Under the pieces are notes generated by a model, which had not been told where the DNA came from, did not search any database, and saw only the letters and a list, made by a program, of their open reading frames with translations. Positions 1 to 41,916 of a stretch of DNA of 41,916 nucleotides are shown here, piece after piece. The position numbers and the translations under genes were made by a program. Where the stretch lies: UHGV virus genome UHGV-0326656, one strand, 5' to 3'. The DNA comes from a virus. Numbering within the stretch: position 1 is the first letter of the stretch; each line of letters opens with the position of its first letter.

Positions 1-150
1 CCTGGTAAAGCGGCGATTGGTCGTCTGAAAGGTGAGGAACTGGCGCAATATAATTTGTGGCTGGATTATCTGGACGCACTGGAACTGGTCGATACTTCCG
101 GTGCGCCAGATATTGAATGGCCTACTCCTCCGGCAGTTCAGGCCAGATGA
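1..150 (+). CDS. tail fibre assembly protein (Tfa), C-terminal part; 5' end lies outside the window
   Basis: Frame 1 is open to the TGA at 148-150; translation ...GRLKGEELAQYNLWLDYLDALELVDTSGAPDIEWPTPPAVQAR is nearly identical to the C-terminus of the 40731..41162 ORF. Confidence 0.8.
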   Translation, partial: PGKAAIGRLKGEELAQYNLWLDYLDALELVDTSGAPDIEWPTPPAVQAR

Positions 151-724
151 CATCCGGCGCGGTGCTGGTATCCGTTGCCGTCACCGCGTCAATGTAATCC
201 AGCACAGCGTTTAGTCGGGTGGTTTCTGTCTGCGTCAGCTTCCTCCCGGCCTGCAATTTCAGTTGAATCAGACTAATGGAAGCCATTGCAGTATCAATTA
301 GTGACTGTCGCTGTACTTCTGCCGCTTTTACTGCGGCACCATATTGTGCCTCAGTATCTGTCACCCATTTCTCACCATCCCATTTATCGTATGGCGTTAA
401 TGGGACGATAGTGGTTGTATTTTCAGGGTAATCACCCGGAGCTGTGATTTCTTTTGATTCTCCTGTTTCAGTGCTATAGACAAATTCACCACGATGGTCT
501 GGCACATATATCCACGAGTTAAAATCTTCAGAACGGCAAATTGCATAACCAGTTTTGTATGGGCCAGGGGCATCTAAACAGGAACATGCCGGAATGCCGA
601 CACCAATGGCAAGATATTCTGTTGATGTGGAAATATATTCCCGCGTTTCACCATCATAATTATAAACGGTTATGTCTCCCGCTTTTATGGCAATGAGTTC
701 GTTATTTAAGACAACTTTATTCAT
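122..724 (-). CDS. tail fibre assembly protein, inverted-orientation copy (Tfa')
   Basis: 200-aa ORF about 85% identical to the 41134..41736 ORF; convergent with the + strand Tfa, as in Mu G / e14 P invertible segments. Confidence 0.8.
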   Translation of the reverse strand: MNKVVLNNELIAIKAGDITVYNYDGETREYISTSTEYLAIGVGIPACSCLDAPGPYKTGYAICRSEDFNSWIYVPDHRGEFVYSTETGESKEITAPGDYPENTTTIVPLTPYDKWDGEKWVTDTEAQYGAAVKAAEVQRQSLIDTAMASISLIQLKLQAGRKLTQTETTRLNAVLDYIDAVTATDTSTAPDVIWPELPEE

Positions 725-1179
725 CAGGCAGCCCTCACGATATAATTAAAGGCAATGTTACGAGGTCGGTTTTCGTTTGCAGTTGGAACAACTCTGGAAG
801 CATCGAATGTTACTCGCTTTGCATAACCACCTTTAATTGAATCCGATGAAGCATCTCCGATGACGCTGGTTGTAAAAACGCCAGAATCAGAAGGATAGGT
901 ATTGAACCTGACATCCACTAATGCACCAATTATATTTCGAATGGCATCGCCCTGTGATGAAAGCAAGCTACGGTTAGTATCTATTCCTCTTCCGTCATCC
1001 CAGCCACGAATAAACTCACCACGTAAATCTGGCAATTTATTTGTCGGATAAACTTTTGCCAGTTCCGGATACTCTTCGGCAGAAAAAGGCGCACCATTGC
1101 ATTTCAGCCAGCCTGTTGGCGGAGTGGCTGAAGGCCACGGAACAGGCACACCAACGGGTAATGCCGAACCTTCTCCCAA
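724..1179 (-). CDS. alternative tail fibre C-terminal (receptor-binding) segment; no ATG of its own, opens inside the crossover site
   Basis: Frame opens with TTG inside the gix-like site; Gly/Pro-rich tip sequence ending NIAFNYIVRAA; stop overlaps the Tfa' start. Confidence 0.6.
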   Translation of the reverse strand: MGEGSALPVGVPVPWPSATPPTGWLKCNGAPFSAEEYPELAKVYPTNKLPDLRGEFIRGWDDGRGIDTNRSLLSSQGDAIRNIIGALVDVRFNTYPSDSGVFTTSVIGDASSDSIKGGYAKRVTFDASRVVPTANENRPRNIAFNYIVRAA

Positions 1180-1196
1180 ACCAACCTTTTAGAAAA
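1171..1196. other. hix/gix-type 26-bp invertase crossover site
   Basis: TTCTCCCAAACCAACCTTTTAGAAAA matches the remembered hixL site at about 20 of 26 positions; lies between the variable fibre segment and the invertase start; its reverse complement shares core TT and half-site GGTTTGGGAGAA with 40359..40384. Confidence 0.6.
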
Positions 1197-1249
1197 TGCA
1201 GTAATTCCGCTCAGATGGCATGATCCAAGCTTTTTAAGGGGCATTTCTC

Positions 1250-1360
1250 ATGCTCATCGGTTATGTACGTGTGTCAACAAATGACCAGAACACCGCATTG
1301 CAACGAAACGCACTGGAGTGCGCAGGATGTGAACTGATATTCGAGGATAAGATCAGCGGC
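1250..1360 (+). pseudogene. serine DNA invertase (Pin/Gin/Hin family), 5' fragment of 37 codons
   Basis: MLIGYVRVSTNDQNTALQRNALECAGCELIFEDKISG matches the invertase N-terminus including the catalytic-Ser motif; similarity stops after codon 37. Confidence 0.7.
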
Positions 1361-1588
1361 AGATGGGGGGGCAGTCAGGGGGTTGCCCAGCTCAATTTGT
1401 TTGATGAAAACGCGCCACGCCCGGGTAGTGAGAAACTGATGGAAGTGTTGGATCACCTCAACGCCAAAGACGGCAGGGGAACCTTGTACTTTACCAGGCA
1501 GGGTATCCAGCCACAGTTGCAGATGAAACGCGAGATGCTTTCACCTAGATATACAACGAGATATGATGACATATTAAGAGTTAAATAG
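1361..1588 (+). pseudogene. UmuC-like Y-family polymerase subunit, 3' fragment fused in frame to the invertase remnant
   Basis: Tail ...QLNLFDENAPRPGSEKLMEVLDHLNAKDGRGTLYFTRQGIQPQLQMKREMLSPRYTTRYDDILRVK resembles the UmuC/MucB C-terminus as remembered; no upstream umuC body. Confidence 0.5.
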
Positions 1589-1607
1589 AACATCAGCGAG
1601 GTGATAA

Positions 1608-2603
1608 ATGAAAGGGATATATTATGAGAATACTCGAACCTCTATACCGGGGTGGATATCAAACCTTCATGAAACTCAAAGGTTTGGTTACGCTTATGAA
1701 ACAAGTACTCACTTTGTTCATTTATATGGTAAAGCTGAACCTTTTAATGTCATATCAGTTGGCCTTACCGCAATACAAGGTAAAAGTGGGACTCTAAATG
1801 ATTGGGTTATAAATACATTTGGAGCAACTAACATCCAAACATTACAAAATGATATCGGACATGTTGTTGAAGGTGTCTGGAGACCATCTTTATATTATAG
1901 CGATGACATTCAAGGTGCGTTGTTAGTTGATCCGTTCGAGAAAATGTCGTCAGGACAAGCTCTGCGCAATCTTATTAATAAACTCGATGAATTATTTTTG
2001 TACATTGAGCCAAGCATCACAGGTCTGAAAGCATATAGCCATAAATGCAGGGAGCTATTAATTTTGGCTTGTACAGAAGTTGAGAATCAGTGGGTGTCAC
2101 TGATAAAAAAAACAAACCTAAATAATGTAGGGGCTAGATATACAACTAGGGACTATGTACGGCTTGCAGATAAATGTTTTTTAAAAGAATACAAGGTGAA
2201 TTTTAAAAATTACTCAGGCTTAAGAGATTTCACACCATTTTTATCTTGGGTTCCGACTGCCTCTACTGGCTCTTTACCTTGGTACGATGCTTATAATGGA
2301 ACTAAGCATGATAGGGAAGCAGGTTTTAATCTCGCATCATTGGAGAATGTGATGGATGCCTTATCTGCTTGTATAGTATTGTATTGTGTTAAATATGGAC
2401 CTTATGATTTGGTGTCTGGTGGGGATCTGCTTTCAGGAACGTTTAACGAGCATTTTTCTCTTAGTTTCATAAATAGTGATAAAAGTAGCTATTACGTTCC
2501 CGAATTGAATTTTAACGCAAACGCAATAACAGACTTGTGTGTGATTGACTGTTATAGAGAAAAACTCAACAAAGCATGGGTTACAGAACCTCTTGTTTTA
2601 TAG
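1608..2603 (+). CDS. hypothetical protein, 331 aa, AT-rich orphan (candidate accessory/defence gene)
   Basis: Long ORF with GAGGTGA ribosome-binding site 7 nt upstream; markedly AT-rich versus flanks; no family recognised. Confidence 0.65.
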   Translation: MKGIYYENTRTSIPGWISNLHETQRFGYAYETSTHFVHLYGKAEPFNVISVGLTAIQGKSGTLNDWVINTFGATNIQTLQNDIGHVVEGVWRPSLYYSDDIQGALLVDPFEKMSSGQALRNLINKLDELFLYIEPSITGLKAYSHKCRELLILACTEVENQWVSLIKKTNLNNVGARYTTRDYVRLADKCFLKEYKVNFKNYSGLRDFTPFLSWVPTASTGSLPWYDAYNGTKHDREAGFNLASLENVMDALSACIVLYCVKYGPYDLVSGGDLLSGTFNEHFSLSFINSDKSSYYVPELNFNANAITDLCVIDCYREKLNKAWVTEPLVL

Positions 2604-2841
2604 GTAGTATTAATTCAGCACCTTGATTTTTTGTATTTCCCACGGCACGCGTCACGGCGTGCCAGATAAACGTGTCGGCAGACGCTGTACCCTTAGCAAC
2701 AATCTCCTCCACCACTCTACCTACGACATTCTGCCGTATCCACTCACGAGCTGCTTCCGGTGATAGCACCAGCGGCCGGCGATCATGAATATCTACCAGC
2801 CCTTTATCCGCAGCAGTAGTTACAATCAGGAACCCCTCAGC
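2581..2841 (-). pseudogene. yedK: SRAP (YedK-like abasic-site peptidase), C-terminal part, separated from N-terminal part by IS3
   Basis: Minus-strand frame reads AEGFLIVTTAADKGLVDIHDRRPLVLSPEAAREW...GNTKNQGAELI, matching the YedK C-terminus; in frame with 4100..4525 once IS3 and one AGC copy are removed. Confidence 0.8.
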
Positions 2842-2897
2842 TGATCTTACCCAGCAATAGTGGACACGCAGCTAAGTGAGTAAACTCTCAGTCAGAG

Positions 2898-3206
2898 GTG
2901 ACTCACATGACAAAAACAGTATCAACCAGTAAAAAACCCCGTAAACAGCATTCGTCTGAATTTCGCAGTGAAGCCCTGAAGCTTGCTGAACGCATCGGTG
3001 TTACTGCCGCAGCCCGTGAACTCAGCCTGTATGAATCACAGCTCTACAACTGGCGCAGTAAACAGCAAAATCAGCAGACGTCTTCTGAACGTGAACTGGA
3101 GATGTCTACCGAGATTGCACGTCTCAAACGCCAGCTGGCAGAACGGGATGAAGAGCTGGCTATCCTCCAAAAGGCCGCGACATACTTCGCGAAGCGCCTG
3201 AAATGA
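2898..3206 (+). CDS. insE: IS3 transposase OrfA (HTH subunit)
   Basis: [42 protein letters not shown]... recognised as IS3 OrfA. Confidence 0.9.
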
Positions 3207-4069
3207 AGTATGTCTTTATTGAAAAACATCAGGCTGAGTTCAGCATCAAAGCAATGTGCCGCGTGCTCCGGGTGGCCCGCAGCGGCTGGTATACGTGGTG
3301 TCAGCGGCGGACAAGGATAAGCACGCGTCAGCAGTTCCGCCAACACTGCGACAGCGTTGTCCTCGCGGCTTTTACCCGGTCAAAACAGCGTTACGGTGCC
3401 CCACGCCTGACGGATGAACTGCGTGCTCAGGGTTACCCCTTTAACGTAAAAACCGTGGCGGCAAGCCTGCGCCGTCAGGGACTGAGGGCAAAGGCCTCCC
3501 GGAAGTTCAGCCCGGTCAGCTACCGCGCACACGGCCTGCCTGTGTCAGAAAATCTGTTGGAGCAGGATTTTTACGCCAGTGGCCCGAACCAGAAGTGGGC
3601 AGGAGACATCACGTACTTACGTACAGATGAAGGCTGGCTGTATCTGGCAGTGGTCATTGACCTGTGGTCACGTGCCGTTATTGGCTGGTCAATGTCGCCA
3701 CGCATGACGGCGCAACTGGCCTGCGATGCCCTGCAGATGGCGCTGTGGCGGCGTAAGAGGCCCCGGAACGTTATCGTTCACACGGATCGTGGAGGCCAGT
3801 ACTGTTCAGCAGATTATCAGGCGCAACTGAAGCGGCATAATCTGCGTGGAAGTATGAGCGCAAAAGGTTGCTGCTACGATAATGCCTGCGTGGAAAGCTT
3901 CTTTCATTCGCTGAAAGTGGAATGTATCCATGGAGAACACTTTATCAGCCGGGAAATAATGCGGGCAACGGTGTTTAATTATATCGAATGTGATTACAAT
4001 CGGTGGCGGCGGCACAGTTGGTGTGGCGGCCTCAGTCCGGAACAATTTGAAAACCAGAACCTCGCTTAG
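3203..4069 (+). CDS. insF: IS3 transposase OrfB (DDE catalytic subunit)
   Basis: 288-aa ORF overlapping orfA, with integrase-core motifs (...[10 protein letters not shown]..., ...HTDRGGQY...). Confidence 0.9.
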
Positions 4070-4099
4070 GCCTGTGTCCATATTACGTGGGTAGGATCA

Positions 4100-4525
4100 A
4101 GCTTCATCGCCACGTTCAAATGGTGTGCTGCCAATAGCGGCCATGAATATAGGCTGGCCGTCAGCCCTGCGAATGAAGTAGGGCTGTTTTATAATGCCTT
4201 CGCGCTTCCATTCGAACCAACCATCAGCAAAGCAAATTGCACGTCCATGCAACCAGAGAGGTTTGAACATTCGGCTGGTGGCCGCAGTTTCTGAGCGTGC
4301 GTTAATCAGCGGAGGTTTATTCCACCATCCGGGAGCGAATCCCCAGATAACAGGATCGAGGTGCAACTGTTCGTCGCGTTCGCTCAAAAGCAGAACTTTG
4401 GTACCGGGTGCAACGTTGAATCGTCCAATTGGTTCTGGAACGTATGGGATGTCACGCTCAGCTTCTTCTGATAGGAGGGCAAGATAGTCTTCACGCGTCA
4501 TTGATTGGGCGAAACGTCCGCACAT
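4100..4525 (-). pseudogene. yedK: SRAP (YedK-like), N-terminal part, truncated by IS3
   Basis: MCGRFAQSMTREDYLALL...FMAAIGSTPFERGDEA has the Cys2 catalytic start of SRAP/YedK; the frame runs into the IS3 end. Confidence 0.85.
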
Positions 4526-4566
4526 AGAAACCTCCAGTCACCAGACTGAAAGTATAGGGTAGGGAT

Positions 4567-4590
4567 ACAAAAAAGCCCGCATAAGCGGGC
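4567..4590 (-). terminator. rho-independent terminator-like hairpin
   Basis: On the minus strand GCCCGC-TTAT-GCGGGC followed by TTTTTT, between the ssrA fragment and the SRAP start. Confidence 0.45.
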
Positions 4591-4721
4591 TTTCATGTCA
4601 CTCGGGAGCCGCGGCTCCTTTACGTATCCTTTTTTGTCTCCTCACCGTCTAGTCGGTGTCCTGCTGAGACTGCTAACTTCCTGTTTTTGTTAGTGCTGTC
4701 CTGGCACTGTCCAATCATGAT

Positions 4722-4749
4722 TGGTGGAGCTGGCGGGAGTTGAACCCGC
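4722..4749 (-). other. ssrA: 28-nt 3' end of tmRNA (ssrA) ending CCA; att-core-like relic
   Basis: Minus strand reads GCGGGTTCAACTCCCGCCAGCTCCACCA, identical to the ssrA 3' terminus as remembered; upstream sequence does not continue ssrA. Confidence 0.7.
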
Positions 4750-5040
4750 AGACACGTCGTATGCAAGAACTTGCTGCGGCTGGATGGTGGACTTTCGATA
4801 GTGCGAGTATTGAATGATGTCCAGCCGTTATTGATTTTACGTATTTTTTGCATGAAAAGATTAGCACCTCATCCCACCGCTCCTCCATGATTTTACACCA
4901 CTGTCTCTAGAGCTCTGTGTGCCAGAAGCGGAAGTTCATACCTCTAAGTGGATATTTTGTTAAAATATGCCATCAAAATCCTTGCTACCTCATGGTTGAC
5001 AGTGATAAAAGTTGCACAAATTACTGAGAGAGAAATTACA

Positions 5041-5478
5041 ATGAGTGGAGATACCTCTGAGTTTCCTAATAAACTTCCCAGAAAGCCAATTGGTTGGCGT
5101 GAAGAATATAGTGATTTTACAGGTAGTATTATATTCTATATGATATTCCCGTTGCTTCCATTACTTTTTGAGTCAATTAACACAGGAACTCACCCTTCAA
5201 TACAATCATTAACAATTACTGCATCAATATACTCTTTTTCCATCGGTGTATCTTCTCGAGATAAAGCTATTTTTTGCTTAGGGATTTTTTGTGGTTTCAT
5301 TCTCGCTTATCTTTACGGTAAAGTTAGTGAGCCAAAAGTTATTATATATACCTGGTACTATGTAGTTACGGTGATACTACTGGCTGTAATATTTATATTT
5401 CATCTTCTCGAACGATTTAATAAACACGTGGTAGAATGTGAACCTGTTTTCTCCTTTAAGTTTACGAGAGGTATGTAA
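5041..5478 (+). CDS. hypothetical multi-pass membrane protein (alternative start at 4948)
   Basis: AT-rich ORF with several hydrophobic segments (FYMIFPLLPLLF, IFCLGIFCGFILAYLY, VVTVILLAVIFIF); perfect -35 TTGACA about 40 nt upstream; stop overlaps the next start (TAATG). Confidence 0.6.
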   Translation: MSGDTSEFPNKLPRKPIGWREEYSDFTGSIIFYMIFPLLPLLFESINTGTHPSIQSLTITASIYSFSIGVSSRDKAIFCLGIFCGFILAYLYGKVSEPKVIIYTWYYVVTVILLAVIFIFHLLERFNKHVVECEPVFSFKFTRGM

Positions 5479-5945
5479 TGGAGGATATTATATTTATGTA
5501 TGCTGGGTTGATAGTGTCTTCTTTAGCGGCAATTGTAGGCTTAGCTACATCTATCATGCATACTCGTAAAAAAGTTAAAGCTAATGAAGAGCTTGCAACT
5601 GAAATGGCAAAGAGCTTTAGTGAGCTTGAATCTATCAATAAAAGCATAGGGGATTTGGAAGCGACAATTAAAAGGATAGATGAAGATGAATTAAAGTTAA
5701 GAATAGCAATTGAATCTTTAAAGGAAATGACTTCTGATGAAAAAAAAGAATCTAGGGATATGTTGAAAAACATCGTTAATGATGAGGTGTTCATTAAAGT
5801 TCTTCTCGAAAGCTATAAAAAACTGGATACCCAGTCAAAGAAGGAGATTTATTTGACTTTTTCCAAGTCGACAGATAGAGGCCTTTATCGATATATAAAA
5901 AGAATAGCTTCATCAGTACTCGATAACTTAATGGTTAAAATATAA
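5478..5945 (+). CDS. hypothetical protein with N-terminal transmembrane helix and charged coiled-coil-like C-terminal region
   Basis: AT-rich; MEDIIFMYAGLIVSSLAAIVGLATSIM then K/E-rich heptad-like sequence; translationally coupled to the upstream ORF. Confidence 0.65.
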   Translation: MEDIIFMYAGLIVSSLAAIVGLATSIMHTRKKVKANEELATEMAKSFSELESINKSIGDLEATIKRIDEDELKLRIAIESLKEMTSDEKKESRDMLKNIVNDEVFIKVLLESYKKLDTQSKKEIYLTFSKSTDRGLYRYIKRIASSVLDNLMVKI

Positions 5946-6500
5946 ATGCGTGCGCGCGAGATACAATTTCTCGCGCATTGTGTAACCGGCGACAAAACCC
6001 TGTTATCATTATAGCGACCCGTTTAGATGGGCCATTTGTGCCCCAACAGCTTCTGGGTATAGATTTCCTCGGCCCTGTATAGATACTTTGCTAAAGAGTA
6101 TTTTAATGGTATTTTGCTTACGTACCATTCTTCTAACGAATGTCTGCCTTATCCTGTGAGCTGCCTTCGCTCAGCATTGGCCTGTTTCTCGTTGATTTAT
6201 ATACTGCGACACTAACATAGGCGGATATGTCCGCTCCTCGCTCATAACAGACATTCACTACAGTTATGGCAGAAAGGTATGCATGCTGGGTGGGGAAAGT
6301 ATGAAGGAAAAGAAAACTGCTGCGCTGTTTGTCGTCACGTTTATCTTCATTGGCTATGCAAGTCATAATACAAGGTGGGACAAAACTGAGACACATAAGG
6401 CCTCACAATGGCTTGCAAGGCTTTACATGTTTTGATGTGGTGGGACGTGTGAGCGCAGTGTTGATGGGGTAATGCTTTGAATTAGAAGCGGATTCTTATA

Positions 6501-6546
6501 ATTCGTAATGCGAAGGTCGTAGGTTCGACTCCTATTATCGGCACCA
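6501..6546 (+). other. thrW: 3' 46 nt of tRNA-Thr(CGU) (anticodon loop to CCA); prophage att core, not a complete tRNA
   Basis: ATTCGTAATGCGAAGGTCGTAGGTTCGACTCCTATTATCGGCACCA matches the tRNA-Thr(CGU) 3' part; upstream 30 nt cannot form acceptor/D arms; integrase gene starts 15 nt downstream on the opposite strand. Confidence 0.75.
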
Positions 6547-6560
6547 TTTAAATCAATAAG

Positions 6561-7724
6561 TTACACATCATTAGTACCTTCCTTATTTTTTGACTGGGAC
6601 AAATTTGGGACCGATGGGTTCAGGATCGAGTCTATTTGCCGTGCGTGCTCGGTAAGGTGATTAGGTGCAAGGTGAGCATATCGACGAACCATTTCGATAG
6701 ACTCCCAGCCTCCCATTTCCTGTAACACTGACAACGGGACTCCGGCTTGAACCAGCCAACTTGCCCAGGTGTGTCTCAGGTCGTGAAATCTGAAATCATC
6801 AATACCAGCCCGTCTCAGCGCCGCTTTCCAGGCTGTGTTTGCGTCATACCGCATCTTCCTTACTGTTGGCGCTTTCGTTCCGTCTGGTTTGGTACAGCTT
6901 TCCTTGTACACAAATACCCAACGGTGATGATTCCCGATTTGTTTTTTCAAAACGCGACATGCAGTATCATTCAGCGCAACGCCGATTGCGCGGTTTGATT
7001 TACTCTCTTCCGGGTTTATCCATGCCACTCGGCGCTGCATATCTATTTGTTGCCATTCAAGGTTGATGATGTTCGAGCGTCTTAAGCCTGTTGCCAGTGC
7101 AAATTCAACAACAGACTTTAATGGCTCCGGACATTCATCAATCAGCCTTTGTGCTTCATGGGGCTCCAGCCAGCGGATCCGTTTATTCTTTGGTTGAGGC
7201 ACTTTAATAATTGGTGCCTTATCCAGCATTTTCCATTCACGCTCTGCGGCTCTTAGTAGGGCCTTTATAAATGAAAGATGCGTAGCCTTCGTTGCAACGG
7301 ACGCTGGTTTTGGCGTGTATTCTGGAACAGGTTTCCCTTTTTTTCTGCATGCTTCTGCCCTGAGTTTCCAGTTTTCCTCATGACGCCGGTTCGTCATTTT
7401 CTGCATTGCTGAATAAATTTTTGATTCAGTAATGTCTCTTAGTTGCATTCCTGCGAAATGTTGAAGCCAGAATCCGATCCGGCTTTTGTCATCGTCCAGT
7501 GATTTTTTATGTGCTTTCTCTTCAAGCCACCTGACACATGCTTCCTCGAACGTTATATCAGGTATTTCACCAAGTTTACTGACCCGCCATGCTTCAGCCT
7601 TTAGCTTGTCATGGAGTTCTGTCGCCTGCCTTTTGTCCTTTGTTCCAAGAGACTGTTTAAATCTTTTACCGTTCGGCAATGTGAAACTGGCGTACCATAT
7701 TTCACCTCTGCGGAAGAGTGACAT
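6561..7724 (-). CDS. int: tyrosine-type phage integrase
   Basis: 387 aa with C-terminal catalytic region ...[39 protein letters not shown]; adjacent to tRNA fragment. Confidence 0.95.
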
Positions 7725-7951
7725 TTTCTTTCCTCTGTTATGCCATCACCCGCGCTCACCTGGACAGTATGCAGCGGAGACTGAAGAGCCGCAATGCAGG
7801 CTTGTCGTGTTGTGAGGTAAGGAGATTTATTCTTAGTGGGATCTTTGCGTGTTGCCTGAAGACGCCCTGTGCGTATCCAGTTAATAGCAGTCGGTCTGGA
7901 TATCTTGAGAAAATGACAGGCCTCATCGAGTGTGAGGCTGTATGGCTCCAT
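7601..7951 (-). CDS. xis: excisionase / AlpA-like HTH DNA-binding protein
   Basis: [31 protein letters not shown]... typical Xis/AlpA HTH; directly upstream of and overlapping int; C-terminal extent uncertain. Confidence 0.6.
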
Positions 7952-8295
7952 TATTTCACCTCTTGCTGTGACATTGTTGAAAAACGGATACCAGCTCGTT
8001 GCTGCCAGACGATCCAACCGAGAGTCATATCCCATGCCATGTATTCGTTATCGCCGTTTTTTGCTCTCCGACGATCGACTGTTTTACCGAAACGCTTTTC
8101 CATAAATAATTCATAGGCTGCGCGTTCATCTGGCTCAACTTCCAGAGATGCCAGTGCAATCCGTGCCAGTTCTAAATCATTTTCAAGCTCAGCGCGAATC
8201 TCAGCGAATGCACTCTGTGTTAAGGCGAACTCAATGCTCTGCACTTTATTCCGTGCGCGCTCAAGCAGTGCATGGTAGTTAATTTCGGTTGTCAT
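7951..8295 (-). CDS. hypothetical phage protein
   Basis: 114-aa ORF in the leftward early operon, stop overlaps xis start. Confidence 0.6.
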   Translation of the reverse strand: MTTEINYHALLERARNKVQSIEFALTQSAFAEIRAELENDLELARIALASLEVEPDERAAYELFMEKRFGKTVDRRRAKNGDNEYMAWDMTLGWIVWQQRAGIRFSTMSQQEVK

Positions 8296-9170
8296 ACCCC
8301 TACCTCTTCGAATTCCAATTCCAATTGATCACCCCAGATTTCACATGACTCTGAACACGAACCGGTATCGAATCGCCTGGCCTGTACCATCGCCTGATAC
8401 AAATTTCTGTAGTCGCTGTTGGCAGACATTCTGGCAATTCCGTCAAGCGTCAGGTGACCACGGTACATAATGTCTTTACCTGTTCTGCGATGACCATCCC
8501 TGACGTGTTTGCCTGTAACCAGCTCATTAAAAACTCGCATCAGACCTGGTTCGTCTTTACATGCAAGCCCCAGCTTTTGCGTTGACTTTTTGATGCAGAA
8601 AACACAGTTCCCGAGATGCTCCGGGATTTGCAAATCAAAAGGTTGTTTTCGCCACCACCGGATAACATCCGACTTATCAAAATCTGACAGCTCGGCAAGA
8701 TACCGGACGCCCGATTTCGGTTTCAGCCTACGGGGTTCGTCTGCACGAATACCCAGCCATGTGATGTAATTACCTCGCCCGAAATGGTTATCGCAGTATT
8801 TCGTGAAAGGGATGAGTTTTAGCCTGTCAGTACAGAACGCGCCGCCGATGTATGGCGTGCCGTACTTTTTAACCATGTCCATAAACGGTTTAAGCACCGG
8901 CATTCGTGTCTGAATATCCTTTGGCTCCCATTCTGTATAACCATTTGGCTGCCCAAGCTCAGGATTTATATCGACCTGTAACACAGTTAGTGGTATGTCC
9001 CAGAGCTTTACAACCTCCCGGATAAAGCGGTATGTCAGCGGATGTTCGCAACCGGTATCCATAAAGATGTAGCAGACGTTATTGCCAGCCTTTCTTTGTT
9101 CTTCCATCAGGTGAACAAGATATGCGGATGTTCTCCCGCCAGAAAAACTAACTACATGAGTTATGCACAT
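8292..9170 (-). CDS. PAPS reductase-like (PP-loop ATP pyrophosphatase family) phage protein
   Basis: SFSGGRTSAYLVH PP-loop motif near N-terminus; start taken at MCITHVV... (the upstream in-frame extension overlaps the neighbouring gene). Confidence 0.7.
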   Translation of the reverse strand: MCITHVVSFSGGRTSAYLVHLMEEQRKAGNNVCYIFMDTGCEHPLTYRFIREVVKLWDIPLTVLQVDINPELGQPNGYTEWEPKDIQTRMPVLKPFMDMVKKYGTPYIGGAFCTDRLKLIPFTKYCDNHFGRGNYITWLGIRADEPRRLKPKSGVRYLAELSDFDKSDVIRWWRKQPFDLQIPEHLGNCVFCIKKSTQKLGLACKDEPGLMRVFNELVTGKHVRDGHRRTGKDIMYRGHLTLDGIARMSANSDYRNLYQAMVQARRFDTGSCSESCEIWGDQLELEFEEVGV

Positions 9171-9697
9171 TTGCGTAATTCCGATAACTCGTTGAAGCGT
9201 TCCATAAACATCCCGTAGGCATGGCCCGGTGCCAGTGGAATAACTTTGAACATCTCTGTTGCCGGGATACCTTCCAGTACAGGCCATAAAGAGCCATCAT
9301 CAAGCCCGAGATCACGGCGTTCGGTTGCCAGCATAATGAGATCGGCATATTTCACTGGCGTGCTCATAACAGGAGGTAACCCGTATTTCTCACGGATTAC
9401 TGCATCTATTTTTTCTTCCATCCGTTTATAGTCAGGAAGAAGGCGTTTCAGTGGTGCGGGGATGTCCTGGCAATACGCTTCTGTTGCATCATGCATTAAC
9501 GCTTCAAAAGCAAACTCCTGCGGCACCAGCTGGCTGCAAAGCACCGCATGTTGGGCGACACTGTAGAAGTGAGAAAGATGACCGGCAAAGCGACAGATAT
9601 TTGAAAGGGAAACCGCGATATCGTTAATCACGATGTCGTCTTTATTTATCTTGTCATAATAAAAATGCTTCCCGGAAAAAGTTTTAATAAATGACAT
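9161..9697 (-). CDS. HD-domain phosphohydrolase (YfbR/YfdR-like 5'-deoxynucleotidase)
   Basis: 178 aa from MSFIKTF... with GGAG ribosome-binding site 6 nt upstream; HD-type motifs (...FAGHLSHFYSVAQHA..., ...LMHDATEAY...). Confidence 0.6.
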   Translation of the reverse strand: MSFIKTFSGKHFYYDKINKDDIVINDIAVSLSNICRFAGHLSHFYSVAQHAVLCSQLVPQEFAFEALMHDATEAYCQDIPAPLKRLLPDYKRMEEKIDAVIREKYGLPPVMSTPVKYADLIMLATERRDLGLDDGSLWPVLEGIPATEMFKVIPLAPGHAYGMFMERFNELSELRKCA

Positions 9698-9824
9698 TTT
9701 GTTCTCCACGTATATGCGCTGCACCGCGCTGAGTTTGGGTAAAAGGAAGCCCTCACCATCCGGTGATTATTGAGTTAATTACGTTTCCATAAATGCCCCC
9801 GCAGGGGCATTTGCAGTAATGAAA

Positions 9825-10649
9825 TCAGGCGGTGAAAGTACCAATAAAGGTTTCTACTTTGCTGTCTTTGAATTTCTCAACAAGCAGATCACGAAATTCG
9901 TTAGCCATATCTTCCTGCACTGCTTCCAGCTGAATAATGCGCAGAACCAGTACAGGACGATCGCCAGTGATAATGCTGAGGCGTAATTTAAACGGACGTT
10001 CTTTCAGACCTTCAAACGGAACGCATTTAAATTCAAATGCCACTGGCATAATGTCTTTGGTCTTCGCTTCGACAGATTCCATCAGGGAGCGTTTGCCGCT
10101 GAAGTCATTATCTTCAAAATCAGCGGTCTGGTTTGCTTCAATCGTGATTTTACGGATTGCCGCAGCCGCTTTTGTTGCCTGAATGGCGTCACCATTAGCA
10201 TCAAAGCCCACAAGGTAGTCGGCCCAGTCTTCAATCCATTCTGCCAGTGACTTCTGGGAGTTACGCTCGCCGTTAACAGACAACAGAGCAGAGAACGGTG
10301 CTGTCTTTTTCAGTTTGAGTGTGGCGGTGTTATCTGCGTGACCTGGTTCATCAATAGTACCCAGGTTAAGCACACTGACGGCACGCATATTATCAGCATC
10401 GATAAAGCAGCGGGTGCCTTCATCTGCAAGATCTTTAGAATAACGGGTAAAGTCATCGATGCTGGCAGTGGAAAGCGCACCACGGAAACGGAAGCGATTT
10501 AAATTAAATTTTTCCAGATCATGAATGCGGAAATTCTCAGGCAATGCCACAGCATCGGCACCAATCTTACTGATAATTTCATTAACACCCTGAGCAGAAA
10601 TAAGGGCATGGATTTGATTAATTGCGGTTGCGTCTAAGTTCTGAGACAT
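9825..10649 (-). CDS. DUF2303 (YfdQ-like) phage protein
   Basis: 274-aa ORF; length and gene neighbourhood (next to the HD protein) match the CPS-53 yfdQ-yfdR pair as remembered. Confidence 0.55.
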
Positions 10650-10714
10650 AATAAGTCCTCACTATATAAAGATATTCAGTGATGAGATAAATAATCAGTT
10701 AATTAAAAACGATA

Positions 10715-11077
10715 TTAACGACCTGCTGCGCGGAGTTTTCCGTCAGGTTCACCGGCAAGAGTCAGCAACTGTCCCTGGTCTTCCTGCAGAATAGTCAGGC
10801 GACCACCGCGATTGACATACATCGGCGTTTCGGTGGTGTCTTCTTCGGAAATTTTCCCGCGGTTAGTCGGGCGAACATATGAGAGTTTGTGTTTGATTTT
10901 CACTCGGTTCTCATCAAACGGTTCGATTTCCAGGTTGAGCGAGACCTTACCTTTGGTTTTCGTGTTCATCACACCGGAAGCGACTTCACTGAGAACTGCG
11001 CCGATTTTGGTTTCAAATACGCCGCCGTCCAGCTCCCCGATAAATGCCTGCACATCAGTACTGCGTTCGCTAGCCAT
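10715..11077 (-). CDS. hypothetical phage protein, 120 aa
   Basis: Start at MASERSTDVQ... with GAGGAG 7 nt upstream; the 100-codon upstream extension in the ORF track is GC-rich, Arg/Cys-rich and looks non-coding. Confidence 0.6.
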   Translation of the reverse strand: MASERSTDVQAFIGELDGGVFETKIGAVLSEVASGVMNTKTKGKVSLNLEIEPFDENRVKIKHKLSYVRPTNRGKISEEDTTETPMYVNRGGRLTILQEDQGQLLTLAGEPDGKLRAAGR

Positions 11078-11545
11078 TTTGCTGCTCCTCATCATATCGA
11101 CCCTGCAAGGTCGGTTAGTTTCTCCACAAAACAGAGAAGAACACCTGCGGTGGCTGCCGCCCGGATGGATTGGGTTATGAGCCCGTCGTCCGGTGATGCT
11201 CTTCTCTGTTTTGTAAAAAGGACGGTACCAGCCGGAAGCAAGGGTACAAGCTGGTACCGCCAAGACTACACACAGCATAAAGTTGTGGTGCCGGGTGCCT
11301 CCCGGTGCCTGGCGAAGGTTGCACACCAGGCGGGTGGGTATCCACAGAAGGTCGACTGTCAGCCTCAACCTTAACCCGCGTGCGCTGAGCCGCATTCACC
11401 ACAACGCTAAGGATTCTCTCTGGTTGAAAATACTTAGCTGTTATGTGCCTGCTTTTAGCCACATCAGGCGAGGTGGACCTAGTTATTCCCCAACAACAAG
11501 GATTCGGTTAATCTGGTTATCCCCAACAACGCAAAAGGAAAAGAA

Positions 11546-11980
11546 ATGTCCGGTAATATCTATACGCTGTACAAATCCCACTGTGAAAATGTTGGAAAGT
11601 ATCGGGGCATTGAAATCAGTGGGGTAGTGTCATCAGTCGAAATAAGCAAAGTTGAATCAAGGGCAACATTACTTACTCTTCTGGACCTTGTCTTACATGA
11701 GCACCGGAAGAAATTCGGCACTCCCTATAATCAGTTGAATGGGAAAAAGGCTCTGGTTCACCTTATTCTGATGAAGCATCACTGGATGCCAAAACAGATT
11801 AATGAGATGAAATTTGATGAACTTCTTCTTTCAATTCAGGATGAACTCACACTTGATAAAATAAGCGTAACCGCCCAGAAATTTTTAGATTATCGAGACT
11901 GGAGATCACAAATTCATCACTTTGATGATTTTGACGAAAATGAATGGGATCCTAATTTGTCTGCACAATATCTAAAGTAA
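11546..11980 (+). CDS. hypothetical protein, 144 aa, AT-rich moron in the immunity region
   Basis: AAGGA ribosome-binding site; oriented against the leftward early operon; preceded by two TTATYCCCCAACAAC direct repeats. Confidence 0.55.
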   Translation: MSGNIYTLYKSHCENVGKYRGIEISGVVSSVEISKVESRATLLTLLDLVLHEHRKKFGTPYNQLNGKKALVHLILMKHHWMPKQINEMKFDELLLSIQDELTLDKISVTAQKFLDYRDWRSQIHHFDDFDENEWDPNLSAQYLK

Positions 11981-12158
11981 CATCCTGTGATAAAACCGTG
12001 ATTTCCTGATCCAGTTTTTTTAAGGAGTCTATTGTTTCCTGTCGATAAGACAGCACTTCACGAAGCTGGTTTATAGCTGCCAGCTTCTTTGTCATCCACT
12101 CATAAATTTCCTCATCTGTGTAGCCAGGCGCGACGATTTTGGGTTCTGTTTTGTGCAT
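11952..12158 (-). CDS. hypothetical small protein, 68 aa, first gene downstream of the putative pL
   Basis: ATG at 12158 preceded by GAGGAGA at 6-nt spacing; the TTG start in the ORF track lies inside that ribosome-binding site. Confidence 0.55.
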   Translation of the reverse strand: MHKTEPKIVAPGYTDEEIYEWMTKKLAAINQLREVLSYRQETIDSLKKLDQEITVLSQDVTLDIVQTN

Positions 12159-12195
12159 TTCACATCTCCTCAAGTTATCAGTTACTTGTTGATGG

Positions 12196-12236
12196 GGACC
12201 AGATTGTTAAAGAGCTAAGCGTCCTGTAGGGCGCTT
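12196..12236 (-). promoter_or_regulatory. boxA-like element (GCTCTTTAACAA) with adjacent hairpin; candidate nut-like site; same hairpin plus T-run reads as a + strand terminator
   Basis: Minus strand: hairpin AGCGCCC-TACA-GGACGCT, then TAG, then CTCTTTAACAA, which matches the remembered rrn boxA TGCTCTTTAACAA at 12 of 13. Confidence 0.4.
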
Positions 12237-12406
12237 TTTTGTTGCTAACGAATCATCCTGGACTTCATATGCCCCAGGCGGCTACTTCGTGGGCGTCCTG
12301 CCTGTTCGTTTTTGACATTTACTGACTGCTTACGACACATGCACCGTGTTGCAACCAGATTTTGTTGTAATCCTGTAGTTGGTCTGGAACAAAAGATAAA
12401 ATTAAA

Positions 12407-12443
12407 TTGCGAGATATGCAAGTTATATTTGCGAGATATGCAA
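12407..12443. promoter_or_regulatory. oL-like operator pair, two copies of TTGCGAGATATGCAA 22 bp apart
   Basis: Identical 15-mers at 12407-12421 and 12429-12443; same TTGCG-N5-GCAA pattern as 13211-13225 beside cI; reverse complement gives TTGCAT -35-like hexamers for a leftward promoter. Confidence 0.55.
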
Positions 12444-12454
12444 ATTTATAGGTA

Positions 12455-12477
12455 ATAAAAAGCCACCTTTCGGTGGC
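12455..12477 (-). terminator. rho-independent terminator downstream of cI
   Basis: Minus strand GCCACC-GAAA-GGTGGC followed by TTTTTA, about 20 nt after the cI stop. Confidence 0.6.
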
Positions 12478-12497
12478 CGATGGATGGGATATTGAGG

Positions 12498-13190
12498 TTA
12501 ATTATGTCTCTTAAGGGTTTGCGACTGACTGATTAAGACCTTTCCAAAGACCATGAATCGGTGTTCGTTTTCGCTAGTAATTCCCCATTCACGGTAAATC
12601 TGGTTATCAGAAATCACCAGCAGTTTGTCAGGAATCATTTGAAGTCTTTTAACGTATATTTTGTCATCAAAACCAAAGACATATATACCATCACCATCAA
12701 ACTGATTGATGCTGACATCAACGAAGATGAGATCTCCTGGCTCAATGGTTGGACACATACTGTCCCCACGAACGTTGATAACTTTGATGTGATTGGCTGG
12801 TCGTCCGCCGAACATTGATACAGCATTATCAGTTCTGTATTCGATGGCATGAATCACATCAATGACATCACCGCCCTGGATAAGGCCATTTCCCGCACTG
12901 GCACTGATATCCAGCATTTCAATACGGAACACATCCTTCACCTGCGCAACATCCTCATTGTTACTGTTTTTATATACAGTATTACTTTTGTGGGCAGAGG
13001 TAAAGAGATCAGCAATATCAACACCTAAGCTCTTGGCAATATTACTCAGTGTTTGTTCGGTAAATTGTTTTTGCTTACCCGTTTCTAAGCGCGAGATGTT
13101 CGCCGCATCTACTCCTATCGCTTCAGCGAGATCGGCGATTTTCATGTTCTTCGCTTGGCGAAGTTGTCTGACTCGGTTTCCTATGTTCAT
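12498..13190 (-). CDS. cI: CI-type repressor (N-terminal HTH, C-terminal S24 LexA-like peptidase domain)
   Basis: N-terminal HTH (VRQLRQAKNMKIADLAEAIGVDAANISRLETGK) and C-terminal ...INVRGDSMCPTIEPGDLIFVD...KIYVKRL with Ser/Lys dyad; divergent from cro. Confidence 0.9.
   Translation of the reverse strand: MNIGNRVRQLRQAKNMKIADLAEAIGVDAANISRLETGKQKQFTEQTLSNIAKSLGVDIADLFTSAHKSNTVYKNSNNEDVAQVKDVFRIEMLDISASAGNGLIQGGDVIDVIHAIEYRTDNAVSMFGGRPANHIKVINVRGDSMCPTIEPGDLIFVDVSINQFDGDGIYVFGFDDKIYVKRLQMIPDKLLVISDNQIYREWGITSENEHRFMVFGKVLISQSQTLKRHN
12962..12981. promoter_or_regulatory. near-consensus LexA (SOS) box inside the cI coding sequence
   Basis: TACTGTTTTTATATACAGTA = CTGT-N8-ACAG with AT-rich spacer, about 18 of 20 to the consensus TACTGTATATATATACAGTA; falls in the cI interdomain linker. 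Confidence 0.5.
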
Positions 13191-13210
13191 GCGTTTATTA
13201 CATTTCTTTA

Positions 13211-13225
13211 TTGCGTGATAAGCAA
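13211..13225. promoter_or_regulatory. oR-like operator in the cI-cro intergenic region
   Basis: TTGCGTGATAAGCAA differs from the two 12407-12443 copies at two positions; further ATTGCG/CGCAAT repeats follow up to the cro start. Confidence 0.5.
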
Positions 13226-13287
13226 ATCAACTTGCGCAAAATAATTGCGTGAAATAACATGCATAACGCGCAATATTTGGAGGGCGT

Positions 13288-13548
13288 ATGCAATCACCAT
13301 TACGAAATGTGCGTAAGGCGCATGGTTTCACTTTGCAGCATGTTGCTGCGGGTGTTCAAGTCAATCCAGCGACGTTGAGTCGTATTGAGAGGCTGGAGCA
13401 GATTCCATCTATCGAGCTTGCAGAACGTTTAGCCAATTTTTTTAAGGGTGAAGTCAGCGAAATGCAGATTCTTTATCCGGCACGTTTTCAATCTAGCCAA
13501 AACCAGAATGGGTTTAAACCACAGGAACAGGAGGTGAACCGTGGGTAA
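13288..13548 (+). CDS. cro: Cro-like HTH regulator
   Basis: 86 aa, HTH (FTLQHVAAGVQVNPATLSRIER), GGAGG ribosome-binding site, divergent from cI. Confidence 0.8.
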   Translation: MQSPLRNVRKAHGFTLQHVAAGVQVNPATLSRIERLEQIPSIELAERLANFFKGEVSEMQILYPARFQSSQNQNGFKPQEQEVNRG

Positions 13549-14092
13549 GCATCACTGGAAAGTAGAAAAACAGCCTGAGTGGTACGTGAAAGCTGTCAGA
13601 AAAACTATCGCAGCGTTGCCGGGGGGGTACGCTGAAGCTGCTGACTGGCTGGATGTAACAGAGAACGCATTATTTAACCGCCTTCGTGCCGATGGCGATC
13701 AGATTTTCCCGCTGGGATGGGCAATGATTTTGCAACGTGCTGGTGGAACTCACTTCATTGCTGACGCTGTGGCGCAGTCTGCAAATGGCGTCTTTGTGTC
13801 TCTTCCTGATGTCGAGGATGTGGACAACGCCGATATCAACCAACGCCTGCTGGAGGTCATTGAACAGATCGGCAGTTATTCAAAACAGATTCGTTCAGCA
13901 ATTGAAGACGGTGTAGTGGAACCGCATGAGAAGACAGCAATTAACGACGAGCTGTACCTCTCAATTTCGAAGCTGCAGGAGCATGCAGCACTGGTCTACA
14001 AAATTTTTTGCATTTCAGAAAGTAATGACGCCCGCGAGTGTGCAGCTCCGGGCGCCGTGGCGTGTCGTGACTGTGGAGAAACTAACGCATGA
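13541..14092 (+). CDS. phage regulatory protein, CII-like (CP76-type) (tentative)
   Basis: 183 aa, GTG start with AGGAGG ribosome-binding site, in the position of cII; family assignment from memory only. Confidence 0.45.
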
Positions 14093-14447
14093 ACAGTTTA
14101 ACAACACACTACCGTCGCTCGCAACTGATTGCGCTTCCTGTACCGGGTGGAAAAGCGAAGGTGGAGTATTGCTATGCAGTAAATGTACCAGGTGGCAGGG
14201 TAATTGTAACCCACAGCTTTGCAGAGTGGGCTGTGGGTGATTTTAACCGGCAAAAGGAGACAGTCCTTTGCGACAAGTTAACCGCTGGTTCAAAGATCAC
14301 TACGGAGTACCCGTCAGAGTCATTCGTTGGGAGCCGGAAACACAACGGGTTATCTACCTCCGTGAAGGCTATGAGCATGAGTGCTTCAGCCCGCTCGAAC
14401 AGTTTCGTCGTAAATTCAGGGAAATAGAGGTCGGTCATGAGCACTAA
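14089..14447 (+). pseudogene. small phage gene apparently split by a frameshift at an A-run (frame change near 14252-14255)
   Basis: ATG at 14089 with GGAG ribosome-binding site; after about 55 codons the product turns Ser-rich and low-complexity, while the other frame from 14247 encodes protein-like ...[50 protein letters not shown]... ending at 14447. Confidence 0.4.
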
Positions 14448-15378
14448 ATTAACCGGCTATGTATGGGATGGTTGCGCAGCGTCAGGCATGAAATTATCCA
14501 GCGTGGCAATTATGGCCCGCCTGGCTGATTTCAGTAATGACGAAGGTGTGTGCTGGCCATCAATTGAAACCATTGCCCGTCAGATTGGCGCGGGGATGAG
14601 TACCGTCAGGACGGCTATCGCACGGCTGGAAGCAGAAGGCTGGTTAACGCGTAAGGCGCGTCGCCAGGGTAACCGCAATGCGTCGAATGTTTATCAGCTT
14701 AACGTTGCGAAGCTTCAGGCAGCGGCATTTTCTCAACTGTCAGATTCTGACCCGTCAAAATCTGACGCATCAAAATCTGACCCGTCAAAATTTGATGCGT
14801 CGAAATCTGGCAAAAAAGCGGGTTTTCACCCGTCAGAATCTGGCGGGGATCCGTCAGTAAAATCAAAACATGATCCGTCAGATAAAAAACCTTCTCGTCC
14901 GGACGCTTCGCAACCGGACACGCAGACGGATGAACAGGATTTTTTAACTCGCCATCCTGATGCGGTTGTATTCAGCCCTAAAAAGCGCCAGTGGGGAACG
15001 CAGGATGATTTGACCTGCGCACAGTGGCTCTGGAAAAAAATCATCGCCCTGTACGAGCAAGCCGCCGAATGTGACGGCGAGGTGGTTCGTCCCAAAGAAC
15101 CGAACTGGACAGCCTGGGCAAACGAAATTCGCCTAATGTGTGTGCAGGATGGTCGTACTCACAAACAAATCTGCGAGATGTACAGCCGCGTCAGCCGAGA
15201 TCCGTTCTGGTGCCGTAACGTGCTCAGCCCGTCGAAGCTGCGGGAAAAATGGGATGAGCTTTCCCTGCGCTTATCACCGTCCGTCAGCACGTACACCGAA
15301 AAACGCGAAGACCCGTACTTCAAATCCAGTTACGACAACGTGGACTACAGCCAGATCCCGGCAGGATTCAGGGGGTGA
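14437..15378 (+). CDS. replication initiator (lambda O-like, winged-helix N-terminus) with internal iterons
   Basis: N-terminal winged-helix region (LSSVAIMARLADFSNDEGVCWPSIETIARQIGAGMSTVRTAIARLEAEGWL); central SKSD-type peptide repeats encoded by the DNA iterons. Confidence 0.75.
   Translation: MSTKLTGYVWDGCAASGMKLSSVAIMARLADFSNDEGVCWPSIETIARQIGAGMSTVRTAIARLEAEGWLTRKARRQGNRNASNVYQLNVAKLQAAAFSQLSDSDPSKSDASKSDPSKFDASKSGKKAGFHPSESGGDPSVKSKHDPSDKKPSRPDASQPDTQTDEQDFLTRHPDAVVFSPKKRQWGTQDDLTCAQWLWKKIIALYEQAAECDGEVVRPKEPNWTAWANEIRLMCVQDGRTHKQICEMYSRVSRDPFWCRNVLSPSKLREKWDELSLRLSPSVSTYTEKREDPYFKSSYDNVDYSQIPAGFRG
14738..14890. repeat. about eight direct 15-bp iterons (CCGTCAAAATCTGAC-like); candidate phage replication origin
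   Basis: Units at 15-bp period: CCGTCAAAATCTGAC, GCATCAAAATCTGAC, CCGTCAAAATTTGAT, GCGTCGAAATCTGGC, CCGTCAGAATCTGGC, CCGTCAGTAAAATC, CCGTCAGATAAAAAA. Confidence 0.7.
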
Positions 15379-15380
15379 TC

Positions 15381-15869
15381 ATGAGTCTTTTGAATGAAGT
15401 TCAGAAATTCATTGAAGCCCATCCGGGGTGTACTTCCGGAGACATTGCGGATGCTTTTGCAGGTTACTCACGGCAGCGCGTTCTGCAGTCAGCAAGCAAG
15501 TTACGTCAGAGTGGGCGTGTGGCTCACCGTTGTGAAGGAGATACACGCAGACATTTCCCACGCCTGACTGAGAGAGCGCAGAAGCCGGAACCACAACCAG
15601 TTCGTGAAACCAGACCTGTGCGCAATTTCTATGTCGGCACTAACGATCCCCGGGTGATTTTGTGCCTGACCCGCCAGGCGGAAGAACTGGAGTCCAGGGG
15701 CTTATACCGTCGTGCTGCAACGGTGTGGATGGCGGCATTCCGTGAAAGCCACTCCCAGCCAGAACGAAACAATTTTCTGGCGCGTCGTGAGCGGTGCTTA
15801 CGGAAAAGCAGCAAGCGCGCTGTATCGAGTGATGAGTGGTATCTGTCAGGGAATTACGTGGGGGCGTAA
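15381..15869 (+). CDS. PerC-family transcriptional regulator-like protein (tentative)
   Basis: C-terminal ...LESRGLYRRAATVWMAAF...RRERC resembles the PerC motif as remembered; start chosen at ATG with GGGGG 5 nt upstream. Confidence 0.45.
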   Translation: MSLLNEVQKFIEAHPGCTSGDIADAFAGYSRQRVLQSASKLRQSGRVAHRCEGDTRRHFPRLTERAQKPEPQPVRETRPVRNFYVGTNDPRVILCLTRQAEELESRGLYRRAATVWMAAFRESHSQPERNNFLARRERCLRKSSKRAVSSDEWYLSGNYVGA

Positions 15870-16195
15870 TGACGACGTTAACTCAATGCCAGCAGCAGGT
15901 GCTGGATATGCTGATTTCTTACCAGAAAGAGCGTGGCTTTCCGCCAACCAATCAGGAGGTGGCAACCATGCTGGGATACCGTTCAGTGAATGCAGCGGTA
16001 GAGCATCTTCGTGCACTGGAGAAAAAAGGCGTCATCACGATAAAGCGTGGCGTGGCCCGGGGGATAACGCTTCATACCGCGGTGAAGGACGACGACAGCG
16101 AGGCGGTCGGGATTATCCGCGCACTGCTTGCCGGTGAGGAAAACGCCAGGCTGCGTGCAGCCCACTGGTTACATGAGAGAGGCCTGAAAGTATGA
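15869..16195 (+). CDS. LexA DNA-binding-domain-like protein with no peptidase domain
   Basis: MTTLTQCQQQVLDMLISYQKERGFPPTNQEVATMLGYRSVNAAVEHLRALEKKGVITIKRGVARGITL aligns along its length with the LexA N-terminal winged helix; only 108 aa. Confidence 0.65.
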   Translation: MTTLTQCQQQVLDMLISYQKERGFPPTNQEVATMLGYRSVNAAVEHLRALEKKGVITIKRGVARGITLHTAVKDDDSEAVGIIRALLAGEENARLRAAHWLHERGLKV

Positions 16196-16581
16196 AGCTG
16201 ATCTTGCCTTTCCCGCCCAGCGTGAACACGTACTGGCGACACCCCAACAAAGGGGCGTTTGCTGGTAAGAGTCTGATAAGCGCGGCGGGGCGAAAATTCC
16301 AGAGCGCGGCGTGCGCAGCAATAGTTGAGCAGTTACGTCGTCTGCCGAAACCAACGTCGGCACCTGCTTCAGTGGAGATCGTGTTGTTTCCTCCGGATAA
16401 CCGGATCCGCGATCTGGACAACTATAACAAGGCGCTGTTTGACGCCCTGACCCACGCGGGTGTGTGGGAAGACGACAGTCAGGTGAAAAGAATGCTGGTG
16501 GAGTGGGGACCGGTTATCCCGGAAGGGAAGGTCGAGATCACTATCAGTAAGTACGAGAAAACGGCGGGTGCAGCCGCCTGA
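16192..16581 (+). CDS. rusA: RusA Holliday-junction resolvase
   Basis: ...DLDNYNKALFDALTHAGVWEDDSQV... RusA catalytic motif, 129 aa. Confidence 0.9.
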   Translation: MKLILPFPPSVNTYWRHPNKGAFAGKSLISAAGRKFQSAACAAIVEQLRRLPKPTSAPASVEIVLFPPDNRIRDLDNYNKALFDALTHAGVWEDDSQVKRMLVEWGPVIPEGKVEITISKYEKTAGAAA

Positions 16582-16600
16582 TCAAGAGGAGAAACGAAGT

Positions 16601-17398
16601 ATGAATAATCTGATGGTCATTGATGGTATTGAAGTTCGTCGTGATACTTATGGGCGTTACAGCCTGAACGATCTGCACAGGGCTGCCGGTTCTCTGGATA
16701 AGCATAAGCCTGCATTCTGGCTCCGCAATGAGCAAACTGAACGTTTAATAAGCGAGTTGCAGATTTGCAACTCGGTCAATATAGAGCCAGTTAACGTTAT
16801 TCGTGGCGGAAATAACCAGGGGACGTATGTCTGCAAAGAACTGGTGTATGCCTATGCAATGTGGATCAGCCCGTCATTCCATCTGAAGGTGATCCGTACT
16901 TTCGACATGGTAACCAGCGCACCGGAAAAATTATCCGGACAGGCTGCTGACAAGATGCAGGCTGGTGTGATTCTGCTGGACTTTATGCGCCGGGAATTAA
17001 ACCTGTCTAACTCTTCAGTGCTTGGTGCCTGTCAGAAGCTTCAGGAGGCTGTTGGCTTACCGAATCTGGCACCGCGCTATGCCATTGATGCTCCTGCTGA
17101 TGCACACGATGGCTCAAGTCGCCCGACACTGTCACTGAGTGCATTGCTGAAACAGTATGGTATCCGCCTGACGGCTAATCAGGCATATCACCAGATGGCG
17201 AAGCTGGGGATCGTCGAACAGCGCGAACGATACAGCCGTACCGCGATTAACAACATTAAAAAATTCTGGTCGCTGACGGCGAAAGGCTGCATGTTCGGCA
17301 AGAACATCACCAGTCCCGCAAATCCGCGCGAGACGCAGCCGCATTTCTTCGAATCCCGGTTCCCTGAGCTGTTAAAGCTGCTCGATACCGTTCATTGA
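16601..17398 (+). CDS. KilA-N domain protein
   Basis: MNNLMVIDGIEVRRDTYGRYSLNDLHRAAG...KPAFWLRNEQT KilA-N/APSES-type N-terminus; AGAGGAG ribosome-binding site. Confidence 0.7.
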   Translation: MNNLMVIDGIEVRRDTYGRYSLNDLHRAAGSLDKHKPAFWLRNEQTERLISELQICNSVNIEPVNVIRGGNNQGTYVCKELVYAYAMWISPSFHLKVIRTFDMVTSAPEKLSGQAADKMQAGVILLDFMRRELNLSNSSVLGACQKLQEAVGLPNLAPRYAIDAPADAHDGSSRPTLSLSALLKQYGIRLTANQAYHQMAKLGIVEQRERYSRTAINNIKKFWSLTAKGCMFGKNITSPANPRETQPHFFESRFPELLKLLDTVH

Positions 17399-17399
17399 G

Positions 17400-18395
17400 G
17401 TGACCGTGAGAGCACTACTGACCCCTGAAATTGCCCCGCGTATGGGGATCGTATTGTTCAGACCAGGTTCAGAGCTGATGCCCCTGTTTATGCAGGGGCG
17501 TGTCCTGCTGGAGCCTGAGCCGGAACGTTATTCATCTTTCCCCAGTGGTGCCGTTCCGGCGGCATCACAACCGCTGGCGGATGATCCTGCCGTTCGGGCC
17601 GTGTTCCGTAATGAGGCAGTGATCCGTCGTGCTGGTGGCGTGGAATGTCTTGAAAGCTGGTTACTTCGTGAAAAAGGCTGCCAGTGGCCTCATTCCGACT
17701 GGCACAGCGAGAACATGACCACAATGCGACACGCGCCGGGCGCGATCCGTCTGTGCTGGCACTGCGATAACCAGCTGCGCGATCAGTTCACGGAACGGCT
17801 GGAATCAATGGCAACGGATAACTGTGCCCGCTGGGTGTTGTCTGTTGTGCGTCGGGATCTCGGTTTTGATGACAGTCACGTTGTGACAATGCCGGAACTG
17901 TGCTGGTGGCTGGTTCGTAATGATCTGGCGGATGCCTTACCGGAAAGCGCAGCCCGTAAGGCACTGAGATTACCGAAGCCTGTTGTGCCGTCTGTCACCC
18001 GGGAAAGTGACCTTGTGCCTTCGGTTCCAGCCACCAGCATCATGCAGGATAAAGCGAAAAAGGTGCTGGCGCTGAAAGTGGAGCCGGAGTCGCCGGAGTC
18101 TTTTATGTTACGCCCCAAACGTCGCCGCTGGGTTAATGAAAAGTACACGCGCTGGGTTAAGACACAGCCGTGTGCATGTTGTGGAAAGCCTGCTGATGAT
18201 CCCCACCACCTGATAGGCCACGGTCAGGGTGGAATGGGTACAAAAGCGCATGACCTTTTTGTGTTGCCTTTGTGCAGAAAGCATCACGACGAGCTGCATG
18301 CGGATACCGTGGCATTTGAAGAGAAGTATGGTTCCCAGCTGGAGCTGATATTTCGTTTTATCGATCGTGCGCTGGCAATAGGCGTACTGGCGTAA
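17400..18395 (+). CDS. DUF968 phage protein (YdfU-like)
   Basis: C-terminal Cys/His cluster CACCGKPADDPHHLIGHGQGGMGTKAHDLFVLPLCRKHHDELH; sits between rusA and Q. Confidence 0.6.
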   Translation: MTVRALLTPEIAPRMGIVLFRPGSELMPLFMQGRVLLEPEPERYSSFPSGAVPAASQPLADDPAVRAVFRNEAVIRRAGGVECLESWLLREKGCQWPHSDWHSENMTTMRHAPGAIRLCWHCDNQLRDQFTERLESMATDNCARWVLSVVRRDLGFDDSHVVTMPELCWWLVRNDLADALPESAARKALRLPKPVVPSVTRESDLVPSVPATSIMQDKAKKVLALKVEPESPESFMLRPKRRRWVNEKYTRWVKTQPCACCGKPADDPHHLIGHGQGGMGTKAHDLFVLPLCRKHHDELHADTVAFEEKYGSQLELIFRFIDRALAIGVLA

Positions 18396-18408
18396 GTGGA
18401 GAACGAGC

Positions 18409-19161
18409 ATGAACCTTGAAGCCTTACCGAAATATTACTCCCCGAAATCTCCAAAACTGAGCGATGACGCACCGGCGACAGGCTCTGGTGGTTTAACGAT
18501 TACGGATGTGATGGCTGCGCAGGGGATGGTGCAGTCGAAAGCACCGCTTGGGTTTGCCTTATTCCTGGCAAAAGTTGGTGTTCAGGATCCTCAGTTTGCG
18601 ATTGAAGGTCTGCTCAATTACGCGATGGCACTGGATAACCCGACATTGAATAAATTGAGTGAAGAAACCCGGCTACAGATCATTCCTTACCTTGTGAATT
18701 TTGCCTTTGCTGATTATTCCAGGTCTGCGGCAAGTAAGGCTCGCTGTGAGCATTGTGCTGGTACTGGATTTCATAATGTATTGCGCGAAGTGGTGAAACA
18801 CTCCAGAAGCGGGGAGTCTGTTATCAAGGAAGAGTGGGTGAAGGAACTATGTCAGCATTGTCATGGTAAGGGAGAAGTCAGCACAGCGTGCAGAGGGTGT
18901 AAGGGTAAAGGTATTGTCCTGGATGAAAAAAGAACCCGGCTTCATGGTACGCCTGTTTATAAGATTTGTGGGCGTTGCAATGGAAAACGGTTTAGTCGTT
19001 TACCAACCACACTGGCGCGGCATCATGTCCAGAAACTGGTACCAGACCTGACGGATTATCAGTGGTACAAAGGATATGCAGATGTCATTGATAAACTGGT
19101 TACAAAGTGCTGGCAGGAGGAATCTTACGCTGAAGCACAATTGAGAAAGGTGACAAGATAA
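18409..19161 (+). CDS. late-gene antitermination protein Q
   Basis: 250 aa, MNLEALPKYYSPKSPKLSDDAPATG... with Cys-rich zinc-binding C-terminus; immediately upstream of the late region. Confidence 0.8.
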   Translation: MNLEALPKYYSPKSPKLSDDAPATGSGGLTITDVMAAQGMVQSKAPLGFALFLAKVGVQDPQFAIEGLLNYAMALDNPTLNKLSEETRLQIIPYLVNFAFADYSRSAASKARCEHCAGTGFHNVLREVVKHSRSGESVIKEEWVKELCQHCHGKGEVSTACRGCKGKGIVLDEKRTRLHGTPVYKICGRCNGKRFSRLPTTLARHHVQKLVPDLTDYQWYKGYADVIDKLVTKCWQEESYAEAQLRKVTR

Positions 19162-19363
19162 GTGATCTTCGCCGAAAATGGTGACATCATGCTTGCAATT
19201 TTCAAAAAACATGGATAAGATTTTCTCAACGATGGGCTTTATGTATCTGCTGTTGATAACCTTCAAGAACTCGCCATTGAGCGGGTTTTTTATTGTGTAA
19301 AAACAGAATGACGGTATTAATTAGTAATATAATTATTCGACCATACAACTAGGGGTCGAAAAA

Positions 19364-20149
19364 ATGTATGTTTTTGAGTTAATCAAGCCAGGCAGTAATC
19401 TTAAGTTTGAAAACAGAGAGTTAGAATGGACGTTTAATAACTTATTATCCCATTTAGAAACTGCATTTTATGATGCTAATGTAGCATTAAATTTATTCGA
19501 ACAGGAAAGAACTAAGAATAACAGTAAATTCGATAATATTTCTCAGACATGGCAAGCTGATGTACAGAAACGACAAGCACTGGAAATGCTGGTTCGTAAA
19601 GAGTTTGGTTATCAACCTTATGAATATTCAGAACAGGTTTTTTCAGAGGTCGAGCTACGTCTAAAAAGAGAAAAATGGAATAACGGTGAATATCCGTTGG
19701 CTCATCAACACAGATTGATCTTCTTACATGCAAAATCATTTCTCTACGCTTTGGATGCTATTGATAAATTTTTAAAGGTAATTTCAAAAGAAAATGGCGC
19801 GCCAGAGAACATTAAAAAATTGCATGAACAGCTTTCTAAAGACTTTCCGGATTTAAGAAAGGTAAGGAATTCAGCTCAACACATGGAAGACAGAGTTCGT
19901 GGGCTTGGTGCAGAGAAAGAACCAAAGCCAATAAAACTCAAACCTGTAAATAATATTCATGTTGTTGCACCTCAGGGGGCATTGATGTTGAATAACTTAT
20001 TCGGAACTAAATTTGGGTGCACTATGGCTGATGGCTATTATGGTGAAGTAGATATTTCGACAGAGTCTTTGGCAAAGTTGCAAAATTTAATCCAAAAAGT
20101 TTTTAATTCCTTCAGTTGGGAAGGACCAAAGCAACACCTTCCCCGATAA
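19364..20149 (+). CDS. hypothetical protein, 261 aa, AT-rich moron with an Rx4H (HEPN-like) motif
   Basis: Lies between Q and the holin; motif RNSAQH; followed by its own terminator. Confidence 0.6.
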   Translation: MYVFELIKPGSNLKFENRELEWTFNNLLSHLETAFYDANVALNLFEQERTKNNSKFDNISQTWQADVQKRQALEMLVRKEFGYQPYEYSEQVFSEVELRLKREKWNNGEYPLAHQHRLIFLHAKSFLYALDAIDKFLKVISKENGAPENIKKLHEQLSKDFPDLRKVRNSAQHMEDRVRGLGAEKEPKPIKLKPVNNIHVVAPQGALMLNNLFGTKFGCTMADGYYGEVDISTESLAKLQNLIQKVFNSFSWEGPKQHLPR

Positions 20150-20168
20150 CATTTTCTTTTTTATTGAA

Positions 20169-20196
20169 AGCCGCCAAATAATTGGCGGCTTTTTTA
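20169..20196 (+). terminator. rho-independent terminator after the post-Q moron
   Basis: GCCGCCAA-ATAA-TTGGCGGC followed by TTTTTT. Confidence 0.8.
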
Positions 20197-20238
20197 TTTC
20201 ACAGTACCCGCAAATATCGCGAGGTGAGAGATGACGAA

Positions 20239-20565
20239 ATGCCTCATAACCCAAATACCTGGCTGGACTTGGTCCAGAGCTGGTGGCGTGGAGACACACC
20301 GCTGGGCGCAGTGATTATGTCGATTGTTATGGCTGGCTTGCGCATTGCATATTTTGGCGGTGGTGGGGGCTGGAAACGAAAAACACTCGAGATTTTGCTC
20401 TGTGGTGCTCTGACGCTGACTTTTGCATCCGCTCTTGAGTATGTCGGATGGCCTAAATCTCTTTCTGTTGCCATTGGTGGTGGCGTTGGGTTGATCGGTG
20501 TCGATGCTATTCGTGGGGCTGCAATGAGTGTAATCGGTAATAAGTTTGGTGGCTCTAAGGAGTAA
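20239..20565 (+). CDS. holin
   Basis: Two or three hydrophobic helices (AVIMSIVMAGLRIAYFGG, LEILLCGALTLTFASAL, SVAIGGGVGLIGV), charged C-terminus, directly upstream of the endolysin; the longer ORF in the track begins inside the terminator. Confidence 0.75.
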   Translation: MPHNPNTWLDLVQSWWRGDTPLGAVIMSIVMAGLRIAYFGGGGGWKRKTLEILLCGALTLTFASALEYVGWPKSLSVAIGGGVGLIGVDAIRGAAMSVIGNKFGGSKE

Positions 20566-20568
20566 TTT

Positions 20569-21045
20569 ATGCAGGTACTAAATTCCCAGCGTAAAGCTTT
20601 CCTTGATATGGTGGCTTGGTCAGAAGGAACGGATAACGGACGACAACCGACACGTAACCACGGTTATGACGTTATTGTCGGTGGTGAACTCTTCACTGAT
20701 TACTCCGATCACCCTCGCAAACTTGTCACGCTAAACCCGAAACTCAAGTCAACAGCCGCCGGACGTTACCAGCTTCTTTCACGCTGGTGGGATGCTTACC
20801 GTAAACAGCTTGGCCTGAAAGATTTTTCTCCAGAAAGCCAGGACGCTGTAGCTCTGCAGCAGATTAAAGAGCGTGGCGCTTTACCGATGATTGACCGCGG
20901 CAATATTCGTCAGGCAATCGACCGTTGCAGCAATATCTGGGCGTCGTTACCAGGTGCAGGTTACGGTCAGTATGAACATAAAATCGGCGACCTGATTGCC
21001 CGATTTAAAGAGGCTGGTGGGGTAGTAAATGAAGCTGAGATATAA
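20569..21045 (+). CDS. endolysin, lambda R-type lytic transglycosylase
   Basis: MQVLNSQRKAFLDMVAWSEGTDNGRQPTRNHGYDVIVGGELFTDYSDHPRKLVTLNPKLKSTAAGRYQLLSRWWDAYRKQLGL... closely matches lambda R. Confidence 0.95.
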   Translation: MQVLNSQRKAFLDMVAWSEGTDNGRQPTRNHGYDVIVGGELFTDYSDHPRKLVTLNPKLKSTAAGRYQLLSRWWDAYRKQLGLKDFSPESQDAVALQQIKERGALPMIDRGNIRQAIDRCSNIWASLPGAGYGQYEHKIGDLIARFKEAGGVVNEAEI

Positions 21046-21421
21046 GCTGGTTATTGTTGCCTTCTTTGTTACCGTCATTGGTTCCTTCATCTGGTCTGTC
21101 GGGCATTACTACAGCAAATATCAGCACGAAAAGGAGCGTGCTGATGAGGCTGTACGAAATGCTGAATCGGCAACTGCCATTACCAATAACGTCCTGCAAT
21201 CAATACAAATCGTAAATACAGCACTGGAGGCTAGCCAGCATGCAAAACAACAAATCGCACTGGAGTCACAGAGAACCCAGGAAGATATCAAAGTGGCTGT
21301 TGCGAATGATGATTGCGCTTCACGTCCTGTGCCTGCTGCCGCTACTGACCGGTTGCGGAAGTACGCGGACAGTTTACGTGAGCACCCCAGTAGCACCACT
21401 GTCAACCACCCTAACTTCTGA
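21029..21421 (+). CDS. Rz-like inner-membrane spanin
   Basis: N-terminal transmembrane helix (LVIVAFFVTVIGSFIW) then coiled-coil region; overlaps the endolysin stop. Confidence 0.75.
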   Translation: MKLRYKLVIVAFFVTVIGSFIWSVGHYYSKYQHEKERADEAVRNAESATAITNNVLQSIQIVNTALEASQHAKQQIALESQRTQEDIKVAVANDDCASRPVPAAATDRLRKYADSLREHPSSTTVNHPNF

Positions 21422-21554
21422 AACACCGATTCCAATTATACCTAGTCCACTGACATATGGTGCTAGCCTAGACCTGAATGCAAGTTTGTTATCTGCATTA
21501 GGGCAGTGCAATAGAGATAAAAAGGCTATCCGCAGTATAAACAATGCTAGATGA
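21306..21554 (+). CDS. Rz1-like outer-membrane lipoprotein spanin
   Basis: MMIALHVLCLLPLLTGCGS lipobox followed by Pro-rich sequence; +1 frame inside Rz and running past its end. Confidence 0.65.
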   Translation: MMIALHVLCLLPLLTGCGSTRTVYVSTPVAPLSTTLTSETPIPIIPSPLTYGASLDLNASLLSALGQCNRDKKAIRSINNAR

Positions 21555-21632
21555 AGATTTTAATTTAAATTGAAGATGCCTATTACTAGACATCTTTATA
21601 ATTTATGCTCAAACCAAAGTGGATTTGTAATA

Positions 21633-22007
21633 TTAAAGACTATTTAGGAGACTCTGAATAATAGGCCATAAAGTTAATGTGTTTGCACCAGCTGAGTAAA
21701 ATCGCTCCATCAGTTGTAGAGGTGTTGATGACTGATTAAACTTGATATCATTTAAAATGTCGTATATTTCTTGTAGCTTCTCTGCACCAAGTTTATCGTT
21801 AATTTCACTTAAGTTATTTTGTATGGCGATTTCTGCTTCTTTTATAAGCCGAACTGTTTCTGCTGAGTAATGAATATTGTTGGAAAGAAAAGTATTAGCT
21901 GAATCAATAATTTCATAACCAACATCAGCACCAAATGATTTGTTTCCAATTATTTTGATGTTTTCGCATCCCTCAATGCGATAAGCAACGGTTTTCTTTT
22001 CACTCAT
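21633..22007 (-). CDS. hypothetical protein, 124 aa, AT-rich reverse-strand moron
   Basis: Minus-strand ORF between Rz1 and HNH, the slot lambda uses for bor; AT-rich flanks; no signal peptide or recognisable family. Confidence 0.55.
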   Translation of the reverse strand: MSEKKTVAYRIEGCENIKIIGNKSFGADVGYEIIDSANTFLSNNIHYSAETVRLIKEAEIAIQNNLSEINDKLGAEKLQEIYDILNDIKFNQSSTPLQLMERFYSAGANTLTLWPIIQSLLNSL

Positions 22008-22134
22008 GTTATAACCTGTGTTTAGTTACTTTTATTAGAACCTTGTTATCAGATTTTTCTCATAAAGGAAAGAGTGAAAGAGAAAAATGAATCTCTTTTG
22101 TCAAATATGTCTATCAGATTAAAGAGAGTATTTT

Positions 22135-22485
22135 ATGCCAGCACTGATACCTAGAGCCTGCCGTGTTCGCGGCTGCCACCATACCACTACTGACCCGTCA
22201 GGCTATTGTGAAAGCCATAAAAGCGAAGGCTGGAAGCAATACAAGCCAGGCCAGTCCCGTCATCAGCGCGGCTACGGTTCGAAGTGGGACAGTATCCGCG
22301 CGCGCGTCCTGAAGCGTGACAAAGGTTTATGTCAGTTATGTCTGCGTGCCGGTGTGGTGCGTGAAGCTAAAACCGTTGACCACATCATCCCTAAAGCGCA
22401 TGGCGGCACCGATGCAGACAGTAATCTGCAGAGCCTGTGCTGGCCGTGCCATAAGACGAAGACGGCCCGTGAACGGCTAAAGTGA
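22135..22485 (+). CDS. HNH endonuclease (terminase-associated)
   Basis: Cys-rich N-terminus and ...VDHIIPKAHGGTDADSNLQSLCWPCH... HNH motif; directly upstream of terminase genes. Confidence 0.9.
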   Translation: MPALIPRACRVRGCHHTTTDPSGYCESHKSEGWKQYKPGQSRHQRGYGSKWDSIRARVLKRDKGLCQLCLRAGVVREAKTVDHIIPKAHGGTDADSNLQSLCWPCHKTKTARERLK

Positions 22486-22512
22486 TAATAATTCTCAACT
22501 GCCTGAGGGGAG

Positions 22513-22572
22513 GGGCGGGTCAAATCCCTGTGGCCTGACGTCTTCCGGACTGCCCGCCCCATCGTTTTTTTA
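22513..22572 (+). other. GC-rich inverted repeat plus T-run between HNH and terminase small subunit; candidate cos region or terminator
   Basis: GGGGCGGG ... CCCGCCCC (8-bp stem, about 32-nt loop) followed by ATCG and TTTTTTT. Confidence 0.35.
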
Positions 22573-22610
22573 TACCCGCGAAAAATGAAATTTAACCAGG
22601 AGTGCCGCAT

Positions 22611-23105
22611 ATGGCTGGAACGGCGGGGCGTTCCGGGCGTCGCCCCAAGCCAACGGCGCGCAAGGCGCTGGCCGGAAACCCCGGCAAGCGAGCCCTGAAC
22701 AAAGATGAACCTGTTTTTACGCCCATCAAAGGTGTTGAGCCACCGGAGTGGTTCGCAGAAGAAGATCTCCCTCTCGCCACGATCATGTGGCAACTGACAA
22801 CCAAAGAACTCTGCGGTCAGGGCCTGCTGTGCGTGACTGACCTGGCGGTACTTGAGCGGTGGTGCGTGGCCTATGAGTTCTGGCGACGTGCCGTGAAAAA
22901 TATTGCCAGACAGGGCAACACCATCACCGGTGCAATGGGCGGCATGGTCAAAAATCCGGAGCTGACCGCCAAAAAAGAACAGGAGTCCGAGATGAGCAGT
23001 ACGGGGGCAATGCTCGGACTCGACCCCAGCAGCCGCCAGCGTCTGATTGGCCTGGCGGGGCAGAAGAAAGCCACTAACCCGTTTCTGAAAATCATCGAAT
23101 CATGA
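22611..23105 (+). CDS. terminase small subunit
   Basis: 164 aa, basic N-terminus, AGGAG ribosome-binding site 9 nt upstream; immediately precedes the large subunit. Confidence 0.8.
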
Positions 23106-24835
23106 GCCGGAAATCTTACCCCAACGTAAATGCTGCCAATCAGTATGCCCGTGATGTCGTGCGCGGAAAGATTGTGGCCTGCCAGTTTGTGATTCAGGCC
23201 TGCCAGCGCCATCTTGATGACCTGATGGAGGAAAAAAGTAAGTCGTTTCGTTACCGCTTCGACAAGGACCTGGCTGAACGGGCCGCGAAATTTATTCAGC
23301 TGTTGCCGCACACCAAGGGTGAGTGGGCATTTAAGAGGATGCCCATCACGCTGGAGCCGTGGCAGCTCTTTGTGATCTGCTGCGCGTTTGGCTGGGTCAA
23401 TAAAGGCTCCCGGCTGCGCCGCTTCCGTGAGGTGTATACCGAAATCCCCCGTAAGAACGGCAAATCGGCAATCTCTGCCGGTGTCGCCCTGTATTGTTTT
23501 GCCTGTGATAACGAGTTCGGCGCGGAAGTGTATTCCGGTGCCACGACGGAGAAACAGGCATGGGAAGTCTTTCGTCCGGCAAGACTGATGTGTAAACGCA
23601 CACCCATGCTGACGGAAGCGTTCGGGATTGAGGTTAACGCCTCAAACATGAACCGTCCGGAGGATGGTGCGCGTTTTGAACCGCTGATCGGTAACCCCGG
23701 TGATGGTTCATCACCCCACTGTGCGGTGGTGGATGAATATCACGAGCACGCCACAGATGCGCTTTACACCACGATGCTTACCGGGATGGGGGCGCGACGT
23801 CAGCCACTGATGTGGGCTATCACTACCGCCGGGTACAACATTGAGGGGCCGTGCTACGACAAACGGCGGGAAGTCATCGAGATGCTCAACGGCTCGGTGC
23901 CTAACGATGAACTGTTCGGGATCATCTATACCGTTGATGAAGGTGACGACTGGACCGACCCGCAGGTGCTGGAAAAAGCCAATCCAAATATTGGCGTGTC
24001 GGTTTATCGCGAATTTTTGTTAAGTCAGCAGCAGCGTGCGAAAAATAACGCCCGTCTGGCAAACGTCTTTAAAACAAAACACCTCAATATCTGGGTGTCG
24101 GCGCGTTCGGCGTATTTCAACCTGGTGAGCTGGCAGAGCTGCGAGGATAAATCACTGACCCTTGAGCAGTTCGAGGGGCAGCCGTGCATTCTGGCCTTTG
24201 ACCTGGCGCGTAAGCTGGATATGAACAGCATGGCGCGACTTTATACCCGCGAGATTGACGGTAAAACGCATTACTACAGTGTGGCCCCGCGTTTCTGGGT
24301 ACCGTATGACACGGTGTACAGCGTCGAGAAAAATGAAGATCGACGGACAGCCGAACGCTTTCAGAAATGGGTGGAAATGGGCGTTCTGACCGTTACCGAT
24401 GGTGCGGAGGTGGATTATCGCTACATCCTCGAGGAGGCCAAAGCGGCGAACAAAATCAGCCCGGTCAGTGAGTCACCCATCGACCCCTTCGGGGCGACCG
24501 GGTTGTCACATGACCTTGCTGATGAAGACCTGAACCCCATCACTATCATTCAGAACTACACCAACATGTCCGACCCGATGAAAGAGCTGGAAGCGGCAAT
24601 TGAATCGGGGCGCTTTCATCATGATGGCAATCCCATCATGACCTGGTGTATCGGCAACGTGGTCGGCAAAACCATTCCGGGTAACGATGATGTGGTGAAG
24701 CCCGTCAAAGAGCAGGCGGAAAACAAAATCGATGGTGCAGTTGCGCTGATTATGGCGGTTGGCAGAGCCATGCTGTATGAGAAAGAAGACACTCTGTCCG
24801 ACCACATTGAGTCCTACGGGATCCGCTCGCTTTAA
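23102..24835 (+). CDS. terminase large subunit
   Basis: 577 aa with Walker A-like EIPRKNGKS and nuclease-domain acidic residues. Confidence 0.9.
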
Positions 24836-24846
24836 CTGAGGTAATT

Positions 24847-25029
24847 ATGATCATGCTGATTCTCGCGCCTCTGGTGGGCGTGCTGGGGGTGCTTTTGCTG
24901 GCGTATGGTGCCTGGCTGATTTATCCCCCGGCGGGGTTTGTTGTTGCCGGGGCGTTGTGCCTGTTCTGGTCGTGGCTGGTGGCGCGATATCTCGACCGTA
25001 CACAGTCGTCTGTCGGCGGAGGTAAATAG
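24847..25029 (+). CDS. small hydrophobic protein, 60 aa
   Basis: Two predicted transmembrane helices ([26 protein letters not shown] / [18 protein letters not shown]); between terminase and portal. Confidence 0.45.
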
Positions 25030-26270
25030 TGTTCTTTTCGGGATTATTTCAACGAAAAAGTGACGCACCGATGACCACGCCAGCAGAGCTGGCGGATGCT
25101 ATCGGGTTGTCCTACGACACCTATACCGGAAAGCAGATCAGCAGCCAGCGGGCCATGCGACTGACGGCGGTTTTTTCCTGTGTCAGGGTGCTGGCGGAGT
25201 CGGTCGGGATGTTGCCCTGCAACCTGTATCACCTGAACGGCAGCCTGAAGCAGAGAGCCACTGGCGAACGTCTGCATAAGCTGATCTCCACGCATCCCAA
25301 TGGCTATATGACGCCGCAGGAGTTCTGGGAGCTGGTGGTCACCTGTCTGTGCCTGCGGGGAAACTTTTACGCCTACAAAGTGAAAGCATTTGGCGAAGTG
25401 GCTGAACTGCTGCCCGTCGATCCCGGCTGTGTGGTACCGAAGCTTAACAGTAGCTGGGAGCCGGTCTATCAGGTCACATTCCCGGATGGCTCCACGGATG
25501 TACTGAGCCAGGAAGATATCTGGCATGTGCGCACGCTGACGCTGGACGGACTGGTGGGGCTGAATCCCATCGCCTATGCCCGCGAGGCAATATCGCTGGC
25601 GGCAGCGACCGAAGAGCACGGGGCCAGACTGTTCAGCAATGGCGCGGTGACGTCGGGTGTGTTGCGTACAGAGCAGACGCTGTCAGATCAGGCTTATGAG
25701 CGCCTGAAGAAAGATTTTGAGGAGCGTCACACCGGGCTTGGCAATGCTCACCGCCCGATGATCCTTGAGATGGGGCTGGACTGGAAGTCGATGGCGCTGA
25801 ACGCCGAGGACAGCCAGTTCCTGGAAACCCGCAAGTTTCAGCTTGAAGAAATCTGTCGTCTGTTCCGGGTGCCATTGCACATGGTGCAGAACACCGATCG
25901 CGCCACCTTCAACAATATCGAAGAGCTGGGGCTGGGATTTATCAACTATTCACTGGTGCCGTATCTGACCCGCATTGAGCAGCGGATCAACACCGGACTG
26001 GTACGAAAAAGTAAGCAGGGCGTTTATTACGCCAAATTTAACGCCGGGGCCTTACTGCGCGGGGATATGAAGTCCCGTTTTGAAGCCTACGCTACCGGGA
26101 TCAACTGGGGAATTTACTCTCCCAATGACTGCCGCGACCTGGAAGATATGAATCCGCGTCCCGGTGGTGATGTCTATCTCACACCGATGAACATGACCAC
26201 GAAACCCTCCGATGGCAGTAAAGCCGGTAAGCAGAAGGATAACGCCAATGCAGACGAAACAACGTCTTGA
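25029..26270 (+). CDS. portal protein (HK97 family)
   Basis: 413 aa, GTG start with GGAGG ribosome-binding site; position and length typical of an HK97-type portal. Confidence 0.85.
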   Translation: MFFSGLFQRKSDAPMTTPAELADAIGLSYDTYTGKQISSQRAMRLTAVFSCVRVLAESVGMLPCNLYHLNGSLKQRATGERLHKLISTHPNGYMTPQEFWELVVTCLCLRGNFYAYKVKAFGEVAELLPVDPGCVVPKLNSSWEPVYQVTFPDGSTDVLSQEDIWHVRTLTLDGLVGLNPIAYAREAISLAAATEEHGARLFSNGAVTSGVLRTEQTLSDQAYERLKKDFEERHTGLGNAHRPMILEMGLDWKSMALNAEDSQFLETRKFQLEEICRLFRVPLHMVQNTDRATFNNIEELGLGFINYSLVPYLTRIEQRINTGLVRKSKQGVYYAKFNAGALLRGDMKSRFEAYATGINWGIYSPNDCRDLEDMNPRPGGDVYLTPMNMTTKPSDGSKAGKQKDNANADETTS

Positions 26271-26898
26271 TGTACCGCTGAGTCTGAAATCTGTCAGTGA
26301 CTCCGGTGAGTTTGAAGGGTATGGCTCCGTCTTTGGTGTAAAGGACAGCCACGATGATGTGGTGATGTCAGGGGCATTTGCCGCTTCCCTGCGGGCGTGG
26401 AGTGACAGAAAAGCGTTACCTGCGCTGCTCTGGCAGCACCGCATGGATGAACCCATCGGTGTTTACACCGAAATGAAGGAAGACGATGTCGGGCTTTACG
26501 TCAGGGGACGGTTGCTTATTGATGATGATCCCCTCGCAAAACGCGCACATGCACACATGAAGGCCGGTTCGTTAACCGGCCTTTCTATTGGGTACGTCCT
26601 GAAAGACTGGGAATACGACCGGACGAAAGAAGCCTTTCTGCTGAAAGAAATCGACCTCTGGGAAGTCAGTCTGGTGACGTTCCCGTCTAACGACGAGGCG
26701 CGGATCAGCGACGTCAAGAACGCGCTGGCCCGCGGGGAAATCCCCGAACAGAAAAAAATCGAAAGAGTCCTGCGTGATGTCGGACTCTCCCGTACCCAGG
26801 CCAAAGCATTCATGGCCGGGGGCTATGGCGCACTGTCCCTGCGCGACGCTGAGGATGTGAGCTCTGCACTGAATGCACTGAAAAATCTGAACTTCTAA
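26248..26898 (+). CDS. prohead maturation protease (HK97 family)
   Basis: ...FEGYGSVFGVKDSHDDVVMSGAF... protease fold sequence; AAGGA ribosome-binding site before the ATG at 26248. Confidence 0.8.
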   Translation: MQTKQRLDVPLSLKSVSDSGEFEGYGSVFGVKDSHDDVVMSGAFAASLRAWSDRKALPALLWQHRMDEPIGVYTEMKEDDVGLYVRGRLLIDDDPLAKRAHAHMKAGSLTGLSIGYVLKDWEYDRTKEAFLLKEIDLWEVSLVTFPSNDEARISDVKNALARGEIPEQKKIERVLRDVGLSRTQAKAFMAGGYGALSLRDAEDVSSALNALKNLNF

Positions 26899-26912
26899 TC
26901 AGGAGAAATACG

Positions 26913-28118
26913 ATGGCGGTAGATATTAAAGATGTCGAACAGGTCGCGCAGGAGCTGCAGCAGAAGTTTGACGACTTCAAAGCAAAGAACGACAAGCGCG
27001 TGGATGCGATTGAGCAGGAAAAAGGCAAGCTTGCCGGGCAGGTGGAAACCCTGAACGGGAAACTCAGCGAGCTGGAAAACCTCAAAAGCGATCTTGAAAA
27101 AGAGCTGCTTGAGCTGAAACGTCCGGCAGGTGGTGCGCAAAATAAACTGGCCACCGAGCATAAAGAAGCGTTTGTGGGCTTCCTGCGTAAAGGCCGTGAA
27201 GATGGTCTGCGCGATCTGGAGCGCAAGGCATTACAGGTGGGCACCGATGAAGACGGCGGCTATGCCGTGCCGGAAGCACTGGATCGCAACATTCTCACCC
27301 TGCTGAAAGATGAAGTGGTGATGCGCCAGGAAGCCACGGTGATCACCGTTGGTGGTTCCGACTACAAAAAACTGGTGAATCTGGGCGGCACGGCTTCCGG
27401 ATGGGTTGGCGAGACTGACGCGCGCTCCCAGACTGCCACCTCAAAACTGGGCCTGATTGAACCTTTCATGGGGGAAATCTACGGTAACCCGCAGGCCACC
27501 CAGAAAATGCTGGATGATGCCTTTTTCAACGTGGAAGCATGGATCAACAGCGAGCTGGCAACCGAATTTGCCGAACAGGAAGAAATTGCCTTTACCACCG
27601 GCGATGGTACCAAGAAGCCGAAAGGGTTCCTGGCGTATGAATCCACGGATGAAACCGATAAGGTCCGGGCGTTCGGCAAACTTCAGCATATTGTATCCGG
27701 CGACGCGACGGCGGTGACCGCAGACGCCATTATCAAACTGATTTACACGCTGCGTAAGGCACACCGCACCGGCGCGAAGTTCATGATGAACAACAATAGC
27801 CTGTTTGCCATCCGTCTGCTGAAAGACAGCGAGGGTAACTATCTGTGGCGTCCGGGGCTGGAGCTGGGGCAGCCGTCCTCTCTGGCGGGTTACGGTATCG
27901 CTGAAAACGAACAGATGCCGGATATCGCCGCTGATGCGAAAGCCATTGCATTTGGTAACTTCAAACGGGGTTACACCATCGTTGACCGTATCGGCACCCG
28001 CATTCTGCGTGACCCGTACACCAATAAACCGTTTGTCGGTTTTTATACCACCAAACGCACCGGCGGCATGCTGGTCGATTCGCAGGCCATCAAACTGCTG
28101 AAGATTGCAGTGGCGTAA
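26913..28118 (+). CDS. major capsid protein (HK97 fold, with N-terminal coiled-coil delta domain)
   Basis: 401 aa; N-terminal coiled-coil about 100 aa then capsid core; AGGAG ribosome-binding site. Confidence 0.9.
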   Translation: MAVDIKDVEQVAQELQQKFDDFKAKNDKRVDAIEQEKGKLAGQVETLNGKLSELENLKSDLEKELLELKRPAGGAQNKLATEHKEAFVGFLRKGREDGLRDLERKALQVGTDEDGGYAVPEALDRNILTLLKDEVVMRQEATVITVGGSDYKKLVNLGGTASGWVGETDARSQTATSKLGLIEPFMGEIYGNPQATQKMLDDAFFNVEAWINSELATEFAEQEEIAFTTGDGTKKPKGFLAYESTDETDKVRAFGKLQHIVSGDATAVTADAIIKLIYTLRKAHRTGAKFMMNNNSLFAIRLLKDSEGNYLWRPGLELGQPSSLAGYGIAENEQMPDIAADAKAIAFGNFKRGYTIVDRIGTRILRDPYTNKPFVGFYTTKRTGGMLVDSQAIKLLKIAVA

Positions 28119-28124
28119 TCACTC

Positions 28125-28146
28125 AGGGGCGCGGAACCGCGCCCCT
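28125..28146 (+). terminator. GC hairpin after the capsid gene (weak U-tract)
   Basis: AGGGGCGCG-GAAC-CGCGCCCCT; only a short T-run follows. Confidence 0.35.
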
Positions 28147-28166
28147 GTTCTGACGGGTGAAGAATC

Positions 28167-28367
28167 ATGATCCTGAAACAAGATCTGAAATGGTCACCGG
28201 ACGGTATGCGTGTTGAGGTCATTCGGGCCGGTGAGTATGACGACGGGGCGCTTCATGCCCGGGTGCAGGAGATTGCACTTCAGGCCGGGTTAGCAGAGCG
28301 CGGAACCAGTGCAAAAAGCAGTAAAGCGACAAAAGAGAAAAAAGCCACGACCAGTAAAGAGGGCTGA
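28167..28367 (+). CDS. small phage protein, 66 aa
   Basis: ORF in the head module, Lys-rich C-terminus. Confidence 0.5.
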   Translation: MILKQDLKWSPDGMRVEVIRAGEYDDGALHARVQEIALQAGLAERGTSAKSSKATKEKKATTSKEG

Positions 28368-28369
28368 GT

Positions 28370-28693
28370 ATGCTTCTGACAATGGAAGAGATTAAAGCCC
28401 AACTCCGGCTGGATGAGGATTTCGATACTGATGACCGCCATCTGCAACTGCTGGCCTGTGCGGCACAAAAGCGGACGGAAACGTATCTGAACCGGACGCT
28501 CTATGCACCGGATGAAACCATTCCGGACAACGATCCGGACGGTCTGCACCTGCCGGATGATATTCGTCTGGGGATGCTGATGCTTATCAGCCATTTTTAC
28601 GAAAACCGCTCGTCGGTTACGGAAGTGGAGAAACTCGACATGCCGCAGAGTTTTGGCTGGCTTGTTGGCCCGTACAGGTACTTTCCGCAATGA
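28370..28693 (+). CDS. head-tail connector protein (gp6-like)
   Basis: 107 aa, MLLTMEEIKAQLRLDEDFDTDD... typical connector N-terminus. Confidence 0.7.
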   Translation: MLLTMEEIKAQLRLDEDFDTDDRHLQLLACAAQKRTETYLNRTLYAPDETIPDNDPDGLHLPDDIRLGMLMLISHFYENRSSVTEVEKLDMPQSFGWLVGPYRYFPQ

Positions 28694-29100
28694 AAATTCG
28701 TCAGGCGCAGACCAGCGCAACCTACATTCTGCCGGACCCCGGCGAACTGAATAAACGCGTCCTGATTCGCCAGCGGGTGGATATGCCCGCGGATAACTTT
28801 GGCGTGGAGCCTCAATACCCGGTTACGTTCCGGACATGGGCGAAGGTTATCCAGACCAGTGCCACCACCTGGCAGGAAACCGCGCAGACCGGGGACGCCA
28901 TCACCCATTACATCACCATTCGTTACCGCCGGGGGATCACCGCTGATTATGAGGTGGTCTGCGGTGACAGTGTGTACCGGGTGAAACGTCAGCGCGATCT
29001 GAACGGGGCGCGGCGCTTTCTGCTGCTGGAGTGTACGGAGCTGGGCGAATGTAGGCAGAGTCACGGAGGCAACAATGACGACTTCCTTTTTGCACGTTGA
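28690..29100 (+). CDS. head closure / head-tail adaptor protein
   Basis: Position and size in the head-tail joining cluster. Confidence 0.6.
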   Translation: MKIRQAQTSATYILPDPGELNKRVLIRQRVDMPADNFGVEPQYPVTFRTWAKVIQTSATTWQETAQTGDAITHYITIRYRRGITADYEVVCGDSVYRVKRQRDLNGARRFLLLECTELGECRQSHGGNNDDFLFAR

Positions 29101-29581
29101 TTTTCAGCAGCCCGCGGAGATGCGCTTTAACCGCGCCCGTGTCCGGCGGGCGTTTGTCACGATTGGTCAGCGTCATATGCGTGATGCCCGTCGGCTGGTG
29201 ATGCGCCGTGCGCGGTCGGCAGCGGGTGAAAACCCCGGTTATCAGACCGGACGCCTGGCTCGTTCGATTGGTTACATGGTACCCAGAGCCAGTAAACATC
29301 GCCCTGGTTTTATGGCACGTATAGCCCCTAACCAGCGTAATGGAGAGGGAAACCGTCGTATCACCGGTGATTTTTATCCGGCTTTTTTGTTCTATGGCGT
29401 GAGGCGAGGGGCAAAGCGTCGTCGCAGCCATCATCGTGGTGCATCCGGTGGCAGCGGCTGGCGACTGGCTCCACGTAATAACTTCATGGTGGAAACGCTT
29501 GAAAAGAACCGCAGCTGGACACGCTATTTTCTGGCGCGGGAATTGCGTAAATCACTGAAGCCGGAGAGACGACACAGATGA
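29075..29581 (+). CDS. virion morphogenesis protein, Arg-rich (tentative)
   Basis: 168-aa ORF with GGAGG ribosome-binding site. Confidence 0.5.
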   Translation: MTTSFLHVDFQQPAEMRFNRARVRRAFVTIGQRHMRDARRLVMRRARSAAGENPGYQTGRLARSIGYMVPRASKHRPGFMARIAPNQRNGEGNRRITGDFYPAFLFYGVRRGAKRRRSHHRGASGGSGWRLAPRNNFMVETLEKNRSWTRYFLARELRKSLKPERRHR

Positions 29582-30138
29582 AACTGACGCCTGTTATTGC
29601 TGCACTGCGTGCCCGCTGTCCGTATTTTGAAAACCGGGTTGCAGGCGCGGCACAGTTCAAAAATCTGCCGGAGGTCGGAAAGCTGAGACTCCCGGCGGCG
29701 TATGTGGTACCGGGTGATGACTCTCCGGGAGAAAACAAAAGCCAGACCGACTACTGGCAGGAGCTGAAAGAGGGCTTCTCCGTGGTTGTCATACTGAGTA
29801 ACGGGCGTGATGAGCGCGGTCAGTTTGCCTCGTATGATGTGGTGGACGATGTCCGGCAGATGCTCTTTAAGGCCCTGCTGGGCTGGAACCCGGAAGCGTG
29901 CGGTAACCCGATTACCTATGACGGCGGCACGCTGCTGGATCTGAATCGTCATGAGCTGATTTATCAGTTCGATTTTTCGGTCATCAGCGAGCTGACTGAA
30001 GACGATACCCGCCAGCAGGATGATCTGAACAGTCTGGATGAACTGCAAACGCTGGCGATTGATGTTGATTATCTCGAGCCCGGTAACGGGCCTGACGGCG
30101 ATATCGAACATCACATCGAAATAACCCTTCCTTCCTGA
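29578..30138 (+). CDS. tail completion / neck protein (tentative)
   Basis: 186-aa ORF immediately upstream of the sheath cluster. Confidence 0.5.
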   Translation: MKLTPVIAALRARCPYFENRVAGAAQFKNLPEVGKLRLPAAYVVPGDDSPGENKSQTDYWQELKEGFSVVVILSNGRDERGQFASYDVVDDVRQMLFKALLGWNPEACGNPITYDGGTLLDLNRHELIYQFDFSVISELTEDDTRQQDDLNSLDELQTLAIDVDYLEPGNGPDGDIEHHIEITLPS

Positions 30139-30146
30139 GGATCCTC

Positions 30147-30317
30147 ATGTTTGTCAAACCTGTTAAAGGGCGGTCAGTTCCTGACCCTGCCCGCGGCGAC
30201 CTTTTGCCCGCCGAAGGGCGAAATGTTGACGAGAACAACTACTGGCTGCGCCGTGAAGCAGCGGGTGATATCCGGCGCGTGAATAAAAAGGTGAACACCG
30301 ATGACGATAAGCTTTAA
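30147..30317 (+). CDS. small ORF, 56 aa, upstream of the tail sheath gene
   Basis: Not in the ORF track (under 60 aa); ATG with GAGG ribosome-binding site; MFVKPVKGRSVPDPARGDLLPAEGRNVDENNYWLRREAAGDIRRVNKKVNTDDDKL; overlaps sheath start. Confidence 0.45.
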   Translation: MFVKPVKGRSVPDPARGDLLPAEGRNVDENNYWLRREAAGDIRRVNKKVNTDDDKL

Positions 30318-31797
30318 CACCATTCCGTCGAATACGCTGGTTCCGCTGTTTTATGCGGAAATGGATAACCAGGCGGCGAATACTGCACAGGACAGCGGAG
30401 CATCGCTGCTGATTGGTCATGCCAATAACGGTGCAGAGATTGTTGCCAACAGTCTGGTACTGATGTCGTCGGCAGACTATGCACGCCAGATTTGTGGTGC
30501 GGGAAGTCAGCTGGCGCGTATGGTCGAGGCTTATCGCCAGACCGACCCGTTTGGCGAGCTGTATGTGATTGCCGTTCCTGAATCCACAGGCGCGGCGGCA
30601 ACGGTTACGCTGACGGTGACCGGGGCGGCAACCGAAACCGGCACGGTGAATGTCTATGTGGGACGTACCCGCGTGCAGGCTCCGGTGACCAACGGCGATA
30701 ACGTCACGACGATTGCCAGCAGTATCAAAGATGCCATCAATGCCGTTCCGGCCCTGCCGTTTACGGCTTCATCTTCGGCAGGCGTGGTCACACTGACCGC
30801 GCGTCATAAGGGGCTTTGCGGGAATGAAATTCCTGTCAGCCTCAATTACTACGGCTTTGGTGGGGGCGAAGTGCTGCCAGCGGGCGTACAGATTGCCGTG
30901 GCGACGGGTACCGCCGGAACGGGTGCTCCGGTTCTCACCGGCGCGGTGGCTGCAATGGCGGATGAGCCGTTTGATTATATCGGTCTGCCGTTCAACGACA
31001 CGGCCTCCGTTAACACGCTGGTGACCGAGATGAACGATACCAGCGGTCGCTGGAGCTATGCGCGTCAGCTGTATGGTCATGTGTATACGGCAAAGATCGG
31101 CACGCTGTCAGAACTGGTGACCGCAGGTGACCAGTTTAACCAGCAGCACATTACCCTGGCGGGGTACGAAAAAGAGACCCAGACGCCTGCCGACGAACTG
31201 GCGGCAAGCCGTACCGCCCGCGCAGCGGTGTTTATTCGCAACGATCCGGCACGTCCCACGCAGACCGGTGAGCTGGTGGGTATGCTGCCTGCGCCGAAGG
31301 GGAAACGGTTCACGATGACCGAACAACAGACCCTGCTGTCTCATGGCGTGGCAACGGCGTATGTCGAAAGCGGGGTACTGCGCATTCAGCGTGATGTCAC
31401 CACGTACAGGAAAAACGCTTACGGGGTTGCGGATAACAGCTACCTAGACAGTGAGACTCTGCATACCAGCGCGTATGTACTGCGCAAACTGAAATCCGTC
31501 ATTACCAGTAAGTACGGGCGTCACAAGCTTGCCAGTGACGGTACCCGCTTTGGTCCCGGTCAGGCGATTGTCACCCCGGCGGTGATCAAAGGGGAACTGC
31601 TGGCAACCTACCATCAGCTTGAGCGTGCGGGGATCGTGGAAAACTACGAACTGTTTAAGCAGTACCTGGTTGTGGAGCGTGATGCCAGCGATCCGAACCG
31701 CCTGAACACGCTGTTCCCGCCTGACTATGTTAACCAGTTGCGTGTCTTTGCCGTGGTTAACCAGTTCCGTCTTCAGTATTCAGAGGAGTCCGCATAA
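30301..31797 (+). CDS. contractile tail sheath protein (Mu L-like)
   Basis: 498 aa; position before tube and tape measure. Confidence 0.85.
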   Translation: MTISFNTIPSNTLVPLFYAEMDNQAANTAQDSGASLLIGHANNGAEIVANSLVLMSSADYARQICGAGSQLARMVEAYRQTDPFGELYVIAVPESTGAAATVTLTVTGAATETGTVNVYVGRTRVQAPVTNGDNVTTIASSIKDAINAVPALPFTASSSAGVVTLTARHKGLCGNEIPVSLNYYGFGGGEVLPAGVQIAVATGTAGTGAPVLTGAVAAMADEPFDYIGLPFNDTASVNTLVTEMNDTSGRWSYARQLYGHVYTAKIGTLSELVTAGDQFNQQHITLAGYEKETQTPADELAASRTARAAVFIRNDPARPTQTGELVGMLPAPKGKRFTMTEQQTLLSHGVATAYVESGVLRIQRDVTTYRKNAYGVADNSYLDSETLHTSAYVLRKLKSVITSKYGRHKLASDGTRFGPGQAIVTPAVIKGELLATYHQLERAGIVENYELFKQYLVVERDASDPNRLNTLFPPDYVNQLRVFAVVNQFRLQYSEESA

Positions 31798-32153
31798 TGG
31801 CCCGTATCGGGGGAACCTGTTATTTCAAAATTGACGGTCAGCAGCTATCGCTGACCGGCGGCATTGAGGTGCCCATGAACAGGACGGTCAATGATGACAT
31901 CATCGGCCTGGACGGTTCAGTGGACCGCAAGGAAACTCACCGTGCGCCTTATGTCAAAGGGACCTTCAAGGTGCCGAAGAATTTTCCGGTGAGCAAAATC
32001 ACTTCGTCTGATGAGATGACCATCACTGCCGAGCTGGCGAACGGTCAGGTCTATGTATTGTCGTCCGCCTGGCTGCACGGCGAAGCGAACCATAATGCCG
32101 AAGAAGGCACGGTTGATCTTGAGTTCCACGGTGAAGAAGGGGATTACCAGTAA
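31797..32153 (+). CDS. tail tube protein (Mu M-like)
   Basis: 118 aa following the sheath; GAGGAG ribosome-binding site. Confidence 0.8.
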   Translation: MARIGGTCYFKIDGQQLSLTGGIEVPMNRTVNDDIIGLDGSVDRKETHRAPYVKGTFKVPKNFPVSKITSSDEMTITAELANGQVYVLSSAWLHGEANHNAEEGTVDLEFHGEEGDYQ

Positions 32154-32422
32154 TGAAAGAGCTTGAGTTAAAGAAACCGATTATCGCTCATGGTGAGACA
32201 CTCTCCGTACTGGAGTTTGATGAACCCACCGGGAAGGATGTCCGCGAGCTGGGGTATCCCTACCAGATGAATCAGGATGAGTCCGTCAGACTTCTGGCGC
32301 ATGTGGTGTCGAAATACATTGTGCGGCTGGCGAAAGTGCCGCAAAGCTCTGTCGACCAGATGTCTCCGGCAGACCTGAATGCAGCGGCGTGGCTTGTGGC
32401 TGGTTTTTTCCTCCAGGCCTGA
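32153..32422 (+). CDS. tail assembly chaperone, short form
   Basis: 89-aa ORF directly upstream of the tape measure gene. Confidence 0.7.
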   Translation: MKELELKKPIIAHGETLSVLEFDEPTGKDVRELGYPYQMNQDESVRLLAHVVSKYIVRLAKVPQSSVDQMSPADLNAAAWLVAGFFLQA

Positions 32423-32571
32423 CGGCTGAATACCTCACTGATCGCTTCTTTGACTGCGCCAGCTACTGGCGCATTAATCCCTTAGAATTGCTGAATATGC
32501 CGATCAGTGAAATTCCCTTGCTGGTCAGTCAGGCAAACAGGATAGAGCAGGAGAAACGCACACATGGCTGA
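32153..32571 (+). CDS. tail assembly chaperone, long form made by programmed -1 frameshift at T_TTT_TTC (32404-32410)
   Basis: Slippery heptamer in the zero frame near the end of the short form; -1 frame stays open (FFPPGLTAEYLTDRFF...) to 32571, overlapping the tape measure start. Confidence 0.6.
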
Positions 32572-34396
32572 ATTTGAGCTTAAGGCGTTGATCACCGGTG
32601 TCGACAGGCTTTCTCCCGCGCTGTCGAAAATGCAAAAGAAAATCCGGGGATTTAAACGCCAGGCGGAAGAAGCGTCACAGGGTGGGCTGGCGCTTGGTGG
32701 CGGACTGGCAGCGGGTCTGACGCTTTCCCTGAAATCTTATGCCGATCAGGAAAACGCCGCCACCGGGCTGAAAGTCGCCATGATGGATGCGAACGGCGAG
32801 GTTGGAAAGAGCTTTCAGGACATCAATAAACTGGCTATTGGCCTGGGTAACCAGCTACCCGGTACAACGGCTGATTTCCAGAACATGATGCAGATGCTGG
32901 TGCGTCAGGGGATCCCGGCAGAAAACATTCTTGGTGGTGTGGGTAAAGCGACAGCTTATCTTGCGGTACAACTGAAAAAAACACCGGAAGCGGCTGCTGA
33001 GTTTGCTGCAAAGATGCAGGATGCTACCGGAACGGCGTCAGAAGACATGATGGGGCTGTTCGACACTATCCAGAAGGCGTTTTATCTGGGCGTTGACGAT
33101 ACCAACATGTTGTCCTTCTTCACTAAAACCAGTTCTGTTCTGAAGATGGTGAATAAGGACGGACTTCAGGCTGCACAGAGCCTTGCCCCTATCAGCGTCA
33201 TGATGGATCAGATGGGGATGAACGGGGAGTCGGCAGGTAATGCCCTGCGAAAAGTTATCCAGTCCGGATTAAGCGTTAAGAAAATCAGGGACGTCAATAA
33301 AGTCATGGCCCGCCAGAAACTCGGGGTACAGCTCGATTTTACTGACGGCAAAGGAAGTTTTGGCGGTCTTGATAACATGTTCAGGCAACTGGCAAAGCTG
33401 CGAAAACTGACCGACGTTAAGCGAACAGGTGTACTTAAGGCAATATTTGGTGATGATGCCGAAACCCTTCAGGTGGTCAATGCACTAATCGATAAAGGAA
33501 AGGATGGCTACGATCAGATCCAGCAGAAGATGAATAAACAGGCCAGCCTGAATAAACGTGTTCAGGCCCAGCTTGGTACGCTGTCCAACCTGTGGGAGGC
33601 AATGACGGGGACCGCAACTAACGGCCTTGCGGCTATTGGTGGCGCATTTTCTGGTGACGCCAAAAATATCACGCAATGGCTGGGGGAGTTAGGGGAAAAA
33701 TTCACGAAGTTTGCGGATGAAAATCCCCGGGTTATTCGCGGCGTCGTCGGGCTTGCTGCCGGTCTTGCGATTCTGAAACTGGGATTGATGGGCGTTGGCG
33801 GTGCCATCAGTATTGTCAGCAGGATCATGTCGATGACGCCGATTGGAATGATTGCGACGGCGATAGCCCTGGCTGCGGGATTAATTATCACTAACTGGGA
33901 TGTTGTCGGACCTTATTTCAAGAAGCTCTGGGAAACCATTGGTCCTTATTTTGAGGCTGGCTGGGAACTTCTGAAGAAGGTTTTTGCCTGGTCGCCGCTG
34001 GGGATGGTAATCAATAACTGGGGACCGGTTGTTAAGTGGTTTCAGGATATGTGGGACAAGCTGAAGCCAATTATTGAGTGGTTTACCGACAGTTCCGGTG
34101 ACACGGTCGATGCCATTAACTCTGCGCAGTGGGGCGCGGGTGCTTATGATGCTTATGGGACGGGAATACTGGCGCGGGGATACACACCTTATCAGGCGGT
34201 AGATCCGGCTCAGTCAAACAACGCCTCCGATGCCACAGGCTCGAATCCCTTCATGATTAATAAAGCTACCGCGCCAAAAGTTGATGGTGAGATCAAGGTA
34301 TCATTTATAAATATGCCACCAGATATGCGGGTTACGGAAACACGCTCCAGTGGCATTGATATAAATCACGATGTTGGCTATACCCGATTTTGGTAG
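32564..34396 (+). CDS. tail tape measure protein
   Basis: 610 aa, Ala/Gly-rich with hydrophobic stretches (...GLAAGLAILKLGLMGVGGAISIV..., ...MTPIGMIATAIALAAGLIITNW...); follows the chaperone pair. Confidence 0.85.
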   Translation: MAEFELKALITGVDRLSPALSKMQKKIRGFKRQAEEASQGGLALGGGLAAGLTLSLKSYADQENAATGLKVAMMDANGEVGKSFQDINKLAIGLGNQLPGTTADFQNMMQMLVRQGIPAENILGGVGKATAYLAVQLKKTPEAAAEFAAKMQDATGTASEDMMGLFDTIQKAFYLGVDDTNMLSFFTKTSSVLKMVNKDGLQAAQSLAPISVMMDQMGMNGESAGNALRKVIQSGLSVKKIRDVNKVMARQKLGVQLDFTDGKGSFGGLDNMFRQLAKLRKLTDVKRTGVLKAIFGDDAETLQVVNALIDKGKDGYDQIQQKMNKQASLNKRVQAQLGTLSNLWEAMTGTATNGLAAIGGAFSGDAKNITQWLGELGEKFTKFADENPRVIRGVVGLAAGLAILKLGLMGVGGAISIVSRIMSMTPIGMIATAIALAAGLIITNWDVVGPYFKKLWETIGPYFEAGWELLKKVFAWSPLGMVINNWGPVVKWFQDMWDKLKPIIEWFTDSSGDTVDAINSAQWGAGAYDAYGTGILARGYTPYQAVDPAQSNNASDATGSNPFMINKATAPKVDGEIKVSFINMPPDMRVTETRSSGIDINHDVGYTRFW

Positions 34397-34424
34397 CCAG
34401 GATTCCCCTCACAGGTATTGCTGG

Positions 34425-34452
34425 TTGTAAGTCATAAATAGAGTGATAGAAT
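34425..34452 (+). promoter_or_regulatory. sigma70-like promoter for the tail-module moron
   Basis: TTGTAA, 16-bp spacer, TAGAAT; about 35 nt upstream of the 34488 start. Confidence 0.55.
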
Positions 34453-34487
34453 TAATGCACATTTAGAAAAATGTTAATAGGCGAAAA

Positions 34488-35018
34488 ATGAAAGGCTATA
34501 TCACAGCAAGTGTAATTCTTGGAGCAGCGGCTATTTTTTCATCTCTCATAATCTCTGGCAACATCTCCTTTAAAGATGAACATATTATTCAGTTATCTGG
34601 AGGAGCCATAAAACTTGGTGATGTTTATAAAGAAAATAAATTGATAAGTGCAAAGATTATTTTTCCAGATAATCAGGGTGAACAGATTCTTGTTGTCGAC
34701 GGCAATCCTGAAAACTTTAAGGAGGATTTTCAGGAGAAATTAAATAAAGTAATAAAAACTTTAAATGCGTCAAAGAAAAAAGATGAAGAGAAAGTTAGCC
34801 TGGATAATTTAAGTGTTATTGAAGAGTCTAAACTAGAGCTCGTTTCTGCGGTGCGTTACTCTGCTCAGTATGTTCCTATGTTTACTCTGACGCTGGACAA
34901 AAAAGAAATTACCATGCCTAAAAATACGGTAATATTTCCATTTGCCAGCGATGAAACAGCTAAGTATTTAAATGAACAACAGCAAAAGTATAAAGATTCG
35001 TTGTTTCTGACTCGCTAA
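34488..35018 (+). CDS. hypothetical membrane-anchored protein, 176 aa, AT-rich moron
   Basis: N-terminal signal/anchor (ITASVILGAAAIFSSLIISG); own promoter and terminator; interrupts the tail gene cluster. Confidence 0.65.
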   Translation: MKGYITASVILGAAAIFSSLIISGNISFKDEHIIQLSGGAIKLGDVYKENKLISAKIIFPDNQGEQILVVDGNPENFKEDFQEKLNKVIKTLNASKKKDEEKVSLDNLSVIEESKLELVSAVRYSAQYVPMFTLTLDKKEITMPKNTVIFPFASDETAKYLNEQQQKYKDSLFLTR

Positions 35019-35036
35019 TTAATAAAATTCATTACA

Positions 35037-35066
35037 AGGCCACCTTCTAATAGGTGGCTTTTTTAT
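35037..35066 (+). terminator. rho-independent terminator after the tail-module moron
   Basis: GCCACC-TTCTAATA-GGTGGC followed by TTTTTTATTTT. Confidence 0.8.
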
Positions 35067-35079
35067 TTTCGGAGTGTAT

Positions 35080-36408
35080 ATGACGTGGAAAGACAGGCTT
35101 CAGGATGCGTCATTTCGAGGTGTGCCGTTTAAGGTTGAAGAAGAAAGTGCGGGAACCGGTCGCCGTGTGGAAACACATGAATACCCGAACCGCGACAAGC
35201 CCTATACCGAAGATCTGGGAAAAGTCACTTTCCGCCCGTCCATCACAGCTTATGTGGTGGGAGATGACTGCTTTGACCAGCGCGATCGCCTGATTGAAGC
35301 GCTGAATAAACCAGGTCCCGGCACGCTTGTCCACCCGACATATGGTGAGCTGAAAGTCTGTGTTGACGGGGAAGTTCGGGTCAGCACATCGAAAAGTGAA
35401 GGGCGTATTGTCCGCTTTGACCTGAAGTTTGTCGAAGCGGGAGAACTCTCTTACCCCACATCAGGCGTGGCGACGGCGCAGACGCTGATGTCATCCTGTT
35501 CTGCACTGGATGACTGCATCAGTGACAGTTTCAGTAGTTTCAGTATCGATGGCGTGGCAGATTTTGTGCAGAACGACGTCGTCGGTAATGCCAGCACAAT
35601 GCTTGGGTATGTTTCTGATGCGATGAAAGTGGTGGATTCTGCCGTATCGGATGCCGCCAGGCTGTTGCAGGGGGATATCTCGGTACTTCTGCCGCCGCCA
35701 TCGTCAGGCAAAAATTTCGTTGAGCAGGTGCAGAAAATGTGGCGTACCGGGAAACGCCTTTATGGTAACGCCAGCGACCTGGTCACCATGATCAAAACGC
35801 TTTCCGGTGTCAGCCTCGGCAGCGATCTGCAACCGCGCGGCGTCTGGAAAACGGACAGTAAAACCACCGCCACGGCTACGCAGCAGCGTAACGTGGTTGC
35901 CAGCACCCTTCGTACGACCGCAATCAGCGAAGCGACGTATGCCGTCACCCGATTGCCTGCGCCAACAACTTCCGCGGTGATGCAGAATGCCGCAGTGGGG
36001 CAGGCAACAACACCTGCGCAGAGCACTGGCTGGCCTTCCGTCACGCATCCGGCACTGAACAATGCACCGGCGGTGAAAAACACAGTTGACCTGCCGACGT
36101 GGGAAGAACTGACTGACATTCGCGACACACTGAATACGGCAATTGATAAGGAGTTGTCCCGTACAACCAGTGATGCGCTGTTTCTGGCGCTGCGCCGGGT
36201 GAAAGCAGATCTGAATGCGGATATCAACACGCGCCTTGAACAGTCTGCACGGATCATTCAGCGCGCACCGGATGAGGTTTTACCCGCGCTGGTGCTGGCG
36301 GCGACCTGGTTTGATAACGCGGCGCGTGACGCGGACATTATTCGGCGTAATGCCATTACGCATCCCGGCTTTGTGCCGGTGATCCCTCTGAAGGTGCCAG
36401 TGCAATGA
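35080..36408 (+). CDS. DNA circulation protein (Mu N / gp43-like)
   Basis: MTWKDRLQDASFRGVPFKVEEESAGTGRRVETHEYPNRD... characteristic N-terminus; GGAG ribosome-binding site. Confidence 0.85.
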   Translation: MTWKDRLQDASFRGVPFKVEEESAGTGRRVETHEYPNRDKPYTEDLGKVTFRPSITAYVVGDDCFDQRDRLIEALNKPGPGTLVHPTYGELKVCVDGEVRVSTSKSEGRIVRFDLKFVEAGELSYPTSGVATAQTLMSSCSALDDCISDSFSSFSIDGVADFVQNDVVGNASTMLGYVSDAMKVVDSAVSDAARLLQGDISVLLPPPSSGKNFVEQVQKMWRTGKRLYGNASDLVTMIKTLSGVSLGSDLQPRGVWKTDSKTTATATQQRNVVASTLRTTAISEATYAVTRLPAPTTSAVMQNAAVGQATTPAQSTGWPSVTHPALNNAPAVKNTVDLPTWEELTDIRDTLNTAIDKELSRTTSDALFLALRRVKADLNADINTRLEQSARIIQRAPDEVLPALVLAATWFDNAARDADIIRRNAITHPGFVPVIPLKVPVQ

Positions 36409-37484
36409 ACGACAATGTCACGCTACGGGTAAATGGCCGGGAGTGGAATGGCTGGACATCGGTGCGCATCGGTGCCGGTATTGAACGGCTGGCGCGGGAT
36501 TTCAGTGTGGAGATCACCCGCCAGTGGCCGGGTGATGAGGGTATCACCACGCTTCAGCCGCGCATTAAAAACGGTTCAAAAGTGGAGGTGCTGATTGGTG
36601 ATGAGCTGGTGATCACCGGCTGGGTGGAGGCGACGCCCGTTCGTTACGATGCCCGTTCGGTCAGCACCGGTATTGCCGGACGCAGTCTGACCGCTGACCT
36701 GATTGACTGTGCAGCCGAACCGACACAGTTTAACGGACGATCGCTGGTACAGATTGCGCAGGCGCTTGCTGCGCCTTTCGGCATTGAGGTGGTGAACAAC
36801 GGTGCGCCGTCGGGTGTTATTCCTGACATCCAGCCTGATCACGGCGAAACGGTGATTGAGGTGATCAACAAAATACTCGGTCAGCAGCAGGCACTGGCTT
36901 ACGACGACCCGCACGGCAGGCTGGTGATTGGCGGTATTGGCTCAACTCGGGCACATACCGCGCTGGTACTTGGGGAAAACATCCTTTCCTGCGATACGGA
37001 GAAGAGTATCCGGGAGCGGTTTTCAGTTTACCAGGTGGCGGGGCAGCGTGCCGGAAACGACGATGATTTCGGTGAGGCCACCACCACCGCGCTGCGGGCC
37101 CGCACAGAGGACGCATTTATTGCCCGTTACCGTCCGATGTATATCAGGCAGACAGGGCAGGCCACGGGGGCAGGCTGTATTGCGCGTGCTGACTTTGAAG
37201 CCCGACAACGGGCGGCGCGGACGGATGAAACCACTTATGTGGTGCAGGGCTGGCGACAGGGTAACGGTACGCTGTGGCAGCCCAACCAGCGGGTGATTGT
37301 CTTCGATCCGGTCTGTGGTTTCGACAATACCGAACTGCTTGTTTCGGAAGTCACGTTTACTCAGGACCAGAACGGCACCCTGACGGAAATCCGTGTCGGC
37401 CCGCCTGATGCTTATCTGCCTGAACCCGAAGATCCCGGCGCGCGGAAAAAGAAAAAAGCCAGAGTACAGGAGGACCCGTTCTGA
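36405..37484 (+). CDS. baseplate hub protein (Mu P / gp44-like)
   Basis: 359 aa in conserved Mu-like order. Confidence 0.8.
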   Translation: MNDNVTLRVNGREWNGWTSVRIGAGIERLARDFSVEITRQWPGDEGITTLQPRIKNGSKVEVLIGDELVITGWVEATPVRYDARSVSTGIAGRSLTADLIDCAAEPTQFNGRSLVQIAQALAAPFGIEVVNNGAPSGVIPDIQPDHGETVIEVINKILGQQQALAYDDPHGRLVIGGIGSTRAHTALVLGENILSCDTEKSIRERFSVYQVAGQRAGNDDDFGEATTTALRARTEDAFIARYRPMYIRQTGQATGAGCIARADFEARQRAARTDETTYVVQGWRQGNGTLWQPNQRVIVFDPVCGFDNTELLVSEVTFTQDQNGTLTEIRVGPPDAYLPEPEDPGARKKKKARVQEDPF

Positions 37485-38032
37485 TGAGGGCGATTGAAGC
37501 CATGCAGCGACAACTTCTCGGCCTGATTGGGCGGGCCGTGGTGAAAAGCATCAGTGCCGGCACGAAATGTCAGACCGTGGATGTGTCCCTGATTGCCGGT
37601 GAACCCAAAGCCGGGGTTGAACATCTTGAACCCTACGGTTTTACCGCAAGGGCAAACAGCGGTGCGGAAGCGGTGGTGTTGTTTCCGGATGGCGACCGTT
37701 CTCATGCGGTGGTTGTTACGGTGTCGGACCGGCGCTACCGCCTGAAAGGGCTGCAGACGGGTGAGGTGGCTGTCTATGACGATCAGGGGCAGTCCGTGAC
37801 GCTGACCCGGGAGGGGATCGTGGTGGACGGTGCAGGTAAAACGATCACGTTTCGCAATTCACCTAAAGCACGTTTTGAAATGGACCTGGAAGTGACAGGA
37901 CAGGTGAAAGACCTGTGCGACTCCAGCGGCACTACCATGTCAGCGATGCGGCTTGCCTATAACGGGCATCGTCACAGAGAGAACGGTCAGGGCAGTAACA
38001 CCGACAAACCGGATAAAGCGATGGAGGCATGA
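37484..38032 (+). CDS. baseplate spike/assembly protein (Mu gp45, P2 V-like)
   Basis: 182 aa in conserved order. Confidence 0.75.
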   Translation: MRAIEAMQRQLLGLIGRAVVKSISAGTKCQTVDVSLIAGEPKAGVEHLEPYGFTARANSGAEAVVLFPDGDRSHAVVVTVSDRRYRLKGLQTGEVAVYDDQGQSVTLTREGIVVDGAGKTITFRNSPKARFEMDLEVTGQVKDLCDSSGTTMSAMRLAYNGHRHRENGQGSNTDKPDKAMEA

Positions 38033-38457
38033 TGGAACTGTGGCTGACGGTGAACGGTAAACGCACCTGCGCCAGCGCACCGCTGGATCCGCTGACCCGC
38101 GCCGTGGTGATTTCCCTGTTTACCTGGCGGCGGGCGGAGCCTGATGACAACGCCGACGTCCCGATGGGATGGTGGGGGGATACCTGGCCTGCGGTACAGA
38201 ATGACCGTTACGGCTCCCGACTGTGGCTGCTTCAGCGCAGCAAACTGACCAATCAGCTGGTGCAGACGGTAAGGGGGTATATCCGCGAATGCCTGCAATG
38301 GATGATTGATGACGGCGTGGTGTCCCGTATTGATCTGGATATCCGCCGCACCGGGATTAATGAGCTGGGTAACAGTATCACCCTCTGGCGTCGTGACGGA
38401 CCGGTAATGATTTCTTTTGATGATCTGTGGAGTGCGATAACGCATGGCGGACAGTGA
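38029..38457 (+). CDS. baseplate protein (Mu gp46, P2 W / T4 gp25-like)
   Basis: 142 aa in conserved order. Confidence 0.75.
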   Translation: MMELWLTVNGKRTCASAPLDPLTRAVVISLFTWRRAEPDDNADVPMGWWGDTWPAVQNDRYGSRLWLLQRSKLTNQLVQTVRGYIRECLQWMIDDGVVSRIDLDIRRTGINELGNSITLWRRDGPVMISFDDLWSAITHGGQ

Positions 38458-39502
38458 ATTTCAGCGCCCGACGCTGGCAGAAAATATCAGTATGCTCCGT
38501 AACGATTTATTCGCCAGGCTGGACGTCAGCGACACGCTCCGGCGCATGGATGAAGACGTGCGGGCAAAGGTGTATGCGGCGGCGCTGCATACGGTTTACG
38601 GGTACATCGATTATCTGGCAATGAACATTCTGCCTGACCTGTGCGATGAGTCCTGGCTGGCGCGACATGCTGCGATGAAACGGTGTCCGCGCAAGGGGGC
38701 CACGGCTGCCAGCGGGTATATGCGCTGGGAAGGTGTCAGCGATGGCCTGAAGGTGACCGCCGGGAGTGTTATTCAGCGCGATGACCTGGTGCAGTACACG
38801 GCAACTGCCGATGCAACCAGCTCCGGTGGTGTCCTGCGCGTGCCGATCGCCTGCTCAAATGCAGGCGCGGTCGGTAACGCTGACGACGGTACGGCATTAA
38901 TCCTGGTCACGCCGGTGAATGGTCTGCCGTCTTCCGGTGTGGCTGACACCCTGACAGGCGGATTTGATACTGAAGAGCTGGAAACGTGGCGCGCCCGCGT
39001 CATTGAGCGGTATTACTGGACGCCGCAGGGTGGGGCTGACGGGGACTATGTCGTCTGGGCTAAAGAAGTGCCCGGCATTACCCGCGCATGGACATACCGT
39101 CACTGGATGGGAACGGGAACTGTCGGTGTGATGATTGCCAGCAGTGACCTGATTAATCCCATTCCGGAAGAATCAACGGAAACGGCGGCAAGACAACATA
39201 TCGGGCCACTGGCCCCGGTGGCAGGCTCTGATTTGTATGTGTTCAGGCCGGTGGCACATACGGTGGATTTTCATATCCGCGTGACGCCGGACACACCGGA
39301 AATACGGGCTGCCATCACCGCGGAGTTGCGTTCGCTCCTGCTGCGTGATGGTTATCCGCAGGGAGAACTGAAGGTATCGCGTATCAGTGAGGCGATTTCC
39401 GGTGCGAACGGGGAATACAGCCATCAGTTGCTTGCACCGGCAGACAATATCTCCATTGCAAAAAATGAACTGGCGGTACTGGGGACGATTTCATGGACGT
39501 GA
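38444..39502 (+). CDS. baseplate J-like protein (Mu gp47)
   Basis: 352 aa in conserved order. Confidence 0.8.
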
Positions 39503-40077
39503 CAAACGATGATTACATCCGTCTGTTGTCGGCACTGTTGCCCCCCGGTCCGGCGTGGTCAGCCAGCGATCCGGCGATTGCCGGTGCGGCACCGTCATTA
39601 ACCCGCGTTCATCAGCGTGCGGATGCCCTGATGCGGGAGCTGGATCCGCGCACCACCACTGAACTGATAAACCGCTGGGAGCGTCTGTGCGGTCTGCCGG
39701 ATGAATGTATTCCCGCAGGGACACAGACCCTTCGCCAGCGTCAGCAACGGCTGGATGCGAAGGTTAACCTGGCGGGCGGCATCAACGAGAATTTTTATCT
39801 TGCACAGCTTGCTGCCCTGGGCAGACCAGACGCTACCATCACGCGATACGACAAAAGCACGTTCACCTGCTCATCGGCCTGTACTGACGCGGTGAATGCG
39901 CCGGAATGGCGGTATTACTGGCAGGTCAACATGCCAGCCGCCACAAACACCACCTGGATGACATGTGGCGATCCCTGTGATTCCGCGCTGCGTATCTGGG
40001 GCGACACCGTTGTCGAATGTGTGCTTAACAAACTCTGCCCGTCGCATACCTACGTAATTTTTAAATATCCGGAGTAA
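39493..40077 (+). CDS. tail protein (Mu gp48 / P2 I-like, YmfQ-type)
   Basis: 194 aa immediately upstream of the tail fibre gene. Confidence 0.7.
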
Positions 40078-40080
40078 TCC

Positions 40081-40728
40081 ATGCATCGTATAGACACGAA
40101 AACCGCGCAGAAGGATAAGTTCGGCGCGGGTAAGAACGGTTTTACCCGTGGTAACCCCCAGACAGGCACGCCTGCCACCGATCTGGATGATGACTACTTT
40201 GACATGTTGCAGGAAGAACTCTGCAGCGTGGTGGAGGCATCCGGTGCCAGCCTGGAGAAGGGGCGAAACGACCAGTTGCTTACCGCGCTTCGTGCTCTGC
40301 TGTTAAGCCGCAAGAATCCGTTTGGTGATATCAAATCGGATGGCACGGTGAAAATGGCTCTCGAAAACCTTGGTTTGGGAGAAGCGGCAAAACGGAATGT
40401 GGGGACAGGAGAAAATCAGGTACCGGATATGAACAACTTTGGTAACTCATTGACCGCCAATGGATACCAGAAATTACCTGGGGGGATGATTATTCAATGG
40501 GGGAGTTTTTCTGTCTCACCAACCGGAGGAAGTGTTGGAACAGTTGATATAACATTACCTGTAGCTTTCCCTGCTGCTTGTCGTTCGGTAAACGCTCTTA
40601 TTTCAACTAATGATCCTTCTGCCCGTTCTGTGGGCTTTGATATTGGAAGTACCAACAGAACTAAAATCAGATTTACTTACACTTCTGCTACAACAAATTC
40701 AATTTACTGGATGGCTGTGGGGTATTAA
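40081..40728 (+). CDS. tail fibre protein with conserved N-terminus and swappable C-terminal tip
   Basis: [24 protein letters not shown]... fibre N-terminus; composition turns AT-rich after the crossover site at 40359-40384. Confidence 0.8.
40359..40384. other. hix/gix-type crossover site inside the tail fibre gene (left boundary of the invertible segment)
   Basis: CTCTCGAAAACCTTGGTTTGGGAGAA: two 12-bp half-sites around a TT core; right half-site identical to the reverse complement of 1171-1196; encodes ...ALENLGLGE... at the constant/variable junction. Confidence 0.6.
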
Positions 40729-40730
40729 CT

Positions 40731-41162
40731 ATGGAAAAGACATATTATTTTAATCCCTCTGATTCGGGATTTTATATTTCACCAGATAGCCAAACCATTC
40801 CTGAGAACGCTACGAAAATAAACTTTACTATTTATTCTGAGTTCGCAGGAGTTGCATGGCCTGATGGTAAAATACTTGGTTCAGATAAAAATGGTTTTCC
40901 AGCATGGCAGGATGCGCCACCACTTACCAGCGAAGAATTAATCTCAATCGCTGAATCAAATAAACAGCGATTAGTTAATCAGGCCAACGAATACATGAAC
41001 AGTAAACAATGGCCTGGTAAAGCGGCGATTGGTCGTCTGAAAGGTGAGGAACTGGCGCAATATAATTTGTGGCTGGATTATCTGGACGCACTGGAACTGG
41101 TCGATACTTCCAGTGCGCCAGATATTGAATGGCCTACGCCTCCGGCAGTTCAGGCCAGATGA
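40731..41162 (+). CDS. tail fibre assembly protein (Tfa)
   Basis: 143 aa immediately after the fibre gene; C-terminal 50 aa shared with the inverted copy. Confidence 0.85.
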   Translation: MEKTYYFNPSDSGFYISPDSQTIPENATKINFTIYSEFAGVAWPDGKILGSDKNGFPAWQDAPPLTSEELISIAESNKQRLVNQANEYMNSKQWPGKAAIGRLKGEELAQYNLWLDYLDALELVDTSSAPDIEWPTPPAVQAR

Positions 41163-41736
41163 CATCCGGCGCGGTGCTGGTATCTGTTGCCGTCACCGCG
41201 TCAATGTAATCCAGCACAGCGTTAAGTCTGGTTGTTTCTGCCTGCGTCGGTTTACGTCCGGCCTGCAATTTCAGTTGAATCAGACTGATGGAAGCCATTG
41301 CTGCATCAATCAGTGACTGGCGCTGTGCTTCTGCCGCTTCTACTGCGGCACCGTATTGTGCCTCAGTATCTGTCACCCATTTTTCACCATCCCATTTATC
41401 GTATGGCGTTAACGGGGCGATAGTGGTTGTATTTTCGGGATAGTCGCCTAGTGCTGTGATTTCTTTGGCATCTCCCGTTTCGGTGTTATAGACTATTTCA
41501 CCTCGATGGTCTGACACATATTCCCATGATTTTAAATCCACAGAACGGAAAATTGTATAACCAGCCTTATATGTACCAGGAGCGTCTAAACAGGAATATG
41601 CAGGGATACCGACACCAATGGCAAGATATTCATTTGAAGTGGAAATATATTCCCGTGTTTCGCCATCATAGTTATAGACGGTAATATTTCCCGCCTTTGT
41701 AGCAATAAACTCGCTATTTAATACAGCGTTATCCAT
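41134..41736 (-). CDS. tail fibre assembly protein, inverted-orientation copy (Tfa')
   Basis: 200 aa, convergent with Tfa; about 85% identical to the 122..724 ORF. Confidence 0.85.
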   Translation of the reverse strand: MDNAVLNSEFIATKAGNITVYNYDGETREYISTSNEYLAIGVGIPAYSCLDAPGTYKAGYTIFRSVDLKSWEYVSDHRGEIVYNTETGDAKEITALGDYPENTTTIAPLTPYDKWDGEKWVTDTEAQYGAAVEAAEAQRQSLIDAAMASISLIQLKLQAGRKPTQAETTRLNAVLDYIDAVTATDTSTAPDVIWPELPEA

Positions 41737-41737
41737 T

Positions 41738-41916
41738 ATGCAGCCCTCACGATATAGTTAAATGCAATATTCCGTGGGCGAGTATCGGCAGGAACGACAT
41801 ACATTTCACCAATTGCCCGCTCATTAGAGTTGTTCAGCAATAGGCTTGAGCCATTACTGTCATGACCCGTAATTAAGATATCATTGGACAAAATAAGTGA
41901 GCCCGTACCTGCAGGA
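41738..41916 (-). CDS. alternative tail fibre C-terminal segment, partial (runs off the window)
   Basis: Minus-strand frame ...NDILITGHDSNGSSLLLNNSNERAIGEMYVVPADTRPRNIAFNYIVRAA with stop overlapping the Tfa' start; same terminal motif as the 724..1179 ORF. Confidence 0.7.

What the first reader, a model, noticed from the sequence alone, without database searches (positions are those of the whole stretch)
34425..35066. Membrane-anchored moron with its own promoter and terminator inside the tail gene cluster
Between the tape measure and DNA-circulation genes lies an AT-rich 176-aa ORF with an N-terminal signal/anchor sequence, a near-canonical promoter (TTGTAA-16-TAGAAT) and a strong terminator, so it is an autonomous cassette in an otherwise tightly packed late operon. 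Genes in this position in other phages (cor-type) block superinfection at the receptor. That role is inferred from location and topology only.
Basis: partly seen in the sequence, partly recalled or inferred. Interest (0 to 1): 0.65.

Follow-up and report, generated by a model that had tools for sequence, protein, structure and literature searches.

The report
Exported-protein moron beside tape-measure gene
An SfV-like E. coli prophage carries an optional, foreign-looking gene between two tail genes that encodes a membrane-anchored periplasmic protein of an uncharacterised family, most likely a lysogen protein that blocks incoming phages; the type of element is well known, but the protein family and the insertion hotspot have not been described.

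Summary
A real 176-aa gene (34488..35018, 34% GC against about 55% in the flanks) lies between the tape-measure and DNA-circularisation genes. A promoter-like site precedes it and a strong hairpin terminator follows it.

It is dispensable cargo. About 1,093 of 5,426 complete E. coli genomes have this slot, but only about 175 carry this gene. The isolated phages SfV, SfII, SfI and SfIV have an empty slot.

The slot is a hotspot. At least three unrelated low-GC cassettes occupy it in other strains, and each encodes an exported protein: one with a Sec signal, one lipoprotein, and one membrane-anchored OB-fold protein.

The protein belongs to an unnamed family (79 clusters, phrog_5485). It has an N-terminal anchor and a confidently modelled alpha/beta domain (pLDDT 91.5) with no match among solved structures. 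The domain is predicted to be periplasmic. Relatives at 30-58% identity keep the same slot in other Enterobacterales prophages. More distant relatives sit in another baseplate cluster, beside restriction-type genes, or, as a lipoprotein, in a lytic Pseudomonas phage.

It is not Cor-like: it has no cysteine or lipobox and no sequence similarity. The closest analogues are HK97 gp15 and T4 Imm, which act at the inner membrane to block DNA entry. That function is inferred, not shown. The promoter is not conserved among homologues, so expression in the lysogen is unproven.

The parts
32564..34396 (+). Tail tape-measure protein gene (610 aa), left border of the cargo slot. It has hydrophobic, channel-type segments at about aa 390-448.
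   Evidence: PF10145 9.8e-27 and phrog_28/17727; hydropathy.
34397..34487 (+). AT-rich leader of the cassette. It is not alignable with the 60-nt spacer of empty alleles.
   Evidence: Junction comparison with L007, L021, L008, L009 and L011.
34425..34452 (+). Sigma-70 promoter-like site, TTGTAA-16-(TG)a-TAGAAT, ending 35 nt before the ATG.
   Evidence: 9 of 12 plus TG. PWM score 12.2, reached by 46 of 2000 shuffles. Not conserved in homologues.
34478..34484 (+). Weak Shine-Dalgarno-like TAGGCGA, with its AGG 6 nt before the ATG. Homologues also have a purine-rich patch here.
   Evidence: Read from the sequence.
34488..35018 (+). Cargo gene encoding a 176-aa protein of an unnamed family (phrog_5485).
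   Evidence: dN/dS 0.078.
34491..34556 (+). N-terminal membrane anchor (aa 2-23, modelled as a helix). Probably an uncleaved signal-anchor with the N-terminus in the cytoplasm.
   Evidence: KD19 2.11. Positive-inside charge bias in 54 of 56 family members. No lipobox. Most homologues have Asp at the -1 position.
34560..35015 (+). Predicted periplasmic alpha/beta domain (aa 25-176). It carries the conserved N-I-I-x-T-x-x-G-x-V-x-L-G-x-V-Y-x-E motif and the invariant residues G44 and Y124.
35036..35072 (+). Intrinsic terminator: 10-bp stem, 6-nt loop, then TTTTTTATTTT. It runs into the ribosome-binding site of the next tail gene.
   Evidence: -15.6 kcal/mol, z = -6.0.
35080..36408 (+). DNA-circularisation / Mu gp43-like baseplate hub gene, right border of the slot.
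   Evidence: PF07157 4.3e-34 and phrog_184. Start codon as in the RefSeq annotation.
18409..19161 (+). Q antiterminator of the same prophage. It is the reason internal terminators should not block late tail transcription.
   Evidence: PF03589 1e-53. Read-through is inferred from established lambda-type Q biology.

Best explanation
This is a moron, an optional and horizontally exchanged cassette, sitting in a cargo hotspot between the tape-measure and gp43-like genes of an SfV-like temperate myovirus that has a lambdoid early region, an HK97-type head and a Mu-type tail.

Its product is a bitopic inner-membrane protein. One N-terminal transmembrane helix holds a roughly 150-aa alpha/beta domain in the periplasm.

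Most likely it is made in the lysogen from its own weak promoter, and also late in lytic growth by Q-dependent read-through. It would then act as a superinfection-exclusion factor at the genome-entry step: it would meet the tail-tip or tape-measure complex of an incoming phage in the periplasm or at the inner membrane and stop a DNA channel from forming. This is how HK97 gp15 and T4 Imm work.

Shown here: cassette structure, dispensability, hotspot, protein family, fold confidence, purifying selection.

Inferred: topology (from sequence rules and a lipoprotein homologue), expression in the lysogen, and the exclusion function.
For: Dispensable cargo:
- The slot flanks occur in 1,093 E. coli genomes; the cassette occurs in about 171-179.
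- SfII, SfI, SfV, SfIV and vB_EcoM-689R6 have an empty slot.

Hotspot:
- Three further unrelated low-GC cassettes occupy the same slot: a 164-aa Sec-signal protein, a 225-aa lipoprotein, and a 148-aa anchored PF12869 OB-fold protein on the opposite strand. They occur in 84, 54 and 58-79 genomes.
- Every cargo carries an export signal.

Separate history from the flanks:
- The cargo is >= 99% identical in 180 of 181 E. coli records, while the flanks differ by up to 6-7%.
- Between two Leclercia-type loci the cargo has dS 1.07, against 0.2-0.3 for the neighbouring genes, with dN/dS 0.078.

Recurrent link with tail-tip genes:
- Homologues at 30-58% identity keep the same slot in Leclercia, Citrobacter (59%; only the tape-measure side is on the contig), Edwardsiella and Lonsdalea prophages and in a metagenomic prophage.
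- A 30%-identical member sits between the hub-like and spike genes of a different baseplate type.

Periplasmic location:
- 54 of 56 family members show the charge bias expected for N-in, C-out.
- A remote homologue in phage ventosus has a lipobox in place of the anchor.

Precedents:
- HK97 gp15 is a moron next to the tape-measure gene with the same promoter-gene-terminator layout. It blocks injection from the inner membrane (PMC3594210).
- T4 Imm binds the T4 tape-measure protein (bioRxiv 10.64898/2026.03.06.709160).
- One family member lies beside a methylase and a ResIII-type gene.
Against: - There is no experimental or expression data.
- The protein gives no hit in PADLOC, Pfam, NCBIfam or PDB sequences. 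No fold match suggests a mechanism.
- The promoter is a 9-of-12 match and is not conserved. Several homologues have very short or promoter-poor leaders, which fits late co-transcription equally well.
- AT-rich DNA in E. coli is often silenced by H-NS (general knowledge).
- Distant family members sit beside ordinary chromosomal genes, a gluconate dehydrogenase and a thioredoxin. The family is therefore not restricted to phage-related settings.
- Tape-measure C-termini are 93-99% identical whatever the cargo (one lipoprotein-cargo allele is 84-87%), so there is no sign of co-variation with a target.
Confidence: 0.4

Rival explanations
1. A lysogenic-conversion envelope factor unrelated to phage defence. 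The periplasmic protein would improve host fitness, for example stress, serum or colonisation traits, in the manner of lambda Bor or Lom.
For: The cassette features and exported cargos are the same as for the best explanation. Distant family members occur as stand-alone chromosomal genes beside metabolic genes. Carrier strains come from many hosts and from the environment. Morons with such roles are documented (PMC3594210).
Against: There is no similarity to any known virulence or stress family. The repeated placement inside tail-tip and baseplate gene clusters of two different myovirus types is not explained by a generic host-fitness role.
Confidence: 0.2
2. A late-expressed accessory of the phage's own lytic cycle. 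It would be co-transcribed with the tail genes and act in the periplasm of the producing cell. It could stop progeny or sibling phages from wasting injections on the dying cell or its debris (as T5 Llp does), or it could modulate the envelope before lysis.
For: The gene is on the same strand as the late operon. A Q antiterminator is present. Homologues have leaders of only 34-69 nt, or overlap the next gene by 4 nt, and have no convincing promoter. A lipoprotein homologue exists in a strictly lytic phage.
Against: The function is dispensable for viable SfV-type phages. The E. coli allele does have an extended -10 promoter-like site. One alternative cargo in the slot is on the opposite strand, so it cannot depend on late transcription.
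Confidence: 0.17
3. A Cor- or Llp-type receptor blocker. The protein would reach the outer membrane and inactivate the receptor used by this phage and its relatives.
For: The protein is exported and encoded in a tail gene cluster. A remote homologue is a lipoprotein. One alternative cargo in the slot is a lipoprotein.
Against: This protein has no cysteine or lipobox. Most homologues have Asp at the -1 position, which argues against signal-peptidase cleavage, so it should stay in the inner membrane. tblastn against 50,697 phage records gives no match. SfV-type phages are O-antigen-dependent serotype converters (PMC3851460), whose receptor is normally masked by glucosylation genes elsewhere in the genome.
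Confidence: 0.07
4. A structural or assembly component of the tail that was misread as cargo.
For: It holds a conserved position between the tape-measure and hub genes in several genera.
Against: It is absent from plaque-forming relatives whose flanks are about 95% identical in DNA. It has a membrane anchor and foreign GC content. Unrelated genes replace it in the same slot, including one on the opposite strand.
Confidence: 0.03

Closest known systems
HK97 gp15 moron (superinfection exclusion; Cumby et al. 2012, reviewed in PMC3594210)
   Same: Both are single low-GC genes inserted next to the tape-measure gene of a Q-regulated late tail operon. In both, an intrinsic terminator follows the gene and abuts the next tail gene. 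Both have one N-terminal transmembrane helix and are absent from close relatives.
   Different: There is no homology (hhalign probability 0.3%). gp15 is 62 aa with a short, positively charged C-terminal tail. This protein is 176 aa with a large folded domain predicted to face the periplasm. gp15 lies upstream of the tape-measure gene of a siphovirus; this gene lies downstream of it in a contractile-tailed phage. Exclusion has been shown for gp15 and is only inferred here.
T4 Imm (and Sp), inner-membrane and periplasmic exclusion proteins of a contractile-tailed phage
   Same: These are membrane-anchored phage proteins that act at genome entry. Imm is reported to bind the tape-measure protein that forms the inner-membrane channel (bioRxiv 10.64898/2026.03.06.709160). 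The tape-measure protein here also has hydrophobic channel-type segments.
   Different: T4 is virulent and its imm gene is not in the tail cluster. Homology to Imm or Sp was not tested directly. Pfam, PHROG and the phage-genome search gave no link.
Cor (phi80, N15, HK022, T1) and T5 Llp receptor blockers
   Same: These are small exported proteins encoded among tail genes that protect the lysogen or the infected cell from superinfection.
   Different: Cor and Llp act on FhuA at the outer membrane, and Llp is a lipoprotein (general knowledge). This protein has no lipobox or cysteine, is predicted to be anchored in the inner membrane, and shows no sequence similarity to anything in 50,697 phage records.
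phrog_5485 / phrog_34391 (PHROGs, function unknown)
   Same: Full-length match, E = 3.8e-108, covering positions 1-176 of 176. This is the only database family that contains the protein.
   Different: The PHROG carries no annotation. This analysis adds the wider family (79 clusters), its topology, its fold model and its genomic settings.
Prophage defence hotspots (P2/P4 hotspots) and the Pseudomonas moron Tab
   Same: A fixed intergenic position in a conserved phage backbone holds alternative, horizontally exchanged cargo. Tab is a moron in a late operon that targets a tape-measure protein (PMC10884400).
   Different: All cargos here are small exported proteins, not cytoplasmic defence systems, and none hits PADLOC. 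Tab is cytoplasmic and blocks tail assembly, which a periplasmic domain could not do.

Membership tests
Moron (Juhala/Hendrix definition) | Extra DNA that is present in one phage and absent from otherwise syntenic close relatives. | tested here: met
   The slot is empty (60 nt) in SfII, SfI and SfV and in most of the 1,093 E. coli genomes with the same flanks. The cassette occurs in about 175 genomes.
Moron (Juhala/Hendrix definition) | Base composition different from the neighbouring genes. | tested here: met
   GC is 0.33-0.34 against 0.49-0.60. The same holds for homologues.
Moron (Juhala/Hendrix definition) | Own downstream terminator. | tested here: met
   Hairpin of -15.6 kcal/mol plus a T-run. 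Each forward-strand cassette has a different stem sequence. The empty slot also has a hairpin.
Moron (Juhala/Hendrix definition) | Own upstream promoter. | tested here: inconclusive
   A 9-of-12 match with a TG extension; 46 of 2000 local shuffles score as well. Not conserved in homologues.
Moron (Juhala/Hendrix definition) | Expressed from the repressed prophage. | not testable with these tools
   This needs RNA-seq, 5'-RACE or proteomics of an uninduced lysogen.
Cor / Llp-type receptor-blocking exclusion proteins | Sequence relationship to Cor or Llp. | tested here: not met
   tblastn of the protein against 50,697 phage records gives no match at E <= 1e-5. The only PHROG hits are families of unknown function.
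Cor / Llp-type receptor-blocking exclusion proteins | Outer-membrane targeting (lipobox for Llp-type). | tested here: not met
   No cysteine and no lipobox. A long hydrophobic anchor, with Asp at -1 in most homologues.
Cor / Llp-type receptor-blocking exclusion proteins | Blocks adsorption or receptor function. | not testable with these tools
   This needs adsorption assays.
HK97 gp15-type inner-membrane exclusion morons | Homology to gp15. | tested here: not met
   hhalign of the family profile against gp15: probability 0.3%.
HK97 gp15-type inner-membrane exclusion morons | Moron adjacent to the tape-measure gene, with a terminator abutting the next tail gene. | tested here: met
HK97 gp15-type inner-membrane exclusion morons | Inner-membrane protein that blocks DNA entry without blocking the receptor. 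| not testable with these tools
   Topology is predicted only. The phenotype is untested.
phrog_5485 / unnamed ~175-aa anchored family | Full-length profile match, an N-terminal anchor, and the G-x-V-x-L-G-x-V-Y-x-E motif. | tested here: met
   3.8e-108; 79 clusters; G44 and Y124 invariant.

The most novel reading that the evidence does not exclude
The tape-measure/gp43 junction of SfV-like phages is a dedicated hotspot for interchangeable, periplasm-facing anti-entry proteins. The 176-aa family would be a new class of exclusion factor whose novel-fold domain binds the tail tip or tape-measure channel of contractile-tailed phages. That would explain why the family recurs inside tail-tip and baseplate clusters of unrelated myoviruses, beside restriction genes, and as a lipoprotein in a lytic Pseudomonas phage.
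Probability: 0.25. Interest if true: 0.65.

Novelty: new member of a known kind. Interest (0 to 1): 0.45.

Why it matters
Morons in tail operons are a known source of prophage-encoded phage resistance and of host traits, but few have an assigned function, and none has been described for the widespread SfV-type prophages.

About a fifth of complete E. coli genomes have this slot, and about a third of those slots are filled with one of four or more exported proteins. If these are entry blockers, they would influence which temperate and therapeutic phages can infect many E. coli and Shigella strains.

The family would also offer a new periplasmic probe of how contractile-tailed phages cross the inner membrane. 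The experiments are simple: four small genes, and available cargo-free tester phages (SfV, SfII, SfI).

Tried and rejected
Searches that found nothing:
- Pfam, NCBIfam and PADLOC scans, and a PDB sequence-profile search, gave nothing for the protein.
- An Rfam scan of the region found only sub-threshold hits to the terminator hairpin.
- Literature searches found no description of this slot or of WP_000679479.

- The afdb50 library was not available.
- The second word-index homologue search with the broad alignment recovered few distant members.
- The viral-contig locus search failed because the alignment was too diverse.
- The genome-contig scan gave only two loci.

Homology tests that were negative:
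- HK97 gp15 is not homologous.
- The three alternative cargos are not homologous to this family.
- My first guess for the phage ventosus 'lipoprotein' gene (CNR37_00078) was wrong. The right gene is CNR37_00111.

Ideas tested and dropped:
- Promoter conservation across homologues: not found.
- Co-variation of cargo type with the tape-measure C-terminus: not found.
- A structural tail protein: rejected, because the slot is empty in viable relatives.
- A cytoplasmic Tab-like blocker of tail assembly: rejected on the predicted periplasmic topology.

Full report
**1. What is in the sequence**

The ORF at 34488..35018 (+) starts with ATG and encodes 176 aa. Its GC content is 0.33-0.34, while the flanking tail genes are at 0.49-0.60.

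The upstream gene (32564..34396) is a tape-measure protein (PF10145). The downstream gene (35080..36408) carries the DNA_circ_N domain of Mu gp43-type hub proteins (PF07157).

A promoter-like site, TTGTAA-16-TAGAAT with a TG extended -10, lies at 34425..34452.
- It matches 9 of 12 consensus positions.
- The generic scan finds no excess of such sites in the region.
- In a PWM test of the 121 nt upstream, 46 of 2000 shuffles did as well.

The terminator at 35036..35061 is strong: -15.6 kcal/mol, z = -6.0.

'Near-canonical promoter' is an overstatement.

**2. The element that carries it**

The window is an SfV-like temperate phage. It encodes:
- an integrase, a CI-type repressor and a Q antiterminator;
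- a holin and terminase;
- an HK97-type head;
- a Mu-type contractile tail.

The flanks of the finding are about 95% identical to those of Shigella phages SfII, SfI and SfV.

**3. The gene is optional cargo in a hotspot**

Among 5,426 complete E. coli genomes, 1,093 contain the slot flanks. Only 171-179 contain this cassette.

Most slots are empty. They hold a 60-nt spacer that still contains a hairpin and T-run. The isolated phages SfII, SfI, SfV and vB_EcoM-689R6 have this same spacer, and the SfII authors annotated it as a putative terminator. SfIV also has no gene there.

Other strains carry unrelated cassettes at exactly the same junction:

| Cargo | Size | Export signal | Strand | GC | Genomes |
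|---|---|---|---|---|---|
| This gene | 176 aa | N-terminal anchor | + | 0.34 | 171-179 |
| WP_001219112 (also in phage SKA5) | 164 aa | Sec-type signal peptide | + | 0.31 | 84 |
| WP_000866660 | 225 aa | lipobox (LLGGC) | + | 0.42 | 54 |
| WP_000734912, PF12869 OB-fold | 148 aa | N-terminal anchor | - | 0.37 | 58 full, about 21 partial |

The alternative cargos show no homology to this family. All have an N-terminal export signal.

The left boundary of every cassette is the tape-measure stop codon. The right boundary is the T-run just before the GGAG ribosome-binding site of the gp43-like gene. Each forward-strand cassette brings a different hairpin.

**4. Evolutionary behaviour**

Within E. 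coli the cassette is >= 99% identical in 180 of 181 records, although the flanks differ by up to 6-7%.

Between two Leclercia-type loci, purifying selection is clear but the cargo has its own history:

| Gene | dN/dS | dS |
|---|---|---|
| Cargo | 0.078 | 1.07 |
| gp43-like | 0.157 | 0.29 |
| gp44-like | 0.055 | 0.21 |

Against the window, the cargo is 41-55% identical in protein, the gp43-like protein about 68% and the gp44-like protein about 82%.

**5. The protein family**

The word-index search found only close relatives plus Leclercia and Lelliottia proteins at 52-58% identity. None has a Pfam domain or a name. tblastn against 50,697 phage records found nothing. PHROGs places the protein in phrog_5485, function unknown.

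An exhaustive profile search found 79 clusters, of which about 60 are full length at 166-203 aa.
- All full-length members start with a hydrophobic segment.
- This is followed by the motif N-[IV]-[IL]-x-T-x-x-G-x-V-x-L-G-x-V-Y-x-E.
- G44 and Y124 are invariant.

With the 56-sequence alignment AlphaFold2 gives a confident model (pLDDT 91.5, pTM 0.76). It has an N-terminal helix at residues 2-23, then an antiparallel sheet packed by two long helices.

**6. Topology**

In 54 of 56 family members the N-terminal flank is more positively charged than the flank after the hydrophobic segment. The means are +2.0 and -0.6. This is the pattern expected when the N-terminus is in the cytoplasm and the rest is outside.

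The window protein has no cysteine, and only 2 of 56 members have a chance lipobox. Most homologues have Asp where the -1 residue of a signal-peptidase site would be, so the segment is probably an uncleaved anchor. The lipoprotein homologue independently argues that the domain works outside the cytoplasm. All of this is prediction, not measurement.

**7. Genomic settings of relatives**

| Relative | Identity to window | Setting |
|---|---|---|
| Leclercia (several loci) | 53% | same slot |
| Metagenomic prophage | 55% | same slot |
| Citrobacter MAG | 59% | directly after the tape-measure gene; the contig ends inside the homologue, so the downstream side is not seen |
| Edwardsiella anguillarum | 41% | same slot |
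| Lonsdalea | 33% | same slot, with two extra small ORFs |
| Metagenomic prophage | 30% | same slot |
| P0041 | 30% | different (Pam3/E217-like) baseplate cluster, between hub-like and spike genes, in a low-GC island |
| P0100 | 20% | beside an N6/N4 methylase and a ResIII/TnsA-like gene |
| P0083 | 24% | island with an integrase |
| P0046 | 31% | beside gluconate dehydrogenase genes |
| P0065 | 22% | beside a thioredoxin gene |

The family is therefore mobile, is not confined to phages, and is repeatedly captured next to tail-tip genes.

**8. How it most likely works**

The phage has a Q antiterminator. By established lambda-type biology, internal terminators do not stop late transcription, so the cassette can sit in the tail operon without harm and would be co-transcribed late. 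In the lysogen it could be expressed only from its own promoter, for which the evidence is modest.

Three considerations point to action at the genome-entry step:
- The protein is anchored in the inner membrane and faces the periplasm.
- All other cargos in the slot are exported.

The precedents are these:
- HK97 gp15 is a moron beside the tape-measure gene that blocks injection from the inner membrane (PMC3594210; layout confirmed).
- T4 Imm has now been reported to bind the T4 tape-measure protein.

I put this reading at about 0.4. The rivals are:
- a host-fitness envelope factor (0.2);
- a late lytic-cycle accessory (0.17);
- a Cor-type receptor blocker (0.07);
- a misread structural protein (0.03).

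**9. Comparison with known systems**

The element meets the moron definition on presence/absence, composition and terminator. The promoter criterion is inconclusive, and expression cannot be tested here.

It is not a Cor or Llp family member, because it shows no similarity and has no lipobox. It is not a gp15 homologue (hhalign probability 0.3%). It may still work like gp15 or Imm.

**10. Verdict**

This is an ordinary kind of element, a tail-operon moron, carrying an uncharacterised exported protein family. Two features were not found described in the literature searched:
- a polymorphic hotspot whose alternative cargos are all exported proteins;
- the family's recurrent placement next to tail-tip genes.

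Interest is moderate at 0.45. Novelty: new member of a known kind.

Noticed in passing
window 19364..20149 (+): A 261-aa ORF at about 34% GC lies between the Q antiterminator (18409..19161) and the holin (20182..20565). This is the classic lambdoid moron position. It has no Pfam or PADLOC hit.
   Followed up: partly
window 21633..22007 (-): A 124-aa ORF on the opposite strand sits in a 35%-GC island between the lysis genes and the HNH/terminase genes. It has no Pfam or PADLOC hit.
   Followed up: partly
window 1608..2603, 4948..5945 and 2898..4069: Three low-GC ORFs (331, 176 and 155 aa) without Pfam domains flank an IS3-type transposase (rve domains), upstream of the integrase at 6561..7724 (-). 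This may be further cargo at the prophage end.
   Followed up: partly
window 8292..9287 (-): An early-region gene has a PAPS-reductase domain and a PADLOC SspD-like match (3.4e-14). It lies near a DUF2303 gene (9825..10649).
   Followed up: no
L002 10013..11808 (also L003-L006): Leclercia-type relatives carry two extra genes (503 aa and 94 aa, no Pfam hit, 41-48% GC) between the gp43-like and gp44-like genes. This is a second cargo slot in the tail module, and it is empty in the window.
   Followed up: partly
L028 4637..5330: In Lonsdalea prophages the family member is followed by two more small ORFs within the same slot, before the shared terminator and the gp43-like gene.
   Followed up: no
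L007 801..860; L021 913..951: Cassette-free alleles, including phages SfII, SfI and SfV, keep a hairpin plus T-run (-10.2 kcal/mol) between the tape-measure and gp43-like genes. It could be a scar of cassette loss or a landing site for cassette exchange.
   Followed up: partly
window 122..1179 (-) and 41134..41736 (-): Both ends of the window carry 200-aa minus-strand ORFs. The one at the start is a tail-fibre assembly gene (Caudo_TAP), with a collar-domain gene beside it. The one at the end was not scanned; the same position in the related EC1515 prophage is annotated tfaE. This suggests an invertible tail-fibre segment like that of e14, or a neighbouring prophage remnant.
   Followed up: no
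L032 1..3657: A distant family member (P0100) lies directly downstream of an N6/N4 methylase and a ResIII/TnsA-like gene, which is a defence-island-like setting.
   Followed up: no

Follow-up and report, generated by a model that had tools for sequence, protein, structure and literature searches.

The window (the whole stretch of 41,916 bp analysed here, UHGV virus genome UHGV-0326656) carries two 26-bp crossover sites, A and B, that are the two ends of one invertible tail-fibre segment of 1,823 bp, and the segment lies next to an invertase gene of which only the first 37 codons remain. The best explanation as a whole, for which we would put the probability at about 0.85, is that the window represents a temperate, SfV/e14-like myovirus, its genome circularly permuted and in attP (phage) form; that its single segment, of the e14 P type, is an 'orphan' flipped in trans; and that the P2-type sequence at the end of the record was most likely put there by the assembler.

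One segment across the ends of a circular genome

Starting at the core of site A (40370/71), the segment runs to position 41012, resumes at position 1 and stops at the site B core (1183/84; Table 1). This path is contiguous in locus L004, where bases 1-6932 correspond to window 34081-41012 and bases 6933-12648 to window 1-5716 (each at 100% identity), and the passage from 41012 to 1 recurs in independent assemblies (L004 to L010, and L022). Likewise, all eight of the SfV-like contigs listed with this exact fibre gene run on into the native cassette (termed v1) and site B. The attP is intact, window 6501-6564 being common to one attR locus and one attL locus. Because attP is present and 41012 runs straight into position 1 in independent assemblies, the window is taken to be a circular permutation, and the record is best handled as a circle of 41,012 bp followed by an overrun. 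The integrase normally adjoins proA/proB; ARAGORN called no tRNA gene in the window, the att core comprising only the 3' end of thrW.

Table 1. Features of the fibre locus, in window coordinates
Feature	Position	Strand	Remarks
3' end of tfa	1..149	+	Native continuation of 41012; contiguous in L004
Native Tfa' (v1), chaperone for tip 2	122..724	-	Convergent with tfa; Pfam Caudo_TAP, E=7e-31; 100% identical to L004
Variable tip 2, Collar domain	724..1182	-	Pfam Collar PF07484, E=4.8e-15 (724-1179); silent here, no start codon outside the segment
Crossover site B, invertase-proximal	1171-1196	.	TTCTCCCAAACC AA CCTTTTAGAAAA on + strand; core 1183-1184
pin invertase remnant, codons 1-37	1250..1362	+	ORF runs to 1588, fused to DUF4113 (umuC-like C-terminal) fragment
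Putative Fis-dependent recombinational enhancer	1272..1334	.	Fis-consensus matches 1272-1286 and 1320-1334
Constant 5' part of tail-fibre gene, aa 1-97	40081..40371	+	Outside the segment; joins either tip
Crossover site A	40358-40383	.	CTCTCGAAAACC TT GGTTTGGGAGAA; core 40370-40371; within fibre CDS (...ALENLGLGE...)
Variable tip 1, Gp53-like_C	40372..40728	+	Pfam PF21882, E=3e-18; tip expressed in the orientation shown
tfa, chaperone for tip 1	40731..41162	+	Pfam Caudo_TAP, E=4.7e-30
315-bp stretch identical in SfV-native and P2-type cassettes	40797..41111	.	Switch to P2-type lies somewhere inside
P2-type Tfa' (41134-41736) and 3' end of P2-type Collar tip (41736-41916)	41112..41916	-	Not the native continuation of this phage

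Both sites are genuine, with orthologues in the crossover sites of the Escherichia coli e14 P segment. No base differs between site A and the site in stfP of K-12 e14 (L003 3779-3804), and the inverted repeat published for e14, TTGGTTTGGGAGAAG, lies within site A. The 12-mer GGTTTGGGAGAA has two exact copies in the window, in inverted orientation (0.17 expected), and a scan of the window with the family consensus TTCTCNNAAACCNNGGTTTNNGAGAA returned only sites A and B at 17 or more of the 20 specified positions (19/20 for A and 17/20 for B), against 0.00 matches in 200 dinucleotide shuffles. As in the Din family, the two are imperfect palindromes whose 2-bp cores agree when the sites are read inverted (TT at 40370-71, AA at 1183-84), and the gix sites of phage Mu, read directly, have the same architecture. 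The window has only two sites, as does the locus of each relative examined, rather than the three or more of multiple-inversion systems (p15B Min, the R64 shufflon, the three-tip EPEC P2-like locus), and no Rci-type tyrosine recombinase adjoins the segment. A two-site architecture of the Pin type accounts for the locus, as was confirmed by a look-up of the pin'::DUF4113 fusion protein. A promoter and terminator scan of positions 1-1700 performed no better than on shuffles.

The genes between the sites are those of a fibre switch: a Gp53-like_C tip and its Caudo_TAP chaperone face a second Caudo_TAP chaperone and a Collar tip, with the constant fibre N-terminus outside the segment. As it stands in the window, the fibre ORF (40081-40728) encodes 215 aa; inversion in silico creates an unbroken ORF of 249 aa, and in flipped relatives a 249-aa Collar fibre is called at the same position, so the fusions to either tip are open reading frames. 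The constant 5' region up to site A is about 97% identical at the nucleotide level to K-12 e14 jayE-ymfQ-stfP, whereas the whole window fibre is only 60% identical to K-12 StfP; tip 1 is therefore a different tip allele. Upstream of the silent tip 2, the outer half of site B introduces an in-frame TAA where the e14 leader is open (MPFACYFFIFINVG). Cassette modules have clearly been swapped among unrelated phages, including P2-like and SfV-like phages, HK97 and HK106; no phage among deposited genomes had both the v1 cassette and the pin remnant. For annotation, this means that one fibre gene has two alternative C-termini, one annotated in the 215-aa 'gp53-like' protein and the other in the 'phage tail protein' ORF at the opposite end of the window.

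Much of this had been recognized in a preliminary description of the window made from the sequence alone. The inverted arrangement of the sites, with a common TT core and half-site, the convergent Tfa and Tfa' genes with their alternative tips (as borne out by the Pfam matches) and the likeness to the Gin/Pin-type segments of Mu (G), P1 (C) and e14 (P) all stand, the last of these through the identity of site A with the e14 stfP site, the match to the published repeats and the occurrence of both orientations in nature. Site B had been placed correctly, and site A, given as 40359-40384, lies one base further to the left. The attribution of site B to another copy of the locus was mistaken: contiguity from 41012 to 1 and the presence of attP pair it with site A within one segment.

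The invertase remnant and the two orientations

In the ORF next to site B, Pfam detects Resolvase (residues 3-39) followed by DUF4113, and alignment with PinE, Gin and the invertase of a P2-like element breaks after ...EDKISG. This is the sole serine-recombinase match in the window, and no functional serine invertase (Resolvase catalytic domain plus HTH_7) adjoins a site; the ORF, a 112-aa 'recombinase' to an annotator, is a dead fusion. Relatives keep an intact gene (pinE in L001, L003 and L011; a 188-aa invertase in L012) while that of this phage is truncated, and so the locus is best seen as a substrate of enzymes of the family rather than as a complete autonomous system.

The distance from site to invertase ATG is equal in the window, in Mu (gixR-gin), in e14 and in the P2-like element, and within the remnant there is a putative recombinational enhancer. 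Its coordinates were set by a motif scan and by the geometry of the Hin enhancer, which measures 65 bp, has Fis sites at both of its ends and lies about 100 bp from hixL (PMC3798978, eLife); the two Fis-consensus matches of the window, whose centres are some 97 and 145 bp away from the core and 48 bp apart, agree with this, the motif being a degenerate one that here overlaps conserved coding sequence. Matches occur at the same positions in six sequences (the window, e14 pinE, M8 pinE, L011 pin, the P2-like invertase and Mu gin), a conservation that is not independent support for an enhancer, because the motifs sit in strongly conserved coding sequence (YVRVSTNDQ...). The deletion in pin begins 28 bp beyond the distal Fis motif, and both sites and the putative enhancer have been retained. 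This suggests that the short remnant has been kept for its cis-acting putative enhancer.

A look-up of the fusion protein, which gave 68 index blocks, is unbiased by the orientation of the segment, and of 23 contigs read in which the identical 112-aa fusion was present, about 10 had the segment flipped and 13 unflipped, every one (23/23) with a two-site, single-segment layout. Two of them (L038 and L042) match an in-silico flip of the window over 4,220 bp without a single mismatch, and four (L039, L040, L041 and L045) match the unflipped form equally exactly over the same length; both orientations, each the exact reverse complement of the other between the cores, are thus represented in six independent contigs (from related assemblies). 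Replacement of the segment, as an explanation for the difference between flipped and unflipped relatives, is argued against by this exactness. The presence or absence of an IS3 element occurs with either orientation in all four possible combinations (L041 and L042 have identical flanks), which by a four-gamete test implies that inversion has been repeated. Since both orientations are found beside an identical truncated invertase, inversion must have gone on after the loss of the invertase, and therefore in trans. It seems, then, that the segment still flips, probably by means of an enzyme borrowed from another prophage; one candidate would be the 188-aa invertase of the P2-like prophage, the sites of which have the same inner half-sites and core as those of the window. 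Inversion of the e14 P segment in trans, by PinQ, has been shown experimentally (Kirigo et al., NAR 2025, PMC12529663).

A locus without an intact serine recombinase might instead be a frozen relic, in which inversion ceased with the truncation and the sites are fossils, and the absence from complete E. coli genomes of any with both the truncated pin and the flipped orientation would agree with that. We consider this highly improbable, in view of the same truncated fusion beside exact copies of both orientations, the repeated inversion implied by the IS3 combinations, the intact state of sites A and B and of the putative enhancer, and the precedent of e14 inversion in trans.

Flipped junctions as such are present in complete E. 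coli genomes, and the negative result there for truncated pin together with a flipped segment was overturned by the fusion-protein look-up. Another marker for the lineage, the outer half-site of site B plus the next 5 bases (TTCTCCCAAACCAACCTTTTAGAAAATGCAG), was dropped, being found beside many other invertase loci with other cassettes: of the loci that it matched in collections of viral, metagenome and genome sequences, L022 alone retained the pin remnant (unflipped), and a scan of genome contigs with it gave no match.

The P2-type end of the record

The last 150 nt of tfa recur at window 1-149, with window 1-99 identical to 41013-41111, and the window holds parts of two versions of the cassette: v1 near its beginning and a P2-type version, v2, at its end (88.8% identity over 756 bp). 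In its final 805 bases the window has 100% identity to a P2-like prophage cassette with an intact invertase; L015, a locus from the same assembly as L004, shows this full identity. Over the stretches that they have in common with the window, eight such loci (L012-L019) are 99.5-100% identical to it, and the seven that span the interval are identical at 40797-41916. Mismatch maps show that P2-type loci depart from the window only at 40392-40796 and SfV-native loci only from 41112 on, while the v2 allele of Tfa' was found in none of the eight SfV/e14-like relatives compared (0/8), theirs being 86-90% identical to it. The window starts exactly 99 nt before v1 and v2 diverge, as would be expected at the end of a contig from a de Bruijn graph with k=99. 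The junction at the end of the window is absent from 5,426 complete E. coli genomes and from all other assemblies examined. Nor was the L004-type prophage arrangement found whole in those 5,426 genomes, no complete E. coli genome being more than 96% identical across the fibre region; from the absence of both the junction and the arrangement it appears that the host lineage is poorly sampled among complete genomes.

Positions 41112-41916 are probably an assembly path joined through the 315 bp of identical tfa, as indicated by the coincidence of coordinates and by the absence of this sequence from relatives, and the last 805 bases of the record probably come from a different prophage. Exchange by an invertase at site A is ruled out as the origin of this end, as the switch (40797-41111) lies inside tfa and SfV-native alleles are kept at 40392-40796. 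The preliminary description had taken the interval up to 41916 as the segment, which is correct as far as the switch inside tfa and fails for the last 805 bases, and had looked for a second site and an invertase just past 41916. These do follow in P2-like elements, about 270 and 350 nt further on, respectively; in this phage they are the site at 1171-1196 and the 37 codons at 1250-1362.

Might the junction nevertheless be genuine? Homologous recombination within the 315-bp identity with a co-resident P2-like prophage, whether as a cassette swap or as a rearrangement, would place the switch where it is, inside tfa and away from the crossover core, and the identity is long enough for RecA. Cassette modules do pass among phages of these kinds, other tip alleles occur within the same truncated-pin lineage (L043 and L044), and read pairs anchored on the seven SNPs at 40392-40796 could in principle bridge the identical stretch. 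A simple recombinant, however, would no longer have v1 beside attP and int on the same molecule, the 99-nt terminal identity points to a branch in an assembly graph, and no other assembly examined has the junction; we therefore regard a genuine recombinant as unlikely. Still less probable is the layout of the preliminary description, with two separate copies as in a tandem lysogen of two related phages, in which the window would end within a second complete segment (tip 1-Tfa-Tfa' v2-tip v2), its site and invertase lying past 41916, and 1-1196 would be the remnant of the other prophage copy. The window as given does hold two diverged copies, an attP-type junction is also expected of a tandem lysogen, and P2-like loci that are 99.5% identical to 40365-41916 have the site and an intact 188-aa invertase at the distances mentioned. 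Against this, SfV-like contigs with this fibre gene continue into v1 and site B in all eight cases, the eight SfV/e14-like relatives compared lack v2 Tfa', the window begins exactly 99 nt ahead of the divergence, and v2 is matched perfectly by a P2-like prophage in the very assembly that contains L004. Finally, a Min- or shufflon-like region with v2 and v1 in series and at least three sites, in a genome larger than 41,012 bp that was cut by the window, would explain the parts of two cassettes, and an invertible fibre locus with three tips and multiple sites does exist in an EPEC P2-like prophage. With two sites only in the window and a single segment in each of the 23 pin-remnant contigs read, and with the 99-nt coincidence left without explanation, we give this almost no credence. 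An assembly artefact thus remains the preferred reading of the end of the record: the cassette version of a P2-like prophage would have been appended through the identical part of tfa, most likely by the assembler.

Relation to known inversion systems

On the preferred explanation, a Din-family serine invertase (of the Pin/Gin/Cin/Hin type) would exchange strands at the 2-bp cores of both sites, so that the 97-codon N-terminus of the fibre would be joined either to the Gp53-like tip (with Tfa) or to the Collar tip (with Tfa'), and the swap would presumably alter receptor and host range. Of the invertase gene of this phage, everything after codon 37 has been deleted, with the stretch that contains the putative Fis enhancer kept, and inversion of the orphan segment would depend on a related invertase supplied in trans from elsewhere in the cell.

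The closest known system is the P segment of e14 with PinE in K-12. Gene order is the same (ymfQ-stfP-tfaP-tfaE-stfE-pinE), the left site is identical, and the inner half-sites, the TT core and the spacing from site to invertase are the same; the constant fibre part and the baseplate genes are about 97% identical in nucleotide sequence, and the cores are 1,823 bp apart in the window and 1,825 bp apart in K-12 e14 (equivalent to the published 1,797 bp between repeats; PMC12529663). On the other hand, the invertase of the window is cut to 37 codons plus a umuC-like fragment, its tip alleles have about 60% amino acid identity to StfP and to StfE, and e14 is a 15-kb cryptic remnant, whereas the window holds the full-length genome of a phage in its attP form. 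Site B also differs in its outer half, at 3 positions that place a stop codon in frame ahead of the silent tip; an externally initiated protein of the StfE/StfE2 type would therefore be impossible in this phage. In K-12, the reported effect of e14 inversion is defence against T2 via the chimeric StfE2 (PMC12529663), the counterpart of whose external reading frame is closed in the window.

The action of PinQ/PinR on e14 (PMC12529663) provides a parallel in mechanism, as there too one prophage's fibre segment is flipped by another prophage's serine recombinase, with the difference that in K-12 the cis-encoded PinE is still present while in the window phage the cis invertase has gone. The locus would then be a natural case of an invertible fibre segment that still switches after the loss of its own recombinase, extending the recent experimental evidence for invertases of one prophage acting on another; the type of switch is already well known, and current understanding of Din-family inversion systems is unchanged. 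We put forward tentatively, at slightly less than even odds, the further idea of an orphan host-range switch, in which the choice of receptor would be set by the invertases of unrelated co-resident prophages (P2-like, e14, Qin or Rac) that also have near-identical tip cassettes in common with the phage and exchange them with it. If this were true, the host range of one temperate phage would be governed by the prophage content of its host.

The invertible fibre loci of P2-like prophages, for which phase variation in culture is known, have in E. coli a half consisting of Gp53-like tip and Tfa that is 99% identical to that of the window phage, along with the same inner half-sites and core. Both orientations are seen among them (L012 versus L013), with the outer half-sites staying put. 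They differ in that the cassette is borne on a long shaft of the P2 H type (468-502 aa, versus the 97-aa N-terminus in the window), in their outer half-sites (TTCTCGCATACC and CGTTTAAGAAAA) and in their intact 188-aa invertase, which is 86% identical to PinE.

Further parallels are Mu G with Gin and P1 C with Cin, in which a constant fibre N-terminus likewise lies outside two convergent pairs of tip and chaperone, and the 26-bp sites likewise have AAACC-NN-GGTTT centres. In Mu, the spacing from the right-hand site to the invertase gene behind it is the same, as are the positions of the Fis motifs, and Gin is 78% identical to PinE. Peculiar to Mu are the 3-kb segment, the 170-codon constant part, the unrelated tips, the core TC/GA (TT/AA in the window) and the intact invertase. 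The Hin/H system of Salmonella uses a recombinase of the same family together with hix-like sites of 26 bp, and its Fis enhancer lies about 100 bp away from the site, within the 5' end of the invertase gene, but there a promoter is flipped together with the invertase gene itself, resulting in a flagellin switch rather than the exchange of a coding C-terminus.

The crossover sites and the segment between them

The crossover site inside the fibre gene (site A) and the invertase-proximal site (site B) are the only places in the window at which the 12-mer GGTTTGGGAGAA is found, in opposite orientations (0.17 occurrences expected in the window), and in a window scan with the palindromic family consensus only these two reached at least 17 of the 20 specified positions (200 dinucleotide shuffles gave a mean of 0.00 matches). 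A preliminary description of this DNA had recognized two inverted 26-bp sites, and both exist, but it had set site A one base too far to the right (40359-40384). Its gene layout (convergent Tfa/Tfa' genes and alternative fibre tips) agrees with the ORFs found here, namely the fibre gene, a Caudo_TAP gene, a convergent Caudo_TAP gene and a reversed tip. From the reading frames, fibre codons 1-97 fuse in frame to either the Gp53-like or the Collar tip, and the outer half of site B (CCTTTTAGAAAA, 1185-1196) contributes a TAA that is in frame with the silent tip and stands shortly before it.

Features of the fibre locus and its surroundings (plus-strand coordinates)
Feature	Coordinates	Sequence or content	Remarks
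Site A	40358-40383	CTCTCGAAAACC TT GGTTTGGGAGAA	core TT
Site B	1171-1196	TTCTCCCAAACC AA CCTTTTAGAAAA	core AA
Fibre gene, Gp53-like_C tip	40081-40728		ORF and domain match
Caudo_TAP chaperone (Tfa)	40731-41162		ORF and domain match
Caudo_TAP gene (Tfa', window start)	122-724		ORF and domain match
Reversed tip, Collar-domain ORF	724-1179		ORF and domain match
pin'::DUF4113 fusion ORF	1250-1588	Pin residues 1-37 including catalytic serine motif, then umuC-like C-terminal fragment	
IS3-family element	2843-4099	orfA 2898-3206, orfB 3203-4069	inserted in SRAP (YedK-like) gene
SRAP gene remainder, 142-aa ORF	4097-4525 (-)		interrupted by IS3
attP core	6501-6564	64 bp, overlap of attR (L007) and attL (L047) matches	int stop codon at edge

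The two sites had been assigned to separate copies of an invertible segment, a layout that has to be abandoned: they are the two ends of one segment. Contigs encoding the window's exact 215-aa fibre protein run unbroken into the genes of the window start (in the order Tfa', 151-aa Collar tip, 112-aa resolvase/DUF4113 ORF, 331-aa ORF, IS3), and in one SfV-native contig (L004) window 34081-41012 is followed directly by window 1-5716, both at 100% identity. The window has an attP-type junction as well, with 6200-6564 corresponding to an attR locus (L007, with cargo and then host genes) and 6501-6800 to an attL locus (L047, with int and then proA/proB). The overlap of these matches shows that the window represents the phage form (excised, circular or tandem) and not a simple integrated prophage, and, taken with the contiguity of L004, that it is a phage genome of 41,012 bp in circularly permuted form. 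Its invertible segment covers 40372-41012 and continues from 1 to 1182, with 1,823 bp between cores. The attP core resembles the 3' end of tRNA-thrW; ARAGORN called no tRNA in the window. The wider phage is SfV/SfI/SfIV-like, and members of this group are related to e14 and integrate at thrW beside proA (PMC3636060). Four relatives (L006 to L009) have an intact 227-aa SRAP gene without the IS, and against these the IS3 junctions overlap by about 3-4 nt, as expected of a target duplication.

Relationship to e14 and the invertase remnant

The family assignment made in the preliminary description (Mu G/P1 C/e14 P architecture) was correct. In e14 of Escherichia coli K-12 the gene order ymfQ-stfP-tfaP-tfaE-stfE-pinE is that of the window (as it is in an intact relative from strain M8), the DNA of the constant fibre part and of the baseplate genes shows about 97% identity to it, the stfP site is identical to site A, and the pinE-proximal site differs from site B in its outer half only. 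The published e14 repeats, TTGGTTTGGGAGAAGG and CCTTCTCCCAAACCAA (PMC12529663), are the same sequences as the window's. Mu gix sites (read in NC_000929) share the AAACC-NN-GGTTT architecture, and the distance from site to invertase start codon is equal in Mu, e14, the P2-like element and the window. On sequence grounds, then, the segment is the e14 P segment, a member of a well-known kind. The outer half-site of e14 (CGTTTATGAAAA, 5620-5631 of the fetched part, L003) leaves the frame open to an external ATG with a 14-codon leader, whereas the window has TAA there, so the externally initiated StfE/StfE2 proteins reported for K-12 cannot come from the window's segment.

In IMG/VR and metagenome contigs (L020 to L037) the CCTTTTAGAAAA outer half-site also adjoins many other invertase loci, whose cassettes differ. 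One metagenome contig (L032, ERZ1034915 NODE-4680) carries the 31-nt site-B pattern twice, unaltered and in inverted orientation, at 24-54(-) and 1886-1916(+), a distance of about 1.8 kb, and would thus be a segment with an invertase-type outer half at both sites. The fetched part of e14 matches window 14267-14670, 23699-25436 and 38715-40393 at 97-98%, stretches lying tens of kb apart in the window, which fits an origin of e14 by deletion from such a phage. The Tfa' and Collar-tip module (1-1184) shows 87-91% DNA identity to the side-tail-fibre/tfa regions that HK97, HK106 and similar lambdoid siphoviruses carry (phage 500465-1 was also compared), and such tip/chaperone modules move between myovirus and siphovirus tails.

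Homology to pin stops near 1362, no resemblance to a serine recombinase was found elsewhere in the window, and the phage's own invertase is evidently dead. The truncating deletion joined pin to a DUF4113 (umuC-like C-terminal) fragment (1363-1588); the 331-aa ORF downstream (1608-2603) has no Pfam match, and the cargo after pin is wholly different among relatives (mcrA in K-12, a GIY-YIG protein in M8, a KAP NTPase in the intact pin relative L011). Two matches to the degenerate Fis consensus (1272-1286 and 1320-1334) are centred 48 bp from each other, at about 97 and 145 bp from the core; they overlap conserved coding sequence, and three pinE genes, the P2-like invertase gene and Mu gin have them at the same positions as the window. 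They fit the geometry of the Hin enhancer, a 65-bp element that has Fis sites at its two ends and starts about 100 bp from hixL (PMC3798978). As the distal motif ends at 1334, the pin deletion would have spared the putative enhancer by 28 bp.

Both orientations and inversion in trans

A look-up by the exact 112-aa fusion protein is unbiased as to orientation. Among the 23 contigs read from it, about 13 have the constant part joined to the Gp53-like tip, and in about 10 a Collar fibre of 249 aa (or 266 aa) takes that position. Four (L039, L040, L041 and L045) match window 39493-41012 plus 1-2700, the native sequence, with no mismatch over 4,220 bp; two (L038 and L042) match, again without mismatch, the version in which the 1,823 bp between cores are reverse-complemented, and L046 has one mismatch to this in-silico flip. 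The truncation is identical in all fusion contigs compared and therefore happened once, so that at least one inversion must have followed it. Moreover, presence and absence of IS3 are each seen in both orientations, and the flanks of L041 and L042 are identical over 5.5 kb, which together indicate repeated inversion. The sole identical inverted repeat, of 15 bp, is too short for RecA-mediated exchange, implying a site-specific event that needs an invertase in trans. Judged from these genomes, the orphan segment still flips, a modest twist in that a segment without its own invertase keeps switching.

In the Din family, invertase dimers bind two 26-bp sites, a Fis-bound enhancer in cis assembles the invertasome, and staggered cuts at the 2-bp cores with 180-degree subunit rotation invert the segment. 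Here the putative Fis-bound enhancer would assemble the invertasome in cis, and inversion would decide whether the constant fibre codons read into the Gp53-like tip, with Tfa expressed alongside, or into the Collar tip, with Tfa' alongside. If Mu and P1 are a guide, these tips may bind different receptors, giving a lysate with two host-range types. Continued switching is probably due to the retained stub of the invertase gene with its putative enhancer.

A candidate trans enzyme is the P2-like invertase, which is 86% identical to PinE and whose sites share the inner half-sites and core; two P2-like loci (L012 and L013) differ by the same flip, their outer half-sites staying with the flanks. 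PinQ inverts the e14 segment in trans experimentally (PMC12529663), e14 and P2-like loci both phase-vary in laboratory cultures (PMC4272514), and both junction types are present among intact-pin relatives in complete E. coli genomes. Among the pin' fusion contigs, L043 and L044 have differing tip alleles (a 266-aa Collar fibre, 97% identical to the flipped construct over the common part, and a 215-aa fibre in a region only 94.5% identical to the native sequence), so cassettes have been replaced as well as flipped in the truncated-invertase lineage.

The right-hand end of the record

SfV-native relatives are identical to the window through 41111 and diverge from 41112 (85 mismatches by 41768), whereas P2-like prophage loci differ from it at seven positions only, all in 40392-40796, and are identical from 40797 to 41916. 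The exact Tfa' protein of the window end turned up in P2-like contexts only, among them a second contig of the assembly that yielded L004; its allele was absent from all eight SfV/e14-like relatives compared, and the junction was not found in complete E. coli genomes. The last 805 bases thus appear to belong to another element. Window 1-99 is identical to 41013-41111, the native and P2-type cassettes first differing at base 100; a k=99 de Bruijn contig that stops at a branch of the graph would have just such a 99-nt end. The record thus seems to combine a circle of 41,012 bp with a 904-bp overrun exiting into a P2-like prophage cassette, most likely (roughly two chances in three) because the assembly path left the phage circle for a P2-like prophage co-resident with it. 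The main alternative is real homologous recombination in tfa. The switch to P2-type sequence falls within 315 bp of perfect identity inside that gene. Invertase-mediated exchange is ruled out by this position, away from the crossover core.

A second site and invertase had been predicted beyond 41916. P2-like loci do have a crossover site about 270 nt past the matching position, followed, according to orientation, by an intact 188-aa invertase or the P2 H gene, but the phage's own pair is site B and the pin' remnant.
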